Of a DNA stretch of 28,280 nucleotides, positions 1 to 28,280 are shown in pieces (positions within the stretch are counted from its first letter, which is position 1; every line of letters begins with the position of its first letter). The stretch is taken from UHGV virus genome UHGV-0263858; one strand, written 5' to 3'. Origin of the DNA: a virus. The notes under the pieces are model-generated. The model was given only the letters and a program-made list of their open reading frames with translations, had not been told where the DNA came from and did no database searches. The translations under genes were made by a program, and so were the position numbers.

Positions 1-992
1 CGAACCAGCCAGACCAGCATCAGGATAATCGCGACTAACAGTATCCACAGCGCGGGACGCGTTGCCATATTTTGCAACGTGTCCATCATCGGTGGAAAAG
101 GATTAAGCAGCGGTTGCATATCACGCGGATCAATCCCTTTAACCCGCCGTTGATAAAGCTGATTAAGAATATCCTCGGCCTGGGCAGAAGAAAGCGATGA
201 TTGCGCAGAAAGGCCATATTTTTGCTGGATATATGCCGATAACGCCGCCAGTTCACTGGCATCTAAAGGTTGTTTTAGCGCCATCTGTAGTGATTCCAGC
301 GTCGGCGTATTTTGCTGGCTTAACGTCTGGCGCGCCTGCAACCAGGTCACCAGATGGTTAAACAGTTTCGCTGGAATTAACTCGCCATCTTTCACCCCGG
401 AAAGTTCCAGCATCGATTGCCAGATCTGTTTGCTGGGTTCCCCCGTTGCCGCCGCAAGTTTGGTCACCAGCTGTTTGAGCGCATTGTGCTCCGCCGGTAA
501 TAAAGGACGGTCGGTCGCCTCGCGCTGCTGCGGTTGCGGAATAACCATCTTCCCTTCCTGCAACAGGGTGAGAATGGTTTTTAATTGCTCCGGTGAGAGC
601 TGATTCAGCGGCGTCTGACCAAAGTTATGACGGATATAATCCGTGACCGCCTGACGATTATTCCCCAGACGTAAATACTCGCCTAATTGCGCTAAAAGCT
701 GGCGGGCAGAATGGCTTTTTTGCGCGGCCAGCAGACGTTGCGCCAGATTATGTTCAGCGGCAGGGAAGTGACGCGAAAGCAGCGGTGAATCTCCCGACAG
801 ACCAATATCGTGCCTGATACCCGCCCACAGTTCTGCTCTTTGCTGTTGCGTCAGTGAGGTCACTTTCGTCATTAAGCTTTCCAGCGAAGTACGTTGCTGA
901 CTGGATAAAGGCTGATTGCCCGCGCCAGACGGCAGGTTATCTCCCTGACCTGGTGGTTGCCCAGGAGGAGGGCCGGAAATAGGTTGTATCAT
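1..992 (-). CDS. hypothetical membrane-anchored protein, 3'-partial (runs off left edge)
   Basis: Continuous minus-strand frame from ATG at 992 to position 1, verified codon by codon. N-terminus MIQPISGPPPGQPPGQG is Pro/Gln/Gly-rich, followed by three loosely repeated helical segments and a hydrophobic stretch (ALWILLVAIILMLVWLV) at the window edge. Not in the ORF track because it has no stop in the window. Family not recognised. Confidence 0.5.
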   Translation of the reverse strand, partial: MIQPISGPPPGQPPGQGDNLPSGAGNQPLSSQQRTSLESLMTKVTSLTQQQRAELWAGIRHDIGLSGDSPLLSRHFPAAEHNLAQRLLAAQKSHSARQLLAQLGEYLRLGNNRQAVTDYIRHNFGQTPLNQLSPEQLKTILTLLQEGKMVIPQPQQREATDRPLLPAEHNALKQLVTKLAAATGEPSKQIWQSMLELSGVKDGELIPAKLFNHLVTWLQARQTLSQQNTPTLESLQMALKQPLDASELAALSAYIQQKYGLSAQSSLSSAQAEDILNQLYQRRVKGIDPRDMQPLLNPFPPMMDTLQNMATRPALWILLVAIILMLVWLV

Positions 993-1131
993 TACGTATC
1001 CTTATACCTGAAATCTTCGCAAGTATGCCTGGCCGCGAGATTATGGCACACTTGTCCGGTTAACTCTCGTCTCATACAGGTAACACAAACGTGAAAATCC
1101 TTGTTGATGAAAAAGATGATTGGTTAATTTA

Positions 1132-1155
1132 TTGATATAAAAGGATTTATATCAA
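1132..1155. promoter_or_regulatory. perfect 10-bp inverted repeat TTGATATAAA-(4 bp)-TTTATATCAA, candidate operator
   Basis: Palindrome read directly in the intergenic region between the divergent genes starting at 992 (minus) and 1312 (plus). Confidence 0.3.
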
Positions 1156-1311
1156 CGTATGTCCACGCAGTGACCACATTTTCGAGATATAGTTAAAGCC
1201 CGTAAAATATGCGGGCTTTATAATTCTTGCTTTGCCCTCTTTTCAAACCATAAAATTTGTGTGCCTTTTTGGGGTGGTTAGTTTTATCTTTGATATTATG
1301 GAGAATTATTC

Positions 1312-2052
1312 ATGCTTCATTGGGTTTGTACAAAATGTCAGTCTAAAAATTCTACGAAGGAATCAGTGTGTCCTGCGTGTGGAACTTCTTTTTGGTCGAC
1401 GCAGAAAAAAGAAAGGAGAGGGTGTTTATTGTTGGTTGTAATGTTCTTCGTTGTGTTTTGGGTTATTGGGCAATTATCCGGAAACGAAACCGATTCACAG
1501 GTAAATAATATTCCATCGAAAGATCATATTGGCGATGAACTTGCTTTATCTGGAGTAGACAAGGCGAAACCGTATTCTTTTGTGCGTTATGATGACATAA
1601 GTTATGCGGGACGAAAGAGATTTAAGGTTTTTATAGTGTCGCCTGAGTCTCAAGATTTAGAATCAAGAGCTTCGACAGCAATGACCGCGGCTATTGAGTG
1701 GCAGAAAGAGAAGAGAGCTGACTTTGTATCTGTGTTGCTTCTACCTACGGAAAATTCTGAAGGTAGTTATCGGTTGGCAATGGTTGATTATTCTCCGGAT
1801 GGTTGCGGAACTGGTGCTGTATGTGATAATAAAAAATGGACTATATTGTCTAGTGACGTAATATTAACGAAATCGCAACTTCAATCTATATCCTTGTGGA
1901 ATGAGTATAAGAAAAAGTTTGCGGGTAATGATGGGATTTTGGATTTAAAGGAAGAAAAGAAATTGAAGCAGTTTATTAGTAAACAGCTAAATATTCCTGT
2001 TAAGGATGTATTTACTCCAGATATTTTTCCTTTAAAGAAAATCGAAGATTAA
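1312..2052 (+). CDS. hypothetical zinc-ribbon membrane protein (C-x2-C...C-x2-C N-terminus, one TM segment, ~185-aa C-terminal domain)
   Basis: ATG at 1312 preceded by GGAGAA. N-terminus CTKCQSKNSTKESVCPACG has two CxxC pairs, then a hydrophobic segment LLLVVMFFVVFWVIGQL. The gene is visibly AT-rich compared with the phage genes. A terminator follows at 2130-2166. Confidence 0.6.
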   Translation: MLHWVCTKCQSKNSTKESVCPACGTSFWSTQKKERRGCLLLVVMFFVVFWVIGQLSGNETDSQVNNIPSKDHIGDELALSGVDKAKPYSFVRYDDISYAGRKRFKVFIVSPESQDLESRASTAMTAAIEWQKEKRADFVSVLLLPTENSEGSYRLAMVDYSPDGCGTGAVCDNKKWTILSSDVILTKSQLQSISLWNEYKKKFAGNDGILDLKEEKKLKQFISKQLNIPVKDVFTPDIFPLKKIED

Positions 2053-2129
2053 CAAAATAAATAGACGAGACTGAATTAGTATTATTGTAATCTTTAACTG
2101 GTACCCTCACTTGTGAGGGCACCAAAAAG

Positions 2130-2166
2130 AAAACCCGCAGTTTTTACGCTGCGGGTTTCTGCTTTG
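2130..2166. terminator. bidirectional intrinsic terminator (stem CCCGCAG/CTGCGGG, flanked by A-run and T-run)
   Basis: Hairpin 2134-2155 followed by TTTCTGCTTT on the plus strand and TTTTCTTTTT on the minus strand. It sits between the converging 1312-2052 gene and the hok-like gene. Confidence 0.55.
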
Positions 2167-2244
2167 GGATGTGTATAGGGTGCCTTATCAGTCTTGCCCT
2201 GACAACCGATTGACGGGGGAATCTCTTCCCCCGTCGCGGTTTCC

Positions 2245-2385
2245 TTACTGTTTACACTGTAAGAACGCCGCAAACTCCGCTCCCCAGAAGCTCATCCGTA
2301 TCTCACACAGTGAACCGTGTAGCATCCAGATGATGAGGATTGCCGTTACGCAGAACGTAATGGCCGTAAGCGATTTTTGCGACAT
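2245..2385 (-). CDS. Hok/Gef-family type I toxin (46 aa)
   Basis: Manual translation gives MSQKSLTAITFCVTAILIIWMLHGSLCEIRMSFWGAEFAAFLQCKQ. It has a single N-terminal TM segment followed by SLCEIR and a C-terminal AAFL motif, matching the Hok/Gef signature (compare hokA ...SLCELH...ELAAFLACK). Start is preceded by AAAGGAGCAAGCGCT. Too short for the ORF track. Confidence 0.8.
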   Translation of the reverse strand: MSQKSLTAITFCVTAILIIWMLHGSLCEIRMSFWGAEFAAFLQCKQ

Positions 2386-2606
2386 AGCGCTTGCTCCTTT
2401 TTCGGGGAGGCGCTAACCTATCACTTGTCTAGGGTAGATGGTTAGGGCCTCGGTTAAACAAAAATGTTTTCCGGGGCCTTTCCACATCCGGCCTTCAGGT
2501 ATTCCCTCCAGCCATCAGCCGAAAGGCACCCGCGCGAATTCTAGCCTGGTTTTTTCCCTTGTTTCAATCCGTTGAGGCCTCTCAGCCTTCTGATATAAAA
2601 TTCCCG

Positions 2607-2672
2607 ACCGCAGACATTATTCAGTCACGCATTTGATACATGCTTCCGCCGGCGTTCGCGCCGGTTTTTTTT
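2607..2672 (+). ncRNA. putative Sok-like antisense RNA (about 65 nt) with its own promoter and terminator
   Basis: Plus-strand promoter-like TTGAGG (2572-2577), 16-bp spacer, TATAAA (2594-2599). A hairpin CCGGCG-TTCG-CGCCGG followed by T8 (2649-2672) lies about 65 nt downstream, antisense to the expected hok mRNA leader. Boundaries are predicted, not measured. Confidence 0.4.
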
Positions 2673-3054
2673 CCGTCCTGTTGCTGCGTAGATCGTCATG
2701 TGCGATCGAGGCTCGGTATTGATCCTTTTTTCAGTTTAATTCTGACTCTTGATTTTGCGCAGGCCGCGCTGCGTCTGGCTTCTTTGTTTGAGGGGTGTTT
2801 AACGCGATCCTTTCGCGATCGTGTCTTGTCCCACGTAAAGTATGAAAACTCTTTTAATATCAGCCTGTTTTCTTTCTCCTGCCATTCATGAGATCGTAAA
2901 AATCCCTCTGAAAACTGCAAAAAATTTCAAAACGTGAAATTTCAGATCTTCGCTTTTCCCTCAGTTGCTGCGCGGGCTGGCGGTCATTTTTGCACGGCAG
3001 AAAACTGAAAAAGTGTTTCGAGACAAAACCCGCGGGTTGGAGGGGGTAGCGCGG

Positions 3055-3094
3055 TTTACGTCACCTCACGCTTTACGTCACACCGTTTACGTGG
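3055..3094 (+). repeat. direct repeats TTTACGTCAC, TTTACGTCAC, TTTACGTGG at 3055, 3072 and 3086
   Basis: Read directly. An inverted copy CACGTAAA occurs at 2833-2840. Non-coding region just beyond the last late gene. Confidence 0.35.
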
Positions 3095-3146
3095 TGTGCG
3101 CATACAGCGCCAGAATGGCACGCAGAACGCATTAATCAGGTGGCAG

Positions 3147-3177
3147 ATATGAAAACGCACGACCGGAGCCGTGCGTT
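3147..3177 (-). terminator. intrinsic terminator closing the late operon
   Basis: Minus-strand hairpin AACGCACG / CGTGCGTT (8-bp stem, 3154-3161 with 3170-3177) followed by TTTTCAT, about 40 nt downstream of the stop at 3215. Confidence 0.55.
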
Positions 3178-3214
3178 GCGTGATGGGCGTTTATGGGGGT
3201 TTTATGCCCGGTGA

Positions 3215-4912
3215 TCAGGCGATAAGGTCACCGTATTTTTCGCGCAGGCTCGTAGCCTGTTTGGCGTCTGCGGCAAGTTCGCTGCTGTTTGTTGGTGCGC
3301 CGGTGTTGCTGTGGGTGTGGTTTGCAGTGTGTGTGGCCAGCAACTGAACCAGATCCAGAATATCAATCAACAACGTCAGCAGATTAAGTCCGGATTTTTC
3401 CCGTGAGCCACCGCGACCAATAAATACTGTCGGGGCTGTAAACTCCAGACCACCGTCCGCCCGGCATGTTCTGCGGCCTCCCACGTTTTCAGTAAGGTCG
3501 CGCTCAATCGTGGATGTCGCCCCTTTGAGTTGAGTCAGCAAACCCTGCGCTACCATCTGGATATGCTCACCGGCTGCGATCGCATAATGACCAGTAGTAA
3601 TGTGTTCTGTCTGGCCTGTCATCAGCTTGCTGGTTCCCAGAACGCTGGTTATGTCGTTTGCCTGTACTGTTGTTGTTCTGGTTGTTGTTGTGCGTTCTTC
3701 CTGATCGCTGTTAATGGTTCGCCTGGCTGAATGCTCCCTGATTTGCTGGTCGGTTTCTCTGTGCCAGCTTCCGTCAGTCGTGACACGCTGAAACACTTCT
3801 GCACGCTGTTGTTGCAGCTGTTCGCCGGGCTTTACATCAGGCAGGTTATGGCCAGCGGGTAAGATTTGCCTGATAACAGGCTTATCCGGGCGTCCTTCAA
3901 TGTTGGATATTTCCACGATGGTGCCTGCTGGCGGGTAGGCAAAACATCCCGCCTCACTGCCAGCCATGGGGACGGGGAGGGGTACTGCCGGGTAAACAGG
4001 CGTATCGCTTTTATCGTTGCCGTTCTCATCAAGCAACTGCACATCGACGGCGTAGCGTGGGCGGAAACTGTCGGCCACATCGCCCAGGGTGGTGGGCTCC
4101 GTTGGTGCAATGACGCGCGCCAGCCGGGTATGTAGCGTACCGCTGGCCAGTTCCGGGAACTGTGTCTCCATTTGTCTGCGTAATGGTGATTTGGAAACAG
4201 GGCTACCTGTGGCGGTAAGGCGCTCCCATGTCAGGGTCATTTTCTCGTTGTTGAGGGCCACACGGGTAATGCGCCCGGCCGGAAGGTTCACGCCCGGTCG
4301 CACAGTTTCCATAAACATGATGTCGATGCTGTTTCCGCCGCTTTGCCCGAGTGTGTACTGTTGCGGAATATTCGGCATCGTAATACTGGCAAATCGTGAA
4401 TCAGCTGCACTTCCCACAAATACAGAACCGTCCGGCATTGGGTGCCAGACGTAATCGCTGATGCTGAATGCACGCCCCAGCTGACTGAGTAACTGCGTTC
4501 CGCTGCCGCTGTGGGTGATGTAGGGAGTTGGTATACTGGCATAATCCGCATCCGGAGTGATAAAAACGATACCGCTTTGTCGCCCCAGATTATCGAGTAC
4601 CCCCCGCAGCGTCGGGTGTTGCATGGAGCAGGGGAAATCAAAATCCAGCACAGCAGCTGCTTCACGGATAAAAAGGCGACGTGAGCCATTTTCAGCAGGT
4701 TGATCGCGCTCAATGTAGCCGGAGAAATAGCGCCATGCTTCGCCGTCACGGCCGAGATCAATTTGCACCATTGCGCCGGCAAGGCTTTTTTCTGGTGACA
4801 GATTGTTAACAGAAATGAAGCCACGACCGGCGGCATTCAGGGTGAGAACAAGGCTTATATCGGCAATTTCCACCCGTTCGCCATTAATCATACAGCGTTG
4901 TATCAATTTCAT
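3215..4912 (-). CDS. hypothetical virion protein (565 aa), last gene of the late operon
   Basis: ATG at 4912 with SD GAGGAAGGG; ATGA overlap with the upstream gene. C-terminus contains THTANHTH (3311-3334), reminiscent of His-rich spike apex motifs. Not recognisable as tape measure, sheath or tube. Confidence 0.6.
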   Translation of the reverse strand: MKLIQRCMINGERVEIADISLVLTLNAAGRGFISVNNLSPEKSLAGAMVQIDLGRDGEAWRYFSGYIERDQPAENGSRRLFIREAAAVLDFDFPCSMQHPTLRGVLDNLGRQSGIVFITPDADYASIPTPYITHSGSGTQLLSQLGRAFSISDYVWHPMPDGSVFVGSAADSRFASITMPNIPQQYTLGQSGGNSIDIMFMETVRPGVNLPAGRITRVALNNEKMTLTWERLTATGSPVSKSPLRRQMETQFPELASGTLHTRLARVIAPTEPTTLGDVADSFRPRYAVDVQLLDENGNDKSDTPVYPAVPLPVPMAGSEAGCFAYPPAGTIVEISNIEGRPDKPVIRQILPAGHNLPDVKPGEQLQQQRAEVFQRVTTDGSWHRETDQQIREHSARRTINSDQEERTTTTRTTTVQANDITSVLGTSKLMTGQTEHITTGHYAIAAGEHIQMVAQGLLTQLKGATSTIERDLTENVGGRRTCRADGGLEFTAPTVFIGRGGSREKSGLNLLTLLIDILDLVQLLATHTANHTHSNTGAPTNSSELAADAKQATSLREKYGDLIA

Positions 4913-5484
4913 GTTTTCCCTTCCTCTTTCACGCTCCCGATGCCAACAGCATCCAGACCAGAGCCAACGGCATCATTGATTTTTTTCCAGAACGAACTTT
5001 GCGTATTCATGCCTTTGTCTGGTGCCTGTTCGCTACCGTTCTGAGTCTGCTGTCTGGCGATGGTTTTCTGCGAACCGCTGCGTGCGGATGCTTTCTCTGG
5101 CACGCTTAATTTTTCCCTGAGAGTAAAGGTGACCTGCCAGTGCATTTTTCCCTGTTGTTCCGTGGCATCAATGCCACCAGAAAATACCCCCTGTCGCATA
5201 TTGATTGCCTTCGCGGTAGCGTTAGCAATGCGATATGTTTTTTTAGCACCGTTGCTTTCTGTTGCCTCCGCAAGCTGAAAAATACGGGTCAGAATAGCTT
5301 CATCGTTAAAATCAATAACCCCCGACACGCGCAGCTCTTTAGCCTTGTTTCCCTGCTGGGCGCTCGTGGTGCTGGTTGACTGTCCGGACATATCTTTGTC
5401 CGGTAGTTGCATGGTGGCGCTGACGGTGATGTTGCGCAGCAGAATGGCTTCCCCGTCAAGCGCAAGGACAATCATCTGGGTCAT
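4909..5484 (-). CDS. hypothetical phage protein (191 aa)
   Basis: ATG at 5484 with SD AGGGA. It overlaps the upstream gene by 29 nt and the downstream gene by 4 nt (ATGA). Family not recognised. Confidence 0.55.
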   Translation of the reverse strand: MTQMIVLALDGEAILLRNITVSATMQLPDKDMSGQSTSTTSAQQGNKAKELRVSGVIDFNDEAILTRIFQLAEATESNGAKKTYRIANATAKAINMRQGVFSGGIDATEQQGKMHWQVTFTLREKLSVPEKASARSGSQKTIARQQTQNGSEQAPDKGMNTQSSFWKKINDAVGSGLDAVGIGSVKEEGKT

Positions 5485-6169
5485 GTAGTGCTTCCCTTAG
5501 TGATGAGAGATTATCGCCGACGAACAGAGTCACAGCTGTAAAAACCCACTCGGGGTGTGGGATGTTTTTTTGTATCAGCACTGCAGCCTGATTAAGGGCT
5601 CCTTTGTAGCAAAAGCGCCACACCGGGCAAAATTTTTGCCGGAGTGCGGCCTGCTGATCAGCGATTTCCTGTAAGGCTTTATCTCTCGCATTCATGAACT
5701 GATGCAGTGATGATGACAATGTTTCCGGTGATGTGGCGGCAGGAGTGGCAGCCTGTGCAATGGTTTCCGCCAGCGACATGCTGCGAGTGGTCTGTGTCGA
5801 CAGCATTATCGGTTCCGGAAGTGATGTTACCGGTCTGGCGGGGATTTGCATTCTGCTGATGGCCAGTGAAAGCTGGCTGGAGATCATGCGGGACATTCGT
5901 CCCACCTCTGGCAACGGAAATGCGCCTGAAAATTGCCTGGAGAGTGATAAAAACTCGCCAGCAGAAGGGGCACAAAACAACAGCGCCACAATGTCTTTTT
6001 CTGTGCTTTCTTTCAGGTAGGGTAAAAGTGCAGATACAGCATTTTCGGGGCTGAGATAACGCCCCGATGGTTTGATGTTTCCGGTATTTTCTGACCATGG
6101 ATGAAGGCAAACCACAGAACACTTAATGTTCATGGCTGACGGGCGCAGAATTGCCTTTTCCCATTTCAT
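5456..6169 (-). CDS. hypothetical phage protein (237 aa)
   Basis: ATG at 6169 with SD GGAGAG and ATGA overlap with the upstream gene. Family not recognised. Confidence 0.55.
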   Translation of the reverse strand: MKWEKAILRPSAMNIKCSVVCLHPWSENTGNIKPSGRYLSPENAVSALLPYLKESTEKDIVALLFCAPSAGEFLSLSRQFSGAFPLPEVGRMSRMISSQLSLAISRMQIPARPVTSLPEPIMLSTQTTRSMSLAETIAQAATPAATSPETLSSSLHQFMNARDKALQEIADQQAALRQKFCPVWRFCYKGALNQAAVLIQKNIPHPEWVFTAVTLFVGDNLSSLREALHDPDDCPCA

Positions 6170-6741
6170 TCTGACTCTCCAGCCTGAAAAGCGCGGATGT
6201 CGGCAAGATTATTAAGGCTATCCAGCACGTCCTTCATCTGTCGCTGACGGCGATAAATCCCGTCGTTGCGATCAGTCTGCGCCCGGGCCATCGCGGCTGC
6301 CAGCTCCTGAAGCTGCGCCATTGTCAGTGTGACAAGGTTATTTGCTGCATCCCCCCATCCCAGCGTTGACCGCGTACCTACAACCTTTGCAGCCATTGCC
6401 GCGGGCGCAATACGACTTATTGAGTCTGCACCACCATTCCAGGTGTGTCCGTTCCATTCGAACGTGAACGGCTGCGCTTCCTGTTCTGTGCGCCATGCTT
6501 CAATTTCTCGTTTTTTAGCGTCCTTTGCTGCTGCGATAAGTTCAGGTGATGCGGTGAACGGGGTTATCTCGCCCCATTTGCCGCTCTGCAGTTCCTGCCA
6601 GATGTGCTGGCCGGTTTTCGCTGTATCGTCTGGCGTGGCTGTGTAGGGAAGTGGGTCTTCCATTCCCTCAAACAGCACGTCGCAGTCAATCGCACCGGAT
6701 TCGGTATAACGGGGACTGGTAATCTCTTTTATCTGCATCAT
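6166..6741 (-). CDS. hypothetical phage protein (191 aa), possibly a fibre-associated chaperone or a tail tube
   Basis: ATG-ATG start at 6741 with SD GAGGG and ATGA overlap with the upstream gene. The C-terminal half (FEWNGHTWNGG...YRRQRQMKDVL) loosely resembles tail fibre assembly-type C-termini. Weak call. Confidence 0.5.
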   Translation of the reverse strand: MMQIKEITSPRYTESGAIDCDVLFEGMEDPLPYTATPDDTAKTGQHIWQELQSGKWGEITPFTASPELIAAAKDAKKREIEAWRTEQEAQPFTFEWNGHTWNGGADSISRIAPAAMAAKVVGTRSTLGWGDAANNLVTLTMAQLQELAAAMARAQTDRNDGIYRRQRQMKDVLDSLNNLADIRAFQAGESE

Positions 6742-8033
6742 GCAACCCTCACAAACAAAGAAACTAAGCCCCGGTTATAAAACTTAATATCCGGGCCGCC
6801 AGATAAAGCGACATATGTACCAGGCAGGGTATCCCTGTAGACAAATGACCTCGCAGCAGCACTAAATCCTGACGTGCGATACTCCGCTTCAAAGACCACC
6901 TGCCGGAGTCTTGAGCCTGACACGCCTTGTGCACGAAGTAACGTAACCTCACTGCTGCCATCGTCCGGTAGGTATGCAGCAAGAACCAGGCCTCCGGGGA
7001 ACGGAGGACGCTTTGATGTATTTTCTGTTGCATACAACAGTTGCATCAGGCGATTACGTGACCAGAACAACCGCGACCATGCTTCTGGCAGGTCTGACGG
7101 ACGCATGGATTTTTTAACCAGTACCTGATATTTCGCAGGACCTTCACCGAATCCCCCATCGTATTCTGCATCACCATGAAACGTTATCCACCGACGCGCT
7201 TCTGCTTCAATACCGGCAGAGTCAATTCCGTATCGTATGTCTATATCCACAAGTCCACGGAAATAAGGTTGCCCCATGTCATACGCAATGATGGGATTAT
7301 ACGAAGTGCTACTCCCTCCAGATTGTGTTACCGCGTAACGCCCGGGGGTGACTTCGAACACCCATTTCAGAAATTCGGCAGGGCCATTTTGGGCGCTGAA
7401 ATACACCACTTCCGACGAAGAGAACACATGCCCGTATCCGAACGCCCCCGGCAGAGCAAGACAACCTGCGGTGCGGTCGTAAATATTGCTCTGGACACCA
7501 AGCAAAGCGGCACTTTTCACCCCCAGATTGTCGCGGGATTCCTGCTGCGCCTCTTCCCCCTCTGCTGCAATCTCTGACAACCGGTTGGAGGTTCTCAGCA
7601 TTGATTTCAGTTCCGGGTAAATATCTACCTGCCAGCTCTGTGGAGGAACGGTAATTTGCGCAGCCTGAGCCACGCCCTGATAAGTAATCGTGAAATTCCT
7701 GACCAGTGACTCGCCAGCATGTTTCTGACGGACAGGGGTTTTTATTACGCCGCACAGTGTTCCGCTGGCCTGATGGATGAGGCAAATCCAGTCATAGCTG
7801 AATGCACAGTCATCAGGAACAACCGCGCTACACACAATATTGTTCGGGCTTAACTGGCCATAGGTCAGTTCATTCACGGTATATGTGATTTTTTCTTCCG
7901 GAACGGTATTATCTTCGCGCGTTGGTTCCCGCTCCATCAGGGCAAAAATAATAGTGTCAGGGCGTGCAGGTAAATTACTGGCTGTGCATTCAGCAACCCA
8001 CTTTTCAAATGCTTTCGTCAACAATGCGCTCAT
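6738..8033 (-). CDS. hypothetical virion protein (431 aa), possibly a second fibre/receptor-binding protein or a divergent sheath
   Basis: ATG at 8033, 6 nt after the tfa stop. Size fits a sheath, but no similarity to P2 FI is recognisable by eye. Confidence 0.55.
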   Translation of the reverse strand: MSALLTKAFEKWVAECTASNLPARPDTIIFALMEREPTREDNTVPEEKITYTVNELTYGQLSPNNIVCSAVVPDDCAFSYDWICLIHQASGTLCGVIKTPVRQKHAGESLVRNFTITYQGVAQAAQITVPPQSWQVDIYPELKSMLRTSNRLSEIAAEGEEAQQESRDNLGVKSAALLGVQSNIYDRTAGCLALPGAFGYGHVFSSSEVVYFSAQNGPAEFLKWVFEVTPGRYAVTQSGGSSTSYNPIIAYDMGQPYFRGLVDIDIRYGIDSAGIEAEARRWITFHGDAEYDGGFGEGPAKYQVLVKKSMRPSDLPEAWSRLFWSRNRLMQLLYATENTSKRPPFPGGLVLAAYLPDDGSSEVTLLRAQGVSGSRLRQVVFEAEYRTSGFSAAARSFVYRDTLPGTYVALSGGPDIKFYNRGLVSLFVRVA

Positions 8034-8039
8034 TACTTC

Positions 8040-8594
8040 TTAATTCTCGCTAATGTTCTGCGGTAATTCTGGCCATACAATTGCGGCATACGATGATTTA
8101 TCTGTAACCTGACTGAATGTCATCTCCCGTAACGTTTTTGTATAAATACGGCATGCTTTCAGTTTTTCCTTGTCTTCGTCGCTGATTAACCCCAGCAGCA
8201 GGTCTTTTTCCCATTCGCTGGTCATGATGCTAACCTGTTTTAACAGTGCATCACGCTCGTCTTCCGCTTTAAGTTTGTAGTCAAAAACAAATGCATCATT
8301 GCGGTAGAACCAGTAACCCGACGCCTCAATGCGACGATTGACGGTAATATCCGGTAGCTCAATCACGCTTTTATTTTCCGGGCAGATTGAGGTGATGTCT
8401 TTTCCAACCCAGACCACTTCGCCAGTTTCAACATAAATAACTTTCAGAGTGTCTGGCTGAAATTTTTCCTGGGCTTCGTGCCATTCCTGACCATCATCGG
8501 AGAACAGCCACAATAAAAATTTATGCTGTCGCGCCAGCTGGTATTGCTCAATTGTTTTAGGGTTTTGTGCCGTAAGATTTTTTAAGTGCATCAT
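8040..8594 (-). CDS. tail fibre assembly protein (P2 gpG / Tfa-like)
   Basis: 184 aa, ATG-ATG start, immediately downstream of the fibre gene. Tfa-like features (WFYRNDAFVFDY, C-terminal acidic helix). Confidence 0.7.
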   Translation of the reverse strand: MMHLKNLTAQNPKTIEQYQLARQHKFLLWLFSDDGQEWHEAQEKFQPDTLKVIYVETGEVVWVGKDITSICPENKSVIELPDITVNRRIEASGYWFYRNDAFVFDYKLKAEDERDALLKQVSIMTSEWEKDLLLGLISDEDKEKLKACRIYTKTLREMTFSQVTDKSSYAAIVWPELPQNISEN

Positions 8595-8596
8595 GA

Positions 8597-9814
8597 TTAC
8601 AAACTCGCTACATTTCGCCAGACGCCATTAATCAGAACCTGCACCGGGCGTGCATTGGCCCAGCCCACACTTTCACCGCCATCAACACCACTCAGTAAAT
8701 GACCTGATGGCGCATTTCCCCCGCGTCCAATACCAATGGCGCCTCCCAGACGCACATCCTGCACACCGCCTGTTTTGGTCTGATAGCGTGCATCAAAGTT
8801 TCCGTAGTCTGACGGTGTTACCCGCCCTGTAACGTTCACCGCCCGGTTGCTTTGTAACGCGCCATTCTGAAAACGGAATACATGCTGTCCATTGGCATAA
8901 ACATCCAGCAGGCCGTCACCATTCTGTTTAAAGCCAGTATCACTGTCACCAATTGCAATTGAGTTTCCGCCCAGCGCGTTCTGAACGCCGATACCCAGCG
9001 CACCATTGACCTGAGAACCGCCGCCAACAGACACTTTATGCGACATGGATATTTCACCCGTCCGCAGATTAATAGTGAACGGTCGAAGTGGACCAATATC
9101 GCCATTCTCGCCCTGACCTTCACTGGTAGGGATAAGGTGCAGGCACTCTTCCGAACGACGAAAAATCAGACCAAAGGCTTCGTTGAAAATCCTCAGCGCA
9201 TTAACACCACGGATTTTCAGTTCCCCGGTCATGGTGTCACCATCACGCTGAACGGCATTTTTTGCCTTGTCCACCGTAGGTTTTAATCCGAGGCTTTCAA
9301 CAGCCTCATCCTTGTCTTCCACATCCGAAAGATTCTTTTTTCGTTGCAGATAGCGTCTGTCTCCGATTTCCTGAGTAATAATGGCCCTGTCCGGATCAAC
9401 TTCCAGCACCACGTTTTGTGCGTGCGTCAGCCCAAGAACCAGCGTCAGAATAACTTCCTTGATAACGGAGTCCGTCTGGTCTGGTAAAAAGGTGTCCGGA
9501 TAACGTCCGTACGCGATAAGCGTACCTCTGTCGCTGATCATCCCCAGTTCACGAAGGGTTTTACCGGGGTATGATTTACAGTCAATCACAATATCCCCGC
9601 TGATGAAGCCCTCCTCCACCGCACCGTCGGAAAAGGGTTCCTGCCCGAATTCGCCGTACAACGATGTCATTGCTGCCATTTCATCCGGCGTGGATGGCAA
9701 TGCCCGCCCGCCCCCGTCACCAAGCAGAACATGCCGGACGGTCACGGTTTGCCCGTTCTGATATGCTGCTTCAATTTCTGCAGCGCCGGACGTTGTCAGA
9801 ATCAGTCCATTCAT
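8597..9814 (-). CDS. tail fibre protein (P2 gpH-like)
   Basis: 405 aa. N-terminus (LILTTSGAAEIEAA...VLLGDGGG) matches the conserved P2 H baseplate-attachment domain. ATGA overlap with the gpI-like gene. Confidence 0.8.
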   Translation of the reverse strand: MNGLILTTSGAAEIEAAYQNGQTVTVRHVLLGDGGGRALPSTPDEMAAMTSLYGEFGQEPFSDGAVEEGFISGDIVIDCKSYPGKTLRELGMISDRGTLIAYGRYPDTFLPDQTDSVIKEVILTLVLGLTHAQNVVLEVDPDRAIITQEIGDRRYLQRKKNLSDVEDKDEAVESLGLKPTVDKAKNAVQRDGDTMTGELKIRGVNALRIFNEAFGLIFRRSEECLHLIPTSEGQGENGDIGPLRPFTINLRTGEISMSHKVSVGGGSQVNGALGIGVQNALGGNSIAIGDSDTGFKQNGDGLLDVYANGQHVFRFQNGALQSNRAVNVTGRVTPSDYGNFDARYQTKTGGVQDVRLGGAIGIGRGGNAPSGHLLSGVDGGESVGWANARPVQVLINGVWRNVASL

Positions 9815-10401
9815 ACACCTGCCTCACTCTGCCCGCCTGTGGGCACTGTCTTTGTTGTCACACCGGTACTTCTGATTTTTTCTGTCGCCATCACATAGCC
9901 GTAACAAAATCCACGCCCTGTGCTGTTCCCGTAAACGTGAATACTGAACCAGCTGCGCAGATTTTTGGCACGGAGCACCGCATGCTTCAGATCCTGATGA
10001 TCATTCATCAGCACCGGTAAATCCTTCTGCTCCACGTTCAGACGAAAGGTATACGGCTCCCCGGGTGGGCTCTGCTCATACCACTCAACAATCTGCGACC
10101 GGAAGGGACTGTCAGCCAGCGATGCCATCAGCGCCGCTTTAGTCCCTCTGTGGCGGTGGATGTAAGCAGCACGTTTTATCGCAGACCTTTTTTCCGTCTC
10201 CGTCCAGTGTTCATTCCAGGTATCCACCGCCATTTCCCAGGCCAGCCATGGCAGCAATTCAGCAGGACATAAATCGGGATTTTTCACATAGCGGATCAGA
10301 CATACTGCGATTTCCGCCAGCATATCACCGGCGGTACTGTCCACCACCCGCTCTGCCCGGCTGGCGCTGACAGGAAGTATGCTTCTGATTTTGTCATTCA
10401 T
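9811..10401 (-). CDS. baseplate wedge protein (P2 gpI-like)
   Basis: 196 aa. Shares the motif CPAELLPWLAWEMAVDTWNEHW with P2 I (CPANLLPWLAWAFSVDRWDEKW). Confidence 0.8.
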   Translation of the reverse strand: MNDKIRSILPVSASRAERVVDSTAGDMLAEIAVCLIRYVKNPDLCPAELLPWLAWEMAVDTWNEHWTETEKRSAIKRAAYIHRHRGTKAALMASLADSPFRSQIVEWYEQSPPGEPYTFRLNVEQKDLPVLMNDHQDLKHAVLRAKNLRSWFSIHVYGNSTGRGFCYGYVMATEKIRSTGVTTKTVPTGGQSEAGV

Positions 10402-11308
10402 CGGTTGTCTCCACCTTGTTCAGCGTTACCTTACGGCACCACGGTGCCTGCCCCATCGCAGGAACGATATCACTGCCCGGAGAGGTCAGATTCACCGTAA
10501 TCACCCCGGTCTGGTGAAGGGCACCATCCATGCCAGAACGGGATGCCACCGAGCCAATCCGGTGGACGCTGTCAGTGTATGACTGCAGCGCCTTGCGGGC
10601 ATTTGCCATAACCAGTTCACCATCCAGTCCGTAGGGAATATGAATATCCGCCACCACATCGTAGGGAATAATTTCTGCCGTCCGGACACTGACAAAATCC
10701 GTCAGGGGACGGGTTTCATCATCACAGACTGATGCTGCCACCTTATCCAGCAGGGGTTGTGATGCAGTGCCATTTCCGGACCGGGATAACACATAAAGAA
10801 AAACACGCCCTTCCTGTGAATGCGTTTCCGGCCCGTAGGCTTTCACATCCAGCACATCAGGATCGGCACTCTGTGCAAAATAGTGATAGGCATTTTTCGC
10901 GCCTGCGGTGCTGAGTCGTGCCCATGACAACTGGATACGTTCGCGAAAAGCATCATCATCTTCATACACCGCAGGCGTGGGCGGGATAGTGCTGTCATCT
11001 GCCGGGGTAATCACCAGACGCTGTACCTGAAAATTCGCACCAATCTGATCCAGGTCGTTCCTTCGGGCGCTCGCAAGCAGTACACCCCGGACAGCATCAT
11101 TGACCTGCTGGCGCATCAGCGCCACCCGGAAAGCCAGCGCCTCTGCCCATTTATACGCGGGATCAGATTCCACCAGAGCCGAAAACAACGTATCCAGCTC
11201 CTGATACTTCGCCACTATCTGAGTGACCAGCACAGCGGTGTCCGGCACCTCCACCGCATCCGGTACCGGTATCGCGGACAGATCAATAATTGCCTGAGAC
11301 GTTGCCAA
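10394..11308 (-). CDS. baseplate assembly protein (P2 gpJ-like)
   Basis: 304 aa. Shares AIIDL near the start and the conserved ITPADDSTIPPTPAV block with P2 J. The first codon appears to be TTG with SD GGAGA; an alternative start is possible. Confidence 0.85.
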   Translation of the reverse strand: MATSQAIIDLSAIPVPDAVEVPDTAVLVTQIVAKYQELDTLFSALVESDPAYKWAEALAFRVALMRQQVNDAVRGVLLASARRNDLDQIGANFQVQRLVITPADDSTIPPTPAVYEDDDAFRERIQLSWARLSTAGAKNAYHYFAQSADPDVLDVKAYGPETHSQEGRVFLYVLSRSGNGTASQPLLDKVAASVCDDETRPLTDFVSVRTAEIIPYDVVADIHIPYGLDGELVMANARKALQSYTDSVHRIGSVASRSGMDGALHQTGVITVNLTSPGSDIVPAMGQAPWCRKVTLNKVETTDE

Positions 11309-11639
11309 TTTTTATCTCCTCGAGTCGAATCGTTTCCTGAGTTTCGTTGTTCACCCCGACAAGCGTCAGCCACGCGCTTCCTTCTCCTGTCCACGTCACT
11401 TCCACCCGCCGGAGAGTCAGACGGGGTTCCCAGCGTTCAAGGGCGGTTACCGTTTCACGAACAATTCTCACCCGCGTGAAATCATCCTGTGGGTTATCAA
11501 GCAGACTGAAAAGTCTGCTGCCGTATTCCCTGAGCAGGACCCGGCTGCCGACCGGTGTTGACAAAATATCAGTGACGGACTGGCGCAGATGTTCGTTACC
11601 GTGCAGATATCTGCCGGTGGCTGAATCAATACCAATCAT
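11283..11639 (-). CDS. baseplate protein (P2 gpW / T4 gp25-like)
   Basis: 118 aa. Motif SVTDILSTPVGSRVLLREYGS matches P2 W (SIGDILRTPVGSRVMRRDYGS). ATG at 11639 with SD GGAG. Confidence 0.8.
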   Translation of the reverse strand: MIGIDSATGRYLHGNEHLRQSVTDILSTPVGSRVLLREYGSRLFSLLDNPQDDFTRVRIVRETVTALERWEPRLTLRRVEVTWTGEGSAWLTLVGVNNETQETIRLEEIKIGNVSGNY

Positions 11640-11672
11640 GTTGTTTACTCCGGAAAAAGAACTGAAAGGAGA

Positions 11673-12296
11673 TTACATTTGCTGACCAGGCTGTCCGGTG
11701 CTGCCACCACTGTCGCCCCGGTGATTGTGACCGTTATAGACAATTCTGATTTGACTCATCGTTCCGTGATAATCAGAAACCTCACCACCGACCATCAGAT
11801 CCGCCTTAACCACCGCCTCAGCATTCATGGTTGCTTTACCCTGTACGGTCAGGGTATCTGTGATTTCTACCGGACCGTCCAGGGTTCCCCTGCCTGTAAT
11901 TTTATAGCTGCCGCCTTCAGCCAGCGTGATGGACAGAACATTAGCCTGACGGTCGTAACGGATTTCCGTTCCGGTATCAAACAAAATAACATGTTCGTAT
12001 TCACTGCCCTCAGGGACAGGAATGGCGTCAATATTGGGCCCCGGATACACCCGACCGTTACGCAGATCGCCCGCCTCCGATATCACTGTAACGGCATCTC
12101 CGGGGGACGGATAATTACTGACCTGCATGTAGCGCCCGGACTGTACCTGAATCCAGGGCAACGGAGGCGAAAGCACATCCCCGATATCCACCCGAACCAT
12201 CACCGGGCTACCCGGGATCACCTCGTCCACCACGCCGCGACGGACCATGTCCGCCACCCTGCGGCGTAACTCTGCCACTTCATCCGCCAGACTCAT
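11673..12296 (-). CDS. baseplate spike protein (P2 gpV-like)
   Basis: Start chosen at ATG 12296 (MSLADEV, SD GGAGGG) rather than the ORF-track extension to 12590. C-terminal YNGHNHRGDSGGSTG matches the P2 V apex motif (HTHKHPGDSGGTTG). Confidence 0.8.
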   Translation of the reverse strand: MSLADEVAELRRRVADMVRRGVVDEVIPGSPVMVRVDIGDVLSPPLPWIQVQSGRYMQVSNYPSPGDAVTVISEAGDLRNGRVYPGPNIDAIPVPEGSEYEHVILFDTGTEIRYDRQANVLSITLAEGGSYKITGRGTLDGPVEITDTLTVQGKATMNAEAVVKADLMVGGEVSDYHGTMSQIRIVYNGHNHRGDSGGSTGQPGQQM

Positions 12297-12843
12297 CACC
12301 GGTGCCCTCCGATTTCCAGATAAGACGATAATCCTGCTCATGTCTCTTGCCGGTTTCCGGTACTTTACCCAGCCAGACTTCCTGTAACGGCGCACCTGCC
12401 GGAACCGCAAACGGATCTTCGCCGACCGGAATGTCCTGTTCAAAAGAGACACGGAAAACGATGTAGTCGTCCAGCAGCCGGTCGAAGGTATCCACCTCAG
12501 CATCGATAAAAACCGCCGGATCAGCGTTATCCAGCCCGAACGTGGCTCCCTCAATCCAGTCAGATAAATCCATCGCGAGACAACGGGCAAAAATCTGCGG
12601 TTTTGGCACGTTTTCCGTCTTCCCGGCCCGGTCTGTCACCACAAACAGATCACATTTCAGCGTGACCCGCGTTTGCCCGTCGGCAAAATGAGCCTTGTCC
12701 CAGCCCGGTACATCCACAAACACAGCAGGCGTCACCAGTTGCGTCACTTTTTCCGGGTACTCATCGGCATCTTCCACCCAGGGAATTTGTTTCAGACTGT
12801 CAATCACCGCCTGATGCCAGGCGCCCATCATCAATGGCTCCAT
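12280..12843 (-). CDS. tail completion / tail terminator-like protein (lambda gpU-like or P2 R/S-like, uncertain)
   Basis: 187 aa, ATGA overlap with the upstream gene. Weak resemblance to lambda U (AVIDSL versus AVLDAL, acidic FVDV segment). Its position between head-completion and baseplate genes supports a tail-completion role. Confidence 0.45.
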   Translation of the reverse strand: MEPLMMGAWHQAVIDSLKQIPWVEDADEYPEKVTQLVTPAVFVDVPGWDKAHFADGQTRVTLKCDLFVVTDRAGKTENVPKPQIFARCLAMDLSDWIEGATFGLDNADPAVFIDAEVDTFDRLLDDYIVFRVSFEQDIPVGEDPFAVPAGAPLQEVWLGKVPETGKRHEQDYRLIWKSEGTGDESGG

Positions 12844-13565
12844 CACTCCAGCCCCTTAAATACCCGGAATTTCAGTTCATGCTCAAAATTTTTCAGGATC
12901 AGTACTTCCGCATCCGGAAAAACAAAATCCTCTATACGGTTCAGCATGGCTTCATAAATATCAATTTCCGCTTCACGCACCCTCCGTCGTCCGGATGTCT
13001 GTCGGATCAGTATCGTTTTCCTTTTTGATATACGTCCGTTACGATTTTCCGCTTCGAACTGGTTGATAAAGGCATCATCCGTTGACCAGGTGCTGACAGG
13101 CAGGGATTCCCCGGCAGGTTTAAAACGGATCTCCCGTGCCTTCCTGCGGTGAGAAGCTGGTGCAAAACGCCCCCGCTCATCGCGCAACTGATGGCGTTCG
13201 CCGCGTCGTCCCCCACTGATGCGTCCGCGCAGATCGCGTACTTTGATGGCGTTCAGACCGAACCATACCTTCGCCTCATCAAACTCATCACCGTTACGAC
13301 GAATGATAAAATTATGCAGAACACGCTTTTTGATCATTTTCTGACTGCGTGGGGCAACCTGTTTTTTAAACTCTGCCATAGCCTTCATCCGCAGTGCAGA
13401 CGCGGCTCTTTTCAGCGCCACGCCCCAGGCTTTACGGATCTGACTTTTTGACCCACCCAGTTTAGCGATAATTTTCAGCACCTCATCTTCATCAATATCG
13501 ACGACGAGGTTTCGTGCCAGCCGTCGCTGCCGGGCACTGCTTCGTTCATGCTCTCTGACTGCCAT
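12843..13565 (-). CDS. virion morphogenesis / tail completion protein (basic; lambda gpZ-like or P2 R/S-like, uncertain)
   Basis: ATG at 13565 (MAVREHERSS). Basic, Arg/Lys-rich protein immediately after the FII homologue, as for lambda Z. Confidence 0.45.
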   Translation of the reverse strand: MAVREHERSSARQRRLARNLVVDIDEDEVLKIIAKLGGSKSQIRKAWGVALKRAASALRMKAMAEFKKQVAPRSQKMIKKRVLHNFIIRRNGDEFDEAKVWFGLNAIKVRDLRGRISGGRRGERHQLRDERGRFAPASHRRKAREIRFKPAGESLPVSTWSTDDAFINQFEAENRNGRISKRKTILIRQTSGRRRVREAEIDIYEAMLNRIEDFVFPDAEVLILKNFEHELKFRVFKGLE

Positions 13566-13950
13566 AACGTTTACTCGGTCGTTCCGGTGCAGCAGGTGTA
13601 TTTCTCCCGGGCTCTCCACGCGCAAGGGTGATGGTAATCACCCCCTGACCCGCAGTGCCTGACTCATCCCAGCCGGGATCGACTACCTGATAGGGCTCGC
13701 CGTGGATCATGACCCTGTCATATTTTTTCAGACCGGCGGCCCATGCGCTCCGGGTAAATAACACGGGTGCAGTATCACGAATTTCGCCGCTGCCAGTGTT
13801 CATCCCGGTGTTATCTGCCGGGGCATCAAAAACGGCACGGATTTTTCTTTCCGTGCCGCCCGGATATATGCTGATTTCCGTCCCCATCGTATCCAGGATG
13901 ATGTCATCCGCATCACTCATGGCCTGATCGAACAGATTATCGAACATCAT
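13546..13950 (-). CDS. head-tail connector protein (lambda gpFII-like)
   Basis: MMFDNLFDQAMSDADDII matches lambda FII (MADFDNLFDAAIARADETI). Start overlaps the FI stop. Confidence 0.8.
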   Translation of the reverse strand: MMFDNLFDQAMSDADDIILDTMGTEISIYPGGTERKIRAVFDAPADNTGMNTGSGEIRDTAPVLFTRSAWAAGLKKYDRVMIHGEPYQVVDPGWDESGTAGQGVITITLARGEPGRNTPAAPERPSKRYGSQRA

Positions 13951-14315
13951 CACTCCCGGATTTTTTCTGCCAGACCGTCTGCCAGCAACGCGGGAACTGT
14001 GGCTTCATTAACCAGCACAACACTGGAGGCCCGGGCAAACATCAACATTTTTCCCGTCACAGCATCACAGGCTGGCATATGCGCCGTTTTCAGCATACGC
14101 ACCCGGGCGAGTCCCTGCTCAGAATGCATTCCGTCGCCGGATGCATCGTTGCCCACCTCCTCCTTCCCCGTCTCCTCCCCATCGAATCCGGCGGCCTCCT
14201 CCTCCCATTCCGCCAGACGCTGCTCGAGATCGGCTTTTGAACCTGAAATATCTGCTTCACGCCCCAGAATCACTGCCAGTTCCTGCAAACGTTCAGTCAT
14301 CTGCTCTTTTGTCAT
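13950..14315 (-). CDS. DNA packaging/head assembly protein (lambda gpFI-like)
   Basis: Start at ATG 14315 (MTKEQMTERLQELAV), similar to lambda FI (MTKDELIARLRSLGEQL). The ORF-track extension to 14447 would run through the upstream terminator. Confidence 0.75.
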   Translation of the reverse strand: MTKEQMTERLQELAVILGREADISGSKADLEQRLAEWEEEAAGFDGEETGKEEVGNDASGDGMHSEQGLARVRMLKTAHMPACDAVTGKMLMFARASSVVLVNEATVPALLADGLAEKIRE

Positions 14316-14330
14316 CACATCTCTCCCGTG

Positions 14331-14360
14331 CGCTAAAGAAAAAGGCGGGAATATCCCGCC
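14331..14360 (-). terminator. intrinsic terminator (attenuator) after the major capsid gene
   Basis: Minus-strand hairpin GGCGGGA-TAT-TCCCGCC followed by TTTTTCTTT, between the E-like stop (14366) and the FI-like start (14315). Confidence 0.55.
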
Positions 14361-14365
14361 CCGTC

Positions 14366-15394
14366 TTATTTCACCTGAACCACCACAAACGCATCCGGAT
14401 CCGGCAGCACCATCAACGGCGCAGACTGCGTCATGGTATATTCGCAACCAGGATCCCCCACTTCCTCCCAGTGTTTCGGATAACGAATCGCAGAGGTGAT
14501 CCCTTCACTCAGTGCCTGATTATCCTGAATGGCACCATAACAACGGACGCCTTCCGCCTGAGTGTTCCCCAGAATCAGTGTACCTTCCGGCAGATAACGC
14601 TGTTCATCCCCGTTTTCGTCAACATACGTTGTCTTCGCCACCACAATTGCCAGATCGCCGTAATGGCCTTTAAAGGAAACCACGGAGCCCAGGTCTTTCA
14701 GTGCCGTTTCCAGCTCAGATTTGGAGCCACGGCGGGTATCCAGTTTTTCACGGAACAGTTTAAAACCGTTCAGCATACGCCAGACTGTGCCGTCCATAAT
14801 CGCGATATTGATGGTGCCGGAAGCGAAATCGCAGTACGCATCCAGATCATGCGTCGGATCGAAAGTGTCAGCATTCTGCTGTGACCATTCGCGTCCGCCA
14901 GCCTGCGTAATGTTATTGGTGTCAGAACGTCCAAAATCCACTTCCACCGTCTCAAACTGCTCGCCGCTCATGGTGTATTTACCCTGCAGAACGGCACTGA
15001 CCGCCTGCATTTCTTCCACCTGCACAATCGCCTGCTCTTCCTGTTTCAGGTTGTCCGTCAGAATACGCAGACGGCGGTAAGCCGGGTCATTAAGGCGGGC
15101 CGGATCTTCTCCCGGAAGACGTTCCACTGCCTGCTGATAATCAAAGCGGTGTTTTGGTTTTACATAACCGGGACGTAACACGCGGGTTTCACCACCACGG
15201 CTGCGCAGCACTTTGCCTGACACCACCGGAGACACATACGCCGCAACCGGTGTTTTGCCGGTAATTTTATCCAGCATGACTTCCTGAGTATGGAAAGTGA
15301 TCGTGCGACGAAAGAACAACTCCAGAAACAGCGCACGAAATTTCACTTTCTGCTCGGTGTACCCGAGTAACTGACGCGTGGTAAATAACCCCAT
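14366..15394 (-). CDS. major capsid protein (lambda gpE-like)
   Basis: 342 aa with extensive identity to lambda E across its length (for example VSPVVSGKVLRSRGG, PGYVKPKH, QVEEMQAVSAVLQGKYTM, KLDTRRGSKSELETA, IQSAPLM). SD AAGGA upstream. Confidence 0.92.
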   Translation of the reverse strand: MGLFTTRQLLGYTEQKVKFRALFLELFFRRTITFHTQEVMLDKITGKTPVAAYVSPVVSGKVLRSRGGETRVLRPGYVKPKHRFDYQQAVERLPGEDPARLNDPAYRRLRILTDNLKQEEQAIVQVEEMQAVSAVLQGKYTMSGEQFETVEVDFGRSDTNNITQAGGREWSQQNADTFDPTHDLDAYCDFASGTINIAIMDGTVWRMLNGFKLFREKLDTRRGSKSELETALKDLGSVVSFKGHYGDLAIVVAKTTYVDENGDEQRYLPEGTLILGNTQAEGVRCYGAIQDNQALSEGITSAIRYPKHWEEVGDPGCEYTMTQSAPLMVLPDPDAFVVVQVK

Positions 15395-15462
15395 AATTTA
15401 TATTCCTTCAGAAACACAAACGGGCCGCATCGCGACCCGTTTTTCAGTTAATCACTTCACCA

Positions 15463-15798
15463 TCAGGCGTGGCTGATGGCACTTCCCACAAATGCGTTGG
15501 CTTTTTTCACCGCATCCACAGAGTCAGGCCAGACCAGCGACTCAGTGGCAAACGTACCGCTTTTGTAGTACGTCAGCGTGGGTTCTGTTCCGGTAAGCGC
15601 CAGAGCCAGCACCCCCACTGCCGTTCCGGCTTTCTGACCATCCCATGCCACCAGTTTTCCGGTGGCGTCATCCACCATCAGTGGCGTCAGTGCAGGTGTG
15701 GCAGCACTGATACCACTGGTGGCGGTTGCGGTATGCGCCGGATCGCTTCCGGCAAAAATGCGCACATCTGCACGCTTTTCCGTGGTGGTTTTAATCAT
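15463..15798 (-). CDS. head decoration protein (lambda gpD-like)
   Basis: 111 aa. SDPAHTATA...KLVAWDG...YYKSGTF matches lambda D. SD CAGGAG upstream. Confidence 0.88.
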   Translation of the reverse strand: MIKTTTEKRADVRIFAGSDPAHTATATSGISAATPALTPLMVDDATGKLVAWDGQKAGTAVGVLALALTGTEPTLTYYKSGTFATESLVWPDSVDAVKKANAFVGSAISHA

Positions 15799-15837
15799 TT
15801 TTTCAGTCTCCTGATTTATCTGAATTCCGGATACCGC

Positions 15838-17316
15838 TTACGGCATACTCATCAGCAGGTCTTCTTCCCCGCGCCCGGCAGTTCCGCCACCGGAAACCGC
15901 ACTGGCAGCATGCTGTGCCATAAAGCGATCAAAAAGTGTTTCCTGTGACGGTTGCGATGCCGCCGGCGCGGCTGCCAGCAGCGTTTTCGCCTGCGCCACC
16001 GTCATTCCTGGCTGTTCTGTCAGTGCCTGTGCAAGTTGTTCGCGCCCTTTCGCCTCCGGCAGCGCCATAATCTGATCGCCGACACTTGCAGAACCCGCAA
16101 CCGGTGCCGCCGCCAGTAACGTTTTGGCCTGGTCAACGGTCATTCCCGGCTGTTCAGCCAGCGCCTGCGCGAGTTGTTCACGCCCTTTTGCTTCCGGCAA
16201 CGCCATAATCTGATCACCCGTGCTGTCAGTACCGGCAACCGGCGCAGCTGCAAGCAACGTTTTCGCCTGCTCAACCGTCATTCCTGGCTGACCTGCCAGC
16301 ATTTGCGCCAGTTGCTCGCGCCCTTTCGCCTCCTGACAATTCAGGATCCCCATCACGCGCTGATTTTCCTGGACCACCGCTTCAGCAACGGTCAGATTTT
16401 TAACTGTCATCGTTTCCTCCTGTGTAACAGATTCATTCAGTGCAGAAACCATCACTTCAACGGCATCTGCAGCATTAATCAGTTGATCAGCCAGGCCTGC
16501 ATCAATGCCTGCCTGACCGTCATAAACGGCAGCCTCGGTATTCATCACCGCCTCTGAACTCAGCCCCGTATAAAGCGCCACCTTGTCGACAAACATCCGG
16601 CGGGCCTCATCAATACGGCGCTGAAAATCTGCACGCACACCTGCCGGCAATGCCTGAATACTGTTGCCGTCAACCTTGTGCTGCCCGGAGTAAATCAGCG
16701 TGATGTCCACCCCTTCCTGTGCCAGTTGTTTCTCGTAACTGGCGTGCGCCATCATCACGCCAATCGAACCAATTTTTGCCGTCTGCGTGACCAGCCGACG
16801 GGTACAGGCTGCCGCCAGCAACATGGCGGCTGAACAGGCCATGTCATTACACAGCGCCCACACGGGCTTCTGTTCCCGCAGACGGTAAATCATGTCAGCA
16901 CAGTCAAACGCCCCGGCAGCCTGACCGCCCGGGCTGTCGATATCCAGCAAAATGCCGCGCACATCCGGATCATTCACCGCCATCTGAAGGCGGGCCGTCA
17001 GGCCGTCATAACCAGTCATGCCGGAGTAAGGCCGCAGGGTACCCAGTTTATGCACCAGCGTGCCGCTCACCGGCAGAATGGCGATGCCATTCTTCACCTG
17101 GTAACTCTTTGCCGGACGCTGACCGCCCGCCATATAGTCAGTCACAGCCAGTTGCATTCCATCAGCATCAAGCTGAACAGCCTGCTGAGGAACGGCAAGG
17201 CTGCCGGCCCCTATCTCTTTACCCAGCGCGCAAAAGAAAACCCGCGCATAGGCGGGTTCCAGTAAAAGCGGTTCATTAAATGCCATGGCGGCAATATGCG
17301 ATAAATTACGACGCAT
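15838..17316 (-). CDS. head maturation protease with in-frame C-terminal scaffold domain (lambda gpC/Nu3-like, S49 family)
   Basis: 492 aa. N-terminus IAAMAFNEPLLLEPAYARVFFCAL and the core (PVSGTLV, PYSGMTGY, GAFDCADMI, IGVMMAH, LIYSG, HKVDGN) match lambda C. The C-terminal part contains a tandemly triplicated 46-aa unit. Confidence 0.88.
   Translation of the reverse strand: MRRNLSHIAAMAFNEPLLLEPAYARVFFCALGKEIGAGSLAVPQQAVQLDADGMQLAVTDYMAGGQRPAKSYQVKNGIAILPVSGTLVHKLGTLRPYSGMTGYDGLTARLQMAVNDPDVRGILLDIDSPGGQAAGAFDCADMIYRLREQKPVWALCNDMACSAAMLLAAACTRRLVTQTAKIGSIGVMMAHASYEKQLAQEGVDITLIYSGQHKVDGNSIQALPAGVRADFQRRIDEARRMFVDKVALYTGLSSEAVMNTEAAVYDGQAGIDAGLADQLINAADAVEVMVSALNESVTQEETMTVKNLTVAEAVVQENQRVMGILNCQEAKGREQLAQMLAGQPGMTVEQAKTLLAAAPVAGTDSTGDQIMALPEAKGREQLAQALAEQPGMTVDQAKTLLAAAPVAGSASVGDQIMALPEAKGREQLAQALTEQPGMTVAQAKTLLAAAPAASQPSQETLFDRFMAQHAASAVSGGGTAGRGEEDLLMSMP
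15964..16333. repeat. three tandem in-frame copies of a 138-bp unit inside the gpC-like gene
   Basis: DNA landmark CGTTTTCG/CGTTTTGG recurs at 15983, 16121 and 16259 (period 138). Encoded units are EAKGREQLAQ(M/A)L(A/T)(G/E)QPGMTV(E/D/A)QAKTLLAAAP...; lambda has one copy (EAHGREEQARVLAETPGMTVKTARRILAAAP). Confidence 0.85.
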
Positions 17317-18877
17317 CGCCTTTTTCTCCCGTTGTCTGTCGGATCTGCTGCTGAAACGTGTCCTTTATCCAGATGGGGCGGGGAAGACCCGCTGCCTGTC
17401 GCTCCTGGCTTTCACGCAGTTGCTGGCGGAAAATCTCCTGATAGTCATCGCCCATCAGGGCCAGCTCTTTCTCGTACGTGCTCAGGCCACCTTCAATACG
17501 CATCACCGCTTCCTGCACTTCCTTAAGGCCATCAATCGCCATGCGACCGGCACCAATCCACTCGGCACGACACCATCCGGAACGGGCCTCCCAGAATGAA
17601 AAACGGGATTTCGGCGGGCGGATCACACCGCGAATAAGCGCTTCCTCCAGCCAGCAGGCAAACATCTGTGATGCCAGCCGGCTGGCCACAAATTTTCGTT
17701 TGCCCATAAAATACCGCCACGACTCATTGGCGGATGCCCTGGCACTGGAATAACTGACCTGTGAATAATCACGGGAAAGCTGTTCATAGGACACCCCCAG
17801 TCCGGCAGCAATGTAACGTAACAGCGCCTTTTCCAGTTCAGAGAAACCATTATCTGCATTCTGCGCTGTCTGCAGATTCAGTGAATCCCCCGGATAAAGA
17901 TGTGGAATACGGACCCCGCCCAGCTTTACCGTATTGGTGGCGTAATAACGCGCGTAGCCTTTCATGATGGTGTTCAGGGGATTTTTACCGCCATCTCCCA
18001 CCCCGGCGATATATTCAAATGCTTTTTCCGAATCCAGCGTGGATTCAATCGTCGCGGCATACATCGCCCGCACCACCGCCGACTGCAGTTGCGTGGCCTG
18101 CAGTGTGTCGAGCATCTTGAGACGCTCCATGACAGAATAAAACTGGTTGGCCCCGCGCGTCTGCCCGTCCTCCTGCGGCTGAAACACATGGATCATTCCC
18201 GGTCGCCCGGAGGGCAGCGCCGCCGCAATCCGCGTCCAGTTGCTGACACCGTAACCTGGCCAGTCATCTTCCTGAACATGGTAGGCCAGTGCTTTTCCGT
18301 ACCGGTTGATTTCCACCCCGGCACGCATAAAACGATCGCCGGTACCATAACCGGGTGTACTGACACGTTTCGGGCTGATGGTCTTGAATTTCGTCCGGAA
18401 TAATGACGTGGATTCCGTATCCCATACGGGCTGGACAAAAATTTCACCGTTAAATGTATGAACGCCCACCCCTTCACGAATAAATTCGGTAAACGAGCGA
18501 CGCCCCTCCACATCCATCGAACCAAACACCGGATCGCAGAATTCCATCCACGCTGCCTCAACATCTTCAATAAAGACATGTGAATCGGCTTCCGACATCC
18601 CCAGCCAGCGCCAGTTGGGCCGGTAACTCAGACGAAACATGTGTCCGACGATATGGTCTTTATGAATTTCAACGGCGTTTGCGGCAATACCGTTATTGCG
18701 GACCAGATCATCCGCACGGGCGTTACCCAGCTGAATGGAAGGTAAGAGCGCCACGTCGGCACTTTCCGGTGCAGGCAGCCATTCCGCAAGCTGTCCGCCA
18801 AATCCGGTACCCCCTCCGGAATACCCCATACTCTGCCGCAGTGGCTGCCCGTGAAGATCCACCAGTTCCCCGTTCAC
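17306..18877 (-). CDS. portal protein (lambda gpB-like)
   Basis: 523 aa with extensive identity to lambda B (GGGTGFGGQL, ARADDLVRNNG, FNGEIFVQ, YSVMERLKMLDTLQ, LGVSYEQLSRDY, RMAIDGLKEVQEAVM). The start appears to be GTG overlapping the W-like stop. Confidence 0.92.
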   Translation of the reverse strand: MNGELVDLHGQPLRQSMGYSGGGTGFGGQLAEWLPAPESADVALLPSIQLGNARADDLVRNNGIAANAVEIHKDHIVGHMFRLSYRPNWRWLGMSEADSHVFIEDVEAAWMEFCDPVFGSMDVEGRRSFTEFIREGVGVHTFNGEIFVQPVWDTESTSLFRTKFKTISPKRVSTPGYGTGDRFMRAGVEINRYGKALAYHVQEDDWPGYGVSNWTRIAAALPSGRPGMIHVFQPQEDGQTRGANQFYSVMERLKMLDTLQATQLQSAVVRAMYAATIESTLDSEKAFEYIAGVGDGGKNPLNTIMKGYARYYATNTVKLGGVRIPHLYPGDSLNLQTAQNADNGFSELEKALLRYIAAGLGVSYEQLSRDYSQVSYSSARASANESWRYFMGKRKFVASRLASQMFACWLEEALIRGVIRPPKSRFSFWEARSGWCRAEWIGAGRMAIDGLKEVQEAVMRIEGGLSTYEKELALMGDDYQEIFRQQLRESQERQAAGLPRPIWIKDTFQQQIRQTTGEKGDAS

Positions 18878-19083
18878 AGCCCCACTCCTGCCGGGCCGCG
18901 ACGCCGTCCGGATACACCCAGCGCACTTTCCAGCTCTTCAATATACTGACGCAGTTCACCAATCGTCGCCCGCGAATACTGAACCTGACGCCCGTCCTTG
19001 CTGACGGAAACCACAGCACGTCCGATCATCAGTTCATGTAATGCCCGGCGGGCATCACAAAGCATTTCATGCGTATAAACCAT
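18874..19083 (-). CDS. head-tail joining protein (lambda gpW-like)
   Basis: 69 aa. ARRALHELM...KDGRQVQY...RRRGPAG matches lambda W. SD GGAGG upstream. Confidence 0.85.
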   Translation of the reverse strand: MVYTHEMLCDARRALHELMIGRAVVSVSKDGRQVQYSRATIGELRQYIEELESALGVSGRRRGPAGVGL

Positions 19084-19086
19084 TCT

Positions 19087-21003
19087 TTATCCTCCACTCA
19101 GTGCAGCCGCGATTTCTTCCAGACTCATCTCATCGTCGTCCTGCTCATCTCTTCTGGCACGGGCCAGAGCTTCAAGATCCAGCTGCCACCGCTGAACTGA
19201 AATACGCAGGGCAGCATAGGCATATACCAGGCAGTCGAGGGCTTCGTTGCGTCGCCCTTTTTTATCCCACAGCAGTTTCACCCTGCCATTAACCACCTTC
19301 TCCACCAGCTCTTCCGCCACGATCTGACGCGCCTCTTCTTCCGAAAAAATGTCGGGGTTATCCGGAAAACGGAAGGTGTACGGGGCGGCTTCACTGGCAG
19401 AGACCACTGGCAGGGCAAAACGGGCGTACAGCATTTCCTTGACGGTATCGGAGCCCACCTCACACAAAAACACACCACGCTGGTTGCGCTTTTTGGGCAT
19501 GGTGATCACCGGCTTGCCGTACACCGATGCCCCTTTTATGGGAAGCACAAAAAAAGTGCCGTGTTTCCTTGAACGCTGATACACAATGTCCTGGTCGATA
19601 CCACCGGTATCCCAGCAGACACGGGAAATGGAAATTTCAGTACCGTCAGCATGACGATATTTTTTCCGGATCACCGTATCAACACGTTTAAGGGTGTCCT
19701 CGTCTTCCGGTCGCCCCATGATAATTTGCTTATCAATCAGAAAGGCTTCTTCGCCGGGAGCCCAGCCCCAGACATAAATTTCATAGCGATCTTTCTGGGA
19801 GTCGATCCCGGCAGTCAGGTAAACCACCCGCAGGGGAACCTGCGCGCCATAGTGGCAGACCTTTTCCAGTAACAACTCAAAGCTCAGTTTTTCTGCCACA
19901 GCCTCTTCATAGGGCTCCCCGAGCGTGGTGTTAATAAACGTCTTGACGCCGTTCGGGTCCTTCAGCGCATCCAGCCAGTCGTAGACAATCTGCACCCAGG
20001 TGGTGAATGGACTGTACGCCGTCCAGATGTGGTACGAAATTGAGCGCGGTGGCGGTATCTCCTCATCACCGGCGCTGTAAAATGTCAGGCCATCACGCGT
20101 CCACATCCCGGTATTGTCACAAATCCAGCGTCCGTCGGTCTGGTCAAGTTCCGACTGCCGGATCACACAGCCATTATGTTCACACAGGTAATACACCGTT
20201 TCCGGTTTACCCTTCTCCCATTTCAGGCCAGACGGCGTCGCATCATCGCCAAACTTCAGATACTGGGCCTCCCCGCAATGAGGGCAAGGGACATAAAACC
20301 GCATGAAATGCGCAGATTCATTCGCGGCTTTCTCAATCTGGCAGGAACCTTTGATTTTTGGCGTTGAGCCACGTATGGATTTAGGCCATACCGAGCCTTC
20401 GATACGTTTATCACCAAGCAGCGTCGGCGAGCCTTCTTTTTCCACATCCGGTTCAAACGAGGAGAGTTCGTCATAGCAGACCACATCCACAGATTTTTCA
20501 CGGTAGTTTTTAGCTGCGGCACCGCCCAGGCACCAGAACCCCACACCGGAGGAAAAACGCTTCAGGGTGAGTGTATTATCGCGGTGTTTTCTTCCGAACC
20601 ATGGAGCCAGCTCCAGCAATGCAGGGACATCCCTGATCGTTGGCTCAACATGAGATTTCATGAAATCTTCTGCCGCAGAATCTGTTGGCTGAAAAAGCAG
20701 ACTGTTACGGGATTTATGCTCAATAAAATAAGCCTCCACCCCCAACAGCATTTTGGTGTAACCAACGCGCGCCGATTTAATCAGATTAACGGTGCGGATC
20801 CGGTCATTTCCCATGCTGTTCATAATGGCAACCTGAAACGGCAGGGTTTCCCATTGTCCGGGAGTGTATGAAGATTCTTTCGGCAGATAATAATGTTGAT
20901 CAGCCCACTGAACCGTCGTCAGTGGAACCGGAATATTGAGAGATAAAAGCCCTGTAGCTATCGCACCGGCTGCATTAGCTGCCTTCTGTGCGTCTGAAAT
21001 CAT
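19087..21003 (-). CDS. terminase large subunit (lambda gpA-like)
   Basis: Identity to lambda A along the whole length ([25 protein letters not shown](T/S)[111 protein letters not shown]). Start set at ATG 21003 (SD AGGTGG); the ORF track extends to 21045. Confidence 0.93.
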
Positions 21004-21523
21004 CAATCCACCTGCCCACGTTTTCACCGGCGTTAGCTGCAACATTGGAGGCTTTCGCGATTTCAGTTTTCACCGCATCAAGGTGTGACGGTGAAATATC
21101 CGGATATTTACGCTGTAATGTCAGCGGCACACGTACAAGTATCCCCGAAATCTCCTGTGCCACACGTTGCAGAATGAAGGTAAACAATTCCGTTTCCAGC
21201 ACCAGCCCTTCTTCACGGGCATTTTTCAGCTCCTGTGCGTCAGCCTGTGCTTTGGTGAGCCGGTAGCGTTCATAGTCAATGGTGCCGGGTTGTAAATCTG
21301 ATTCTGCAGCCGCACGCAAATCTTCCAGTTCTTTGCGGAGCTTTTCGTTTTCGATATCAGTTTCTCTCTGCGCGTACCACTGAATTGCCATCGCGGTATC
21401 AAACACCGATTCAACACCCTTGCTACCTCCGGAGACGCAAGATAGCCCCTGAGACTGCCAGCGTTCAATCGTTCGCGGATCCACGTTGAAAATTTCAGCA
21501 AGTTTCTTTTTGTTAACTTTCAC
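20975..21523 (-). CDS. terminase small subunit (lambda gpNu1-like)
   Basis: [25 protein letters not shown]...[48 protein letters not shown] matches lambda Nu1. Start is probably GTG at 21523; the ORF track begins at TTG 21541. Confidence 0.85.
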
Positions 21524-21547
21524 AATACATTTCTCTATCAAATACAG

Positions 21548-21602
21548 GGTCCGACATGAAAACGCTTAAAATGCCCTTTTTCGGGTGTTTTCATGTCGGA
21601 CC
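21548..21602. repeat. 16-bp perfect inverted repeat (GGTCCGACATGAAAAC ... GTTTTCATGTCGGACC) with 23-nt spacer, just upstream of Nu1
   Basis: Read directly; followed by TTTTACT on the plus strand. It lies where a cos/terminase-binding region would be expected, but cosN itself is not identified. Confidence 0.4.
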
Positions 21603-21884
21603 TTTTACTGATGTGATATCAGAAAAAACAAATAGTTATGCGCGAGAAGTACCGACATGCTTTTTCCTGAAAAATTTTCATAAATAGCGCGTTTTTGCGC
21701 GTGCTATGACCCCCGGTGTTTCAGATTTCAGAAAGGACCCGCACAAGTGAGAGCATTTATCATTAACATTTACAGATAAGATGACGCACGTCATTGAAAC
21801 ACCATTCAGTCCTATACCGGCAGCATCCGTTGTTGCACTCCGTAACTCTGCTACTAAGGTTAAAAGCATGGCCATCTTTTGCCA

Positions 21885-21926
21885 CCGGCAAATCTTCAAT
21901 GGATTTCCCCTGCCGGTTTTTTATTT
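21885..21926 (+). terminator. plus-strand intrinsic terminator-like hairpin (CCGGCA ... TGCCGG then T6)
   Basis: Stem 21885-21890 with 21911-21916, then TTTTTTATTTTCG. There is no convincing plus-strand CDS upstream, so it may end a small RNA or antisense transcript. Confidence 0.35.
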
Positions 21927-22107
21927 TCGTCGATGCGTAACATTGCATTCACATCAAGAGCAGCTATTGTCATTAGTATGTTGCATCAATGCATGGGTGG
22001 TATTGGCGGTCTTCGCCGGCCGGTTCTGTGTAGCTGCTCCCTGTGACCGGTTTTTTATTTCTCACATTACAGCATCCCCTCAGAGTGAAGGGCTGCTGTA
22101 ATGTCTG

Positions 22108-22407
22108 TTACTCAGTAACTACCGCACCTTCCGGTAATTCCATACCGGCAAATACCGGACAACCAGGATGACGATCAGCTTCTGTTGCTTCCAGCATTGA
22201 CTCACCAAACCACTCCGTCGTGGCACGACCATCAGCTGCTTTGTAGTGGATCAAGTACTGGTTTTCGCCATCCGCATACTGCGCACGGGCTTTAACCTCA
22301 CCCCATTCATCACTGATGCGCATCTCCACCAGTTGAGACAACTCAAACTTAAACGGAGCAGCATCAGCACCAATTACAATCGGTTTGTTTTCTGTTGTTT
22401 CCATCAT
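22108..22407 (-). CDS. hypothetical acidic protein (99 aa)
   Basis: ATG-ATG start at 22407 with SD CAGGAG. Followed by a 10-bp inverted repeat (CATTACAGCA / TGCTGTAATG, 22065-22103). Family not recognised. Confidence 0.55.
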   Translation of the reverse strand: MMETTENKPIVIGADAAPFKFELSQLVEMRISDEWGEVKARAQYADGENQYLIHYKAADGRATTEWFGESMLEATEADRHPGCPVFAGMELPEGAVVTE

Positions 22408-22492
22408 CGTCTCCTGATATCTAATCCCGCCGCCGCACCGGGCGGTGGCGCACCCTTCATTTTTCAGCAAAATATTCTGCTCTTACAGACGA

Positions 22493-22675
22493 TCAGTTCT
22501 GCACACACCGTCGAACGCCATCAATAAGCTGACAGACCTGAGACGCGGTATCGAAAAGCTGGCGCGCCTTATCCAGGCTGACGCATCCCACCAATAAAAA
22601 AGGCACCAGTATCGCTACCAGTGCCCATTTCGCCGCCACTCGCGGTATTCTGTGTGTCCAGTGTTTTCGGCTCAT
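22493..22675 (-). CDS. small lipoprotein (60 aa; signal peptide with lipobox L-V-G-C)
   Basis: MSRKHWTHRIPRVAAKWALVAILVPFLLVGCVS... The mature part of about 30 aa has two further Cys and is not Pro-rich, unlike Rz1-type o-spanins. ATG lies 1 nt after the upstream ORF stop. Confidence 0.5.
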   Translation of the reverse strand: MSRKHWTHRIPRVAAKWALVAILVPFLLVGCVSLDKARQLFDTASQVCQLIDGVRRCVQN

Positions 22676-22676
22676 G

Positions 22677-22763
22677 TCACCACCAACGCACAGCCCAAAT
22701 CAGAACAGCGACCGCCACAAGGCGGATTGCAAAGGCCGTTGCCCGAATAAAATCAGCACTCAT
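22677..22763 (-). CDS. putative 28-aa hydrophobic peptide
   Basis: MSADFIRATAFAIRLVAVAVLIWAVRWW. The ATG overlaps the stop of the upstream ORF (ATGA). Below the ORF-track size cutoff and could be non-coding. Confidence 0.3.
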   Translation of the reverse strand: MSADFIRATAFAIRLVAVAVLIWAVRWW

Positions 22764-22957
22764 CTGTTTAAATAAATTGTTGTGTATGCAACCAGTGCAG
22801 TACAAATAATCCATGCAACTGGCGTCAGTATATGTCTGATGCCCCGGCATACCGCGATGTTTTTTGCGGCATCATCAGCCCCCTGCGGGGTGGTTTCTGC
22901 TTTTATCATCAGATCATCTCCAAATTTATCTTTCGTCGTGTTAGGCTTTACTGGCAT
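22760..22957 (-). CDS. small tail-anchored membrane protein (65 aa)
   Basis: Start chosen at ATG 22957 (MPVKPNTTKDKF..., SD GGGGA); the ORF track extends to 22999 inside the terminator hairpin. Has a C-terminal hydrophobic segment WIICTALVAYTTIYL. Confidence 0.45.
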   Translation of the reverse strand: MPVKPNTTKDKFGDDLMIKAETTPQGADDAAKNIAVCRGIRHILTPVAWIICTALVAYTTIYLNR

Positions 22958-23001
22958 GAATGATCCCCATGCACATTCACAAAATGAATCCATAAACACA
23001 A

Positions 23002-23040
23002 AGCCCCGATTGCTCCAACAACAACCGGGGCTTTGCTTTA
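23002..23040. terminator. hairpin terminator immediately after the endolysin gene
   Basis: Stem AGCCCCG / CGGGGCT (23002-23008 with 23026-23032) followed by T-rich sequence on both strands, 10 nt after the endolysin stop. Confidence 0.5.
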
Positions 23041-23041
23041 T

Positions 23042-23419
23042 TTATCGTTTCAACTGAAAGTGAGGCCCGTCTTTCAGTGTTTTCCAGTCCCCGCCCCATT
23101 CGATGGCTGTTCCCAGCTCTGCGGCAGCCTGCTTAAATGCCTGCGCGATTTTCTCGTACAGAGGCCAGTCCCATGACACCTGGCTGCCAACCCAGGCAAC
23201 AACATCCACCGCATCACCGGTCAGGTGGCGGCTGTTCATGGTCTGGCTTTTCCCTTCCGCGACCAGCTGTTTCTGGCGTTCTTTCGTGCGCAGCCCTTCC
23301 GTAATACCGAAATCAACCTCCGTCAGCTCCAGCGCACGGCGAACGACAGCAACCAGCTGTGGTTTAACGCCCTCCAGATTCTTTTCGCTGCGACGACTAA
23401 ATCTGAATTTACCCGACAT
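23042..23419 (-). CDS. endolysin, L-alanyl-D-glutamate peptidase (T5 Lys-like, peptidase M15 family)
   Basis: Start at ATG 23419 (SD GAGGTG). SEKNLEGVKPQLVAVVRRALELTEVDFGITEGLRT...HLTGDAVD matches T5 endolysin (SEKQLATVKPELQKVARRALELSPYDFTIVQGIRT...HITGDAID). Confidence 0.8.
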   Translation of the reverse strand: MSGKFRFSRRSEKNLEGVKPQLVAVVRRALELTEVDFGITEGLRTKERQKQLVAEGKSQTMNSRHLTGDAVDVVAWVGSQVSWDWPLYEKIAQAFKQAAAELGTAIEWGGDWKTLKDGPHFQLKR

Positions 23420-23421
23420 AT

Positions 23422-23697
23422 TCACCTCAACAATGGAAAGATTTTTGTGACGTTCCCGCGTGCGCGTATCACCAGCACGCAGAACAACAGATTAAAAAAC
23501 ACTTCCAGCCAGCCCGTTGCTAACGGGCGACCACACAGATAGCTGAGGGGCGCAAAGGCATACAGCAGTATCAGCAGCCAGGCCATCCATGACACCAGCG
23601 GTTTATGTCTGGAATCACGGCGACGATAAAAAAAGAGCGTCAGCACGATAATCGTGCATAACGCCACATTCAGCAATCCGGGAAGGTTACTTAACAT
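23422..23697 (-). CDS. membrane protein with three predicted TM segments (holin or antiholin candidate)
   Basis: Start at ATG 23697 with strong SD GGAGGAGG. 91 aa, three hydrophobic segments. Sits between the holin-like and endolysin genes. Confidence 0.55.
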   Translation of the reverse strand: MLSNLPGLLNVALCTIIVLTLFFYRRRDSRHKPLVSWMAWLLILLYAFAPLSYLCGRPLATGWLEVFFNLLFCVLVIRARGNVTKIFPLLR

Positions 23698-24079
23698 TGC
23701 CGCCTCCTCCACCCCGCAGGCGGGAGAACAAGCCGGACACCAGTGATGCGATATCCTGCTGGTGGATGAACGACAGAATCTTCACCGACACCACCGCCAC
23801 CAGCACCGCACACAGTGCATCCGCAGATGTACCGTCATAACCTGTTTTTGATGCAATCCAGGCTGACAGCACATGCGCACCCAGCACGCCAACGATAAAC
23901 GACACCAGAAAATGCGCCGCCACACGCCAGGCTGAAAGCGCCTGCGGCATCGTTGCCACAAATAACGCCCCGGCGAACGCCCCAAACACAATCCCGAAAT
24001 CCGTTCCGGTAAACAGCCCGAATACCGTCGCCCCGCCGAGCGCCGCAGCCGTACCGGAACCGGACAAGGGTTCAGACAT
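23687..24079 (-). CDS. holin-like membrane protein (Gly/Ala-rich TM segments)
   Basis: Start at ATG 24079 (MSEPLSGSG, SD GGAGAAAAAG), not the ORF-track start at 24229. 130 aa with three or four TM segments; first gene of the lysis cassette. Confidence 0.55.
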   Translation of the reverse strand: MSEPLSGSGTAAALGGATVFGLFTGTDFGIVFGAFAGALFVATMPQALSAWRVAAHFLVSFIVGVLGAHVLSAWIASKTGYDGTSADALCAVLVAVVSVKILSFIHQQDIASLVSGLFSRLRGGGGGNVK

Positions 24080-24096
24080 ACTTTTTCTCCTGTAAA

Positions 24097-24128
24097 TAAA
24101 AAAGGGCCACCAGCGGCCCATAAAAAAA
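24097..24128. terminator. hairpin (GGGCC-ACCAGC-GGCCC) flanked by A-run and T-run, immediately upstream of the holin-like gene
   Basis: Read directly. On the minus strand the hairpin is followed by TTTTTTATTT and then the holin SD. Confidence 0.45.
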
Positions 24129-24167
24129 CACCCGTCAAAGGCACCCACAGATACCTTTTGTGTGGTG

Positions 24168-24320
24168 TTATTCAGATTTACGCAGTAAAGGCCAGAGTAC
24201 GGCCAACGCCATCGCCACCAGCACACCATCTGCCAGCACCGACATCAGCCGTCCGGTGAAATCCACCGCCACTACCAGAAACAGCAGGACGGCAGCCAGC
24301 ACAAGGCGCGCACTTTTCAC
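24168..24320 (-). CDS. putative small two-TM protein (50 aa), GTG start overlapping the TerB-like stop
   Basis: Manual translation VKSARLVLAAVLLFLVVAVDFTGRLMSVLADGVLVAMALAVLWPLLRKSE with GTGA overlap. Could instead be a non-coding leader. Confidence 0.3.
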   Translation of the reverse strand: MKSARLVLAAVLLFLVVAVDFTGRLMSVLADGVLVAMALAVLWPLLRKSE

Positions 24321-24742
24321 AGGTACTGCTCCAGCGGCAACTGCAGCGCCTGAGCAATTTTCTTGAGCTGCGCTTCTTCATCCGGACCAATGCCGTCCTG
24401 GTCAGCAATATCGAGACACAGGCACAGCACATCAACCGCTTCGGCGGTTCCTGCCACATCAGCCAGTTCACGTAAAGCCTGAGCATTCGCACTACGAGGT
24501 GACGCTTCATAACGGGCGCGGATATTTGCACTCATTTGTGCAATCTCACCGGAGAACGGCGCAAAGGCAGGAAGTGCTGCAATGGTTTTTTCCAGTACAG
24601 CGATTTCTTTCGCATCACAGGTGTCGTCGGCGAATGCTATGGAATACGCGCCCCAGACGGTCGCCTCCACTGCGTCGCGGTTCTCCATCTTCTTAACTTC
24701 GGTAATGGCCTTGCGGGTTTTCTTTTTGAAAATACCAAACAT
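24317..24742 (-). CDS. TerB-like (tellurite-resistance TerB family) protein
   Basis: Start at ATG 24742 (MFGIFKK, SD AAGGAAAA). 141 aa; the architecture and C-terminal DGIGPDEEAQLKKIAQALQL resemble TerB (DGNFDDDEKSAVREIARSLGF). Confidence 0.5.
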   Translation of the reverse strand: MFGIFKKKTRKAITEVKKMENRDAVEATVWGAYSIAFADDTCDAKEIAVLEKTIAALPAFAPFSGEIAQMSANIRARYEASPRSANAQALRELADVAGTAEAVDVLCLCLDIADQDGIGPDEEAQLKKIAQALQLPLEQYL

Positions 24743-24880
24743 CGTGACTTTTCCTTTTAGTGGGTGAGCCTCGCCCCGGGATGAGCAGCCCACAGAGAAA
24801 GTCACACTGACCATCCCGTAAGCTCACCCCTGAAAGGCTCTGTGGTTTTTTTGATGTGCGCCGGGCGTGGCGCGGAAATA

Positions 24881-24903
24881 AAAAAGGCCCGCCGTAGCGA
24901 GCC
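24881..24903 (-). terminator. intrinsic terminator (first of a tandem pair downstream of the tRNA cluster)
   Basis: Minus-strand stem GGCTCGC / GCGGGCC with one G-U pair and loop TACG, followed by TTTTTT. Confidence 0.45.
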
Positions 24904-24925
24904 GCATAAATACTGAATTCTGAAT

Positions 24926-24950
24926 AAAAAAAAACCGCCTGGCGTGGCGG
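24926..24950 (-). terminator. intrinsic terminator (second of the tandem pair)
   Basis: Minus-strand hairpin CCGCC-ACGCCA-GGCGG followed by T9. Confidence 0.6.
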
Positions 24951-25110
24951 TCTATGGCATAAAATGGCATGAAGAGAACGCGATGATTTTATTATGACCA
25001 GAGACGTCGGATATCTTCCGATGCATATACTTCTGAATGGACACTATCGTTTTCCGCTCATGGATTTTTTTAATCTATCTTCGCATCGACGAGTACTCCT
25101 GGGTATTATT

Positions 25111-25191
25111 TACAATACCGGAATGGTGCATCATCGGCCCCGCAAGGAAACATAAAAACCTCTGACGATAATGCACCATTCCAATACTGTA
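25111..25191. repeat. long inverted repeat (perfect 12-bp core GGAATGGTGCAT / ATGCACCATTCC, imperfect extension to about 20 bp)
   Basis: Core arms at 25120-25131 and 25171-25182, read directly; flanked by TACTGTAA direct repeats (25191-25220). Confidence 0.5.
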
Positions 25192-25308
25192 AAAATGGCA
25201 CCGGTACTGTAATCACATCTTCATATTACAGAACAGGACGGGTTAAATCGTTAGGGTAAACGTCCCACCAATAAAGTGCGGTGCCTAAAAACAGTTTAAC
25301 ACTTTCGC

Positions 25309-25383
<75 letters not shown>

Positions 25384-25499
25384 ATCCTGGAACTCGGCTA
25401 CCTGATTTTCATTCTGCACTGAATATCGAGAGAAGCTCTCTTTATTCGAGCCGGTAAGCGAACTTATCGTCTCGGGCTACGCCATCGCGTGGCCGAAAT

Positions 25500-25584
<85 letters not shown>

Positions 25585-25592
25585 GGACTTGA

Positions 25593-25668
<76 letters not shown>

Positions 25669-25834
25669 GTTGGCCCTTCGGGGGAGCGATATCATCCATG
25701 AAGAGGAGTTCCCCTCAGAACCGCTGCGAATAATAATGAGGGCAGTTATTTTTTCAATAAAAAATAATGTTATTATGTGTAAATATACGCATAGATTTTT
25801 ATTATTTGCAAAATAAAGCAATGCACAAGTACAT
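25669..25834 (-). promoter_or_regulatory. AT-rich upstream region of the tRNA cluster (probable promoter with UP-element-like sequence)
   Basis: A markedly AT-rich 160-bp stretch lies directly 5' of tRNA-Thr, with a GC-rich discriminator-like CGCTCCCCC next to the tRNA start. The -10 and -35 hexamers are not confidently placed. Confidence 0.35.

Positions 25835-28280: not shown

What the first reader, a model, noticed from the sequence alone, without database searches (positions are those of the whole stretch)
2245..2672. Hok/Gef-type type I toxin with a candidate Sok-like antisense RNA
A 46-aa ORF has the Hok/Gef architecture (N-terminal TM, SLCEIR, C-terminal AAFL). A hairpin terminator lies about 90 nt downstream. 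A plus-strand promoter-like TTGAGG-16-TATAAA, followed about 65 nt later by a classic terminator, is positioned antisense to where the hok mRNA leader should be. It sits at the distal edge of the phage late region and may act as an addiction module or be a chromosomal hok locus next to the insertion.
Basis: partly seen in the sequence, partly recalled or inferred. Interest (0 to 1): 0.5.

Follow-up and report, generated by a model that had tools for sequence, protein, structure and literature searches.

The report
Prophage hok/sok toxin-antitoxin cassette

Summary
The 46-aa ORF at 2245..2385 (-) is a real Hok/Gef toxin. It passes the Pfam threshold, matches PHROG 251 at E 1e-22, and is identical to RefSeq WP_000078916.1. 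It is under strong purifying selection. It sits in a complete hok-type transcription unit: promoter 2567..2538, 5' end near 2531, terminator 2159..2130. The roughly 410-nt mRNA is very structured (z = -9.2). Its 5' end (2531-2517) pairs with 2194-2178, like the tac/fbi pairing of hok mRNAs.

The Sok-like antitoxin is not at 2607-2672. By homology with the tested sokW, it starts from -35 TTGCTC (2391-2396) and -10 TAACCT (2414-2419) and spans about 2425-2483 (+). It has a free 5' tail, a long hairpin and a U-rich end.

They lie upstream of the hok start, outside the mobile cassette (which ends near 2555). Their complementarity to hok mRNA is no better than that of shuffled sequence.

The cassette travels with the prophage to three chromosomal sites, so it is prophage cargo. 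This copy has no mok frame overlapping hok, only a 24-codon upstream ORF. Verdict: known kind, low interest.

The parts
2538..2567 (-). hok promoter: -35 TTGAAA (2567-2562), 18-nt spacer, -10 TAGAAT (2543-2538). Predicted start near 2531.
   Evidence: Consensus scan, 10 of 12 matches. The hokW locus has TAGAAT at the equivalent position; most relatives appear to have TAGATT there (hand-reconstructed).
2122..2531 (-). Full-length hok mRNA, about 410 nt (predicted ends).
   Evidence: MFE -179.6 kcal/mol; shuffles -128.8 +/- 5.5; z -9.2. Rfam RF01794 position 1 aligns to 2531. In the tested hokW locus the same model starts at 603 and runs to the hok start codon.
2517..2531 (-). tac-like 5' end, GGGUGCCUUUCGGCU.
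   Evidence: Pairs with 2194-2178 in the MFE structure and in the RNAalifold consensus of 30 relatives. In the seven core pairs the only changes are four GC-to-GU and one gap.
2178..2194 (-). fbi-like 3' element, AGACUGAUAAGGCACCC (core AAGGCACCC at 2186-2178).
   Evidence: In many relatives homology to the cassette ends exactly after this element, with different terminators downstream.
2413..2487 (-). 24-codon leader ORF (AUG at mRNA +45, MWKGPGKHFCLTEALTIYPRQVIG, stop UAG 2415-2413). It is in frame with hok and ends 27 nt before the hok AUG. Possible mok substitute.
   Evidence: The AUG is kept in the E. coli-like relatives. ORF length and frame vary (8 to 79 codons); in some relatives it overlaps hok.
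2385..2415 (-). Hairpin UAGCGCCUCC..GGAG..GCGCUA that sequesters the hok Shine-Dalgarno (GGAG 2397-2394) and reaches the A of the hok AUG.
   Evidence: MFE structure. RNAalifold columns 123-155; changes are wobble-compatible in nearly all sequences (GC:18/GU:12; UG:18/CG:11), with 0-1 of 30 broken per pair.
2245..2385 (-). hok coding sequence, 46 aa.
   Evidence: Pfam PF01848; PHROG 251; RefSeq WP_000078916.1 'Hok/Gef family protein'. 3-8 synonymous against 0-1 non-synonymous differences in 24 close comparisons.
2211..2236 (-). GC-rich hairpin just after the hok stop codon, internal to the mRNA.
   Evidence: z -4.75. Compensatory changes at two pairs (GC to AU in 6 sequences; AU to GC or CG in 3). 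A hairpin occupies the same place in hokW.
2122..2159 (-). Intrinsic terminator of hok mRNA (stem 2159-2130, then a U-run).
   Evidence: The same terminator is shared by many relatives.
2391..2419 (+). Sok promoter: -35 TTGCTC (2391-2396, overlapping the hok SD), 17-nt spacer, -10 TAACCT (2414-2419).
   Evidence: TAACCT is invariant in 18 distinct variants and in sokW. The primers that made the sokW promoter-less mutant appear to replace this hexamer, and the mutant lost antitoxin activity (PMC8621323). The sense-strand AGGUUA is mostly unpaired in the hok mRNA consensus.
2425..2483 (+). Sok-like antisense RNA, about 58 nt (ends inferred): free 5' tail (about 2425-2440), hairpin 2444-2480, tail UUUCC.
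   Evidence: Fold -24.8 kcal/mol, z -3.9. The same architecture appears in all 19 variants including sokW, and the plus strand is always 5-15 kcal/mol more stable than its complement. The target of the tail is the most variable part of the leader.
2572..2673 (+). Adjacent to the hok/sok cassette but not part of it.

Best explanation
Window 2122-2567 is a complete hok/sok-family type I toxin-antitoxin cassette, carried as cargo at the end of a tailed prophage in E. coli.

Shown here by sequence analysis:
- The minus strand gives a roughly 410-nt, highly folded hok mRNA, from the promoter at 2567-2538 to the terminator at 2159-2130.
- Its 5' end (2531-2517) pairs with an element near its 3' end (2194-2178).
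- The Shine-Dalgarno of the 46-aa membrane toxin Hok is buried in a local hairpin (2415-2385).
- The plus strand holds a conserved promoter (-35 at 2391-2396, -10 TAACCT at 2414-2419). The predicted RNA of about 58 nt (about 2425-2483) has a free 5' tail and a terminal hairpin and is fully complementary to the hok leader.

Inferred from the R1 hok/sok and Sp5 hokW/sokW paradigms:
- The full-length mRNA is stable but inert.
- Slow 3' trimming removes the 3' pairing partner, and the mRNA refolds into a translatable, Sok-accessible form.
- Unstable Sok pairs with it, and RNase III destroys the duplex.
- When Sok supply stops (prophage loss, prophage induction, or a shut-off of host transcription by an infecting phage), Hok is made, enters the inner membrane and kills or lyses the cell.

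In this copy no mok frame overlaps hok. Translation of a 24-codon upstream ORF, which ends at the foot of the SD hairpin and whose start abuts the Sok duplex, may do the coupling instead. This last step is speculative.

The plus-strand promoter-like site and terminator at 2572-2673 are a separate feature of the flank, not the antitoxin.
For: - Toxin identity: Pfam HOK_GEF above its cut-off; PHROG 251 'MokW-like host killing' E 1.3e-22; identical RefSeq protein annotated Hok/Gef.
- Purifying selection on Hok: pN/pS at most 0.05 in 24 close comparisons.
- Leader homology: Rfam sok model RF01794 matches 2531-2372 full length at E 4.7e-9. It matches the tested hokW/sokW locus over the same extent at 113.5 bits.
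- mRNA structure: fold z -9.2 with 5'-3' end pairing. The RNAalifold consensus of 30 relatives keeps the end pairing and the SD hairpin, and 12 pairs show compensatory changes.
- Sok promoter: the -10 is invariant and homologous to the sokW -10 (PMC8621323).
- Sok fold: conserved in 19 variants, with the strand asymmetry expected of a plus-strand RNA.
- Recognition region: the target of the Sok 5' tail is the most variable part of the leader. This agrees with the reported lack of cross-talk between hok/sok copies (PMC9841398).
- Mobility: cassette homology runs from about 2100-2121 to 2555 in most of the fetched loci, drawn from phage, plasmid and chromosomal records.
- Prophage cargo.
Against: - No transcript, toxicity or processing data exist for this locus. 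All RNA ends are predicted.
- The Rfam score (46.3 bits) is below the gathering score (59).
- The Sok promoter hexamers match the sigma-70 consensus only 3 of 6 each and were not picked up by the scan.
- No ORF overlaps the hok start in this copy. Upstream ORFs in relatives differ in frame and length, whereas in R1 mok translation up to the hok SD is required (PMC9841398).
- The end-pairing core is nearly invariant, so it gives little covariation. One divergent allele (L099/L100) has three changes in the 5' element that are not compensated in the 3' element, and its fold loses the end pairing.
Confidence: 0.88

Rival explanations
1. One reading: a short plus-strand RNA from 2607 to 2672 is the Sok-like antitoxin, antisense to the hok leader.
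For: A promoter-like site (9 of 12) and a strong terminator with T8 exist at 2572-2601 and 2648-2673. The terminator is invariant in the 10 relatives of this prophage lineage aligned.
Against: - The unit lies upstream of the hok promoter and 5' end.
- It lies outside the conserved cassette.
- Its duplex energy with hok mRNA equals that of shuffles.
- It is absent from most of the fetched hok loci, for example the P2-like phage and plasmid copies.
- A Sok homologue exists elsewhere in the locus.
- The -10 hexamer is not kept in the divergent copies L099/L100.
Confidence: 0.03
2. The 2572-2673 unit is an independent small RNA of this prophage lineage, or an insulating terminator. In the second case it stops plus-strand transcription (for example read-through of Sok past its weak UUUCC tail) from running antisense into the tail genes.
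For: - The unit has a free 5' region, a GC hairpin and a U8 tail, which by general knowledge resembles an Hfq-type sRNA.
- It is divergent from, and back to back with, the hok promoter, with 4 bp between the -35 boxes.
- It is kept in 41 genomes.
- The T-run length varies from 5 to 8, which excludes a coding role.
Against: - The promoter-like count is not above chance.
- The fold z is only -2.0.
- There is no Rfam match.
- The body is no better conserved than its flanks.
- No equivalent terminator is seen at the junction of the sibling prophage that lacks hok.
Confidence: 0.3
3. The cassette is a decaying, translationally silent hok copy, like several chromosomal hok loci of E. coli K-12. In this reading the mok frame has been lost.
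For: - The frame that overlaps hok in relatives is closed in the window by UGA at codon 7 of the AUG+17 ORF and by UAG at 2431-2429.
- The upstream ORFs vary widely in length among relatives.
Against: - Hok is under strong purifying selection across many contexts.
- Both promoters, the end pairing, the SD hairpin and the Sok fold are intact.
- 311 IMG/VR stretches encode a relative, and the 80 loci kept all encode the identical 46-aa protein.
Confidence: 0.12

Closest known systems
hok/sok (parB) of plasmid R1
   Same: - A small N-terminally anchored membrane toxin with the LCE-R motif.
- A roughly 400-nt structured mRNA with 5'-3' end pairing (tac/fbi).
- A sequestered Shine-Dalgarno.
- A short cis-antisense RNA with its own promoter inside the leader, with a single-stranded 5' tail and a terminal hairpin.
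Element definitions are from PMC9841398. Evidence here.
   Different: - The toxin is 46 aa instead of 52.
- The leader is 146 nt instead of about 174.
- There is no 70-codon mok overlapping hok in this copy.
- It is carried by a prophage, not a plasmid.
- The ucb and dcb boxes were not identified.
hokW/sokW of Stx2 prophage Sp5 / 933W (Takada et al. 2021, PMC8621323)
   Same: - It is prophage-borne.
- The promoter boxes are homologous (hok -10 TAGAAT; sok -10 TAACCT).
- It has a 5' GGGUGC paired with a 3' GCACCC, a hairpin after the stop codon, and the same Sok architecture.
- For hokW, toxicity, antitoxin activity, dependence on RNase III and Hfq, and loss of sokW on induction were shown experimentally.
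   Different: - The toxins share only 31% identity over 35 aa. HokW is 51 aa and, judging from its sequence, resembles HokC/HokD (own knowledge).
- The hokW upstream ORF is in frame and continuous with hokW (70-aa orf74).
- It is a separate locus. Sp5 also carries a copy of the window's cassette type next to lom.
Chromosomal HokA of E. coli (NCBIfam NF007290)
   Same: It is the best NCBIfam match (E 2.2e-8) and shares the MxQK start and the AAFL-C-K end.
   Different: The score of 34 bits is far below the equivalog cut-off of 89, so this is not HokA.
PHROG 251 'MokW-like host killing' morons of P2-like and lambdoid phages
   Same: Full-length match at E 1.3e-22. The same cassette at 87-91% DNA identity is present in phages Chuche, P88, P884B11, 500465-2 and Shae_phiSM. 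In Chuche it lies between a gene annotated 'transcriptional regulator' (in the position ogr holds on two plasmid-borne copies) and the integrase side.
   Different: Here it follows a baseplate gene (565 aa, PHROG 2258) in a different prophage backbone, with an extra 165-bp flank (2556-2720).

Membership tests
Hok/Gef toxin family (Pfam PF01848) | Profile match above the curated threshold | tested here: met
   29.9 bits against a cut-off of 22, E 4.1e-7, profile positions 5-42 of 42. PHROG 251 E 1.3e-22.
Hok/Gef toxin family (Pfam PF01848) | About 50 aa with a single N-terminal transmembrane helix | tested here: met
   46 aa. The 19-residue hydropathy mean is 1.9-2.0 for residues 4-27.
Hok/Gef toxin family (Pfam PF01848) | Conserved cysteine in the LCE(I/V)R motif and a conserved C-terminal A-A-F part | tested here: met
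   C27, A36, E37, A39, A40, L42 and C44 are invariant in 27 homologues. The window has SLCEIR and AAFLQC.
Hok/Gef toxin family (Pfam PF01848) | Membrane depolarisation or killing on expression | not testable with these tools
   Purifying selection gives only indirect support.
hok/sok type I toxin-antitoxin locus (R1 paradigm) | Cis-encoded antisense RNA with its own promoter, complementary to the hok leader | tested here: met
   Met at the sequence level only. The promoter is homologous to the tested sokW promoter and the -10 is invariant. The fold is conserved. The transcript itself has not been observed.
hok/sok type I toxin-antitoxin locus (R1 paradigm) | Long-range 5'-3' pairing (tac/fbi) in a roughly 400-nt structured mRNA | tested here: met
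   15 of the first 15 nt are paired to 2194-2178; z -9.2. The pairing is kept in the consensus of 30 relatives with only wobble changes. Caveat: it is uncompensated in allele L099/L100.
hok/sok type I toxin-antitoxin locus (R1 paradigm) | mok reading frame that starts in the Sok target region and overlaps the hok start | tested here: not met
   No ORF overlaps the hok start in the window. There is only a 24-codon in-frame ORF ending 27 nt upstream. Some relatives have 61-87-codon overlapping ORFs.
hok/sok type I toxin-antitoxin locus (R1 paradigm) | Match to Rfam RF01794 (sok / hok leader) at the gathering score | tested here: inconclusive
   46.3 bits against 59, but full model length and E 4.7e-9 in a 901-nt search. 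There was no hit at gathering threshold.
hok/sok type I toxin-antitoxin locus (R1 paradigm) | 3' processing to an active mRNA, and RNase III cleavage of the duplex | not testable with these tools
   Inferred from PMC9841398 and PMC8621323.
HokA equivalog (NCBIfam NF007290) | Score above the equivalog cut-off | tested here: not met
   34 bits against 89.

The most novel reading that the evidence does not exclude
This widespread Hok subfamily may work without a mok frame that overlaps hok. Instead, a short upstream ORF (AUG at mRNA +45) could couple by termination. Its initiation would be blocked by the adjacent Sok duplex, and its stop codon sits at the foot of the hairpin that hides the hok Shine-Dalgarno. 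Separately, the 65-nt plus-strand unit at 2607-2672 could be an uncharacterised prophage small RNA, transcribed divergently from the hok promoter.
Probability: 0.2. Interest if true: 0.4.

Novelty: already known. Interest (0 to 1): 0.15.

Why it matters
The value here is mainly in correcting the annotation.

- **Identity.** The toxin gene is already annotated as Hok/Gef in RefSeq and as a 'MokW-like' moron in phage records. Similar DNA to the 2050-2750 query occurs in about a third of complete E. coli genomes.
- **Antitoxin.** The analysis places the unannotated Sok RNA and its promoter, the mRNA ends and the end-pairing elements. It shows that the nearby promoter-like site and terminator are not the antitoxin.
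- **Cargo slot.** The end of this prophage lineage is an exchangeable cargo slot. It holds hok/sok in some prophages and a YafO toxin-antitoxin plus a nuclease in another. This fits the view of prophage ends as hotspots for addiction and defence genes.
- **Open point.** The missing mok overlap, together with the several Sok recognition types attached to an almost invariant toxin, offers modest material for studying how hok/sok copies avoid cross-talk.

Tried and rejected
- **The search for related loci with the single 46-aa protein.** Solved by giving an alignment of homologues instead.
- **Rfam at gathering thresholds.** Gave only three tRNAs. The sok match appeared only in the E-value search.
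- **Longer protein homologues (59-81 aa).** I checked whether they are mok-hok fusions. They are C-terminal read-throughs or frameshifts, and all start with MSQKS.
- **Covariation in tac/fbi, using the divergent allele L099/L100.** The 5' element differs at three positions, but the 3' element is unchanged and the end pairing is lost in the fold. This test gave no support.
- **Flank 2556-3214 in deposited phage genomes.** No match.
- **Equivalent plus-strand terminator at the cargo junction of the hok-less sibling prophage.** None seen.
- **HokA membership.** Rejected on score.
- **The validated hokW/sokW locus as the same locus as the window's type.** It is not. Sp5 carries both types at different places.
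- **A protein comparison.** Failed on wrong coordinates and was repeated correctly.

Full report
**Source and context.** The window is E. coli chromosomal DNA. Bases 1-9273 are 99.6% identical to strain STEC316. In that strain the gene order is flk, a DUF4875 gene (1312-2052, +), a 'Hok/Gef family protein' (2245-2385, -), then a 565-aa baseplate protein (3215-4912, -; PHROG 2258), tail fibres and the rest of a tailed prophage. Beyond about 6.2 kb the window resembles a common prophage with terminase, portal, S49 protease and tail sheath genes.

**The toxin.**
- It passes Pfam HOK_GEF: 29.9 bits against a cut-off of 22.
- It matches PHROG 251 'MokW-like host killing' over its full length at E 1.3e-22.
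- It is identical to RefSeq WP_000078916.1, which is also found on plasmid-borne P2-like elements.
- It is closest to HokA among NCBIfam models but far below that cut-off. It shares 31% identity with the tested HokW.
- Residues 4-27 form a hydrophobic helix.
- Across 24 relatives of 87-96% DNA identity there are 3-8 synonymous and 0-1 non-synonymous differences, so the peptide is under strong purifying selection.
- The longer database forms are C-terminal read-throughs, not N-terminal extensions.

**The hok transcription unit.**
- A minus-strand promoter, TTGAAA-18-TAGAAT (2567-2538), predicts a start near 2531. A minus-strand terminator lies at 2159-2130, 86 nt after the stop codon.
- The Rfam 'sok' model RF01794 matches 2531-2372 on the hok strand over its full length: 46.3 bits, E 4.7e-9, below the gathering score of 59.
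- The same model hits the experimentally tested hokW/sokW locus of prophage Sp5 at 113.5 bits on the hok strand, starting at 603, where the leader sequence begins, and ending at the hok start codon. The model therefore describes the hok leader in sense orientation, and position 1 marks the 5' end.
- The 410-nt RNA 2531-2122 folds to -179.6 kcal/mol against -128.8 +/- 5.5 for shuffles, z -9.2.
- Its first 15 nt (GGGUGCCUUUCGGCU) pair with AGACUGAUAAGGCACCC (2194-2178). This corresponds to the tac/fbi end pairing that keeps hok mRNAs inert (PMC9841398).
- RNAalifold on 30 relatives keeps this pairing in the consensus. In the seven core pairs the only changes are four GC-to-GU and one gap. It also keeps a hairpin (2415-2385) that buries the hok Shine-Dalgarno. 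Twelve pairs elsewhere show compensatory double changes.
- In many relatives homology ends right after the 3' pairing element, with unrelated terminators downstream. This marks that element as the functional 3' border of the cassette.

**The antitoxin.**
- On the plus strand, TTGCTC (2391-2396), 17 nt and TAACCT (2414-2419) align with the sokW promoter (TTGCCT-17-TAACCT).
- The mutagenesis primers for the promoter-less sokW construct appear to replace that TAACCT, and the mutant lost antitoxin activity (PMC8621323).
- TAACCT is invariant in 18 distinct variants of the window's cassette type. Its sense-strand complement is mostly unpaired in the hok mRNA consensus, so promoter function is the simplest reason for its conservation.
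- The predicted RNA (about 2425-2483) has a free 5' tail, a long hairpin (2444-2480) and a UUUCC end; z -3.9.
- All 19 variants, sokW included, adopt this shape. In every one the plus strand is 5-15 kcal/mol more stable than its complement because of G-U pairs, as expected if the plus-strand RNA is what selection sees.
- The leader is most variable exactly where the Sok tail (2441-2432) and the hairpin interior (2471-2462) map. This agrees with the reported lack of cross-inhibition between hok/sok copies (PMC9841398).

- The hexamers and the strong terminator at 2572-2673 are real, but they lie 76-141 nt upstream of the hok 5' end.
- In most of the fetched loci, homology to the window stops at about 2555.
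- The segment 2556-2722 occurs in only 41 of 5426 complete E. coli genomes. The 2050-2750 query holding the hok cassette matched 1757. No deposited phage genome holds 2556-3214.
- The candidate's best duplex with hok mRNA is -44.1 kcal/mol, against a shuffle mean of -45.1. The real Sok region gives -118.7.
- Promoter-like sites are not enriched here: 2 against 1.2 +/- 1.0. The -10 is not kept in divergent copies.
- The unit may be an insulating terminator or a lineage-specific small RNA. The variable T-run (5-8) rules out coding. Nothing ties it to hok regulation.

**mok.**
- No ORF overlaps the hok start in the window.
- The AUG at mRNA +45 (2487) opens a 24-codon ORF in frame with hok that stops at UAG 2415-2413.
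- The frame that overlaps hok in relatives is closed in the window by UGA and UAG codons.
- Relatives show 61-87-codon overlapping ORFs starting from AUG+17 or AUG+45, or short ORFs ending at +71 to +130.
- The R1-type mok feature is therefore not met in this copy. A termination-coupled short ORF is possible but speculative.

**Ownership and role.**
- The same hok cassette and flank sit next to the same baseplate gene in prophages inserted beside flk, serS and raiA.
- In IMG/VR prophage contigs hok is often the last gene.
- A sibling prophage has a YafO-type toxin-antitoxin and an ATP-dependent nuclease in place of hok plus 2556-2720.
- The cassette is therefore exchangeable prophage cargo, not a chromosomal locus that happens to adjoin the insertion.
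- Likely roles, by analogy: stabilising the prophage by post-segregational killing, helping lysis on induction as shown for hokW (PMC8621323), or excluding other phages. The last is from my own recollection of the R1 hok/sok literature and was not checked here.

**Caveats.**
- All RNA ends are predictions, and no expression data were available.
- One divergent allele (L099/L100) has an altered 5' element with no compensation in the 3' element, and its fold loses the end pairing.

**Verdict.** This is a known kind of system. Interest is low.

Noticed in passing
window 3052-3094 (and 2831-2839): Two copies of TTTACGTCAC (3055-3064 and 3072-3081), a third TTTACGTGG (3086-3094) and an inverted CCACGTAAA (2831-2839). 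They lie in a block (about 3010-3130) that is nearly invariant among nine related prophages. A similar GTGACGTAAA..TTTACGTG motif directly abuts the hok cassette in loci L056 and L084. It could be a protein-binding or packaging site; its function is unknown.
   Followed up: partly
window 25309-25668 (-): Three clustered tRNA genes, Thr(UGU), Tyr(GUA) and Gly(UCC), lie inside or at the far side of the prophage region. The order is the same as the first three tRNAs of the E. coli thrU-tyrU-glyT cluster (own knowledge). The STEC316 record does not annotate them at the equivalent distance.
   Followed up: no
window 2721 (cargo boundary); locus L097 1390-2500: A sibling prophage with the same baseplate gene carries a YafO-family type II toxin, a hypothetical protein and an ATP-dependent nuclease where the window has hok plus 2556-2720. 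Other siblings add Com plus a DNA methyltransferase and a TM2-domain gene. This is an exchangeable cargo or defence slot at the prophage end.
   Followed up: partly
window 9273 onwards: The window is 99.6% identical to STEC316 up to 9273 and then diverges. From about 6.2 to 25 kb it matches a different, common prophage at 94-98%. The prophage is therefore mosaic around the tail-fibre genes.
   Followed up: no
locus L015 region of STEC316, dmsA side: In STEC316 the prophage that starts next to flk ends with an integrase next to dmsA. These two genes are far apart in E. coli K-12 (own knowledge), which suggests a prophage-mediated chromosomal rearrangement in that strain.
   Followed up: no
loci L099 and L100 (hok leader): A second allele of the cassette has nearly the same Hok but a wholly different Sok and target region (-10 TAAGCT and a different hairpin). 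Its mRNA 5' end is altered (GGACACC) and no longer pairs with the 3' element. It gives no Rfam match at E 0.01 or better.
   Followed up: partly
locus L094 (phage VT2-Sakai 44527-44906) and L098 (57501-57827): Prophage Sp5 / VT2-Sakai carries two different hok cassettes. One is the tested hokW/sokW. The other, next to lom, is an unannotated copy of the window's type at 81% identity, and its upstream ORF is only 8 codons long.
   Followed up: partly
window 1312-2052 (+): The gene between flk and hok encodes a 246-aa protein with an N-terminal zinc-ribbon, a hydrophobic segment and a DUF4875 domain (Pfam E 8e-35; PHROG 28655). It is absent from the serS- and raiA-site prophages, so it may be further cargo or a separate islet.
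   Followed up: no

Follow-up and report, generated by a model that had tools for sequence, protein, structure and literature searches.

The 28,280 nt stretch of DNA analysed here (the window) carries five coupled minus-strand genes at positions 3215-8033, at a place where tail tube, sheath and tape measure genes would be expected, which raises the question of what these genes encode. The initial annotation found none of them recognisable and proposed that they specify highly divergent contractile-tail components, an unusual short-tail or injection apparatus, or a cargo operon. It is very probable that they are the ordinary distal late genes of an HP1-type (Peduoviridae) myovirus prophage residing beside flk, and that the window joins two different prophages within the tail fibre gene H.

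The operon is arranged as first described. Successive starts and stops of the five genes overlap by 4 nt in three cases and by 29 nt in one, and the starts are preceded by Shine-Dalgarno motifs of the GAGG, GGAG or AAGGG type, that of the first, 431-aa gene being weaker (AAGAAG). A terminator-like hairpin can be read from the minus strand at about 3155-3176 (ACGCACG-N8-CGTGCGT followed by TTTTC), beginning 39 nt past the stop codon of the last, 565-aa gene. The proposed end of the operon at a terminator is plausible on this observation, although a consensus terminator scan does not list the hairpin because its T run comprises only four residues. Beyond it lie hok/gef (2245-2385, minus strand) and a DUF4875 gene (1312-2052, plus strand; PF16175), which form the prophage end of the HP1-type parent, followed by flk in its chromosomal flank (1-992, minus strand); positions 1-2385 are colinear with the flk locus of E. 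coli STEC316 at 100% identity.

On the upstream side the operon is adjoined by further minus-strand genes. The 184-aa tail fibre assembly protein Tfa (8040-8594) matches PF02413 at 2.5e-20 and phrog_136 at 3.4e-53, and its 100% identity to the HP1-type prophage L002 places it on the side of the HP1-type parent. Gene H (8597-9814) is an intact ORF for a 405-aa protein that matches PF12571 (53.8 bits against a cut-off of 23) as well as fibre PHROGs, and informative-site analysis marks it as a hybrid. It is preceded by the P2-type baseplate genes I (9811-10401), J (10394-11308), W (11283-11639) and V (11673-12296), all from a parent with a lambda-type head and a P2-type tail; this block matches PF09684, PF04865 and PF04965, with V matching TIGR01644 phage_P2_V at 2e-19, and is 99.4% identical to the prophage L001 of E. 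coli CFIAFB20190172. Profile matches thus verify the P2-type V-W-J-I-H-tfa block reported upstream of the five genes, and the lambda-type head is likewise confirmed.

The lack of tube, sheath and tape measure genes is borne out for the window as a whole. Pfam and PHROG scans of the large ORFs examined reveal none of the three, and tblastn with the sheath, tube, chaperone, tape measure, U, X and D proteins of both prophage types finds no match in any frame. Nor does the window hold a complete HP1-type tail module, comprising the DUF2586 sheath, tube, chaperone, tape measure, DUF2590 protein and HP1-type J/I wedge. The five genes do not substitute for what is missing: no Pfam, PHROG or NCBIfam profile relates any of their products to P2-type FI, FII, E/E', T, U or X. 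The same searches correct the view that none of the five is recognisable, since four match named fibre or baseplate families (fibre, DUF4376, HP1_ORF34 and 'baseplate protein') in Pfam and PHROGs with E values from 1e-11 to 1e-232, while the 237-aa protein matches only unnamed phage families.

The first two genes form a fibre pair. The 431-aa protein (6738-8033, minus strand) carries a P2 gpH-type N-terminus (PF12571 at residues 3-137, 45.4 bits against a cut-off of 23), and its residues 137-430 match phrog_2636, 'tail fiber protein', at 2.8e-75; the STEC316 copy is named 'phage tail-collar fiber domain-containing protein' in RefSeq. Judged by these matches it is a collar-type second tail fibre, with a predicted N-terminal baseplate-attachment domain followed by a fibre shaft and tip. 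The neighbouring 191-aa protein (6166-6741, minus strand) belongs to the DUF4376 family (PF14301, 56.6 bits against a cut-off of 25; phrog_1141, 2e-81), and its position makes it a candidate for an assembly factor of the 431-aa fibre or for its distal partner; in L001 the second fibre gene is likewise followed by a DUF4376 gene. The fibre gene shares about 95% nucleotide identity with the fibre cassette of the Stx2e phage phiP27, in which L54-L57 encode a fibre, Tfa, a second fibre and the 188-aa L57, and this level of identity extends over window positions 6421-9341. The phiP27 cassette also stands at the end of the late operon, with L57 in the position of the DUF4376 gene, but phiP27 differs in having a Mu-type tail and an operon that stops after L57, with no orf33-35.

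The remaining three genes are homologues of HP1 orf33, orf34 and orf35. The 237-aa protein (5456-6169, minus strand) matches HP1 orf33 at 7e-17 and gp22 of the Salmonella phage SI7 at 2e-28 in BLASTP, and its PHROG matches, among them phrog_1677 at 4e-39, are all of unknown function. A structure model of this protein is of poor quality, and a fold search gave no informative match. The orf33 homologue from ACA1 has been detected by mass spectrometry of virions (PMC10612066 Table S2), and the 237-aa protein is a putative small baseplate or virion-associated protein. The 191-aa protein encoded at 4909-5484 (minus strand) matches PF25759 HP1_ORF34 at 9.7e-54 (182.2 bits against a cut-off of 27) and HP1 orf34 itself at 1e-36 with 46% identity, which identifies it by profile as a 'baseplate complex protein'. 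It is possible but uncertain that it acts as a gpU-like tube initiator: the equivalence of orf34 and gpU is flagged as uncertain in the literature (PMC10612066), hhalign of the orf34 profile against gpU is negative, and neither the orf33 nor the orf34 profile reaches a probability of 10% against FI, FII, E, T, U, X or D of L001. It could yet prove that orf33 or orf34 of HP1-type phages has a new fold or role.

The 565-aa protein (3215-4912, minus strand) aligns with HP1 orf35 over residues 1-564 (BLASTP 1.6e-131, 38% identity) and matches phrog_2258 at 4e-232, being assigned as 'baseplate protein' by profile, and tblastn finds matches in 75 HP1/K139-type phage records. In the structure model the N-terminal 300 or so residues adopt a hub fold of the gpD/gp27/Mu gp44 type, and the remainder is predicted to form a gpV/gp5-like spike consisting of an OB fold, a beta-helix and an apex. 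Foldseek aligns the model over its full length with VgrG and Pvc8 (E values from 1e-12 to 9e-18), the C-terminal half being of low confidence as a monomer, with pLDDT below 50 at residues 353-488. The likeness to hub and spike families lies at the level of the fold, as all sequence matches to spike families fall below threshold, far under the Pfam and TIGRFAM cut-offs (PF04717, E 0.02; PF22178, E 0.01; TIGR01646, 5e-4). The His-rich motif THTANHTH (3311-3334, minus strand; residues 527-534), which had been likened to a spike apex, fits this fold: H532 and H534 form an HxH that is invariant among 30 homologues, and P2 gpV-type spikes are known to carry iron-binding HxH apexes. The 565-aa protein is thus predicted to be a fused baseplate hub and spike with an HxH apex, which would form the central baseplate piece at the tip of the tail tube and would pierce the envelope upon contraction. 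As anticipated it is no tape measure, a candidate role rejected on its beta-rich hub fold in the model and on a lack of any match to tape-measure profiles. P2 gpD and gpV, Mu gp44 and gp45, and T4 gp27 and gp5 are each two polypeptides, whereas the 565-aa protein is one, as in VgrG of the type VI secretion system; the central spike of PVC and Afp (Pvc8/Afp8) is a further comparator. A gpD-gpV fusion in HP1 has already been published, and homologues of orf33, gpD and gpV are detected by virion mass spectrometry (PMC10612066). In RefSeq, orf35 is named 'hypothetical' and orf33 is sometimes left out, despite the hub-spike fold and the published assignment.

The order of these genes is that of the late operon end of HP1, a Haemophilus phage of the genus Hpunavirus (Peduoviridae), where orf31-orf35 encode fibre, assembly protein, orf33, orf34 and orf35. 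The trio measures 258/187/533 aa in HP1 and 237/191/565 aa here, with similarly overlapping starts and orf35 as the last late gene, and SI7 gp22-24, the BLASTP matches of all three proteins, have the same order and terminal position. Comparison with both maps shows that the trio closes the late operon, immediately behind the genes for fibre and assembly protein, an arrangement common to HP1, SI7 and the 75 records of the HP1/K139/Kappa group; phiO18P and ESSI-2 are further relatives of this type. Compared to HP1, identity within the trio is only 25-46%, the E. coli version has the extra fibre and DUF4376 pair between tfa and orf33, and the sheath, tube, tape measure and wedge genes that should lie upstream are replaced in the window by the head and baseplate genes of another prophage.

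It is in this replacement that the explanation for the gap appears to lie, and the initial annotation had missed it. Positions 1-8995 are identical to the HP1-type prophage adjoining flk in STEC316, the identity over 1-9273 being 99.6%. From the other side, positions 8756-16333 are 99.4% identical to L001, with no difference from 8850 onwards across about 1.1 kb compared site by site, and 99% identity extends over 8850-22755. L001 and the window have in common terminase, portal, S49 protease, D, E, FI, FII, neck, V, W, J, I and the N-terminus of H. Past H, L001 continues with two tfa genes, sheath, tube, E, T, U, X, D, fibre 2 and DUF4376, whereas the window has the HP1-type distal genes; 8.5 kb of L001, from the sheath gene to D plus a fibre N-terminus, stand in place of 1.26 kb of the window. 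Differences from L001 end at 8849 and those from L002 begin at 8996, which leaves a crossover interval of 146 nt (8850-8995) common to both parental types, within a region of 0.5-1.2 kb in which the parents are 90-96% similar. Informative sites and identities per 50 nt assign the N-terminal part of hybrid H to the lambda-head/P2-tail parent and its C-terminal part to the HP1-type parent.

The two parents have opposite module orders. In the HP1-type parent the genes for sheath, tube, chaperone and tape measure precede the baseplate genes; L002, L003 and all full-length contexts of the exact 565-aa protein examined have the complete tail module, with genes for the tape measure, DUF2590, J, I and an H of 551 aa among those upstream. 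In the lambda-head/P2-tail parent the genes from sheath and tube through E, T, U and X to D follow H-tfa. Both sets of tail genes are therefore absent because the crossover in gene H joins prophages of opposite module order, which on the sequence comparison would account fully for the gap. A single crossover in the 146-nt stretch would leave head, neck, V-W-J-I, hybrid H, tfa, fibre 2, DUF4376 and orf33-35. The join may have formed by homologous recombination between two resident prophages; since the two types are oppositely oriented in every genome seen with both, such recombination would amount to a chromosomal inversion. Alternatively, a lambda-head/P2-tail phage genome of P2 order may have inserted into a resident H gene. 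Large prophage-driven rearrangements are documented in E. coli (PMC8743559): in O157:H7, for example, homologous recombination between like segments of distinct resident prophages produced hybrid prophages at the inversion ends, whereas the partners here would be two different myovirus types exchanging within a tail fibre gene, as deduced from sequence.

Either two prophages recombined recently or the join is an assembly chimera, and the window alone cannot discriminate between the two. The gene identities would be the same if an assembler had bridged two prophages through their common fibre repeat and no hybrid existed in any cell, a possibility that deserves real weight while being the less probable one. 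The junction falls precisely within 146 nt identical in both parents and inside their region of high similarity, the first 8995 nt show zero differences from STEC316, and a contig of one draft assembly (L013) breaks within the same fibre region, evidence that it is hard to assemble. The exact hybrid H protein has no record in public assemblies, the junction is absent from the other assemblies, viral contigs and metagenomes searched, and none of 5,426 complete E. coli genomes shares the arrangement; no genome was found to carry both parents at about 100% identity, and the lambda-head/P2-tail part is matched at 99.2% at best. Against a chimera, homologous recombination would leave an identical signature, and inverted prophage pairs are known substrates of real E. 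coli inversions (PMC8743559).

The same uniqueness, in complete genomes and in all other collections searched, makes it highly improbable that the window represents a self-sufficient new phage type whose lambda-type head is mounted on a short injection device that has no tube and combines a P2 baseplate with a VgrG-like hub-spike and a pair of fibres. Every ORF is intact, hybrid H included, and neck, wedge proteins, two spikes (V and orf35) and fibres are all in the set, but W, a gp25-type sheath initiator, and the neck proteins belong to a contractile tail, and the idea of a short-tail or unusual injection apparatus gains no support; complete myovirus prophages with sheath and tube match the respective halves of the window fully or at 99% identity. 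Co-assembly is also doubtful, as the P2-type wedge and the HP1-type hub-spike are too diverged for mutual detection: tblastn with HP1-type J and I finds no match in the window and misses even the P2-type J and I encoded there. That the five genes are a cargo or moron operon without a role in the virion has virtually no likelihood left. The position at a prophage end beside hok/gef and the DUF4875 gene is a usual cargo site, yet four of the five proteins match structural profiles and the 237-aa protein, with its unnamed PHROGs only, is still an orf33 homologue; translational coupling to the fibre genes, retention of the trio at the late operon end across HP1/K139-type phages, homologues in virions and the clear hub-spike fold of the model refute this reading. 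Divergent contractile-tail components came closest of the three initial proposals for three of the five genes.

In the form present in the window, the hybrid would be unable to build a tail alone. In a scenario that is improbable as a whole, the join would be real and maintained in the cell, and the hybrid would express its lambda-type head together with a P2-type wedge, the hybrid fibre and the HP1-type hub-spike but neither tube nor sheath, while a reciprocal hybrid elsewhere in the chromosome would carry two sets of tube, sheath and tape measure genes; the two could then complement each other in trans, or give chimeric or tail-less particles. The finding itself has little biological weight, and orf33-35 of the HP1 type are still poorly annotated. 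It serves as a caution that a myovirus baseplate seemingly without tube, sheath and tape measure can arise by recombination or mis-assembly alone, given two prophages with a common fibre cassette but opposite tail-module orders. Should the junction be real, it would be a further case of prophage-mediated rearrangement leaving defective hybrid prophages in STEC-like E. coli.

The five coupled minus-strand genes at 3215-8033 encode proteins of 431 (6738-8033), 191 (6166-6741), 237 (5456-6169), 191 (4909-5484) and 565 aa (3215-4912), all exactly where the initial annotation placed them, and their coordinates bear out three 4-nt stop/start overlaps and one of 29 nt. Two of the reported signals stand in part. 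A purine-rich SD-like motif lies 5' of every start, but that of the 431-aa gene is the weakest of what had been called strong SD sites. The terminator at the end of the operon can be read by eye in the sequence as a hairpin followed by TTTTC at about 3155-3176, 39 nt past the last stop, but this hairpin is not among the terminators listed by a consensus scan. The P2-type V, W, J, I, H and tfa (tail fibre assembly) block described upstream is present and follows a lambda-type head (Nu1, TerL, W, portal, S49 protease, D, E, FI and FII) and neck proteins.

The claim that none of the five proteins is recognisable does not survive profile searches, which match fibre, DUF4376, HP1 ORF34 and baseplate families. 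The 431-aa protein is a second tail fibre, with a PF12571 collar-type N-terminus (45 bits against a Pfam cut-off of 23) and a C-terminus matching the PHROGs fibre family phrog_2636 (2.8e-75), and the first 191-aa protein belongs to DUF4376/phrog_1141 (2e-81). The second 191-aa protein scores 182 bits (cut-off 27; 9.7e-54) against PF25759, 'HP1 ORF34 baseplate complex protein'. For the 565-aa protein the match is phrog_2258, 'baseplate protein' (4e-232), and the 237-aa protein matches only phrog_1677 and phrog_31292, which have no assigned function in PHROGs. Direct BLASTP links the 237-, second 191- and 565-aa proteins to HP1 orf33, orf34 and orf35 (7e-17, 1e-36 and 1.6e-131, respectively), with stronger values still to gp22-24 of Salmonella phage SI7. 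In both HP1 and SI7 this trio closes the late operon, immediately behind a fibre and its assembly gene and with overlaps as in the window. Homology, Pfam threshold, order and position all place it in the HP1 orf33-35 group. Homologues of the 565-aa protein occur in 75 phage records; those listed all belong to the HP1/K139/Kappa/phiO18P/ESSI-2 group and, among the matches listed, the gene lies near the genome end.

The orf33 homologue is annotated inconsistently. The 237-aa gene is called in ETEC1730 but goes uncalled in STEC316 and several other assemblies, where a 91-aa ORF on the opposite strand (5745-6020, plus) is called in its place. The 237-aa frame is conserved down to 48% identity across genera, and this conservation together with the homology to HP1 orf33 favours it over the 91-aa ORF.

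The 565-aa orf35 homologue was modelled with AlphaFold as a monomer on 30 homologues. Residues 1-240 are confident (pLDDT 80-93) and residues 353-488 are poor, as expected for a trimeric spike modelled as a monomer. Foldseek aligns the model full-length to the PVC central spike (9e-18) and to AlgoCIS, Anabaena CIS, Afp8 and T6SS VgrGs, while sequence matches, all sub-threshold, assign residues 310-368 to a gp5/V OB fold and residues 393-442 to a gp5 C-terminal beta-helix. The His-rich THTANHTH motif was correctly noted and occupies residues 527-534 (nt 3311-3334), H532 and H534 being invariant within the orf35 family. orf35 has the hub fold of gpD, gp27 and Mu gp44 and would act as a fused hub and spike in the manner of VgrG, the evidence being weaker for the spike half than for the hub. 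That HP1 fuses gpD and gpV is already stated in print (PMC10612066); literature searches on HP1 orf34/orf35 otherwise gave nothing direct.

The absence of tube, sheath and tape measure from the window was correctly observed: profile scans contain none, and when the sheath, tube, chaperone, tape-measure, U, X and D proteins of the two prophage types described below served as tblastn queries, no frame of the window gave a match. The interpretation built on it for the five genes is only partly supported. They are not divergent tube, sheath or tape-measure proteins, as Pfam, PHROGs and NCBIfam assign them other identities. The trio gave negative results when tested as P2 FI, FII, E, T, U or X, and in hhalign comparisons neither the orf33 nor the orf34 profile exceeded 10% probability against either P2-type FI, FII, E, T, U, X and D or HP1-type sheath, tube, R, S and chaperone. 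Neither a short tail or unusual injection apparatus nor a cargo operon finds support.

Two related E. coli prophage types account for the missing genes. L001, a lambda-head, P2-tail prophage of E. coli CFIAFB20190172, is 99.4% identical to 8756-16333 and 99.0% to 15963-22755, and head-plus-baseplate modules of its type occur in 69 complete genomes. Past H it carries two tfa genes, sheath, tube, E, a 550-aa protein in the tape-measure position, U, X, D, a 667-aa second fibre and DUF4376. A stretch of 8.5 kb in L001 corresponds to 1.26 kb in the window. L002, an HP1-type prophage at flk in STEC316, matches 1-9273 at 99.6%, including flk, a DUF4875 gene and hok, and carries the five genes at its end. 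It runs from a P2-type head through DUF2586 sheath, tube, lysis genes, chaperone and tape measure to DUF2590, J, I, a 551-aa H, tfa, the 431-aa fibre, DUF4376 and orf33-35; the same element occurs at other integration sites, e.g. adjoining raiA in ETEC1730. Site by site, no base differs from L002 before 8996, and none differs from L001 after 8849 over the roughly 1.1 kb compared, so that the window is identical to L002 through 8995 and to L001 starting at 8850. Because of this identity to L002 on the left and to L001 on the right of the breakpoint, the window is read from sequence as a single-crossover hybrid inside gene H (8597-9814, minus). In the L001 parent the tube, sheath and tape-measure set lies downstream of H, and in the L002 parent it lies upstream of the baseplate genes; the window has neither set. 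A simple sheath-to-D deletion from a P2-type prophage was rejected, since the 431-aa gene encodes a collar N-terminus of its own, and all of the left 9 kb, chromosomal flank included, is identical to another prophage, the one at flk.

A second segment, window 6208-7493 and L001 8001-9286 (the C-terminal part of the second fibre and DUF4376), is shared at 87.6% identity, and in some strains (STEC316) the H C-terminus and tfa are also common to both, at about 96%. Crossover between the two types is therefore possible at two sites or more. The flk prophage of the STEC306-308 lineage is a remnant (L008, E. coli STEC306, CP091016.1, 1636652-1658349; locus 3117-6316) in which everything from the head through sheath, tube and tape measure to the wedge genes is deleted but H, tfa, second fibre, DUF4376 and orf33-35 remain intact; ParM, plasmid-stability genes and an 84-aa ORF directly adjoin its 551-aa H gene.

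Accessory content also varies. L001 carries a subtilase cytotoxin (subAB-like) operon of an S8 peptidase and two AB5 binding subunits (34029-35986) between lysis and tRNA genes, which is absent from the window (about 24918-24927), where three tRNAs follow (Gly 25309-25383, Tyr 25500-25584, Thr 25593-25668) against two annotated in L001. The S49 protease/scaffold gene contains diverged internal repeats at 15963-16333 (BLAST off-diagonal shifts of 138 and 276 nt, 79-84% identity), and the alignment with L001 suggests that copy number differs between the two; Tandem Repeats Finder at default thresholds reported no tandem arrays in the window. Between flk and the last late gene lie a hok/gef toxin gene (2245-2385, minus) and a DUF4875 gene (1312-2052, plus) whose GC content is low (about 38%) and whose product starts with a zinc ribbon. 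Homology to the same prophage type at other sites begins only at about 2092-2175, hence the DUF4875 gene may belong to a separate islet or be cargo specific to this site. The lambda-head prophage has two further accessory genes: one at the right end of the window, in a low-GC stretch (27396-28118, minus), encodes a 240-aa protein with a tRNA_anti-like OB domain, and one adjoining the lysis genes (24317-24814, minus) encodes a 165-aa protein with a weak TerB-like match.

The junction is somewhat more probably of biological origin than not. Both prophage types lie in opposite orientation in all genomes seen with both (STEC316, ETEC1730, ETEC1703 and ETEC1717), and a real crossover would therefore invert the intervening chromosome and leave two hybrid prophages; inversion between resident prophages is well documented in E. 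coli (PMC8743559). Alternatively, a circular P2-order phage genome could integrate into a resident H gene and give the same local picture. That an assembler bridged two prophages through a shared repeat is rather unlikely but would look the same, given a 146-nt exact repeat within a region of 0.5-1.2 kb that is 90-96% similar. Among complete E. coli genomes, none spans the window or contains the junction at >97.2% identity; the exact 405-aa hybrid H protein has no record; neither IMG/VR nor the JGI metagenomes contain the exact 191-nt junction sequence; and those full-length contexts of the exact 565-aa protein that were read all show either the HP1-type parent or a remnant left by deletion. 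The idea of a recurrent tube-less phage family was likewise rejected, as no second case occurs among 5,426 complete E. coli genomes, in IMG/VR, in the JGI metagenomes or in a protein/contig index.

The gene-level explanation is identical whether the junction is biological or an artefact. The fibre, tfa, second-fibre and distal-gene cassette is a mobile module that phage phiP27 carries too, at about 95% nucleotide identity (window 6421-9341); the match spans the fibre cassettes only, and the phiP27 tail is Mu-type. Overall, the window holds no new kind of system and its explanation is ordinary and largely already known.

Follow-up and report, generated by a model that had tools for sequence, protein, structure and literature searches.

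The virus genome UHGV-0263858 raises the question of whether a single stretch of DNA can encode a working virion with the head of one phage type and the baseplate of another. The earlier note on this stretch (28,280 nucleotides, here called the window) described packaging and head genes in lambda order, followed by two tail-completion-like genes and a P2-type baseplate and fibre block. It read the arrangement as a functional hybrid and not as a deletion scar.

Head, neck and baseplate genes

Judging from protein families and alignments, the packaging and head genes are lambda-type. Each protein listed here matches the Pfam family in brackets above its curated cut-off.

20975-21523, minus strand: Nu1 (Phage_Nu1)
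19087-21045, minus strand: A, terminase (GpA_ATPase and GpA_nuclease)
18874-19083, minus strand: W, head protein (gpW)
17306-18877, minus strand: B, portal (Phage_portal_2)
15838-17316, minus strand: C/Nu3 (Peptidase_S49)
15463-15798, minus strand: D, decoration protein (HDPD)
14366-15394, minus strand: E, capsid protein (Phage_cap_E)
13950-14315, minus strand: FI (Packaging_FI)
13546-13953, minus strand: FII, head-tail attachment (Phage_attach)
21560-21711, minus strand: cos region, whose cosB-like part aligns with the left end of phage 21 (annotated cos segment)

Nu1 and the gpA terminase adjoin cos and matched PF07471, PF05876 and PF20454, while the families of gpW, B, C, D, E, FI and FII were recovered 7/7, in lambda order. 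The claim of a lambda gene order from Nu1 to FII is therefore borne out by Pfam and by blastp against lambda alike. Identity to lambda is 49-65% for Nu1, A, W, B, C, D and E, 40% for FI over its first 40 residues only, and 33% for FII (blastp). At the nucleotide level, the head genes from E to Nu1 (14366-21523) are 76-78% identical to phage 21 and lambda relatives, and Nu1 with the start of A reaches 86.7%. This likeness to lambda/21-type phages stops near 14196, within FI (distant blastn). The putative cosN position (21700-21711) spans 12 nt, 7 of which are unlike lambda/21.

The head module is followed by a neck, a collar and a baseplate.

12843-13565, minus strand: Neck1, tail completion (phrog_27, E=2.5e-28)
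12280-12846, minus strand: tail collar/terminator (phrog_1072), homologue of R2-pyocin PA0615
11673-12296, minus strand: V, spike (TIGR01644 phage_P2_V, 69.9 bits against a cut-off of 46.75, NCBIfam)
11283-11639, minus strand: W/gp25, baseplate (GPW_gp25, Pfam)
10394-11308, minus strand: J (Baseplate_J, Pfam)
9811-10401, minus strand: I (TIGR01634 tail_P2_I, NCBIfam)

The baseplate and fibre genes are P2-type by the same kind of evidence. Baseplate genes W (gp25), J and I, which form a single operon with V, matched PF04965, PF04865 and PF09684, and a tail-collar fibre (H) and a G-type chaperone (tfa) matched PF12571 and PF02413. V, W, J, I and G are 26-41% identical to their P2 counterparts (blastp). 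A profile built from 4 collar homologues gives a full-length match to PDB 6u5f ('Collar PA0615', E=1.1e-11), and no relative of Neck1 was found in Pfam or the PDB by sequence or profile. PHROG, Pfam, NCBIfam and blastp thus agree with the proposed succession of two tail-completion-like genes and P2-type V, W, J, I, H and tfa, and profile searches place the head genes with lambda and the baseplate with P2. The interval given in the earlier note (11673-21523) covers only Nu1 to V; W, J, I, H and tfa run on to 8040.

The junctions are as clean as had been described, with overlaps that can be read directly from the sequence: FI and FII overlap or abut, FII and Neck1 overlap by 20 nt, Neck1 and the collar by 4 nt, and the collar and V by 17 nt.

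Relatives and the missing tail genes

We found the stretch E-FI-FII-neck-collar-V in 75 of 5,426 complete E. coli genomes (about 1.4%) and in 27 IMG/VR contigs. This recurrence marks the head-baseplate join as native and conserved, a mosaic with translational coupling and not a deletion scar. Prophages with a lambda-type head and a P2-type baseplate are a natural family, fairly common in E. coli. One relative within this family of lambdoid myoviruses carries subtilase toxin genes.

The closest relatives are lambdoid prophages at ompW (STEC005 NZ_CP041437, STEC719, CFIAFB20190172 and STEC316, with IMG/VR contigs of ~43 kb), which share 99-100% nucleotide identity with the window from H (8850) to its right end and the same order, Nu1-A-W-B-C-D-E-FI-FII-Neck1-collar-V-W-J-I-H. 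Genes Nu1 to I of the window are all intact and of the annotated length seen in relatives, except C. Three 46-residue repeats in the C-terminal part of C correspond to an in-frame 138-nt repeat, present in 3 copies in the window versus 4-5 in the ompW relatives; these repeats were missed by Tandem Repeats Finder and detected by a separate repeat search. The window also has an extra tRNA-Tyr.

Beyond H the two part company. Downstream of tfa, the ompW prophages carry sheath, tube, E, T, U, X and D, next a distal fibre, DUF4376, rha and ash, and finally an ompW remnant, whereas the window switches within H. The order tfa, sheath, tube, E, T, U, X, D holds in all relatives that extend far enough, among complete genomes, IMG/VR contigs and drafts. 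The proteins of these seven genes, taken from the relatives, have no tblastn homologue in the window, nor was there a tblastn match to the sheath, tube, tape measure, J or I of the flk prophage described below, and the window holds no large unassigned open reading frame.

On this evidence the family combines two modules. Packaging and head are of the lambda/phage-21 type (cos, Nu1, A, W, B, C/Nu3, D, E, FI), and the contractile tail is of the P2/R-pyocin type (an FII-like adaptor, Neck1, collar, V-W-J-I-H-tfa and the genes from sheath to D). In an intact parent, late transcription, presumably Q-dependent, would pass through the lysis genes and cos; the terminase would fill a lambda-type head, W and FII would close the portal, and this is where a contractile tail with a collar at its end would dock.

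Lacking sheath, tube, chaperone, tape measure, U, X and D, the window copy is predicted to be unable to build a tail alone; heads, baseplate wedges and fibres may still be made. Without tail shaft and hub genes, the window does not hold a complete, self-sufficient virion module. Of the earlier reading, the absence of a deletion scar at the head-baseplate join, which is native, is supported, but not a functional hybrid in the block as it lies in the window. It is very improbable that this block is complete as it stands, either as a sheathless lambda head on a P2 baseplate or by drawing tail parts from adjacent genes. In its favour, the reading frames from Nu1 to tfa are all intact and tightly coupled, and the genes downstream include those for an ORF34-like baseplate protein and a VgrG-like hub. 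However, the encoded sheath collar and gp25-type sheath initiator would have no purpose without a sheath, and the window nowhere holds a homologue of sheath, tube, tape measure, U, X or D. Every relative that extends far enough has a full tail, and what lies downstream in the window is part of another prophage, with J and I proteins of its own that do not resemble those of the window.

The fibre gene and the origin of the junction

By its alignments the window is a junction of two different prophages, lambdoid rightwards of ~8850 and HP1/P2-like leftwards of ~8995. The change of parent lies within the fibre gene, and past the hybrid H the late operon continues directly with genes of the other prophage and then reaches flk.

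8597-9814, minus strand: hybrid tail-collar fibre H, frame intact, 405 aa
8850-8995: crossover interval within H, 146 bp identical to both parental prophages
8040-8594, minus strand: tfa, tail fibre assembly protein, P2 G-like (Caudo_TAP; 36% identical to P2 G)
6738-8033, minus strand: second tail-collar fibre of the flk prophage (Phage_tail_fib in Pfam, PHROGs; 99.9% identical to STEC719)
6166-6741, minus strand: DUF4376 partner of the second fibre (Pfam, PHROGs; 99.9% identical to STEC719)
5456-6169, minus strand: 237-aa phage protein of the flk prophage (phrog_31292, E=2.7e-73; phrog_1677)
4909-5484, minus strand: HP1 ORF34-like baseplate complex protein (PF25759, E=9.7e-54)
3215-4912, minus strand: VgrG-like hub/spike ('baseplate protein'), 565 aa (phrog_2258, E=4e-232)
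about 2245-2385, minus strand: hok/Gef toxin gene (STEC719 annotation), between flk and the prophage end
1312-2052, plus strand: DUF4875 gene (Pfam), between flk and the prophage end
1-992, minus strand: flk (partial), chromosomal left flank, aligned with STEC719 from position 1 of the window onwards, with the offset fixed at +20000

H owes its N-terminal ~273 codons to the lambdoid/P2 prophage and its C-terminal tip to the flk prophage. The window is identical to the lambdoid parent over 8850-10299, and over 8850-28280 it shows 99.3-100% identity to the ompW prophages of STEC719 and STEC005. Given a fibre tip of the STEC316 type in the lambdoid parent, the homology would extend down to 8113. 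On the other side, positions 1-8995 are 99.93% identical to the right end of the HP1/P2-like prophage at flk (STEC719, STEC316, STEC711), from the fibre tip through flk, with 5 mismatches and 1 gap against STEC719. Identity to the STEC719 prophage is complete over 8001-8995, and tfa derives from this source. The 565-aa hub is 99.9% identical to that of the STEC719 flk prophage, its VgrG matches being weak, and flk itself is annotated at 19997-20992 of the STEC719 comparison segment. Upstream of its fibre, the flk prophage encodes a P2-family capsid, a DUF2586 sheath, a tube, a tape measure, a gp25-like protein and its own J and I; the window contains none of them.

The absence of a scar thus holds at the head-baseplate join, but a rearrangement does lie in H, ~2.7 kb beyond the left end given in the earlier note (11673). 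Tidy gene order can hide a break, and here the true discontinuity lies in the fibre gene.

One candidate was an internal deletion in a single lambdoid/P2 prophage, joining H-tfa to its own distal fibre and DUF4376 with the loss of sheath to D. The parental second fibre and DUF4376 do follow D and are 88-91% identical to window positions 6208-7603, yet this falls well below the 99.93% identity of positions 1-8995 to the flk prophage. Moreover, the window runs on to the ORF34-like gene, the VgrG-like gene, hok, DUF4875 and flk, where the parents have rha, ash and the ompW remnant. On this identity pattern and the flk flank we reject an internal deletion, whose probability we regard as negligible.

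The junction in one piece is absent from the 5,426 complete E. coli genomes, its pattern has no match in GTDB species representatives or JGI metagenome contigs, and the hybrid H protein has no exact match in the gene-position collection. The junction could therefore be an assembly or scaffolding artefact, in which the fibre-tip repeat led the assembler to join contigs of two separate intact prophages, one lambdoid/P2 (probably at ompW) and the other at flk. Such a mis-join is a serious contender, if short of an even chance. It fits a junction that is unique to the window with both sides otherwise undamaged. Short-read assemblies also break at the H tip: three draft contigs end there, at 9198, 8982 and 9131 in window numbering, the second within the 146-bp stretch. 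In the nearest complete genome, the join would equal a lethal 1.24-Mb deletion. Yet a 146-bp exact repeat with ~90% identical flanks is normally resolved or left broken, as in the three drafts; a mis-join is unlikely if the source was a long-read genome like the nearest relatives; and published work on complete STEC genomes records recombination of ompW prophages with other prophages together with inversions of the chromosome (PMC8112680).

We lean towards a real crossover in vivo, in which the two prophages would have been joined by homologous recombination in the 146-bp identical stretch of H. The closest strain, STEC719, has the two fibre genes as direct repeats separated by 1.24 Mb, so simple recombination would delete the terminus region and a less direct route has to be assumed; insertion or inversion is needed because the fibre genes are direct repeats in a K-12-collinear genome. 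By one route, a circular lambdoid genome would insert into the resident flk prophage through a single crossover. By the other, an inversion would occur in a strain whose ompW region was already inverted, as in STEC316, where the ompW prophage is inverted relative to the flk prophage. The window ends short of the sequence that separates these routes.

A prophage-in-prophage event without att sites, in which a whole circular lambdoid myovirus genome recombined into the fibre gene of the resident HP1/P2-like prophage, seems to us rather unlikely. Were it true, the receptor-binding tip and chaperone of the fibre would have been swapped and the late operon split, with the genes from sheath to D displaced by tens of kilobases to the other side of the inserted genome.

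For prophage annotation, the window copy is to be scored as incomplete or rearranged, not as intact. Shared fibre-tip cassettes may act both as recombination hot spots between unrelated prophages and as assembly break points.

Comparison with known phages

In a phage collection searched with megablast and blastn, nothing spans the head-tail pairing from E to V; the only matches were lambda/21-type siphoviruses over the head part and phiP27 or Rac-type fibres. A literature search pairing a lambda-like head with a P2-like tail by phrase matched no paper. The idea that the cryptic prophage e14 of K-12 (beeE, jayE, ymfQ) is a degraded relative was dropped, as the virion proteins of the window had no protein match there (tblastn, 1e-5). 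A tail-less or podovirus-like reading, on the model of Xylella Xfas53, is argued against by the collar and gp25 genes.

The heads of lambda and phage 21 have nine genes in the order of the window, and cosB is phage-21-like, whereas the siphovirus tail of lambda (Z-U-V-G-T-H) is replaced. The tails of P2 and the R2 pyocin have homologous V, W, J, I, H and G in the same order, and a collar homologous to PA0615, at 26-41% identity to the window proteins, but the window is without the P2-type sheath FI, tube FII, chaperones E/E', tape measure T, and U, X and D. The parental prophages follow the P2 tail order, V-W-J-I-H-G and then FI-FII-E-T-U-D. P2 differs in its Q/P/O/N/M/L head, none of whose proteins is matched by a window protein, against a lambda-type head in the window, and in its ogr-type control.

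The closest phage records for FII-Neck1-collar-V-W-J-I are Hafnia phage yong2 and Citrobacter phage Chris1 (32-59% amino acid identity), which combine a gpA-type terminase and a lambda-family portal with a P2-type tail. They differ in a head with a ClpP protease-capsid fusion and no C/Nu3-D-E, in a sheath-to-D block between V and W, and in A and B proteins only 23-25% identical to those of the window. Jilinvirus HeidiAbel (Bas97), a myovirus by electron microscopy (PMC11990801), has V-W-J-I-fibre-tfa and sheath-tube-chaperone-TMP-U-X-D after a gpA-type terminase and portal, a tail order shared by the intact relatives of the window. However, its W, J and I show 39-45% amino acid identity, its major head protein is fused, and it behaves as virulent.

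At nucleotide level, no record in the phage collection has exactly this pairing of head and tail. Lambda/P2 chimeras have already been described, namely the Wolbachia WO phages and Xylella XfP1/XfP2, which have a lambda-like terminase, portal and minor capsid protein with a P2-like baseplate and contractile tail (PMC3235987). Their hosts are distant, and their likeness to the window is taken from the published description. As a kind, the lambda/P2 head-tail combination is not new.

The join between lambda-type head and P2-type baseplate

All virion genes of the window lie on its minus strand, where a lambda-type packaging and head block is followed by two bridging genes and a P2-type baseplate and fibre block.

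Packaging, head, bridging, baseplate and fibre genes. Each of the nine genes from Nu1 to FII scores above the curated cut-off of its lambda-specific Pfam family.
20975-21523, minus, Nu1
19087-21045, minus, A
18874-19083, minus, W (head)
17306-18877, minus, B
15838-17316, minus, C
15463-15798, minus, D (head)
14366-15394, minus, E (head)
13950-14315, minus, FI (head)
13546-13953, minus, FII (head)
12843-13565, minus, Neck1 / tail completion (phrog_27 "tail completion or Neck1", E=2.5e-28)
12280-12846, minus, collar (full-length profile match to R2-pyocin collar protein PA0615, PDB 6u5f, E=1.1e-11)
11673-12296, minus, V (TIGR01644 phage_P2_V, 69.9 bits against a cut-off of 46.75)
11283-11639, minus, W/gp25 (family match)
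10394-11308, minus, J (family match)
9811-10401, minus, I (TIGR01634 equivalog)
8597-9814, minus, H, tail-collar fibre (family match)
8040-8594, minus, tfa (family match)

The earlier note had described Nu1 to FII homologues in lambda order, two tail-completion-like genes, P2-type V, W, J, I, H and tfa, and clean junctions with overlapping stops and starts. This gene content and order are borne out, with the first block transcribed as Nu1, A, W, B, C, D, E, FI, FII and with stops and starts that overlap or abut. The extent proposed for it, 11673-21523, is too short: it stops at V, yet the genes named run to 8040. The 12280-12846 product belongs to no Pfam family; the match of a profile of this protein and three homologues to PA0615 indicates that one of the two bridging genes is specifically a sheath collar.

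Proteins from Nu1 to E share 49-65% amino acid identity with those of lambda, while FI shares 40% over its first 40 residues and FII, the least lambda-like head protein, 33%. V, W, J, I and tfa share 26-41% identity with P2 V, W, J, I and G. In nucleotide sequence, the head block shares 76-78% identity with phage 21 and lambda relatives, rising to 86.7% over Nu1 and the start of A, and similarity to lambda/21-type siphoviruses ends near 14196, within FI. The mosaic seam lies in FI or just after it. The sequence upstream of Nu1 can be aligned well with the left end of phage 21, cosB repeats included, and the repeats of CATGTCGG type are conserved. At the cosN position (21700-21711), the 12 bases are GGTCATAGCACG rather than the GGGCGGCGACCT of lambda and 21, differing at 7 positions, and the cohesive end of this prophage may differ from theirs.

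The join is conserved: 75 of 5,426 complete E. coli genomes contain the E-to-V stretch (11600-14500) at 92-100% identity and at least 80% coverage, and it also occurs in 27 IMG/VR viral contigs, of which several measure 42-44 kb. One IMG/VR relative (IMGVR_UViG_2917403263_000003, 2116-9301) carries Neck1, collar, V, W and J at 93-98% amino acid identity to the window behind a different head. That head has a DUF1441 small terminase, a gpA terminase and a lambda-family portal, together with a ClpP-capsid fusion and a cement protein, and its FII is only 42% identical. The contig is direct evidence that head modules have been exchanged at the seam between FII and Neck1. Hafnia yong2 and Citrobacter Chris1, which are the nearest phage records for the FII-Neck1-collar-V-W-J-I block, likewise have a head of the ClpP-capsid type. 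The tail module with its FII-type adaptor is thus a unit exchanged between head types, which is real modular mosaicism, and the head-baseplate join is native, conserved and clean.

Missing tail genes and an apparent crossover in the fibre gene

The same prophage family occurs in ompW of STEC005, STEC719, CFIAFB20190172 and STEC316. After H, the copies in STEC005, CFIAFB20190172 and STEC316 continue with tfa (one or two copies), sheath, tube and tail assembly protein, then an unannotated protein of ~550 aa at the position of the P2 tape-measure protein gpT, then U, X, D, a distal fibre, DUF4376, rha and ash. The arrangement follows that of P2, V-W-J-I-H-G then FI-FII-E-T-U-D, and wherever an IMG/VR or draft contig reaches far enough, sheath and tube come after tfa. 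A tblastn search of the window with the parental sheath, tube, E, T, U, X and D gave no match, and the window holds no large unassigned ORF that could hide the sheath-to-D genes. The window copy can encode heads, wedges, a spike and fibres, but no hub, tape measure, tube or sheath. Its sheath collar and gp25-type sheath initiator, with no sheath to act on, speak against a design that lacks a tail.

The intact parent would be a lambdoid myovirus and should function. Late transcription, presumably Q-dependent, would pass through the lysis genes and cos; the terminase would pack DNA into a lambda-type decorated head, the portal would be closed by W and FII, and a contractile tail, terminated by the collar and bearing a P2-type baseplate, would dock on the closed head. 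In the window copy, the operon instead runs from a hybrid H into fibre and hub genes of a second, HP1/P2-like prophage, and then into the chromosomal gene flk, which that prophage adjoins.

Genes on the flk-prophage side of the window
6738-8033, second tail-collar fibre
6166-6741, DUF4376 protein
5456-6169, 237-aa phage protein
4909-5484, HP1 ORF34-type baseplate protein (PF25759)
3215-4912, 565-aa VgrG-like hub/spike (phrog_2258)

Beyond the VgrG-like gene lie hok, a DUF4875 gene and flk. The flk prophage occurs in STEC719, STEC316 and STEC711, and only 5 mismatches and one gap separate window positions 1-8995 from the right end of the STEC719 copy. Upstream of the fibre gene, the flk prophage encodes its own capsid (P2-family), sheath (DUF2586), tube, tape measure, gp25-like protein, J and I, none of which has a counterpart in the window. 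Its ORF34-type and VgrG-like genes (3215-5484) are terminal, so its hub and spike genes sit at the far end of the tail operon, past the fibres; the VgrG-like protein carries the motif HTANHTH close to its C-terminus.

Over 8001-8995 the window and the flk prophage are identical, as are the window and the STEC719 ompW prophage over 8850-10299, and both parents diverge sharply from the window outside the 8850-8995 overlap. This places the apparent crossover within a 146-bp stretch inside H, with the frame kept. The interval could be wider if the lambdoid parent had a STEC316-type fibre tip, since shared homology would then extend down to 8113. By sequence, the window is almost certainly a recombinant of two prophages. 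To the earlier note, the block looked like a functional hybrid rather than a deletion scar. The mosaic is real and its head-baseplate join clean, but the block is not a functional hybrid here, and a rearrangement scar lies in H, about 2.7 kb beyond the left boundary then drawn.

Genes Nu1 to I are all intact, and the recombination is therefore either recent or not biological. We give a real event slightly better than even chances; an assembly artefact is a serious possibility that we nonetheless hold somewhat doubtful, and the near-certain anatomy is common to both readings. Three observations fit an artefact. The junction is found only in the window, being absent from the 5,426 complete E. 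coli genomes, GTDB representatives and JGI metagenomes, and an exact-protein search of a gene-position collection has no hybrid H on record. Three draft and Logan contigs of relatives end inside H (window equivalents 8982, 9131 and 9198), which marks the fibre tip as a repeat at which short-read assemblies break. Furthermore, the fibre genes of the two STEC719 prophages lie as direct repeats on either side of the terminus, 1.24 Mb from each other, and a simple crossover between them would, judging from the K-12 map, be a lethal deletion. Other observations fit a real event. In finished STEC genomes, ompW prophages recombine with other prophages, with chromosome inversions (PMC8112680), and in STEC316 the two prophages are inverted with respect to each other, so that an inversion route exists. 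In a collinear chromosome, integration of a circular lambdoid genome into a resident flk prophage by one crossover would yield exactly the arrangement seen. The nearest relatives, moreover, are finished genomes.

Variation among copies of the prophage

Three tRNA genes lie between the DNA methyltransferase and lysis genes.

tRNA genes
25309-25383, tRNA Gly-tcc
25500-25584, tRNA Tyr-gta
25593-25668, tRNA Thr-tgt

The tRNA-Tyr gene falls within a 206-bp segment (25386-25591) missing from the STEC719 and STEC005 copies, which are otherwise 99-100% identical. In CFIAFB20190172, whose prophage is 98-99% identical to that of the window, subtilase AB5 cytotoxin genes (B, A, B) lie between the tRNAs and holin (locus L001, 32041-33951), where the window carries TerB and DUF3927 genes. 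Their presence suggests that the family can be toxin-converting. The ompW prophage region also appears often rearranged: in STEC719, Mu-like genes (transposase, AAA ATPase) directly follow the tube gene and the sheath is frameshifted (locus L003, 1-4100), and in STEC316 Mu-like tail genes adjoin the holin (locus L012, 35782-48309). Window 21667-28280 (lysis genes, tRNAs, methyltransferase) matches NZ_CP041417.1 293845-300599 at 98%; this 306-kb non-chromosomal record of STEC711 is an unusual location for lambdoid late-region DNA.

A 138-nt (46-residue) repeat occurs three times, in frame, in the scaffold part of C/Nu3 (15963-16376); Tandem Repeats Finder missed the array, which a separate repeat search found. 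C is 492 aa long in the window; annotated protein lengths imply four copies in CFIAFB20190172 (538 aa) and five in STEC719 and STEC005 (584 aa). The e14 prophage is not a remnant of the ompW family: at 1e-5, tblastn of the window's virion proteins found no match in the e14 region of K-12.

Comparison with known chimeric phages

Among 50,697 records in the phage collection, none pairs a C/Nu3-D-E head with this tail at the nucleotide level. This makes the E. coli ompW family a member, itself uncharacterised, of a kind already known, and the head-tail combination is not new in kind, as lambda/P2 chimeric phages are established. In the WO phages of Wolbachia, the terminase, portal and capsid genes are lambda-like and the baseplate genes P2-like, and Xylella XfP1/XfP2 are cited as chimeras of the same kind (PMC3235987). 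Jilinvirus HeidiAbel, a myovirus by electron microscopy (PMC11990801), has the same tail gene order as the ompW family behind a gpA-type terminase and portal.

Follow-up and report, generated by a model that had tools for sequence, protein, structure and literature searches.

In phage lambda, the protease gpC and the scaffold Nu3 are encoded in a head gene cluster with the order W, B, C/Nu3, D, E, FI, FII. The same order is found in N15, where genes 5/6 are the counterparts of C/Nu3, and in the prophage locus described here. The contacts listed for lambda Nu3 are Nu3-Nu3, Nu3-E, Nu3-C and Nu3-B, of which Nu3-E was detected by yeast two-hybrid (PMC3224144). The mechanism of Nu3 is still poorly defined; its contacts are known mainly through genetics and two-hybrid data, and no structure of lambda Nu3 was found. 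The scaffolds of P22, phi29 and 80alpha carry small helical coat-binding elements in an otherwise flexible protein (PMC11565965, PMC3185693). The literature searched yielded no description of the tandem repeats treated here.

The DNA analysed here is a stretch of 28,280 nucleotides from virus genome UHGV-0263858 (the window), and its source is an E. coli prophage. The window's gpC-type gene is built like that of lambda, with an S49 domain that is 54% identical and has aligned Ser and Lys residues, an internal Shine-Dalgarno sequence and ATG, a scaffold module and a C-terminal tail. However, lambda and N15 have one module after a spacer that is ~35 amino acids longer, whereas the window has three modules after a short spacer. 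Three modules at the same positions are also present in Gifsy-1 STM2605 ("prohead protease; lambda gpC homolog") and in the PhiR12_2_star protein named "Nu3". These proteins are 498 and 501 aa long and share 62-64% overall identity with the window protein. Their modules are 50-60% identical to each other, while those of the window's clade are 87-97% identical and mostly number four. The repeat is probably the best-conserved module of lambda-type scaffolds in three tandem copies, an old and selected array that would act as a multivalent contact element in gpC and in a putative nested Nu3.

The gpC-type gene and its neighbors

The array is located in a gpC-type gene that sits between the portal gene and the genes for the decoration and major capsid proteins. 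The features of this region are as follows.

17306..18877, minus strand: portal protein (gpB type), from the open reading frame and PF05136 on identical loci; directly upstream of the gpC-type gene and overlapping its start
15838..17316, minus strand: gpC homologue of 492 aa, an S49 prohead protease fused to a scaffold region, from Pfam, PHROG and identity to lambda
16432..17316, minus strand: protease part, ~aa 1-295, with Ser162 and Lys214, from residue conservation
16416..16421, minus strand: Shine-Dalgarno sequence AGGAGG, 5 nt upstream of an internal in-frame ATG
15838..16410, minus strand: putative Nu3-like nested gene for a 190-aa scaffold, Met303 to stop, from the conserved Shine-Dalgarno-ATG and the N15 annotation
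16333..16368, minus strand: lead-in helix of unit 1 (ENQRVMGILNCQ), from sequence comparison; helix 310-325 in the model
16195..16332, minus strand: unit 1, aa 329-374, EAKGREQLAQMLAGQPGMTVEQAKTLLAAAP plus linker VAGTDSTGDQIMALP
16057..16194, minus strand: unit 2, aa 375-420
15919..16056, minus strand: unit 3, aa 421-466, with a conserved core at aa 421-451 (15964-16056) followed by unique tail
15841..15963, minus strand: unique tail at the C-terminus (AASQPSQETLFDRFM...LLMSMP), homologous to that of lambda Nu3 (second BLASTP alignment segment)
15463..15798, minus strand: head decoration protein (gpD type), from PF02924 on identical loci
14366..15394, minus strand: major capsid protein (gpE type), 342 aa, from PF03864

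An earlier note on this DNA had named the gene a gpC homologue, and the database matches agree. The 492-aa protein matches Pfam PF01343 (S49) with E = 2.4e-33 and 115.7 bits (cut-off 24.9) and phrog_53 (head maturation protease) with E = 1.6e-205, and is 54% identical to lambda-type gpC. SppA-domain models match it below their own cut-offs, as expected for the phage branch. S162 and K214 do not vary across 41 homologues and align with S166 and K218 of lambda gpC, where S166 is reportedly catalytic. The alignment to lambda predicts that Ser162 is the conserved nucleophile and Lys214 the general base.

Register and divergence of the units

A direct-repeat search recovers three copies of 138 nt at 138/138 spacing between 15963 and 16376, with 79% and 65% identity to the reference copy. 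Identity at a lag of 138 is 0.64, compared to 0.30 +/- 0.025 in 2000 codon shuffles (z = 13). The three in-frame tandem 138-bp units that had been proposed are real, and they are encoded on the minus strand within the gene for the 492-aa gpC homologue. The interval first given for them, 15964-16333 with no strand, is correct and reaches from where unit 1 starts to where the conserved 31-aa core of unit 3 ends. The segment ENQRVMGILNCQ before unit 1 is the counterpart of the GDQIMALP that precedes units 2 and 3. Near the end of the protein, F462, M466 and P492 are invariant across 41 homologues.

The unit cores are 87-94% identical in amino acids (27-29/31 residues) and 78-84% identical in DNA. 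Units 1 and 2 share 108/138 nt, and 25/46 codons differ between them (19 synonymous, 6 nonsynonymous). Units 1 and 3 share 89/138 nt and units 2 and 3 share 84/138 nt, values that are low because unit 3 diverges past residue 31. The description of the copies as near-identical holds for the protein only; for the DNA it fails, and so does the statement that few codons are changed. Tandem Repeats Finder reported no repeat in 15000-17500 because the copies are too diverged. The longest exact repeat within the window's gpC-type gene is only 18 nt, so extra copies could not have been invented by an assembler.

A putative nested scaffold gene

The sequence CAGGAGG-N5-ATG occurs at the same position in five phages (the window, STEC309, Gifsy-1, PhiR12_2_star and lambda-type HK629). 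In the N15 record gene 6 begins at the equivalent internal start, and its product is annotated as a 137-aa "head scaffolding protein". Since the array is downstream of this conserved start, we infer that it is carried both by the full-length gpC-type protease and by the predicted nested 190-aa Nu3-type protein, which is almost wholly array plus a short tail. The longer scaffold domain anticipated by the earlier note is apparent at this level: the nested protein is 190 aa in the window, 131 aa in lambda when counted from the conserved start, and 137 aa in N15 as annotated. A conserved total scaffold length (201 aa annotated in HK629/lambda versus 190 aa) was considered and rejected. Because of the conserved Shine-Dalgarno-ATG and the N15 annotation, the lambda start is placed at Met309, which yields 131 aa. 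None of the 3- or 4-unit prophage records examined annotates a nested scaffold gene.

Distribution of the module

The window unit corresponds to the single-copy Nu3 segment NSRIMGILNCEEAHGREEQARVLAETPGMTVKTARRILAAAP of lambda. Two different units each align to this one segment by BLASTP (51% and 44% identity, E = 3e-20 and 5e-15), which bears out their original placement in the Nu3-like scaffold part and their homology to a single-copy lambda segment. The module is ~36-46 aa long, with the consensus I-[LM]-x-[LC]-[PE]-EAKGRE-x-LA-xx-LA-xx-PGM-[ST]-V-xx-A-[KR]-xx-LA-[AS]-AP.

When one 42-aa unit is searched against 1.84 billion representatives, the motif is found as one C-terminal copy in distant S49 fusions (P0138, P0140, P0143, P0168 and P0186) and as two copies in small stand-alone proteins (P0132 and P0137). 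Proteins with 4-6 matching stretches (P0133, P0147, P0173 and P0180) were dropped as ankyrin-like or other unrelated repeats. Pfam and NCBIfam contain no model for the module and give only weak, chance-level matches (DUF732, T2SSK and the HU N-terminus). A PDB search with the module gives only a weak, chance-level match to ribosomal bL12. One short helical motif is the conserved scaffold core across very distant S49 protease-scaffold proteins, and a large enterobacterial group carries 2-5 tandem copies of it with essentially the same capsid protein.

Copy-number variation

Units were counted in the best 120 cluster representatives, the window and four reference proteins. Three units are present in 78 proteins, four in 42, five in 3, two in 1 and one in 2. 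Three copies is the commonest state in the closest relatives, and the window's own nearest relatives have four. In a scan with one genome per species, 3 copies are found at 5 loci and 1 copy at 33. Some proteins that differ in unit number are otherwise nearly the same. P0054 with 2 units and P0050 with 3 are 100% identical over the first 320 aa, and over this span P0005 (5 units) is 99.7% identical to 4-unit proteins. Copy number shifts in steps of whole 138-bp units, with 2 to 5 observed.

The E. coli prophage S49 peptidase of STEC309 (WP_096095873.1, 538 aa, 4 units) is 100% identical to the window protein over its first 320 aa. The two genes differ by one SNP outside the array and a 138-nt gap, such that the STEC309 allele has one unit more. 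Units 2 and 3 of the window equal STEC309 units 3 and 4 (138/138 nt each), and window unit 1 is a hybrid of STEC309 units 1 and 2. At ten informative sites, window unit 1 has nine unit-1 bases followed by a unit-2 base (pattern GGGCGAAAA|T). This hybrid is explained most simply by a local 138-bp contraction, in which case, on one informative site and parsimony, the window allele would be the 4-unit allele minus one unit. STEC309 unit 2 is itself a mosaic that contains 81 nt identical to unit 1, and the missing unit may have been lost by crossover or slippage inside this tract. Three junction types, the window's and two others, exist among 3-unit alleles. Allele copy differences, hybrid junction units and homogenisation, as in tandem-repeat evolution by unequal recombination or slippage, are all present.

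Age of the array

Pairwise comparisons of the 31-codon cores give dN of 0.04-0.09, dS of 0.5-1.8 and dN/dS of 0.02-0.17. High dS combined with low dN/dS between units indicates that the copies are old and under purifying selection. In Gifsy-1, PhiR12_2_star, P0057 and others, each unit is nearest to the unit at the same position in other proteins (67-82%), compared to 49-62% for units within one protein. Three positionally orthologous units are also present in Edwardsiella and Trabulsiella proteins. Judged by these comparisons, the three-copy state is an old, selected and common family trait and not a recent expansion. The array had been described as either recent or maintained; the low dN/dS upholds the second term, while the dS values and the three positions shared by Gifsy-1 and PhiR12_2_star contradict the first. 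In P0042, P0039 and P0007, substitutions specific to a lineage are common to the units of one protein, and units in the window's clade are partly homogenised.

Predicted structure and possible function

Two AlphaFold models predict the same three short helices per unit, with low-confidence linkers. In the full-length model, pLDDT is ~73-82 in the helical blocks, and in the scaffold-only model it is ~62-77 with a pTM of 0.28. Confidence is moderate, and the mutual arrangement of units is not predicted by the models. Flexible linkers of Ala, Gly, Ser and Thr (VAGTDSTG and VAGSASVG) join the copies.

Conservation and general knowledge of scaffolds suggest that the module is the scaffold's protein-contact element, which might mediate self-association, bind the portal or the inner side of the gpE shell, or do both. 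Through tandem copies strung on flexible linkers, every scaffold or protease chain would become multivalent. Since the protease would go on to degrade the scaffold, virions should lack the array. A broader proposal is more tentative and may well be wrong: the 46-aa unit could be the elementary contact module of lambda-type scaffolds, with copy number (1 to 5) setting chain valency. It is speculative that units are so often gained and lost because of selection, for example by capsid-remodelling satellites, rather than drift.

The helix-loop-helix domains of P22, phi29 and 80alpha scaffolds offer a functional analogy only. No sequence similarity or significant structural similarity was found between the module and these coat-binding domains. 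Those scaffolds have a single C-terminal element and are not fused to a protease, whereas the window protein has three modules in a protease fusion. The P22 scaffold is recycled and not degraded.

Altered capsid size had been raised as a consequence of the repeat, and no sign of it is seen. The 342-aa major capsid protein is collinear with lambda-type gpE (59% identical) and is 84% identical to that of PhiR12_2_star. Phage genomes with three units are lambda-sized (48.5 kb for Gifsy-1 and 52.2 kb for PhiR12_2_star, compared to 47.3 kb for lambda-type HK629). Sheath and tube genes are missing from the window's own prophage, and given this absence its copy of the array may be free of current selection. 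Restriction of the 3-unit allele to decaying prophages was considered and discarded, since the identical gene is present in prophages with complete head and contractile-tail modules. PhiR12_2_star, with three units, is on record as a phage whose host is E. coli C, which together with these prophages speaks for the viability of 3-unit forms.

Alternative explanations

The source DNA could carry an STEC309-type 4-unit allele in which a short-read assembler skipped the 81-nt repeat loop. Such a collapse would yield exactly the window sequence, whose junction falls inside the 81-nt exact repeat of the 4-unit allele. The exact 4-unit protein is found on 247 contigs versus 11 for the 3-unit protein, every carrier of the latter is a draft or short-read contig, and the 3-unit allele is absent from the best 30 matches in a set of 5,426 complete E. 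coli genomes. A suspicious join is also present in the tail-fibre region of the window. However, the exact 3-unit protein occurs on 18 contigs from independent projects and assemblers. Two of these 18 are contigs of ~13 kb from Logan, an assembly that uses k = 31, and at this k the 81-nt repeat should break the contig instead of being skipped. Furthermore, 3-unit alleles with other junctions share tracts of only 8-16 nt (L065 and L069), which k-mer collapse would not produce, and similar one-unit differences separate other near-identical pairs. Collapse is therefore considered unlikely, though it is the least improbable of the alternatives. If a lambda-like single-copy segment had recently been triplicated in tandem, the identity of 27-29/31 core residues would be explained, but this reading is very hard to reconcile with synonymous divergence near saturation (dS up to 1.8) and core DNA identity of 78-84%. 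The orthologous positions in Gifsy-1, PhiR12_2_star, Edwardsiella and Trabulsiella also contradict it, and the nearest relatives have four units, not one.

Other explanations deny the units a protein-contact role. If the array were a low-complexity linker of irrelevant sequence, its copy number could drift neutrally, and near-identical proteins do differ in copy number (2 to 5) without any further visible difference. Lambda Nu3 is also said to be largely disordered. Nevertheless, core dN/dS of 0.02-0.17, conservation of the motif where protease domains are very distant, and helices predicted at pLDDT ~62-82 across two models make a pure spacer improbable, and this description is right only for the linkers VAGTDSTG and VAGSASVG between units. 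The repeats might instead act as regulatory DNA or RNA structure or encode a protein on the other strand, where a 127-aa open reading frame spans 16174-16557 (plus strand). This possibility is close to negligible. Conservation between units is concentrated at non-synonymous positions of the minus-strand frame, third positions are nearly randomised, and the plus-strand frame is an antisense shadow whose sole support is the list of open reading frames. No conservation of this frame or of RNA pairing was seen across relatives.

Uses of the repeat alleles

Under the favored interpretation of an old, multivalent scaffold array, the motif is a concrete target for mutagenesis and binding studies, for which the alleles supply a natural series. 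If copy number does set valency, whole-unit alleles would form a ready-made series for work on Nu3, gpE shell assembly and portal incorporation. The array is an ordinary trait of this family, of mild interest for how its copy number changes, and it leaves the current picture of phage head assembly unchanged. For annotation, prophage proteins named "S49 family peptidase" whose lengths differ by multiples of 46 aa show genuine repeat polymorphism.

Three scaffold modules in the gpC homologue

The triple repeat is a real feature of the window. It lies in a gene whose 492-aa product shares 54% identity with lambda-type gpC and matches the head maturation protease family phrog_53; its S49 peptidase domain scores E = 2.4e-33 against PF01343. 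The lambda counterparts of Ser162 and Lys214 in the alignment are Ser166 and Lys218, and both residues are invariant across 41 homologues. The portal gene flanks this gene on one side, and gpD-type and gpE-type genes flank it on the other. The portal stop overlaps the gpC start by 11 nt (window 17306-17316), and the gpW stop overlaps the portal start by 4 nt (18874-18877). The portal start call varies (507 or 523 aa) among otherwise identical loci.

Features of the gpC homologue and its repeat array
15838-17316, minus strand: gpC homologue, 492 aa (ORF; PF01343, phrog_53)
17306-18877: portal gene, flanking the gpC homologue on one side
16410: internal in-frame ATG (Met303), preceded by AGGAGG with 5-nt spacing
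aa 329-374 of minus-strand ORF 15838-17316 (protein register): unit 1
aa 375-420 of the same ORF (protein register): unit 2
aa 421-466 of the same ORF (protein register): unit 3

A repeat search finds three direct 138-nt copies at 15963-16376, spaced 138/138; identities to the reference copy are 79% and 65%. Lag-138 identity is 0.64, compared to 0.30 ± 0.025 in codon shuffles (z = 13). All three units share a 31-aa core, EAKGREQLAQxLxxQPGMTVxQAKTLLAAAP. In units 1 and 2 it is followed by a linker (VAGTDSTG or VAGSASVG) and then DQIMALP; unit 3 passes into the unique tail. The earlier note placed the array accurately at 15964-16333, which takes in units 1 and 2 whole and unit 3 up to where its core ends. 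Its description of the copies as near-identical does not hold. The cores match at 27-29 of 31 residues, but only at 78-84% in DNA; of 46 codons, 25 differ between units 1 and 2 (19 by synonymous changes), and Tandem Repeats Finder reports no repeat at the array.

Between cores, dN is 0.04-0.09 and dS is 0.5-1.8 (dN/dS 0.02-0.17), so the copies are old and purifying selection acts on their protein sequence. Lambda-type gpC has a single copy of the unit, NSRIMGILNCEEAHGREEQARVLAETPGMTVKTARRILAAAP, whereas the window has three. The proposed match to this lambda segment is borne out by two different window units, each of which aligns to it (51% and 44% identity, E = 3e-20 and 5e-15). The homologues in Gifsy-1 (498 aa) and Escherichia phage PhiR12_2_star (501 aa) also have three units, positioned as in the window, and their own units are only 50-60% identical mutually. 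Among Gifsy-like proteins, unit i is closest to unit i of the other proteins. Since units are matched by position and both phages have three, the triplication is older than the split of these phages. Of the suggestion that the expansion is recent or maintained, the second half holds, and the first fails on the dS values and the positional matches. The array is a scaffold region of a gpC/Nu3 homologue, with three modules that are ancient and under selection.

The motif CAGGAGG-N5-ATG at Met303 is also found in STEC309 (an E. coli prophage S49 peptidase), Gifsy-1, PhiR12_2_star and lambda-type HK629, where the start is Met309. In the record for N15, a one-module phage, the equivalent start is annotated as a 137-aa 'head scaffolding protein'. 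This conserved internal start and the N15 annotation make a nested, 190-aa Nu3-like protein starting at Met303 very likely. In this predicted product the three units would stand between a 25-aa lead and a 26-aa tail.

Lambda-type records differ in their Nu3 start. HK629 has a 201-aa call (L004, 3700-4305), which follows older lambda annotation, and the 137-aa call of N15 (L059, 1216-1629) sits at the conserved AGGAGG-N5-ATG. The conserved Shine-Dalgarno sequence supports the shorter product.

Distribution and copy-number change

Three modules are the commonest state among the closest relatives of the window protein.

Units per protein among the 120 best 90%-identity cluster representatives, the window protein and four reference proteins
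1 unit: 2 proteins
2 units: 1 protein
3 units: 78 proteins
4 units: 42 proteins
5 units: 3 proteins

Sources of three- or four-unit proteins include E. coli, E. marmotae, E. albertii, Shigella, Salmonella, Citrobacter, Cronobacter, Edwardsiella and Trabulsiella. A one-genome-per-species scan recovers three units at 5 loci and one unit at 33, many of the latter being lambda itself. When a single 42-aa unit is searched against 1.84 billion representatives, it is mostly present singly, close to the C-terminus of S49 fusion proteins; in some of these (P0138, P0140, P0143, P0168, P0186) the protease domain is very different and the Ala/Pro/acidic spacers are long. Some small stand-alone proteins (P0132, P0137) have two copies of the motif. 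The unit is thus the conserved core of gpC/Nu3-kind scaffolds, multiplied in some lineages. No description of the repeat architecture was found in the searchable literature, though it is abundant in sequence databases.

In the gpC homologues P0043, P0090, P0092 and P0102, the frame runs from in or just after a unit into baseplate-V-like or tail-fibre-like sequence; these are deletion fusions in degraded prophages, or misassemblies. Larger internal duplications occur in gpC homologues P0044, P0045, P0046 and P0047. Low-coverage contigs from a genome-contig scan (L025-L034, four of ~48.4-48.5 kb) have a gpC matching the query just as lambda-type records do (54% over residues 3-371). They come from assemblies of Neobacillus, Chromatium, Kitasatospora, Shewanella, Pseudomonas, Oceanobacillus, Leeuwenhoekiella and an Akkermansia MAG, and are probably lambda DNA contamination or spike-in.

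Comparisons of close relatives indicate that unit copy number is labile. Most proteins in the window's clade have four units (538 aa), as does STEC309, which is 100% identical to the window protein over the first 320 aa. Over that span, two-unit P0054 is 100% identical to three-unit P0050 and five-unit P0005 is 99.7% identical to four-unit proteins, and the nearest relatives of three-unit P0038 and P0042 each have four. Substitutions common to several units in P0042, P0039 and P0007 reveal partial homogenisation within lineages, and STEC309 unit 2 is a mosaic.

The window and STEC309 genes differ in DNA by one SNP and one 138-nt gap. STEC309 units 3 and 4 correspond without a mismatch (138/138 nt for each) to units 2 and 3 of the window. 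Of ten informative sites in window unit 1, nine have the STEC309 unit-1 base and the tenth has the unit-2 base; the switch lies within an 81-nt tract shared without mismatch by STEC309 units 1 and 2. In the window's lineage the last step was probably the loss of one of four units, through homologous exchange or slippage in this tract. This is the simplest history; the reverse would require further changes as well as a crossover between units that match poorly. Two further junction types among three-unit alleles (L065, L069) suggest that changes in unit number are recurrent.

Artefactual gain of copies is ruled out, as no exact repeat in the window gene exceeds 18 nt. Assembly collapse of a four-unit allele is conceivable, since collapse at the 81-nt repeat would yield exactly the window's junction. 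The exact four-unit protein is on 247 contigs compared to 11 for the three-unit protein, and the three-unit allele is absent from the top 30 matches in complete E. coli genomes. However, 18 contigs from independent projects, among them two ~13-kb Logan contigs, encode exactly this 492-aa protein, and the other junction types have shared tracts too short for k-mer collapse. Collapse is unlikely.

Structure and proposed function

Two AlphaFold models, of the full-length protein and of the scaffold part alone, agree on three short helices per unit (xxIMAL, REQLAQAL and VDQAKTLLAA) with low-confidence linkers between them. pLDDT in these helical blocks is ~73-82 and ~62-77, respectively; no confident inter-unit arrangement is predicted (pTM 0.28 in the scaffold-only model). 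In lambda, Nu3-Nu3, Nu3-E, Nu3-C and Nu3-B relations have been reported (PMC3224144), and otherwise flexible scaffolds of other phages contact capsids via small helical elements (PMC11565965; PMC3185693). From these precedents, we infer that the unit may be the scaffold's contact module, in which case tandem copies would make both scaffold and protease multivalent. As the capsid tether, the unique C-terminal tail is just as good a candidate.

The earlier note had also expected a longer scaffold and possibly an altered capsid size. The predicted nested scaffold is indeed longer, at 190 aa compared to 131 aa in lambda; it reaches 236 aa in four-unit STEC309 and, as computed from unit number, ~275 aa in five-unit forms. 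A size change finds no support in the capsid protein comparison or in three-unit genome sizes. The 342-aa major capsid protein aligns collinearly with lambda gpE at 59% identity (its PhiR12_2_star counterpart is 84% identical), and records of three-unit phages are lambda-sized (48.5 and 52.2 kb compared to 47.3 kb for HK629).

Prophage context

Window positions 8756-22738 are 99% identical to L011, a prophage with a lambda-type head and P2-type contractile tail, and positions 1-8756 match, at 99.9% identity, the end of another prophage, which is P2-like and adjoins flk in E. coli STEC316. The junction lies at ~7493-8756, and the second part has a lambda-type head and P2-type baseplate. Sheath, tube and tape-measure genes are absent from the window; compared to close relatives L011 and L062-L066, ~8.5 kb with these and the gpD genes is gone. 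The junction may reflect genuine recombination within tail-fibre genes or a chimeric contig. Identical three-unit alleles are found in prophages with complete tails.

L011 carries subtilase-cytotoxin-like genes (33041-34951; an S8 peptidase and two AB5 binding subunits) between its lysis and late-regulation regions; sequence matching these toxin genes is absent from the window. At 25835-26878 the window carries a DNA methylase gene (PF01555); by annotation of the identical STEC316 sequence, it also has a Hok/Gef family toxin gene at 2245-2385 beside a DUF4875 gene (1312-2052).

Follow-up and report, generated by a model that had tools for sequence, protein, structure and literature searches.

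Positions 21524-21742 of the window, the whole 28,280-nt stretch of viral DNA analysed here, very probably form the cos site of an apparently intact lambdoid prophage of the phage 21 packaging-specificity group, with nick positions predicted by sequence comparison. The cos site is in itself ordinary, as a lambda-type terminase implies one. The unusual part is cosN, which belongs to a rare, apparently unstudied sequence class, GGTC-N5-(C/G)ACG. The entire window is 100% identical to a prophage of E. coli STEC005, five genomes match it at 99.8% identity or more, and its late genes are on the minus strand. On the late strand, 21524-21742 can be aligned gaplessly with the phage 21 cos annotated in GenBank M81255, with the sub-sites in the order cosQ, cosN, I2, R3, I1, R2, R1 and I0, followed by the GTG start of Nu1 at 21523 (Table 1). 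A complete lambda/21-type cos is placed directly upstream of the genes for a Nu1-family TerS and a gpA-family TerL. The initial annotation had proposed a cos region upstream of Nu1, and this is borne out by the sub-sites assigned from the alignment together with the two terminase families.

Table 1. Features of the cos region and its neighbours, in window coordinates
Feature	Position	Strand	Remarks
TerL (gpA family)	19087-21003	-	638 aa in identical RefSeq genome; longest ORF up to 21045; Pfam GpA_ATPase 7.9e-55, GpA_nuclease 2.2e-68
TerS (Nu1 family)	20975-21523	-	GTG start; Pfam Phage_Nu1 2.6e-82
I0, IHF box position	21525-21539	-	Mapped from M81255; poorly conserved here
R1 box TTTCATGTCGGACCCT	21546-21561	-	14/16 vs phage 21 R1; proximal arm of inverted repeat
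R2 box AAGGTCCGACATGAAA	21589-21604	-	16/16 vs phage 21 R2; inverted relative to R1 and R3; distal arm of inverted repeat
I1, predicted IHF-binding box CATAACTATTTGTTT	21626-21640	-	Between R3 and R2; 13/15 vs phage 21 I1, same position; binding predicted
R3 box AAGCATGTCGGTACTT	21647-21662	-	Orientation as R1; 14/16 vs phage 21 R3; conserved in 61 relatives
I2 box TATGAAAATTTTTCA	21668-21682	-	Contains palindrome; 15/15 vs phage 21 I2; lambda near-identical
Predicted cosN, 12-nt 5' cohesive end GGTCATAGCACG	21700-21711, ±2	-	Gapless alignment to phage 21 and phage cdtI
cosQ GGGTCCT, packaging-termination signal	21734-21740	-	Core of phage 21 'R4' box (M81255)
Conserved non-coding unit	21781-21927	+	Ends in terminator-like hairpin 21884-21917 and T-run 21917-21927
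134-bp segment	21927-22060	+	Between 14-bp direct repeats CCGGTTTTTTATTT (21913-21926, 22047-22060); ends in weak terminator-like hairpin 22019-22051
Strong conserved hairpin	22064-22104	-	Directly after stop codon of upstream late-strand CDS; 16-bp helix
Upstream late-strand CDS, function unknown	22108-22404	-	PHROG 1935; bounds non-coding region

Order, orientation and spacing of the sub-sites are those of phage 21 (M81255 / X02501), whose R4 box corresponds to cosQ, and the R boxes are identical to those of phage 21 at 14-16 of 16 positions. TerS is 93% identical to phage 21 gp1. Its residues 1-27, with the helix-turn-helix, are identical, including positions 20 and 24, and the recognition helix is that of phage 21. 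All of these likenesses, the DNA-binding end of TerS included, are read directly from the alignments. In contrast, the cosN overhang and its flanks differ (GGTCATAGCACG here, GGGCGGCGACCT in phage 21), and no relationship is seen in the 22 nt that separate cosQ from the nick. Relatives that have the cosN of phage 21 and a near-identical cosB possess a TerL only ~82-85% identical to the one here.

Lambda shares the tripartite cosQ-cosN-cosB arrangement, an R2/R1 pair in the form of a 16-bp inverted repeat, the cosQ heptamer GGGTCCT and the CTATTTATGAAAATTTT block (PMC9026076), as well as a 12-bp stagger frame with the same symmetric positions. Conversely, the R boxes of lambda are of the CGTTTCC type whereas those of the window are of the CATGTCGG type, and packaging specificity is accordingly different. 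The cosN sequence also differs, and TerS and TerL are 52% and 64% identical to their lambda counterparts.

A 16-bp perfect inverted repeat at 21548-21602 and a short palindrome had already been pointed out. Both are present: the arms at 21548-21563 (GGTCCGACATGAAAAC) and 21587-21602 (GTTTTCATGTCGGACC) form a perfect 16-nt pair, which the search tool extends to 21-nt arms at 90%, and the palindrome is TGAAAAATTTTCA at 21668-21680. Folding of the repeat is significant (z = -6.6 and -7.9), and 0/200 shuffles fold as well. Judged by the alignment, the repeat is the R2/R1 pair, two predicted TerS-binding boxes and not an RNA hairpin, and the palindrome lies within I2; both are known cos sub-sites rather than separate structures. 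The octamer CATGTCGG has three copies in the 28-kb window, all at 21551-21659 and in the orientations -, + and -, matching R1, R2 and R3. The three R boxes have the layout of a complex cosB, with R3 and R1 direct and R2 inverted. On reading the sequence, the I1 box shows no clean match to the IHF binding consensus WATCAANNNNTTR.

It is very improbable that the inverted repeat functions instead at the RNA level, folding in the late transcript into a hairpin that serves for attenuation, RNA processing or translational control of Nu1. Such a hairpin would suit the predicted energy of -30 kcal/mol (z = -6.6), the location 23-78 nt upstream of the Nu1 start and the complementarity that runs 2-4 nt beyond the boxes in some lineages. 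Over 61 relatives, however, R2 has 0-3 mismatches to the reverse complement of R1, and the arms vary independently with no compensatory pairs, which fits protein sites and not an RNA helix. No helix includes the third copy, R3, the hairpin is not followed by a U-tract, and the boxes are laid out like the R boxes defined by experiment in lambda/21 (PMC4669245).

cosQ is unchanged in every relative having a cos. The number of GGGTCCT heptamers in the window is, taken alone, not above chance. A 7-bp cosQ is expected about 22-23 bp upstream of the top-strand nick; here 22 nt separate it from the predicted nick position, and in every class cosQ and I2 are 46-47 nt apart. Genetics and biochemistry of lambda and phage 21, reviewed in PMC4669245 and PMC9026076, supply a mechanism that may apply here. 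Winged helix-turn-helix dimers of TerS would contact R3 and, on the far side of a bend made by IHF at I1, the inverted R2, with R1 in an accessory role. The bound TerS would anchor TerL, which would nick cosN twice, 12 bp apart. Terminase would then remain on the cosB end and package rightward until, at the next cos, cosQ and cosN trigger the terminating cut.

To place cosN, the phage 21 record X02501 was used, which starts at bp 1 of the left end, so that bp 1-12 correspond to window positions 21711-21700. This is also where the end of the phage cdtI record falls, and the spacing to the I2/R3 block is the same as in relatives. On the late strand the nick is predicted after 21712, on the other strand after 21699, ±2 nt. 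PMC4669245 and PMC9303873 (citing Vahanian 2017) define the lambda-like overhang as 12 nt that share significant identity with GGGCGGCGACCT, bp 1-4 and the CG flanks being conserved. The predicted end GGTCATAGCACG differs from the lambda/21 end at 7/12 positions (5/12 identical), left half included; bp 3 is T and not G, and the left flank in this register is GG and not CG, while the right flank CG is retained. Read from the sequence, pairs 0/13, 2/11, 3/10 and 6/7 are rotationally symmetric, four of the five pairs of lambda, whose symmetry pattern is described in PMC9026076. Relative to lambda, G:C has become T:A symmetrically at bp 3/10 and at bp 6/7. This symmetric change suggests an altered half-site read by a symmetric pair of TerL subunits.

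Overhangs vary among lambda-like phages (N15, phiD326, Gifsy-1 and mEp213, from the Feiss laboratory) despite a common cosQ and a gpA-type TerL. Relatives of the window likewise have GGGCGG followed by CAGCGG, GAGCGT, AAGGCG or CAGGCG. According to PMC4669245, PMC12315714 and PMC9303873 (citing Vahanian 2017), bp 1-6 and the CG flanks are retained in the published variants, which differ in bp 7-12. Unlike these, the GGTC class is altered at bp 3, 5 and 6 and in the left flank. Its flanks are ...AACACCG(G/A)G on the left and CGCAAAAAC... on the right. Six variants were found, combined with at least five cosB/TerS types; bp 1-4 and 10-12, the GGTC...ACG frame, are kept, and bp 5-9 are variable. 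The class occurs in 53/5426 complete E. coli genomes (about 1%). A contig scan gave three matches, one of which, an Acidobacteriota MAG without cosQ, is due to chance. A literature search for the overhang sequence returned unrelated primer matches only.

Two other readings of the divergent cosN were weighed. The nicks might lie 2 bp further from cosB, giving the end GGGGTCATAGCA at 21702-21713 within the sequence ...ACACCG/GGGGTCATAGCA/CGCGC, which we regard as unlikely though worth keeping in mind. This shift restores CG on the left, so that both sides carry it as in lambda; lambda-like phages are reported to conserve such CG flanks as well as a start rich in G (PMC4669245; PMC9303873). It also moves the variation of the class to bp 7-11, the half that is variable in lambda-like phages as well, and the title of Higgins and Becker 1994 (cited in PMC9026076) names a measuring tolerance, 47 ± 2 bp, that would accommodate +2. 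Conversely, cosQ would be 20 nt from the nick, compared with 22-23 nt in all other classes, and the nick-to-I2 distance would be 14 nt and not 12 nt, though the total from cosQ to I2 is unchanged. Rotational symmetry, read from the sequences, would fall from 4-5 pairs to 2-3, and the pairing of the invariant T3/A10 would be lost. A dead or decaying cosN in a prophage unable to cut, its divergent sequence without function, is more improbable still. The 7/12 differences from lambda include left-half positions whose mutation lowers lambda yield (PMC4669245), and they affect the left half, first 4 bp and flanking CG that are said in PMC4669245 and PMC9303873 (citing Vahanian 2017) to be under selection. 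Moreover, no phage record in INPHARED was found to carry the GGTC class at its ends. Against decay, the flanks, GGTC, ACG, cosQ and the spacing are kept across the six variants and the different cosB/TerS types. The class is present in E. coli, E. whittamii and Enterobacter mori, always beside intact TerS and TerL ORFs, and at the E. coli frequency given above. Decay would neither preserve spacing and symmetry nor co-vary with TerL.

The GGTC class was always found with one variant of the TerL nuclease domain. Where GGTC-class loci have different TerS, the identity of their TerL over nuclease residues 336-600 is still 99.5-100%, while the TerL that is closest overall (96.6% identical) belongs to the GGGCGG class and differs at 8/60 residues in 541-600 (ORF numbering). 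This segment corresponds to about 526-585 of lambda gpA, beside the conserved RRNEALD motif. Judging by motif conservation, it presumably lies beside the catalytic motif. The association of TerL with cosN is a correlation among linked, recombining modules. Tentatively, and with alternatives together carrying more weight, we propose that enterobacterial lambda-like phages possess a second, uncharacterised cohesive-end class, GGTC-N5-(C/G)ACG with its own flanks, in which the nick-proximal half-site is changed symmetrically on both strands and is matched by this specific 60-residue nuclease-domain segment as the cosN-recognition determinant. If so, the segment would be the long-sought determinant, and its exchange between the 96.6%-identical TerLs should switch which cosN is cut.

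In the published view, bp 7-12 drift in nature while cosQ, the overhang's left half and the CG next to the nicks stay constant (PMC4669245). The GGTC class is a natural break of the left-half and CG rule, yet cosQ, spacing and symmetry are kept, and its carriers have a TerL sharing 96.6% identity with the TerL of phages whose left half is canonical. A sequence search of the PDB for a TerL relative found no gpA-type structure. The class-specific residues, being clustered in one segment, form a small and testable candidate set. Cohesive-end compatibility limits the exchange or hijacking of packaging among phages, prophages and cos-bearing islands.

From cosQ to the upstream gene there are 365 non-coding nt, in the slot of reverse-oriented morons in other lambdoid phages. 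A plus-strand intrinsic terminator at 21885-21926 had been noted in this interval, and a terminator-like element is indeed present, spanning 21884-21927. The stem-loop at 21884-21917 consists of a 7-bp outer stem (ACCGGCA/UGCCGGU) and a 5-bp inner stem, and is followed by TTTTTTATTTT up to 21927 (UUUUUUAUUUU in RNA letters). A strict terminator scan (loop <=8 nt) misses it because of the internal loop. The hairpin is modest energetically (-13.5 kcal/mol, z only -2.25, with 6/200 shuffles as good); its significance comes from conservation, as 2/41 columns vary in the terminator-like element compared with about 30% in the flanks. The start of the hairpin lies 176-178 nt from cosQ in 77/78 distinct relatives. 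Its most likely role, present or past, is to end a short transcription unit on the reverse strand.

Coding capacity of 21745-22107 was considered and rejected: four candidate ORFs have no Pfam or PHROG family, are not open in relatives and lack codon periodicity. A mechanical 106-aa ORF at 21781-22101 (+) exists but is broken in relatives. Codon periodicity of substitutions was seen on neither strand, and indels in the region are not multiples of three. The statement that there is no plus-strand CDS is thus right in substance.

The initial annotation had further suggested a small RNA or an antisense transcript. Of this, the conserved hairpin, the conserved T-run and the non-coding character stood; a promoter, an Rfam match, covariation and a match to the Pas RNAs were not found. 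A scan of 21000-22800 for sigma-70-like plus-strand promoters found none, and hand inspection of the alignment revealed weak -10-like hexamers only, without a -35 element. RNAalifold on 35 sequences of the unit gave 0 covarying pairs, the hairpin itself being invariant. Rfam searches at E <=1 on 20500-23500 and at the gathering threshold on the whole window returned chance matches (rox1, His_leader) and three tRNAs only. The unit does not show the marks of a base-pairing small RNA gene, namely its own promoter, a conserved structure or seed and membership in a described family. Among known EPEC prophage small RNAs, PasA, PasB and PasC (PMC8550237; bioRxiv 10.64898/2026.05.13.724894) were considered and rejected, their probes being absent from the window; PasB in E2348/69 lies between tail genes and not at cos.

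Even so, 21781-21927 may encode a plus-strand small RNA of about 135-150 nt with its 3' end at the conserved terminator, a non-coding 'moron' beside the right chromosome end; we consider this possible but doubtful. The terminator-like hairpin and its 11-nt T-rich run are nearly invariant, and a U-rich stretch precedes the hairpin. Conservation sets in near 21781-21791 and breaks off exactly with the T-run; past this point, one of two alternative contexts is present. Three relatives have a reverse-strand 65-aa ORF with its own terminator in the same slot. Lambda bor, in reverse orientation between Rz and cos, is a similar unit: it runs against the late operon, has its own terminator and is situated between cosQ and the last gene of the late strand. 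Unlike bor, the unit here has no encoded protein and no recognisable promoter, and the would-be promoter region is its least conserved part. PGAP annotation is absent there in almost all genomes listed. A somewhat better, though still less than even, chance is given to the view that the terminator-like hairpins and the 14-bp repeats have no present function and are either vestiges of earlier reverse-oriented morons or short conserved linkers for recombination of lambdoid modules. The 134-bp segment between the identical repeats is present or absent among close relatives, being missing from those of the phage cdtI type, and the module is joined to many upstream genes and many cos types. The missing promoter and covariation also fit this view. 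However, the hairpin at 21884-21917 is far more conserved than its flanks, and this conservation, together with the nearly fixed distance to cosQ, argues for constraint. The fixed distance would also fit the idea, of low probability, that the conserved unit is part of an extended packaging signal upstream of cosQ, for which we know of no lambda precedent.

Several elements had escaped the initial annotation, namely the third repeat copy (R3), the positions of cosQ and cosN, the stronger hairpin at 22064-22104 and another, weaker element resembling a terminator at 22019-22060. The hairpin at 22064-22104 is strong (z = -6.2), with 93% of cells paired and four pairs with double (compensatory) changes. 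None of 500 shuffles reaches its covariation, and pairing in slid controls is 35-50%. The late strand pairs at 93.0% and the plus strand at 89.3%.

The late genes of the window all lie on the minus strand, in the order lysis cassette, CDS 22108-22404, a 584-nt gap, TerS, TerL, portal and protease. Since a Nu1-type TerS and a gpA-type TerL lie beside the gap, a cos site was expected in it. On the late strand, 21524-21742 gives an ungapped alignment with the annotated left end of phage 21, bearing out the initial annotation, which had placed cos upstream of Nu1. Sub-sites were mapped with GenBank M81255, in which they are annotated, and X02501, whose base 1 is the first of the cohesive end. The alignment identifies the region as cos and predicts its sub-sites. 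TerS shares 93% identity with phage 21 gp1; residues 1-27, which include the DNA-binding helix-turn-helix, are the same in both. Judged from sequence, this architecture is that of the phage 21 specificity group. Positions 21400-22250 match, at 100% identity, a prophage present in E. coli STEC005 and in related isolates from goats and food. CDS 22108-22404 (minus strand) belongs to PHROG 1935, of unknown function (4.3e-59). Rfam identifies three tRNA genes at 25312-25668 (minus strand); the RefSeq annotation of an identical genome has only two in that stretch (tRNA-Gly and tRNA-Thr).

Coordinates of predicted cos sub-sites and neighboring features (window positions unless stated)
Feature	Position	Strand	Remarks
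TerL	19087-21003	-	Pfam GpA_ATPase and GpA_nuclease
TerS	20975-21523	-	Pfam Phage_Nu1, 2.6e-82; GTG start at 21523
I0	21525-21539		Poorly conserved vs phage 21
R1	21546-21561		14/16 vs phage 21
R2	21589-21604		16/16 vs phage 21
I1	21626-21640		13/15 vs phage 21
R3	21647-21662		14/16 vs phage 21
I2	21668-21682		15/15 vs phage 21; holds the 13-nt palindrome
12-bp cohesive-end frame	21700-21711		Frame matches phage 21, sequence does not
cosQ (core of "R4")	21734-21740		GGGTCCT, as in phage 21
134-bp segment	21913-21926 and 22047-22060		Lies between these identical 14-bp direct repeats, CCGGTTTTTTATTT
65-aa ORF	L009 (a related locus) 1973-2170	-	Between cosQ and hairpin A; same ORF in loci L008 and L055

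The perfect 16-nt inverted repeat reported at 21548-21602 is present (z -6.6 and -7.9, 0/200 shuffles as good) and corresponds to the putative R2/R1 pair. The reported 13-nt palindrome was also found in place, within I2. A third repeat copy, R3, had been overlooked. The 28-kb window contains three copies of the octamer CATGTCGG, all of them in cos, with the orientation R1(-), R2(+), R3(-). Among 61 distinct relatives, R2 differs from the reverse complement of R1 by 0-3 mismatches, the arms vary independently, and no compensatory changes between them were observed. This pattern fits two copies of a protein site rather than an RNA helix. By analogy with lambda and phage 21 (reviewed in PMC4669245 and PMC9026076), TerS dimers would bind R3 and R2 over an IHF bend at I1, TerL would nick cosN at two points 12 bp apart, and the terminating cut would require cosQ.

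When homology sets the frame, the predicted overhang is GGTCATAGCACG, whereas lambda and phage 21 have GGGCGGCGACCT. The two differ at 7/12 positions, including bp 3, 5 and 6. Relatives were collected as 80 IMG/VR loci at 93% or higher TerS identity and 120 loci found via the conserved upstream hairpin. Several overhangs accompany the same cosB: the lambda sequence, a series beginning GGGCGG, and the window's class, GGTC-N5-(C/G)ACG. The second halves of the GGGCGG series are CAGCGG, GAGCGT, AAGGCG and CAGGCG, consistent with the published rule that bp 1-6 are fixed and bp 7-12 drift (PMC4669245). Six variants of the window's class have been found so far, including GGTCATAGCACG, GGTCATGGGACG and GGTCGTAGGACG; GGTCTGGGGACG occurs in prophage SerU-LTIIb, GGTCGGTAGACG in phage record vB_EcoM-705R4 and E. 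whittamii, and GGTCTGCAGACG in Enterobacter mori. Locus L210 is an exception to the GGTC frame: it has the class flanks but carries GGGATGCGGACG. In the class and in L210 alike, the left flank reads AACACCG(G/A)G, the right flank reads CGCA(A/G)AAA and cosQ is intact. The class accompanies five or more cosB/TerS types that are unrelated to one another, and among 5426 complete E. coli genomes, 53 carry the window's variant or near relatives. From cosQ to the I2 block the distance is 46 nt both in the window and in the GGGCGGCAGCGG class; in lambda and phage 21 it is 47 nt. The segment has thus been replaced with its spacing preserved. One GGTC-class cosQ-cosN segment (89.8% identical) lies at 300521-300578 of NZ_CP041417.1, a 306-kb record of E. 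coli STEC711 classed as plasmid rather than chromosome.

PMC4669245 and PMC9303873, the latter citing Vahanian et al. 2017, describe the left half, first four bases and CG flanks as conserved in lambda-like phages. The predicted GGTC-class sites depart from this pattern. A register shifted by 2 nt would give the overhang GGGGTCATAGCA at 21702-21713 and bring back the left-flank CG; we consider this register the less likely of the two. The homology register retains 4/5 of lambda's rotationally symmetric pairs, and at bp 3/10 and bp 6/7 both sides have changed, from G:C to T:A. Because its cosN lies outside the lambda-like sequence pattern, the region is regarded as a variant, not a typical member. 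Searchable literature returned only unrelated primer matches to the overhang. Among INPHARED phage records the GGTC class was found only in SerU-LTIIb and vB_EcoM-705R4, internal to the record in both.

The window's TerL is closest overall (96.6%) to TerLs beside GGGCGG-type sites, and is 93% identical to those of GGTC-class loci with a different TerS. Comparison with TerLs of loci L203, L140, L172, L125, L017 and L032 revealed mosaic differences. Residues 15-100, the TerS-binding end, follow TerS type, while nuclease-domain residues 336-600 (ORF numbering) are 99.5-100% identical across all GGTC-class TerLs. In residues 541-600 the 96.6% relatives differ at 8-9 of 60 positions, and in other segments at ~1-6%. 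Eight positions are class-specific (lambda gpA numbering: S386G, L554E, T555E, Q558R, L560I, S580K, K582G and T628S), concentrated at 554-582. Positions 580 and 582 immediately precede the conserved RRNEALD motif, which we take to be part of the nuclease center. A sequence search found no solved structure of this TerL family. The TerL-cosN association is a correlation among linked modules, but the class-specific positions give a small set of candidate residues for cosN recognition.

The remaining, distal half (21743-22107) is non-coding, in agreement with the reported absence of a plus-strand CDS. Mechanical ORFs are broken in relatives, where 1- and 2-nt indels are common; codon periodicity is absent (variable columns per phase 9/13/11 and 10/12/12), and PGAP leaves the stretch without annotation in nearly all of the listed genomes. 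The reported plus-strand terminator, hairpin C with its T-run (21884-21927), is a genuine conserved element and a putative terminator. A strict scan for terminators did not pick it up. It is modestly stable (-13.5 kcal/mol, z = -2.25). In a set chosen independently of it, 2/41 of its columns vary vs ~30% in the flanks, and conservation spans ~21781 to the exact end of the T-run. It starts 176-178 nt from cosQ in 77/78 distinct sequences, across many cos types. In L188 (four IMG/VR contigs), the sole case in which the unit does not lead into cosQ, the sequence diverges ~25 nt short of where cosQ would be, passing into unrelated DNA that begins an ORF-like stretch.

The conserved unit may plausibly encode a reverse-strand small RNA of ~135-150 nt, but several findings speak against it: no sigma-70-like promoter was found on that strand, conservation is lowest where a promoter would lie, RNAalifold detected no covarying pair, Rfam gave no match, and the unit is not among EPEC prophage sRNAs. 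A vestigial or linker role is rated slightly more likely, though below even odds. In three relatives (L008, L009 and L055) this slot is occupied by a 65-aa ORF on the reverse strand, zinc-ribbon-like and equipped with a strong terminator of its own, and lambda bor is reverse-oriented between Rz and cos. The slot is thus a site of reverse-oriented morons. The ORF has the pattern CxxC...C-P-x-x (MKKTGIPYGSDTSSGTYSCDDCGY...), and its carriers have the window's cosN.

Hairpin A (22064-22104) lies directly 3' of the stop codon of whichever late-strand gene precedes it; the upstream gene differs among relatives. Its 16-bp helix is paired in 93% of cells, and at four pairs both bases have changed in a compensatory way. 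None of 500 shuffles reached the observed covariation, and pairing in slid controls is 35-50%. G-U pairs slightly favor the late strand (93.0% vs 89.3%), and neither strand has a U-tract at the hairpin. The 134-bp segment ends in a weak terminator-like hairpin, is missing from phage cdtI-type relatives, and is present or absent among close relatives. This distribution resembles deletion or insertion via recombination between two terminator-like modules. Just upstream of cosQ (21743-21775), the motif TGATAA-N5-6-(T/A)(C/T)TCA-TTT is common to lambda, phage 21 and the window's family, even amid unrelated surrounding sequence. In lambda (L004, last 60 nt of the right end) the motif is a near-perfect palindrome, TGATAATCATTATCA, resembling a Fur box.

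Follow-up and report, generated by a model that had tools for sequence, protein, structure and literature searches.

A short predicted lipoprotein occupies the spanin position in the lysis cassette of a phiP27-like prophage

The DNA analysed here (the window; 28,280 nucleotides) is 100% identical to E. coli STEC005 (NZ_CP041437.1) and is a phiP27-like prophage of that strain, with lambda-type Nu1/gpA and portal as its packaging/virion module. The lysis cassette is encoded on the minus strand. It opens with a holin-like gene of the Phage_holin_8 type (23687..24079; 130 aa as called by PGAP, 'putative holin'; Pfam PF16931, E 1.7e-22; phrog_198, holin), which is followed by a second holin-like gene of the Phage_holin_3_7 type (23422..23697; 91 aa; Pfam PF05449, E 2.1e-21; phrog_217, holin; also called by PGAP) and by an M15 metallopeptidase endolysin without a signal or SAR sequence (23042..23419; Peptidase_M15_4, E 3e-12; phrog_465, endolysin, E 1e-75; PGAP). 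Three small genes come next on the same strand, encoding proteins of 65, 28 and 60 residues, here termed p65 (22760..22957), p28 (22677..22763) and p60 (22493..22675). All three had been proposed as open reading frames in the initial annotation, and identical coding sequences are present in the PGAP/RefSeq record NZ_CP041437.1 (WP_178085947.1, WP_032285253.1 and WP_064484544.1, respectively). As that annotation also stated, an acidic protein follows: p99 (22108..22407, minus strand; 99 aa, or 98 aa from the PGAP start one codon later; phrog_1935, E 4e-59) has a net charge of -11 and a pN/pS of 0.22, and is a soluble protein in which no hydrophobic segment was found. It lies downstream in part of the p60 loci, and is a frequent, not a constant, neighbour.

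Pfam, NCBIfam and PADLOC gave no match for p65, p28, p60 or p99, and in PHROGs these four proteins matched solely families of unknown function. Across positions 21400-24400 no sigma-70-like promoter was found, and an Rfam search returned nothing exceeding noise. Overall, the region is best explained as the last stretch of the late lysis operon of the prophage.

A 17-bp hairpin follows the endolysin stop codon (22998..23036, minus strand; -29 kcal/mol, z -6.45) and delimits the small-gene insert on its 5' side. A terminator had been claimed at this point; the strong hairpin is indeed there, but its U-tract is weak (GUGUUUAU) and it is not among the hits of the consensus terminator scan. The p37-type insert of two related loci (L136 and L010) is headed by an equivalent hairpin with a better U-tract.

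All three small genes are under purifying selection, with Nei-Gojobori pN/pS values of 0.16-0.28 compared with 0.98-2.35 for shifted-frame controls. The value for p60 was 0.23 (62 distinct sequences; off-frame controls at least about 1.0), that for the p65 core was 0.16 (15 sequences), with the protein core kept at a pS of 0.57, and that for p28 was 0.23-0.28 (8-9 sequences). An alternative 57-aa frame overlapping p65 was considered as the true p28 and rejected, because conservation of the overlap follows the p65 frame and the shifted-frame values of 0.98-2.35 indicate that the 57-aa frame is not the conserved one.

The initial annotation described the small proteins as membrane-targeted, and this is supported by C-terminal hydrophobic segments in p65 and p28 and by the lipobox of p60. 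The p65 protein is a C-terminally anchored small membrane protein whose hydrophobic stretch covers residues 43-61 of 65, with only 'NR' counted beyond it, and whose conserved core reads KDKFGDDLMIKAETTPQGADxAAxIIAVCRGIRHILTPVAWIICTALV. Its family comprises 26 clusters, from E. coli and Salmonella only and each named 'hypothetical', and occurs in three kinds of genomic context, tail genes among them; some copies are frameshifted. The start codon of p28 overlaps the p65 stop codon (ATGA), its hydrophobic segment spans residues 11-25 of 28, and its stop codon lies 1 nt ahead of the p60 ATG. It ends in VRWW and is a shortened member of an 'RWW' small-peptide family (PHROGs 4493, 1115 and 3246; phrog_4493, E 1.5e-6), members of which precede either p60 or Rz. 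In the assembly collection, 4,369 blocks are indexed as carrying the 37-aa form of this peptide, which was 1 nt upstream of p60 wherever it was read. The 65-aa lysis factor Lcc6 of Shewanella LambdaSo was considered as a relative of p65 and rejected: its TM segment is N-terminal, the gene maps to another part of the genome, and the two proteins showed no similarity.

The p60 gene is the conserved gene of the spanin slot and encodes a predicted prolipoprotein (phrog_7528, E 5e-35). It has a 30-residue signal peptide, with a conserved n-region of RKHWTHRxPR, and a lipobox of LVGC (Cys31). The mature part consists of 30 residues, CVSLDKARQLFDTASQVCQLIDGVRRCVQN, from which proline is absent and in which cysteines occupy positions 48 and 57. 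Within the family the lipobox is L[V/A/M]GC, and G30, C31, C48 and C57 are invariant down to 37% identity, the latter two being spaced as C-x8-C or C-x9-C. Alignment of 23 diverse members showed V, A, T, S, G or E at position +2, and never D. An AF2 model of p60 gave a single, featureless helix over residues 12-59 (pLDDT 67); the mature protein is weakly cationic (net charge +1) and moderately amphipathic (hydrophobic moment about 0.4-0.5), and no hydrophobic segment was found in its 30 residues. A profile search of 1.84 billion representatives returned 22 small representatives, all confined to Enterobacterales, and no longer or known lipoproteins. A PDB sequence search returned only a spurious designed-repeat match, a literature search by protein sequences and accessions returned no papers and no experiment on any p60 family member, and small lipoproteins were not mentioned in the T10SS literature consulted.

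A second hairpin lies within the p60 gene itself (22591..22626, minus strand). This intrinsic-terminator-like element covers codons 17-28, in the signal peptide, and comprises a stem of 10-11 bp with a GNRA loop and a U6 tract; it was matched by the terminator scan (-19 kcal/mol, z -3.1). Synonymous diversity at the hairpin is 0.063, compared with 0.16-0.34 across the rest of the gene. The hairpin is kept, with just a change in the loop, in a Lelliottia locus (L009) at 59% protein identity, and is absent in a Mu-like member (L131). The element was rejected as the sole cause of p60 conservation, since the Mu-like member without it retains the protein features.

In all 92 loci fetched through p60 (86 plus divergent members), p60 lies downstream of an endolysin. 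These contexts cover endolysins of two types, holins of at least three families and backbones of the lambdoid, phiP27-like and Mu-like kinds. A Mu-like phage has the order holin_8, holin_3_7, GH108 and then p60, with a 4-nt overlap; a lambdoid element has the order holin_3_1, M15 and p60; and a further divergent locus has GH108 followed by p60. When 80 loci were sampled by the M15 endolysin alone, p60 was present in 70, a lambda-type Rz with embedded Rz1 in four, neither within 1.5 kb in six, and both in none. Among all fetched loci p60 was found in 178, Rz/Rz1 in 17 and both in none, although most loci are closely related Enterobacterales prophages and the counts are therefore not independent events. 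The six cassettes with neither suggest that the slot is not strictly essential, or that those elements are defective.

The initial annotation noted that the position matches that of spanin genes, and indeed the sister cassettes hold Rz/Rz1 in exactly the slot of p60. Moreover, the same flank of p65 core and p28 precedes p60 in the window and in the loci L090-L096, and precedes Rz/Rz1 in L005 and L107-L118. The mutual exclusivity of p60 and Rz/Rz1 could partly be simple allelic replacement of a DNA segment. In the commonest layout, seen in 49 of the 80 M15-sampled loci, the endolysin stop codon is followed by a 14-nt spacer and the p60 start codon, with no p65 or p28 gene; this gap leaves no room for a promoter belonging to p60. 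The proposal that the three small genes form one cassette consequently fails: these 49 relatives lack p65 and p28, both genes also precede Rz/Rz1, and the p65 family occurs among tail genes as well. The p65 and p28 genes are real, optional and separately mobile, and are not spanin subunits. An i-spanin has an N-terminal TM segment (N-in/C-out) followed by a coiled-coil periplasmic domain, whereas the anchors of p65 and p28 are C-terminal with at most three residues after them, and neither protein has a PHROG spanin match. For a possible holin or antiholin role, which would call for at least one TM segment, a lysis-cassette location and control of lysis timing, a TM segment and the location were observed; the genes are, however, optional, p65 also lies among tail genes, and neither matches a holin profile in PHROGs or Pfam. 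They encode short inner-membrane peptides anchored at the C terminus and lie on a mosaic segment that has been inserted between endolysin and p60. Their products may modulate the membrane or the timing of lysis, and the 3' end of the p28 gene also serves as the ribosome-binding region of p60.

Lambda Rz1 is also 60 aa long. Like Rz1 and other o-spanins, p60 is a small prolipoprotein in the post-endolysin slot of a lysis cassette and, as judged from its sequence, carries a lipobox without the Asp+2 inner-membrane retention signal, which predicts outer-membrane-type sorting; its invariant C48 and C57 are predicted to be periplasmic. In contrast to Rz1, no i-spanin gene lies beside p60, overlaps it or embeds it: no gene for an N-terminal TM segment plus periplasmic domain adjoins p60 in any context, and its neighbours are either soluble or have C-terminal anchors that leave at most three residues outside the membrane. 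The mature part of Rz1 has 40 residues and is proline-rich, whereas that of p60 has 30, is predicted to be helical and is proline-free. In hhalign, p60 and lambda-type Rz1 aligned over the signal peptide alone (19% probability), with no detectable homology past it. No Rz/Rz1 similarity was found in the window, p65, p28 and p60 matched no spanin family in Pfam, PHROGs or NCBIfam, and p60 shows no homology to an experimentally characterised o-spanin family. A unimolecular spanin, such as T1 gp11, is likewise a single spanin-slot gene with an N-terminal lipobox, but gp11 also has a C-terminal TM segment and a periplasm-spanning beta-rich domain, and p60 does not combine a lipobox and a C-terminal TM segment in one chain. 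The statement that the small proteins do not resemble Rz/Rz1 spanins is upheld in both architecture and sequence, and none of them resembles a unimolecular spanin either.

The lipoprotein is not, however, unrecognised. Kongari et al. (2018) listed the phiP27 orthologue of p60, on bioinformatic grounds only, as a singleton 'separated' o-spanin in the shortest spanin pair surveyed (PMC6139136). Clear homology to known spanin families had been named in the initial annotation as evidence against its reading, and by that criterion the listing partly pre-empts the finding. The 'i-spanin' assigned to phiP27 in that survey lies antisense to a conserved 90-aa gene (phrog_36812), is not retained in a locus (L063) where the 90-aa gene is retained, and does not occur in the window. 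This ORF is an antisense shadow and not a gene. The gene for the lipoprotein, in turn, is missing from the RefSeq phiP27 record. A lipobox scan of the complete phiP27 genome identified two proteins only, the orthologue of p60 and, near int, a 275-aa lipoprotein with Asp+2.

Taken together, these data point, with chances that appear evenly balanced, to p60 as a stand-alone outer-membrane disruption factor made late in infection. The p60 protein would most likely be exported by Sec, lipidated at Cys31 and cleaved by signal peptidase II. Since Asp at +2 is absent throughout the family, Lol would then deliver it to the outer membrane, in whose inner leaflet it would reside as a lipopeptide of 30 residues, largely helical and with its two conserved cysteines. 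Produced along with the holins and the M15 endolysin, it would complete lysis by breaching the outer membrane after the cell wall has been degraded. It would do so without a phage-encoded inner-membrane (i-spanin) partner, destabilising the outer membrane either directly or through a host factor, in the manner of the colicin-release lipoproteins. A helix of 30 residues is about 4.5 nm long, too short to bridge the periplasm, which rules out the known spanin mechanism for p60.

Colicin lysis and bacteriocin release proteins are likewise prolipoproteins; they measure about 45-52 aa, of which about 28 aa make up the mature part, have conserved signal peptides and permeabilise the envelope without an inner-membrane partner. 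The likeness to p60 is one of size and lipoprotein nature only; p60 gave no match to Pfam Lysis_col at E <=0.1 and those proteins, unlike p60, are plasmid-borne, under SOS control and not paired with a holin and an endolysin. The 'disruptin' gp28 of phiKT is also a small single protein, as is proposed for p60, and is reported to replace spanins in outer-membrane disruption in a spanin-less phage (bioRxiv 10.1101/515445). The gp28 protein is described there as a cationic antimicrobial peptide, whereas p60 is a predicted lipoprotein with a mature charge of +1 and so is not a strongly cationic amphipathic peptide devoid of a lipid anchor. A broader suggestion, put forward more tentatively, is that the p60 lipopeptide adds a third class to the outer-membrane disruptors of phages, next to the spanins and disruptin: a minimal protein that stands alone, needs neither an inner-membrane partner nor a complex spanning the periplasm, and can replace Rz/Rz1 behind varied holins and endolysins, whether the phage is lambdoid, phiP27-like or Mu-like. 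The unusually conserved 30-residue signal peptide of p60 (n-region RKHWTHRxPR) may be a second functional inner-membrane product, as is the case for bacteriocin release proteins.

Some phages encode small outer-membrane lipoproteins with disulfides, namely Llp in T5 and Cor in phi80/N15, and p60 could be a late-made lipoprotein of this kind with a non-lytic role in receptor masking or superinfection exclusion, which would spare progeny from adsorbing to debris. Its small size, outer-membrane-type lipobox and conserved cysteines are consistent with such a role, as are the six of 80 sister cassettes that lack both p60 and Rz/Rz1, and a family of 22 Enterobacterales-confined members among 1.84 billion representatives is typical of accessory genes. 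However, the genes for Llp and Cor adjoin receptor-binding or tail genes and their products act on FhuA, whereas p60 is tied to the endolysin whatever the tail type, across virion modules that differ (lambda-type Nu1/gpA and portal, phiP27 myovirus tail, Mu-like genes). In addition, p60 is mutually exclusive with Rz/Rz1 and matches nothing in PADLOC, and, since it has no promoter of its own and lies behind terminators, no expression is expected in the lysogen. These observations make a non-lytic role rather unlikely.

A genuine two-component spanin, in which p60 is the outer-membrane subunit and its partner is the RWW peptide (p28), p65, a holin-like protein or a host protein, is less probable again. 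The o-spanin classification of the phiP27 orthologue favours it, and RWW peptides lie directly upstream of p60 in many loci with stop and start 1 nt apart, the 37-aa form occurring in 4,369 blocks. The two C-terminal cysteines also recall those of T4 PseT.2, both of which are needed there (PMC6139136). PseT.2 resembles p60 further in not being proline-rich, in its predicted C-terminal helix and in the close spacing of the cysteines; however, it has about 80-100 aa and works with the i-spanin PseT.3 (PMC6139136), whereas p60 has no such partner and shows no PHROG or HMM similarity to it. Moreover, in 49 of the 80 unbiased loci no gene lies between endolysin and p60, RWW peptides also precede complete Rz/Rz1 pairs, and the C-terminal anchors of p28 and p65 leave at most three residues beyond the membrane, which, added to the 30 of p60, cannot span the periplasm. 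The holins and endolysins that accompany p60 belong to different families in different contexts, leaving no phage protein as its constant companion, and the published i-spanin ORF is an antisense shadow. A reading in which the three ORFs are not genes but untranslated side products of conserved DNA or RNA elements, such as terminators or recombination junctions, is very improbable: the conserved hairpin and U-tract in p60 codons 17-28, with suppressed synonymous change, and the p28 end that forms the p60 5' leader and has a similar sequence, GTTGGTGGTGATATG, in a Citrobacter locus without a peptide ORF (L008) would fit this, but selection is frame-specific in all three genes with ample synonymous change outside the hairpin, the Mu-like p60 retains lipobox and cysteines without the hairpin, and the p65 protein core is kept at a pS of 0.57.

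Of the steps of phage lysis, disruption of the outer membrane is the least understood, its only known agents being the spanins, which fuse membranes across the periplasm, and one cationic peptide. Roughly 13-15% of phages that infect Gram-negative hosts lack a recognisable spanin (PMC6139136; bioRxiv 10.1101/515445). The p60 family is common, the adjacent 37-aa gene alone accounting for 4,369 blocks of the assembly collection. If a 30-residue lipopeptide does the work of Rz/Rz1, the notion that such an outer-membrane lipoprotein depends on a partner spanning the periplasm would need revision, and p60 would be a very small genetic tool for outer-membrane permeabilisation. Independently of its role, the published annotation of phiP27 is corrected on two counts, the 'i-spanin' that is no gene and the lipoprotein gene absent from the RefSeq record. 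The proposed function of p60, if true, would also bear on the release of Shiga toxin from phiP27-type lysogens. In the survey by Pinto et al. (2021; PMC8136144), 277 of 279 Stx phages had Rz, and two had a canonical metallopeptidase endolysin; the p60 family is present in Stx2e- and Stx2k-converting phages.

What deserves attention in this region is the lipoprotein p60 (60 aa) alone, whose orphan gene occupies the spanin slot and is widely distributed. All genes discussed in the window lie on the minus strand, in the order DNA methylase, three tRNA genes, TerB and DUF3927 genes, Phage_holin_8 (24079..23687), Phage_holin_3_7 (23697..23422), M15 endolysin (23419..23042), the small ORFs and, downstream of these, lambda-type Nu1, gpA and portal genes. 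Window bases 22080-23060 match the E. coli STEC005 chromosome (NZ_CP041437.1) at 100% identity, and the nearest isolated phages, phiP27 (Stx2e) and phiSTEC1575-Stx2k, display ~92-93% identity across the lysis region. The entry PP818812.1 (L003, 'Actinobacillus phage vB_Apl-pPE4') is ~91% identical to the same region at the nucleotide level, p60 included; its recorded host, Actinobacillus pleuropneumoniae, looks odd against this likeness to an E. coli prophage. The tRNA-Thr, tRNA-Tyr and tRNA-Gly genes, followed by the TerB-like and DUF3927 genes, occupy 24317-25668; in phiP27, tRNAs and stx2e fill the corresponding interval from methylase to holins.

The initial annotation had treated three small ORFs after the endolysin as one cassette. 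This grouping does not hold, as the commonest layout consists of the endolysin stop codon, a 14-nt spacer and the p60 ATG, with no gene in between. All 86 loci fetched through p60 itself have a holin_3_7 gene and an M15 or GH108 endolysin upstream of p60. A sample not biased by p60 was provided by the best 80 IMG/VR loci found with the M15 endolysin. Here p60 was present in 70, lying right after the endolysin in 49, behind a small hydrophobic peptide ending RWW in 16, behind a reverse-strand 90-aa gene in four (the phiP27 layout), and behind p65 and p28, the 65-aa and 28-aa ORFs of the window, in just one. Lambda-type Rz with embedded Rz1 and no p60 was found in four of the 80 (one of which, L206, has an RWW peptide immediately upstream of Rz), and the remaining six had neither. 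p60 and Rz/Rz1 never occurred together in these 80 loci, and across all fetched loci p60 was found in 178, Rz/Rz1 in 17 and both in none. Among the 279 Stx phages of Pinto et al. (2021; PMC8136144), 277 had Rz and two had a canonical metallopeptidase endolysin; these counts fit, with the two pairs of phages matched by number only. The six cassettes with neither gene may belong to defective prophages or have their outer-membrane factor located elsewhere; the four inspected (L177, L179, L180 and L184; 1880-2950) contain just short non-conserved ORFs before the packaging genes.

A word-indexed search returned 149 clusters of p60 relatives, all from E. coli, Salmonella, Citrobacter, Cronobacter and Yersinia and named 'hypothetical' or 'lipoprotein' throughout. 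A profile search in which every one of 1.84 billion representatives was read found 22, of 44-71 aa barring a few evidently frameshifted or mis-called ORFs, and none of these linked p60 to a larger or named family. Alignment of 23 members, down to 37% identity, showed that M1, L23, L27, G30, the lipobox Cys31, Cys48 and Cys57 are invariant, that position +2 is never Asp, and that the n-region motif RKHWTHRxPR is widely kept. An AlphaFold2 model of modest confidence (pLDDT 67) placed the signal peptide and mature part in one helix, in agreement with the 83% helix computed for the phiP27 orthologue by Kongari et al. (PMC6139136).

The most divergent members keep this placement. In a Mu-like phage (Mor, GemA, Mu portal) the order is holin_8, holin_3_7, GH108 and p60 with a 4-nt overlap; in a lambdoid Q-controlled element it is holin_3_1, M15, a 3-nt gap and p60; and in a third locus p60 follows GH108. 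The flanking genes in these loci encode soluble proteins. p60 thus accompanies an endolysin regardless of holin family, endolysin type or virion module, and has no constant phage-protein companion. L133 and L134 (a JGI 3300044669 contig and Logan SRR35360100; p60 at 37% identity) carry a Q antiterminator, holin_3_1, M15, p60, an alpha/beta-hydrolase and tail genes (Dit-like, wedge), with no head or terminase genes visible within the stretch, and this element may be tailocin-like.

The initial annotation had also held that these genes are not Rz/Rz1-like. Indeed, neither p65 nor p28 has i-spanin topology and no Rz/Rz1 similarity was found in the window, but the p60 orthologue has one earlier listing as an o-spanin, and the partner given for it fails scrutiny. 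'PhiP27' is a singleton in both the i-spanin and o-spanin tables of Kongari et al. (2018; PMC6139136), where no other two-component spanin has a combined periplasmic length as short as its 62 residues. By the supplementary coordinates, the o-spanin is a 51-aa form of the p60 orthologue and the i-spanin a 64-aa TTG-initiated ORF (phiP27 20348-20542; L001 3877-4071, plus strand). The latter runs antisense to a 90-aa gene of phrog_36812 and has no PHROG match. The antisense gene persists at 46% identity in L063, where the 'i-spanin' frame is cut down to 36 aa, and the whole segment is absent from the window and most relatives. The published i-spanin ORF is therefore probably not a gene, which leaves p60 without a partner. 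No other small lipoprotein candidate emerged when the complete phiP27 genome was scanned for lipoboxes. The RefSeq record (NC_003356.1) leaves the true lipoprotein gene (20679-20861) unannotated and has an out-of-frame ORF, P27p32 (20630-20785), across it; the endolysin gene's 3' end is overlapped by P27p31 (20136-20351), possibly another spurious call.

There is neither room nor signal for a promoter of its own, from which we infer that p60 is co-transcribed with the lysis genes. Together with its position, predicted outer-membrane sorting and exclusivity with Rz/Rz1, this suggests that p60 most likely acts on the outer membrane during lysis. It cannot do so by the known spanin mechanism: a 30-residue helix spans ~4.5 nm, and an inner-membrane partner is lacking. 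We give an even chance to p60 being a stand-alone outer-membrane disruptor, which would act directly on the inner leaflet once the wall is degraded or, alternatively, via a host factor. Colicin-release lipoproteins are of similar size, and p60 would work in a like manner; the Pfam colicin lysis profile gave no match. A non-lytic late lipoprotein, for example a receptor mask, is unlikely when set against a gene that follows the endolysin and coexists with Rz/Rz1 in none of the loci fetched. That p60 acts with a hidden partner is less likely still: the published partner is not supported, and no phage protein is a constant companion of p60.

The weakest alternative, that the small ORFs are non-coding artefacts, is barely credible, as their reading frames are under constraint. 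Some probability is assigned to none of these readings. PGAP calls the same three CDS in the source genome. Pairwise Nei-Gojobori pN/pS across related loci from IMG/VR, GTDB genomes and E. coli genomes was 0.23 for p60, 0.16 for the p65 core and 0.23-0.28 for p28 (endolysin 0.12, holin 0.30), against 0.98-2.35 for the same DNA in the two other frames; these ORFs are not chance. An overlapping 57-aa form of p28 was ruled out in favour of the 28-aa form, since it is in the p65 frame that the overlapping bases show constraint. Every element described in the initial annotation was recovered at its given coordinates: p65 (22957..22760) is tail-anchored, with a single hydrophobic stretch at residues 43-61 and two residues beyond it; the ATG of p28 (22763..22677) overlaps the p65 stop as ATGA; p60 (22675..22493) starts one base past the p28 stop, its basic n-region leading into a hydrophobic core and the lipobox LVGC, and its 30-residue mature part containing two more cysteines and no proline; and p99 (99 aa) is acidic, with a net charge of -11.

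The p65 family comprises 26 clusters from E. coli and Salmonella, with variable N-termini, frameshifts in some copies and the conserved core KDKFGDDLMIKAETTPQGADxAAxIIAVCRGIRHILTPVAWIICTALV. It occurs upstream of p60 in phiP27-type cassettes, upstream of Rz/Rz1 in lambda-type cassettes, and amid tail or baseplate-like genes beside other small peptides ending RWW or RWR. The exchange of p60 for Rz/Rz1 shows most plainly in these flanks: the p65 core and p28 precede p60 in the window and L090-L096, and precede Rz/Rz1, behind a lysozyme-type endolysin, in L005 and L107-L118. Most cassettes lack p65 and p28, so they are dispensable for p60. Loci L099 (2983-3580) and L120 (2579-3159), from other prophages, have p65 homologues grouped with two or three further small peptides that carry C-terminal anchors and in some cases end RWW/RWR; the group is flanked by tail or baseplate-like genes, lies far from any lysis gene and has the look of a mobile cluster of genes for small membrane peptides.

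p28 is a shortened RWW peptide (PHROGs 4493, 1115 and 3246, families without assigned function). Elsewhere these peptides are 37-71 aa long, with RAxAFAIRLVAVAVLIWAVRWW or variants of it as their common C-terminal segment; the form of 37 aa is very abundant, the assembly collection having 4,369 indexed blocks that contain it. At the junction TGGTGGTGAnATG (window 22677-22690; L206 ~2430-2450), which may be a shared ribosome-binding or translational-coupling element, a single nucleotide separates their stop from the ATG of p60 or Rz. In Citrobacter L008 (3985-4003) the similar GTTGGTGGTGATATG forms the bare 5' leader of p60 with no peptide ORF, and conservation of the 'RWW-stop' may thus be due in part to the ribosome-binding region of the next gene.

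The terminator proposed to follow the endolysin is borne out as a 17-bp hairpin (23036..22998; -29 kcal/mol, z -6.45), but its U-tract is weak and a consensus scan does not list it. A further strong hairpin directly past the p99 stop (22060-22104, minus strand; -26.9 kcal/mol, z -6.7) has no minus-strand U-tract; the A-rich run after it is a T-run on the plus strand. Within p60, signal peptide codons 17-28 form a GNRA-loop hairpin of 10-11 bp, with U6 after it (22626..22591, minus strand; -19 kcal/mol, z -3.1). Synonymous diversity here is 0.063 versus 0.16-0.34 in other segments of the gene (3-5 times lower), and pairing is kept in the rare stem variants checked. L135 has a weaker version of the hairpin, L133 has a different one of 7 bp in its place, and the Mu-like L131 lacks it. 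In Lelliottia L009 (59% protein identity) the 35-nt element differs at one loop base while its flanks are heavily substituted. The element looks like an intrinsic terminator or attenuator within coding sequence and, in the direct layout, this putative terminator would come first after the endolysin.

Follow-up and report, generated by a model that had tools for sequence, protein, structure and literature searches.

The tciA–tciB gene pair of a phiP27-like prophage: genes for a TerB-fold protein and a small two-TM protein in a cargo slot, behind a conserved structured leader RNA

Membrane-tethered TerB proteins include DjlA, which joins an N-terminal TM segment to a TerB-like domain. TerB itself, from the terZABCDE(F) cluster (PDB 2JXU, PF05099), has been reported to be membrane-associated and to be a partner of the membrane protein TerC (PMC11003894; bioRxiv 10.1101/2022.05.11.491447). 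The defence systems Shango and Bunzi also contain TerB domains, the Bunzi TerB protein having TM helices, and a role in membrane surveillance has been put forward for the TM-linked TerB proteins of such systems (bioRxiv 10.1101/2022.05.11.491447). In phage P1 the genes tciA, tciB and tciC (Lobocka et al. 2004 annotation) lie in that order, the stop of tciA overlapping the start of tciB; their transcripts are present during lytic P1vir infection (bioRxiv 10.64898/2025.12.28.696737), and P1 preparations have yielded TciA peptides in mass spectrometry (PMC9024508). No plaque defect followed the CRISPRi knock-down of P1 tciA, tciB and tciC, showing that these genes are non-essential (PMC10695390), so that under laboratory conditions the phage can do without whatever role they have in the lytic cycle. 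We found no functional test of TciA or TciB in the literature, and no report of a tellurite-resistance test for TciA.

The window analyzed here is a stretch of 28,280 nt from the virus genome UHGV-0263858, with a pair of overlapping small genes on its minus strand (Table 1). Judged from its sequence, this pair is the prophage form of P1 tciA–tciB, carried by a phiP27-like lambdoid prophage of E. coli. The pair is already known: its names go back to the annotation of the P1 genome, Pfam and PHROG families exist for both products, and RefSeq lists it. Positions 24080-24960 match the E. coli STEC005 chromosome with 100% DNA identity, and the products are labelled there by RefSeq as “tellurite resistance TerB family protein” and “DUF3927 family protein”; the annotation of phage JLK-2012 uses the names tciA and tciB, and in O157:H7 prophages this cassette stands behind tRNA-Ile and tRNA-Arg. 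By megablast, a match was found in 509 of 5426 complete E. coli genomes, with at least 80% of the cassette in 164. The window and P1 agree in gene order and in the overlap, and in both cases phage tRNA genes and a DNA methyltransferase gene lie upstream on the same strand. They differ in four respects: tciC, encoding a 35-aa single-TM peptide, is present in P1 and absent here (tblastn with P1 TciC matched only the P1-type loci L001 and L091); tciB starts with GTG in GTGA here and with ATG in TGATG in P1; the pair stands in a lambdoid late operon beside holins here and in the C1-controlled ban operon in P1; and a structured leader is present here and absent from P1. The order methyltransferase, tRNAs, tciA–tciB is common to this lambdoid prophage and to the unrelated P1 (dmt, trnA/trnT, tciABC; L001).

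Table 1. Features of the tciA–tciB locus in the window, and further copies of the leader in other loci
Feature	Position	Strand	Remarks
N6-adenine methyltransferase gene	26878-25835		upstream of tRNAs
Promoter-like site	25757-25730		ahead of tRNAs; good site in consensus scan
Phage tRNA cluster	25309..25668	-	Gly-TCC, Tyr-GTA, Thr-TGT; upstream of cassette
Terminator-like hairpin and T-run	24932..24953	-	first of two 5' of cassette; terminator scan, sequence read
Second intrinsic terminator	24886..24903	-	GGCTCGCTACGGCGGGCC + TTTTTTATTT; abuts leader 5' end; terminator scan
5' leader of tciA	24743..24873	-	conserved, structured; ~130 nt from second terminator to tciA ATG
Leader hairpin H0	24873-24858	-	small, at 5' end of leader
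Leader helix P0	24837-24833 with 24757-24753	-	CCUUU with AAAGG of tciA Shine-Dalgarno
Leader helix P1	24829-24822 with 24769-24762	-	GGGUGAGC with GCUCACCC
Leader helix P2	24818-24807 with 24788-24777	-	variable apical hairpin
Possible leader pseudoknot	24845-24838 with 24797-24790	-	CCACAGAG with CUCUGUGG; P2 loop to 5' flank
tciA	24317..24742	-	141-aa TerB-family protein; ATG 24742, TGA 24319-24317
Stop/start overlap GTGA	24317..24320	-	tciA TGA and tciB GTG share 4 nt; sequence read
tciB	24168..24320	-	50-aa two-TM DUF3927 protein; GTG 24320, TAA 24170-24168
Intrinsic terminator	24094..24119	-	GGGCCGCTGGTGGCCC + TTTTTTATTT; hairpin 24119-24104 and T-run; between tciB and holin RBS
First holin	23687..24079	-	Phage_holin_8, 4.7e-23
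Second holin	23712-23422		Phage_holin_3_7; after first holin
M15 endolysin	23425-23042		after second holin
Further leader copy, L099	2387-2512		
Further leader copy, L038	5102-5242		
Further leader copy, L002	3928-3789	-	
Further leader copy, L086	5485-5603		

Both ORFs are real, with family matches well beyond chance. The original prediction, made from the letters of the window, had described the first as a 141-aa TerB-like protein, and the profile searches agree: TciA matches Pfam TerB (PF05099) in two stretches with 26.6 bits against a gathering cut-off of 24.4 (E=7.8e-6), a small margin obtained with a single sequence, and it matches PHROG 632 (“tellurite resistance”) at 7.5e-64. A single-sequence phmmer comparison of TciA with the solved TerB gave no match, the pairwise similarity being too low; a profile built from 49 TciA-subfamily sequences matches the TerB structure 2JXU_A with E=2.9e-24, positions 9-142 of the profile aligning with 15-149 of the chain. 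TciA and TerB are thus homologous over nearly the full length and belong to one all-helical fold class, and they share paired acidic motifs, a D-G...E in either half, with D39, G40, E46, E66, G117 and E122 at least 90% conserved in the TciA-subfamily alignment. These results show that TciA is a full-length TerB-fold protein. Its first 22 residues form a cationic N-terminal helix with a net charge of +6, and the remainder, the acidic TerB domain, has a net charge of -12. TciA is 86% identical to its P1 counterpart across all 141 residues and 84-99% identical across genera, and the dN/dS of tciA relative to the window (Nei-Gojobori) is 0.02-0.08 in all comparisons except the most divergent. Some databases call a 165-aa version (entries P0128, P0140 and P0172) that takes in the region 24743-24814 (minus strand); we rejected this ORF, which begins at an in-frame upstream ATG (24814) that lies inside the leader hairpin and has no Shine-Dalgarno, and which carries non-triplet indels among relatives. 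The true start of tciA is that of the 141-aa form.

The stop of tciA overlaps the start of the 50-aa frame, as had been claimed, in a GTGA at 24320-24317, preceded by a GGAG 8 nt 5' of the GTG. This overlap is a translational-coupling junction, by which tciB is presumably translated in amounts matched to those of TciA. TciB matches Pfam DUF3927 (PF13064) at 6.7e-16 (58.5 bits against 25; residues 4-48 on positions 4-48 of a 53-position profile) and PHROG 1470 (“TciB-like”) at 5.7e-25, and its matches are limited to these two families, with no holin family among them; it is 53% identical to P1 TciB. The two predicted TMs were recovered by hydropathy as hydrophobic segments at ~4-21 and ~25-46, flanked by K2/R5 and R47/K48, a charge pattern that fits a hairpin with both ends in the cytoplasm (N-in/C-in) and would place D20 and D31, membrane-embedded by hydropathy, near the periplasmic side. 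The core motif VDFT..(L/M)MS.LADGVLV is conserved and the second helix is variable.

To follow the pairing, we collected 80 viral-contig and 13 genome loci with relatives of TciA. A TciB homologue lies immediately after TciA in every locus with downstream sequence, out of 96 loci in all, and tciB is intact and overlaps tciA in ~95, mostly by GTGA and, in the P1-type, Rosenbergiella and Scandinavium lineages, by TAATG or TGATG with an ATG start. Seven distinct loci encode a TciA of only 31-40% identity, and four of them have an overlapping 46-56-aa ORF with two helices and the same S/A-D-G/A motif, one of these being recognised by Pfam as DUF3927; the TciA homologues that keep such a partner are 34-40% identical. 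The TciB-like ORF is absent from the other three distant loci, so that TciA can exist alone. The dN/dS of tciB (Nei-Gojobori against the window) is 0.17-0.57 in 14 of 15 comparisons, including pairs at dS 1-2.5, and the ORF stays intact at saturated synonymous divergence (dS>1, up to >2). Owing to the kept pairing, the dN/dS below 1 at high dS and the retention in distant loci, we consider tciB to be a selected coding gene. The original prediction had left room for the 50-aa frame being an untranslated leader. The frame might also be read as a mere untranslated 3' spacer between tciA and the holin, given its GTG start, its tiny product and our failure to find proteomic evidence for TciB itself; this reading is contradicted by an intact ORF with a conserved start position in ~90 loci, by the ATG found at the same overlap in other lineages, by the dN/dS values, by the Pfam match and by the motif-bearing ORF retained beside TciA homologues of 34-40% identity, and is effectively refuted by conservation.

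Several individual loci depart from the common arrangement. In L020, L029, L030, L033 and L060, tciB is truncated or altered in frame beside an intact tciA, homology stopping after residues 24-41, and insertions of 0.7-1 kb separate tciB and the holin in L021, L030, L033 and L079. One protein of a public assembly, P0181 (196 aa), fuses a P1-type TciA and TciB in a single ORF (Pfam TerB and DUF3927), both parts being readable as one chain; the fusion comes from a shift at the stop/start overlap, probably a frameshift or a sequencing error. In L106 and L107, apparently from a virulent phage, a distant TciA-like TerB protein lacks TciB and adjoins ProQ and NAD-salvage genes. In another prophage, L099, a TciA-like gene stands in tandem with a second, weaker TerB-like gene, downstream of a Q-type antiterminator.

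The pair had been placed directly upstream of the holin, where lambdoid phages put moron genes, and this placing is supported: the Phage_holin_8 gene begins at 24079, and the slot between tRNAs and holin is occupied by other cargo in related prophages and by stx2e in phiP27, which has the same gene order of methyltransferase, tRNAs, cargo, holin, holin and M15 endolysin. The gap between tciB and the holin is 88 nt long and contains the terminator that marks the 3' boundary of the cassette. In phiP27 (L097 ~6074-6215, corresponding to window 24094-24262), the 3' half of tciB is kept, beginning with the D-F-T codons and running through the stop, together with this terminator, immediately downstream of stx2e. 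Such a remnant implies that toxin and tciAB cassettes replace each other here, and it suggests that in phiP27 tciA and the 5' portion of tciB gave way to the toxin cassette; the tciAB cassette in the Shiga toxin gene slot and the phiP27 remnant are together a record of cargo exchange. The stx genes have their own promoters in addition to Q-dependent expression. Unlike the stx2e of phiP27, the cargo here is not a toxin, and the consensus scan found no promoter of its own. Within the tRNA cluster, tRNA-Tyr (window 25500-25584, minus strand) looks like a local insertion or variant, as the otherwise identical STEC005 region is annotated with Gly and Thr only. Between tRNA-Gly and the first terminator, ~350 nt (24960-25308, minus strand) are non-coding, with no ORF of note; the lone Rfam match in this interval, to mir-580, is spurious (27 bits against a gathering score of 83).

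A crude consensus scan detected no sigma-70-like promoter between the terminator at 24886 and tciA at 24742, and, as is typical of morons, the cassette has a downstream terminator. Given terminators on both sides and no detected promoter, we infer late, antiterminator-dependent expression instead of classic moron expression: tciAB would be transcribed during lytic growth, which in lambdoid phages would mean by Q-modified polymerase, rather than from a repressed prophage. Of the two upstream terminators, the first probably ends transcripts of the tRNA cluster; expression in the lysogen could come about by leaky read-through from the tRNA promoter or from a non-canonical promoter. The terminator 3' of Q immediately precedes the cassette in Klebsiella phage 1 LV-2017, as does the terminator 3' of the tRNAs in Evi and JLK-2012, a homologous terminator-leader junction being present in all three phages. 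In P1, tciABC lies on the ban strand between the C1-operator-controlled, C1-repressed ban promoter P1ban and ban. The methyltransferase-tRNA-tci genes of P1 and, it would appear, those of the window prophage thus sit alike in lytic-cycle transcription units. As this holds for two unrelated phage types and the other ter genes are absent (none in any locus examined; at the window locus the neighbours are tRNAs, methyltransferase, holins and endolysin, with no terC, terD, terE or terZ), the label “tellurite resistance” is very likely misleading.

Based on these observations, we propose that tciA–tciB is a dispensable accessory module of late, coupled expression in which TciB serves as membrane anchor or partner of TciA, a model to which we assign a probability of about 0.55. 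The genes would be read only by terminator-resistant (Q-modified) RNA polymerase in the late transcript, in parallel to the P1 ban unit, and coupling of tciB to tciA translation would match the amounts of the two proteins. TciB would insert into the inner membrane as an N-in/C-in hairpin and would dock or recruit TciA, bringing the cationic N-terminal helix and the acidic, cation-binding-type TerB domain to the cytoplasmic face. TciA–TciB would then be a split analogue of the TerB–TerC association and of membrane-tethered TerB domains: the placing of a TerB domain at the cytoplasmic face of the inner membrane, proposed for TciA–TciB, is the concept common to DjlA and Bunzi, whereas here the TM and TerB parts are separate coupled polypeptides without a J-domain or effector domain, and the proposed membrane partner is a 50-aa hairpin rather than a multi-pass TerC. 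The module might condition the inner membrane in lytic growth, acting on its ion, PMF or envelope-stress state or on the exclusion of incoming phage or colicin, and would not be a tellurite-resistance determinant. With the link of TciA to a selected 50-aa protein holding down to ~35% identity, a TciA–TciB complex becomes a concrete hypothesis for a TerB-family protein.

The gene name points elsewhere, namely to a lysogenic-conversion moron by which the repressed prophage would confer tellurite, pore-forming-colicin or phage resistance, like the Ter phenotypes (Te-r, PacB, Phi). Such a function would suit the TerB homology of TciA, the position of the cassette in the phiP27 stx2e cargo slot, insulated by terminators, its wide distribution in E. 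coli prophages (1292 of 5426 complete genomes, or 24%, contain the leader, with 1-6 copies each) and the part that TerB domains play in Shango and Bunzi. We nevertheless hold it to be unlikely: the consensus scan shows no promoter-like site between the upstream terminator and tciA, the P1 copies lie within the C1-repressed ban transcription unit, the genes for TerC, TerD, TerE and TerZ are not nearby, the ter constructs of one study having carried at least terBCDEF (PMC11003894), and no PADLOC defence model is matched by the pair. A different function is suggested by the neighbourhood, since in most lambdoid loci the cassette lies directly 5' of two holin genes: TciB, a small two-TM protein that resembles many holins and antiholins in size and topology class and is apparently co-expressed late with the holins, might act together with TciA on the adjacent holins like an antiholin, or stabilise the membrane potential, so as to delay or sharpen triggering. 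That the P1 cassette is unlinked to lysis genes, that other genes intervene in JLK-2012 and O157:H7 prophages, that TciB has no holin-family match and that the pair is kept beside unrelated holin types make such a regulator of lysis timing rather improbable.

Two further readings seem less probable still. TciB, very short and hydrophobic, could be a toxic membrane peptide, inhibiting division or growth for host takeover, that TciA modulates or neutralises; strict translational coupling might reflect the need for a fixed stoichiometry, tciB is truncated beside intact tciA in the loci listed above, and the P1 annotation carries “inhibition of cell division” by homology. This label comes solely from ter-operon phenotypes, however, we found no experimental hint of toxicity, and the conserved polar motif with its two acidic residues resembles a binding or ion site more than a pore-forming toxin, so that we regard toxicity as very unlikely. 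Equally hard to credit is an anti-defence decoy, a phage TerB mimic that disturbs TerB-containing membrane-surveillance systems or the ter stress response of the host: anti-phage systems do contain TerB domains, the conservation of TciA from host to host is unusually high and its expression seems to fall in the lytic phase, but the idea is purely speculative, and a comparison of TciA and TciB with the PADLOC families, which include the Shango and Bunzi models, gave no match at E<=0.1.

The only part of the finding that may be new is the leader RNA, which always begins right after a terminator. Its conservation exceeds that of the synonymous sites of tciA, and folding gives an MFE of -55.2 kcal/mol (z=-2.65), with P0, P1 and P2 stacked into one long hairpin with interruptions; these three helices are supported by covariation. 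When 22 distinct leaders are aligned with MAFFT, paired cells make up 92%, compared with 39-51% when the partners are slid, and eight leader pairs show changes on both sides compared with 1-4 in the slid controls. A covariance model made from this alignment also has a match of 60 bits ahead of a gene whose TciA product is only 40% identical, and identifies leader paralogues that lie after the lysis cassette, 5' of unrelated late accessory genes encoding a KilA-N protein, an antirepressor-like protein and a 246-aa protein; in these paralogues the sequences of helices P1 and P2 differ and the pairing is kept. With the paralogues included, 17 of 25 pairs changed on both sides compared with 6-11 in slid controls, a value reached by none of 500 shuffles, in an alignment that is fitted to the model and so leans toward the structure by construction. 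The possible pseudoknot covaries (GAGAG/CUCUC, GAAAG/CUUUC, CACAA/UUGUG) and is statistically weak per sequence. No Rfam 15 family matched the leader at E<=1.

Pairing of helix P0 with the Shine-Dalgarno makes the leader a candidate for sequestering the tciA RBS in the modelled fold, and it might serve as a translational gate, as a site of RNase III processing or as a 5' stabiliser. One may tentatively go further and see in the leader an undescribed class of cis-acting phage RNA, whose task would be to gate the translation of cargo mRNAs cut from the late or tRNA transcript, or else to direct their RNase III-type processing or their stabilisation, with TciA–TciB as a lytic-phase membrane module and not a resistance gene; as a whole this combined reading is possible but on balance doubtful. 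In either case, about one complete E. coli genome in four contains this leader, a candidate new structured RNA.

Follow-up and report, generated by a model that had tools for sequence, protein, structure and literature searches.

A conserved long hairpin in the 3' trailer of a tRNA unit of Escherichia lambdoid prophages

A large palindrome in the late part of a lambdoid prophage very probably represents an element that acts as an RNA fold of the minus strand and whose structure is under selection, as judged from the comparison of homologous sequences. The DNA analysed, hereafter called the window, is the complete 28,280-nucleotide stretch of virus genome UHGV-0263858. The long hairpin formed by the palindrome appears, from its conservation and predicted folding, to lie at the centre of a structured RNA of about 360 nt, the trailer of a tRNA transcript, and to be the best conserved of its domains. 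This trailer RNA of Escherichia lambdoid prophages is apparently undescribed, in that no account of it came up when the literature was searched by context and by sequence string. With moderate confidence, we favour for the hairpin the role of a cis-acting double-stranded RNA module for processing or stability in the 3' trailer of the prophage tRNA unit.

Geometry, strand and folding of the hairpin

An earlier note on this DNA, made from its letters, had described a perfect 12-bp inverted repeat with a spacer of about 40 nt that could be extended to about 20 bp with mismatches. The perfect core is confirmed, with GGAATGGTGCAT and ATGCACCATTCC at 25121-25132 and 25170-25181, and its spacer measures 37 nt. 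The core does extend with mismatches, but the length of about 20 bp was too short: each arm has 28 nt (25109-25136 and 25166-25193), 24 of the 28 positions are Watson-Crick complementary, and the gap between the arms is 29 nt. These two arms constitute the longest local inverted repeat of the 28-kb window. The placement of the palindrome between the tRNA cluster and the terminators was also correct, with tRNA-Gly (25309-25383) on one side and two intrinsic terminators of the minus strand on the other. Read along the minus strand, the central long hairpin (25109..25193) consists of a 5' arm at 25193-25166, an apical segment at 25165-25137, and a 3' arm at 25136-25109.

Folding of the minus-strand transcript had been proposed as a check, and for a 93-nt stretch it gave -44.1 kcal/mol (z = -7.9 against shuffles), compared with -28.1 kcal/mol (z = -5.2) for the plus-strand fold of the hairpin stretch, which includes A-C mismatches. 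All four mismatches of the DNA palindrome become G-U pairs in minus-strand RNA, so that on this strand the RNA helix would be unbroken, with 28-30 pairs, four of them G-U in the window copy. The strand of the hairpin is also the strand of the tRNAs. In most copies of the family the apical loop reads GGAGAUUUUGUAUUUCCUGGCAGGG. A pairing partner for the apical-loop motif UGGCAGGG and a CCA-like tail 3' of the helix were both sought by eye in the window, and no convincing or conserved candidate was found for either.

The suggestion that the palindrome might be an RNA processing or terminator structure of the tRNA transcript survives in part. G-U wobble, maintained pairing and compensatory changes all place the element at the RNA level, in the minus-strand tRNA transcript; the terminator part of the proposal fails. 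Directly 3' of the hairpin the sequence is AAUAAUACC, which has no U-tract, and for this reason the hairpin is not an intrinsic terminator; the true terminators, whose scan hits are at 24953-24932 and 24903-24886, come 160-230 nt later. A stable transcript hairpin does precede terminators, as would be expected of an attenuator of the tRNA transcript or of a put-like RNA that overrides the terminators downstream, but either function is extremely unlikely. Fed by the promoter of the module itself, a constitutive antiterminator would lead to expression of the lysis genes in lysogens, so that a put-like element is implausible, and the two-stem architecture of HK022 put is presumably not shown by this hairpin.

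Direct repeats adjacent to the palindrome had been reported as well. Two copies of TACTGTAA are indeed present on the plus strand, at 25185-25192 and 25205-25212, where the transcript reads UUACAGUA, and the window contains three matches in total against 0.29 expected, the third being at 26863. However, the copies do not flank the palindrome: one is inside the tRNA-proximal arm, and the second lies 12 nt beyond that arm on the same side. On the transcript, UUACAGUA forms the base of the long hairpin and that of the last hairpin of the preceding domain 1 (see below). The TACTGTAA repeat is missing from the commonest variants of the family and is not kept in most relatives, and we read the repeats as parts of two stems and not as a separate signal. 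A LexA (SOS) box, suggested by the motif TACTGTA, was considered and rejected, since the required CTGT-N8-ACAG spacing is absent; the TACTGTAA copies give a direct CTGT...CTGT arrangement 20 nt apart, and the neighbouring hairpin gives CTGT-N17-ACAG.

Conservation of the hairpin and domains of the trailer

Selection on the fold was assessed in an alignment of 82 distinct homologues (alignment A2), from which the RNAalifold consensus recovers the hairpin. Standard pairs occupy 98.9% of the 2783 stem cells, compared with 33-56% when the partners are slid by one to three columns, and none of 500 shuffles reached the observed pairing or the observed covariation score. G-U and A-C combinations in the stem are found in 609 versus 11 cells and at 21 versus 3 pair positions; as unselected transitions would be expected to produce both equally, the ratio of 609 to 11 represents a strong strand bias. 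One-sided variation is observed at 16 stem pairs and proceeds every time through G-U. Full double changes affect three of the 34 stem pairs (e.g. A-U in 47 sequences versus G-C in 22), and their number alone is not beyond that of the shuffles (85/500). The support consists mostly of wobble-preserving transitions among closely related sequences. Most family copies carry one conserved purine-G mismatch in the helix.

Because segments of both the 5' arm and the loop had been fixed in the first scan pattern (IMG/VR, 117 loci), a second set was checked that came from a scan with the apical loop as sole anchor (111 loci). This loop-anchored set contributed 12 further hairpin variants, 11 of which keep the helix with new compensatory changes, including A-U to G-C and U-A to C-G; in the remaining variant the 5' arm was lost by rearrangement. 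Mean pairwise identity reaches 0.88 in the 3' arm, 0.87 in the part of the apical loop outside the search pattern, and 0.84 in the terminator, and is lower in the other parts of the trailer, namely 0.72 in domain 1 and 0.58 in domain 3, with the lowest value in the linker.

The same data bear on readings of the palindrome at the level of DNA. The earlier note had alternatively proposed a protein-binding site at a recombination junction, and a site bound by a dimeric protein, or a cruciform favouring recombination where mosaic segments meet, could account for the perfect 12-bp core and for the genomes that align at the hairpin alone, so that mosaic boundaries are nearby. Such a DNA element is nonetheless very unlikely. 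The 29-nt spacer is conserved too and is asymmetric, and G:T is tolerated at 21 positions as against three for A:C; recognition of double-stranded DNA gives no reason for this preference, which leaves a protein-binding palindrome unsupported. Another copy of the palindrome had also been proposed as a test, and a 17-mer of the arm was found to match the two arms only (chance expectation 0.15 for the window), with no second copy in the window to serve as recombination partner. The junction at which cargo changes in relatives lies elsewhere, just after terminator 1 (e.g. subAB, CP076704).

Wobble asymmetry shows that one strand folds, and it would do so for RNA and DNA alike, so that a hairpin of minus-strand single-stranded DNA, involved in replication or packaging, would produce the same bias. 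We consider this highly improbable: such a hairpin fits poorly into a transcription unit with tRNAs of the same strand upstream and a terminator downstream, and it would be flanked by other covarying hairpins of the kind typical of RNA. We know of no single-stranded DNA function at the corresponding place in lambdoid phages.

The domains on either side of the long hairpin were delimited on the minus strand. Domain 1 (25197..25285) has, in the minimum-free-energy fold, a closing stem GGCACCG/CGGUGCC around two or three hairpins, one of which, CUGUAAU...AUUACAG, contains one of the TACTGTAA copies in the window. In the family the closing stem is GGCACYG/CRGUGCY and likewise holds two or three hairpins, and in two sequence classes, hardly alignable with each other, the consensus folds show compensatory changes in 6 of 24 and 5 of 29 pairs. 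Domain 3 (24995..25103), a closed multi-branch region defined by the consensus fold and alignment A2, has a consensus of 25 pairs, eight of them with compensatory changes (59 sequences); it is replaced by a shorter sequence in 23 of the 82 relatives, and in the window's own copy it is somewhat degenerate. An A+U-rich and poorly conserved linker follows (24954..24994, mean pairwise identity 0.43), and then intrinsic terminator 1 (24922..24953; GACCGCC...GGCGGU and U9 in the terminator scan), which is the conserved 3' end of the module. Intrinsic terminator 2, identified by the same scan at 24876..24903 (GGCUCGC...GCGGGCC, then U6), is found in part of the family only.

Comparison with Rfam 15 at the gathering thresholds returned the three tRNAs and nothing else. 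In a permissive scan of the hairpin, the sub-threshold matches were to microRNA precursor families only, as for mir-580 with 27 bits against a gathering threshold of 83, and the covariance models of ROOL and GOLLD gave no match at E values up to 10.

That the palindrome is a product of chance, a decayed mobile element (MITE) or coding sequence is almost certainly wrong. A fixed syntenic place conserved in more than 120 loci argues against chance. A remnant of a MITE or an insertion sequence was rejected, as each module has one copy in the same position after tRNA-Gly and dispersed copies were not seen; a single copy in fixed synteny does not behave as a mobile element. In favour of coding, one can cite a plus-strand open reading frame of 53 codons (24994-25155) and, in the loop, a frame of 15 codons with a Shine-Dalgarno-like AGAGG. 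A coding sequence, small protein or type I toxin-antitoxin system was nevertheless discarded, given that neither the strand nor the length of the longest frame across the hairpin is constant among the 82 copies, and the antisense frame annotated in phage vB_EcoS-683R6 is likewise not conserved. In the window alone, the loop can be read as AGAGGUUUUUAUG followed by the 15-codon frame MFPCGADDAPFRYCK (25137-25165, minus strand); the ATG is absent from the loop of relatives, so this frame is probably fortuitous.

Distribution and genomic setting of the tRNA unit

A comparison with the host glyT-thrT spacer had been suggested, together with the possibility that the region is ordinary host intergenic sequence conserved in genomes that lack the phage. 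Identity with K-12 reaches precisely as far as the 3' end of tRNA-Gly, and the sequences beyond this point are unrelated; the hairpin is therefore phage sequence and not host spacer. Nor is the region conserved in the absence of a phage: the whole stretch is found in 41 of 5426 complete E. coli genomes, with partial matches in 351, and the context is that of a prophage at every locus examined. In many of the partial matches the 87 nt of the hairpin alone can be aligned, with 77-81% identity, and the flanks differ. Four such loci, located in different lambdoid prophages, have the order Q-position gene, tRNA-Thr, tRNA-Gly, hairpin and holin.

The hairpin is located 110-129 nt 3' of a phage tRNA-Gly(UCC) in 123 of 124 loci, and the upstream tRNA sets vary (Thr-Gly, Met-Lys-Thr-Gly, Met-Lys-Lys-Gly, Met-Arg-Thr-Gly, and others). 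The arrays of loci such as L011, L031, L106 and L110 are composed of Met(CAU), Lys(UUU), Arg(UCU), Thr(UGU) and Gly(UCC) tRNAs, nearly all of which read A-ending codons, and the final position is always taken by tRNA-Gly(UCC). Among 50,697 phage records, the module is present only in SerU-LTIIb, in two copies, and in vB_EcoS-683R6, and in a scan of one genome per species the sole believable match was in Escherichia ruysiae. The two modules of SerU-LTIIb (L002, KU052038) are in tandem and, together with a partial duplication of the holin, precede the LT-IIb genes.

Three tRNA genes form the array of the window, all on the minus strand and all recognized by ARAGORN. The first, tRNA-Thr(UGU) (25593..25668, also detected with Rfam), has a phage-type 5' part and a 3' part identical to host thrU. 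It is followed by tRNA-Tyr(GUA) (25500..25584), which is 100% identical to host tyrU, and by tRNA-Gly(UCC) (25309..25383), the last of the array, immediately 3' of which the structured trailer starts. The 116-nt spacer 3' of tRNA-Tyr (25384-25499) is 100% identical to the host tyrU-glyT spacer. More broadly, 25384-25640 is 100% identical to thrU-tyrU-glyT of K-12, and the outer ends of tRNA-Thr and tRNA-Gly are phage-type. No other copy of the module has either tRNA-Tyr or the 116-nt spacer, and the order Thr-Tyr-Gly occurs in one of 124 loci; the arrangement in all other copies is Thr-3 nt-Gly, also in the STEC005 prophage, which is otherwise 99.9% identical. A hybrid unique to the window points to a recombinant between prophage and host (gene conversion) or to an assembly chimera formed through shared tRNA sequences.

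About 60 nt upstream of tRNA-Thr, a consensus scan identified the promoter-like site TTGAAA-16-TATTAT (25730..25757, minus strand; 10 of 12 consensus positions), from which the tRNAs and their trailer are probably transcribed. In a distant relative (L005, 4370-4480), tRNA-Thr is likewise preceded by a comparable site and by a conserved leader, which suggests that the unit has its own promoter within the late operon. Promoter-like site and leader together occupy 25669-25757 in the window, and the leader, conserved in L005, reads GGTTCTGAGGGGAACTC...GATATCGCTCCCC.GAAG. For the tRNAs of Stx2 phages, an own promoter downstream of tR' has been reported (PMC7547250). The unit looks like a self-contained insert composed of promoter, tRNAs, trailer of about 360 nt and terminator.

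Within the late region of the lambdoid prophage, the tRNA and trailer unit has the Q/methyltransferase region on one side and the lysis genes on the other. Among complete genomes, that of E. coli STEC005 is the nearest, with 100% identity over 24900-25320. The late operon of its lambdoid prophage has, in this order, the Q antiterminator, a number of small genes, a DNA methyltransferase, the tRNAs and an unannotated 0.5 kb, after which come a TerB-family gene, DUF3927, two holins, an endolysin and then terminase. In most prophages with the module, the Q-position gene just upstream of the tRNAs belongs to the DUF1133 family (L005-L008, L132). This gene is named antitermination protein Q in one phage record and carries a domain-only annotation in RefSeq, and it may represent an uncharacterized family of antiterminators. 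In CP076704, the downstream sequence is replaced by subtilase cytotoxin genes directly after terminator 1; these subtilase-family AB5 toxin genes, at 1058-2968 of locus L003, are accompanied by stx2 further upstream.

Two other structured stretches were observed in the window. The 5' untranslated region of the TerB-family gene (24743-24870, minus strand) contains nested inverted repeats, GGGUGAGC...GCUCACCC around GGGAUG...CAUCCC, and folds with -53.5 kcal/mol (z = -2.4). Its plus strand reads CCACAGAG...CTCTGTGG and then T7, so that an antisense terminator is conceivable. A second strong hairpin at 21543-21607 (21-nt arms, 90% complementary, -32.2 kcal/mol, z = -6.3) lies just upstream of the gene for the small terminase subunit and may be related to cos or to packaging, or be a terminator.

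Possible roles of the hairpin and their meaning

Ordinary maturation of tRNAs does not need a long structured trailer, which is a point against the favoured role. The RNase III of E. coli cuts near-perfect RNA helices of more than two turns, and the hairpin, with 28-30 consecutive pairs, reaches the minimum of about 20 bp of almost unbroken RNA duplex that is expected of a substrate of this enzyme. On the analogy of helix length, a cleavage step by RNase III is quite possible, if short of probable. The cut within the hairpin would free the tRNA precursor from a terminator-protected 3' piece, and under Q-driven lytic read-through the tRNAs would become separated from the lysis mRNA further along the transcript. 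The stable flanking domains could shield the newly made RNA ends.

The RNase III hairpins of phages (those of T7 early and late transcripts, the lambda N leader, and sib) likewise place a long near-perfect helix between units of a phage transcript. The internal loop typical of the T7 sites is missing from the window helix. Unlike these processing hairpins, the window helix forms part of a larger folded RNA that follows tRNA genes, and the sequences of its stem and apical loop are conserved. Since the apical loop and the near-invariant stem exceed the needs of a generic RNase III site, they provide a hint of a specific partner.

Such a partner would be central to a different role, in which the trailer is a stable trans-acting structured RNA, with tRNA-Gly as its 5' processing handle and the hairpin loop binding a protein or another RNA. 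This is the main alternative, a serious one, although we regard it as less likely than not. It is consistent with the presence of three covarying domains, with a loop and stem sequence that is kept (0.87-0.88) while the other domains drift, and with the strict tie to tRNA-Gly(UCC) whatever the upstream tRNAs. The unit also has its own promoter-like site and terminator, from which it would be made in lysogens. On the other hand, domain 3 is dispensable in 23 of the 82 variants, the distribution is narrow and essentially confined to Escherichia, and neither the ROOL and GOLLD models nor other models of Rfam resemble the trailer; furthermore, one would expect RNase III to cut a perfect 28-bp helix, which would then not persist. 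Only tentatively can one envisage that RNAs of this kind, with three domains and about 360 nt, constitute a new family that is transcribed along with phage tRNAs from a constitutive promoter in lysogens of Escherichia and acts in trans. Were it so, the RNA might, for instance, sequester a protein of the host or of a rival phage, or serve in tRNA-related counter-defence, and it would be a genetically tractable enterobacterial counterpart of ROOL, GOLLD and T4 species 1 and 2.

Several RNAs of phages and bacteria invite comparison with the trailer. Species 1 and 2 of T4 (rnaC/rnaD) are stable phage RNAs that are located next to, or co-transcribed with, tRNA genes. ROOL and GOLLD are prophage-encoded RNAs, often found near tRNA islands, whose function is not known (PMC12286853). 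The trailer RNA shares with ROOL and GOLLD its prophage origin, the vicinity of tRNAs and a multi-domain organization, but the resemblance is one of context only: it has about 360 nt compared with 500-800, its architecture differs, and it is found in Escherichia lambdoid prophages only. The trailer of the glyW-cysT-leuZ operon yields 3'ETS-leuZ, a functional RNA that ends at an intrinsic terminator, and a similar origin is conceivable here; however, 3'ETS-leuZ is short, little structured and Hfq-dependent, whereas the trailer of the window is long and highly structured. The 24B_1 RNA of Stx phage phi24B is of microRNA size and comes from a hairpin precursor of about 80 nt. Both this precursor and the window hairpin belong to lambdoid phages and have the size and shape of a microRNA precursor, although 24B_1 comes from another locus, the lom region, and its sequence is one that we take to be unrelated to the hairpin.

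Other non-coding RNAs are known from the interval between Q and the lysis genes of lambdoid phages, among them StxS (the pR'-tR' leader in Stx phages), PasA and PasC, which end at intrinsic terminators and some of which are processed from longer transcripts (PMC7547250; PMC8550237; bioRxiv 10.64898/2026.05.13.724894). StxS sits upstream of tRNAs, and PasA, located near TerB and holin genes in EPEC/EHEC prophages, is transcribed opposite to its neighbours. StxS and the Pas RNAs are without the hairpin of the window, PasA being the one that was compared by sequence: PasA of E2348/69 gave chance matches only against the window (at most 16 nt, E at least 0.87). The nmpC-essD interval of K-12 prophage DLP12, which includes IpeX, showed no similarity to 24700-25400 of the window, or to a stretch of L005 that was meant to span the trailer and was taken by approximate coordinates.

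Structured RNAs that are both large and conserved are seldom encountered in E. coli or its phages. ROOL, GOLLD and T4 species 1 and 2 have been known for years without a known function, and a relative in an E. coli prophage would be amenable to standard genetics. The trailer would gain in interest should it prove to be a stable RNA that has its own partner. At any rate, a blank stretch of 0.5 kb gains an annotation in several hundred genomes of E. coli. With regard to the favoured role as a cis-acting processing or stability module, the trailer adjoins both the site at which relatives have toxin cargo, such as the subtilase cytotoxin genes, and the lysis genes just downstream, so that its processing could affect the supply of tRNAs as well as late gene and toxin expression.
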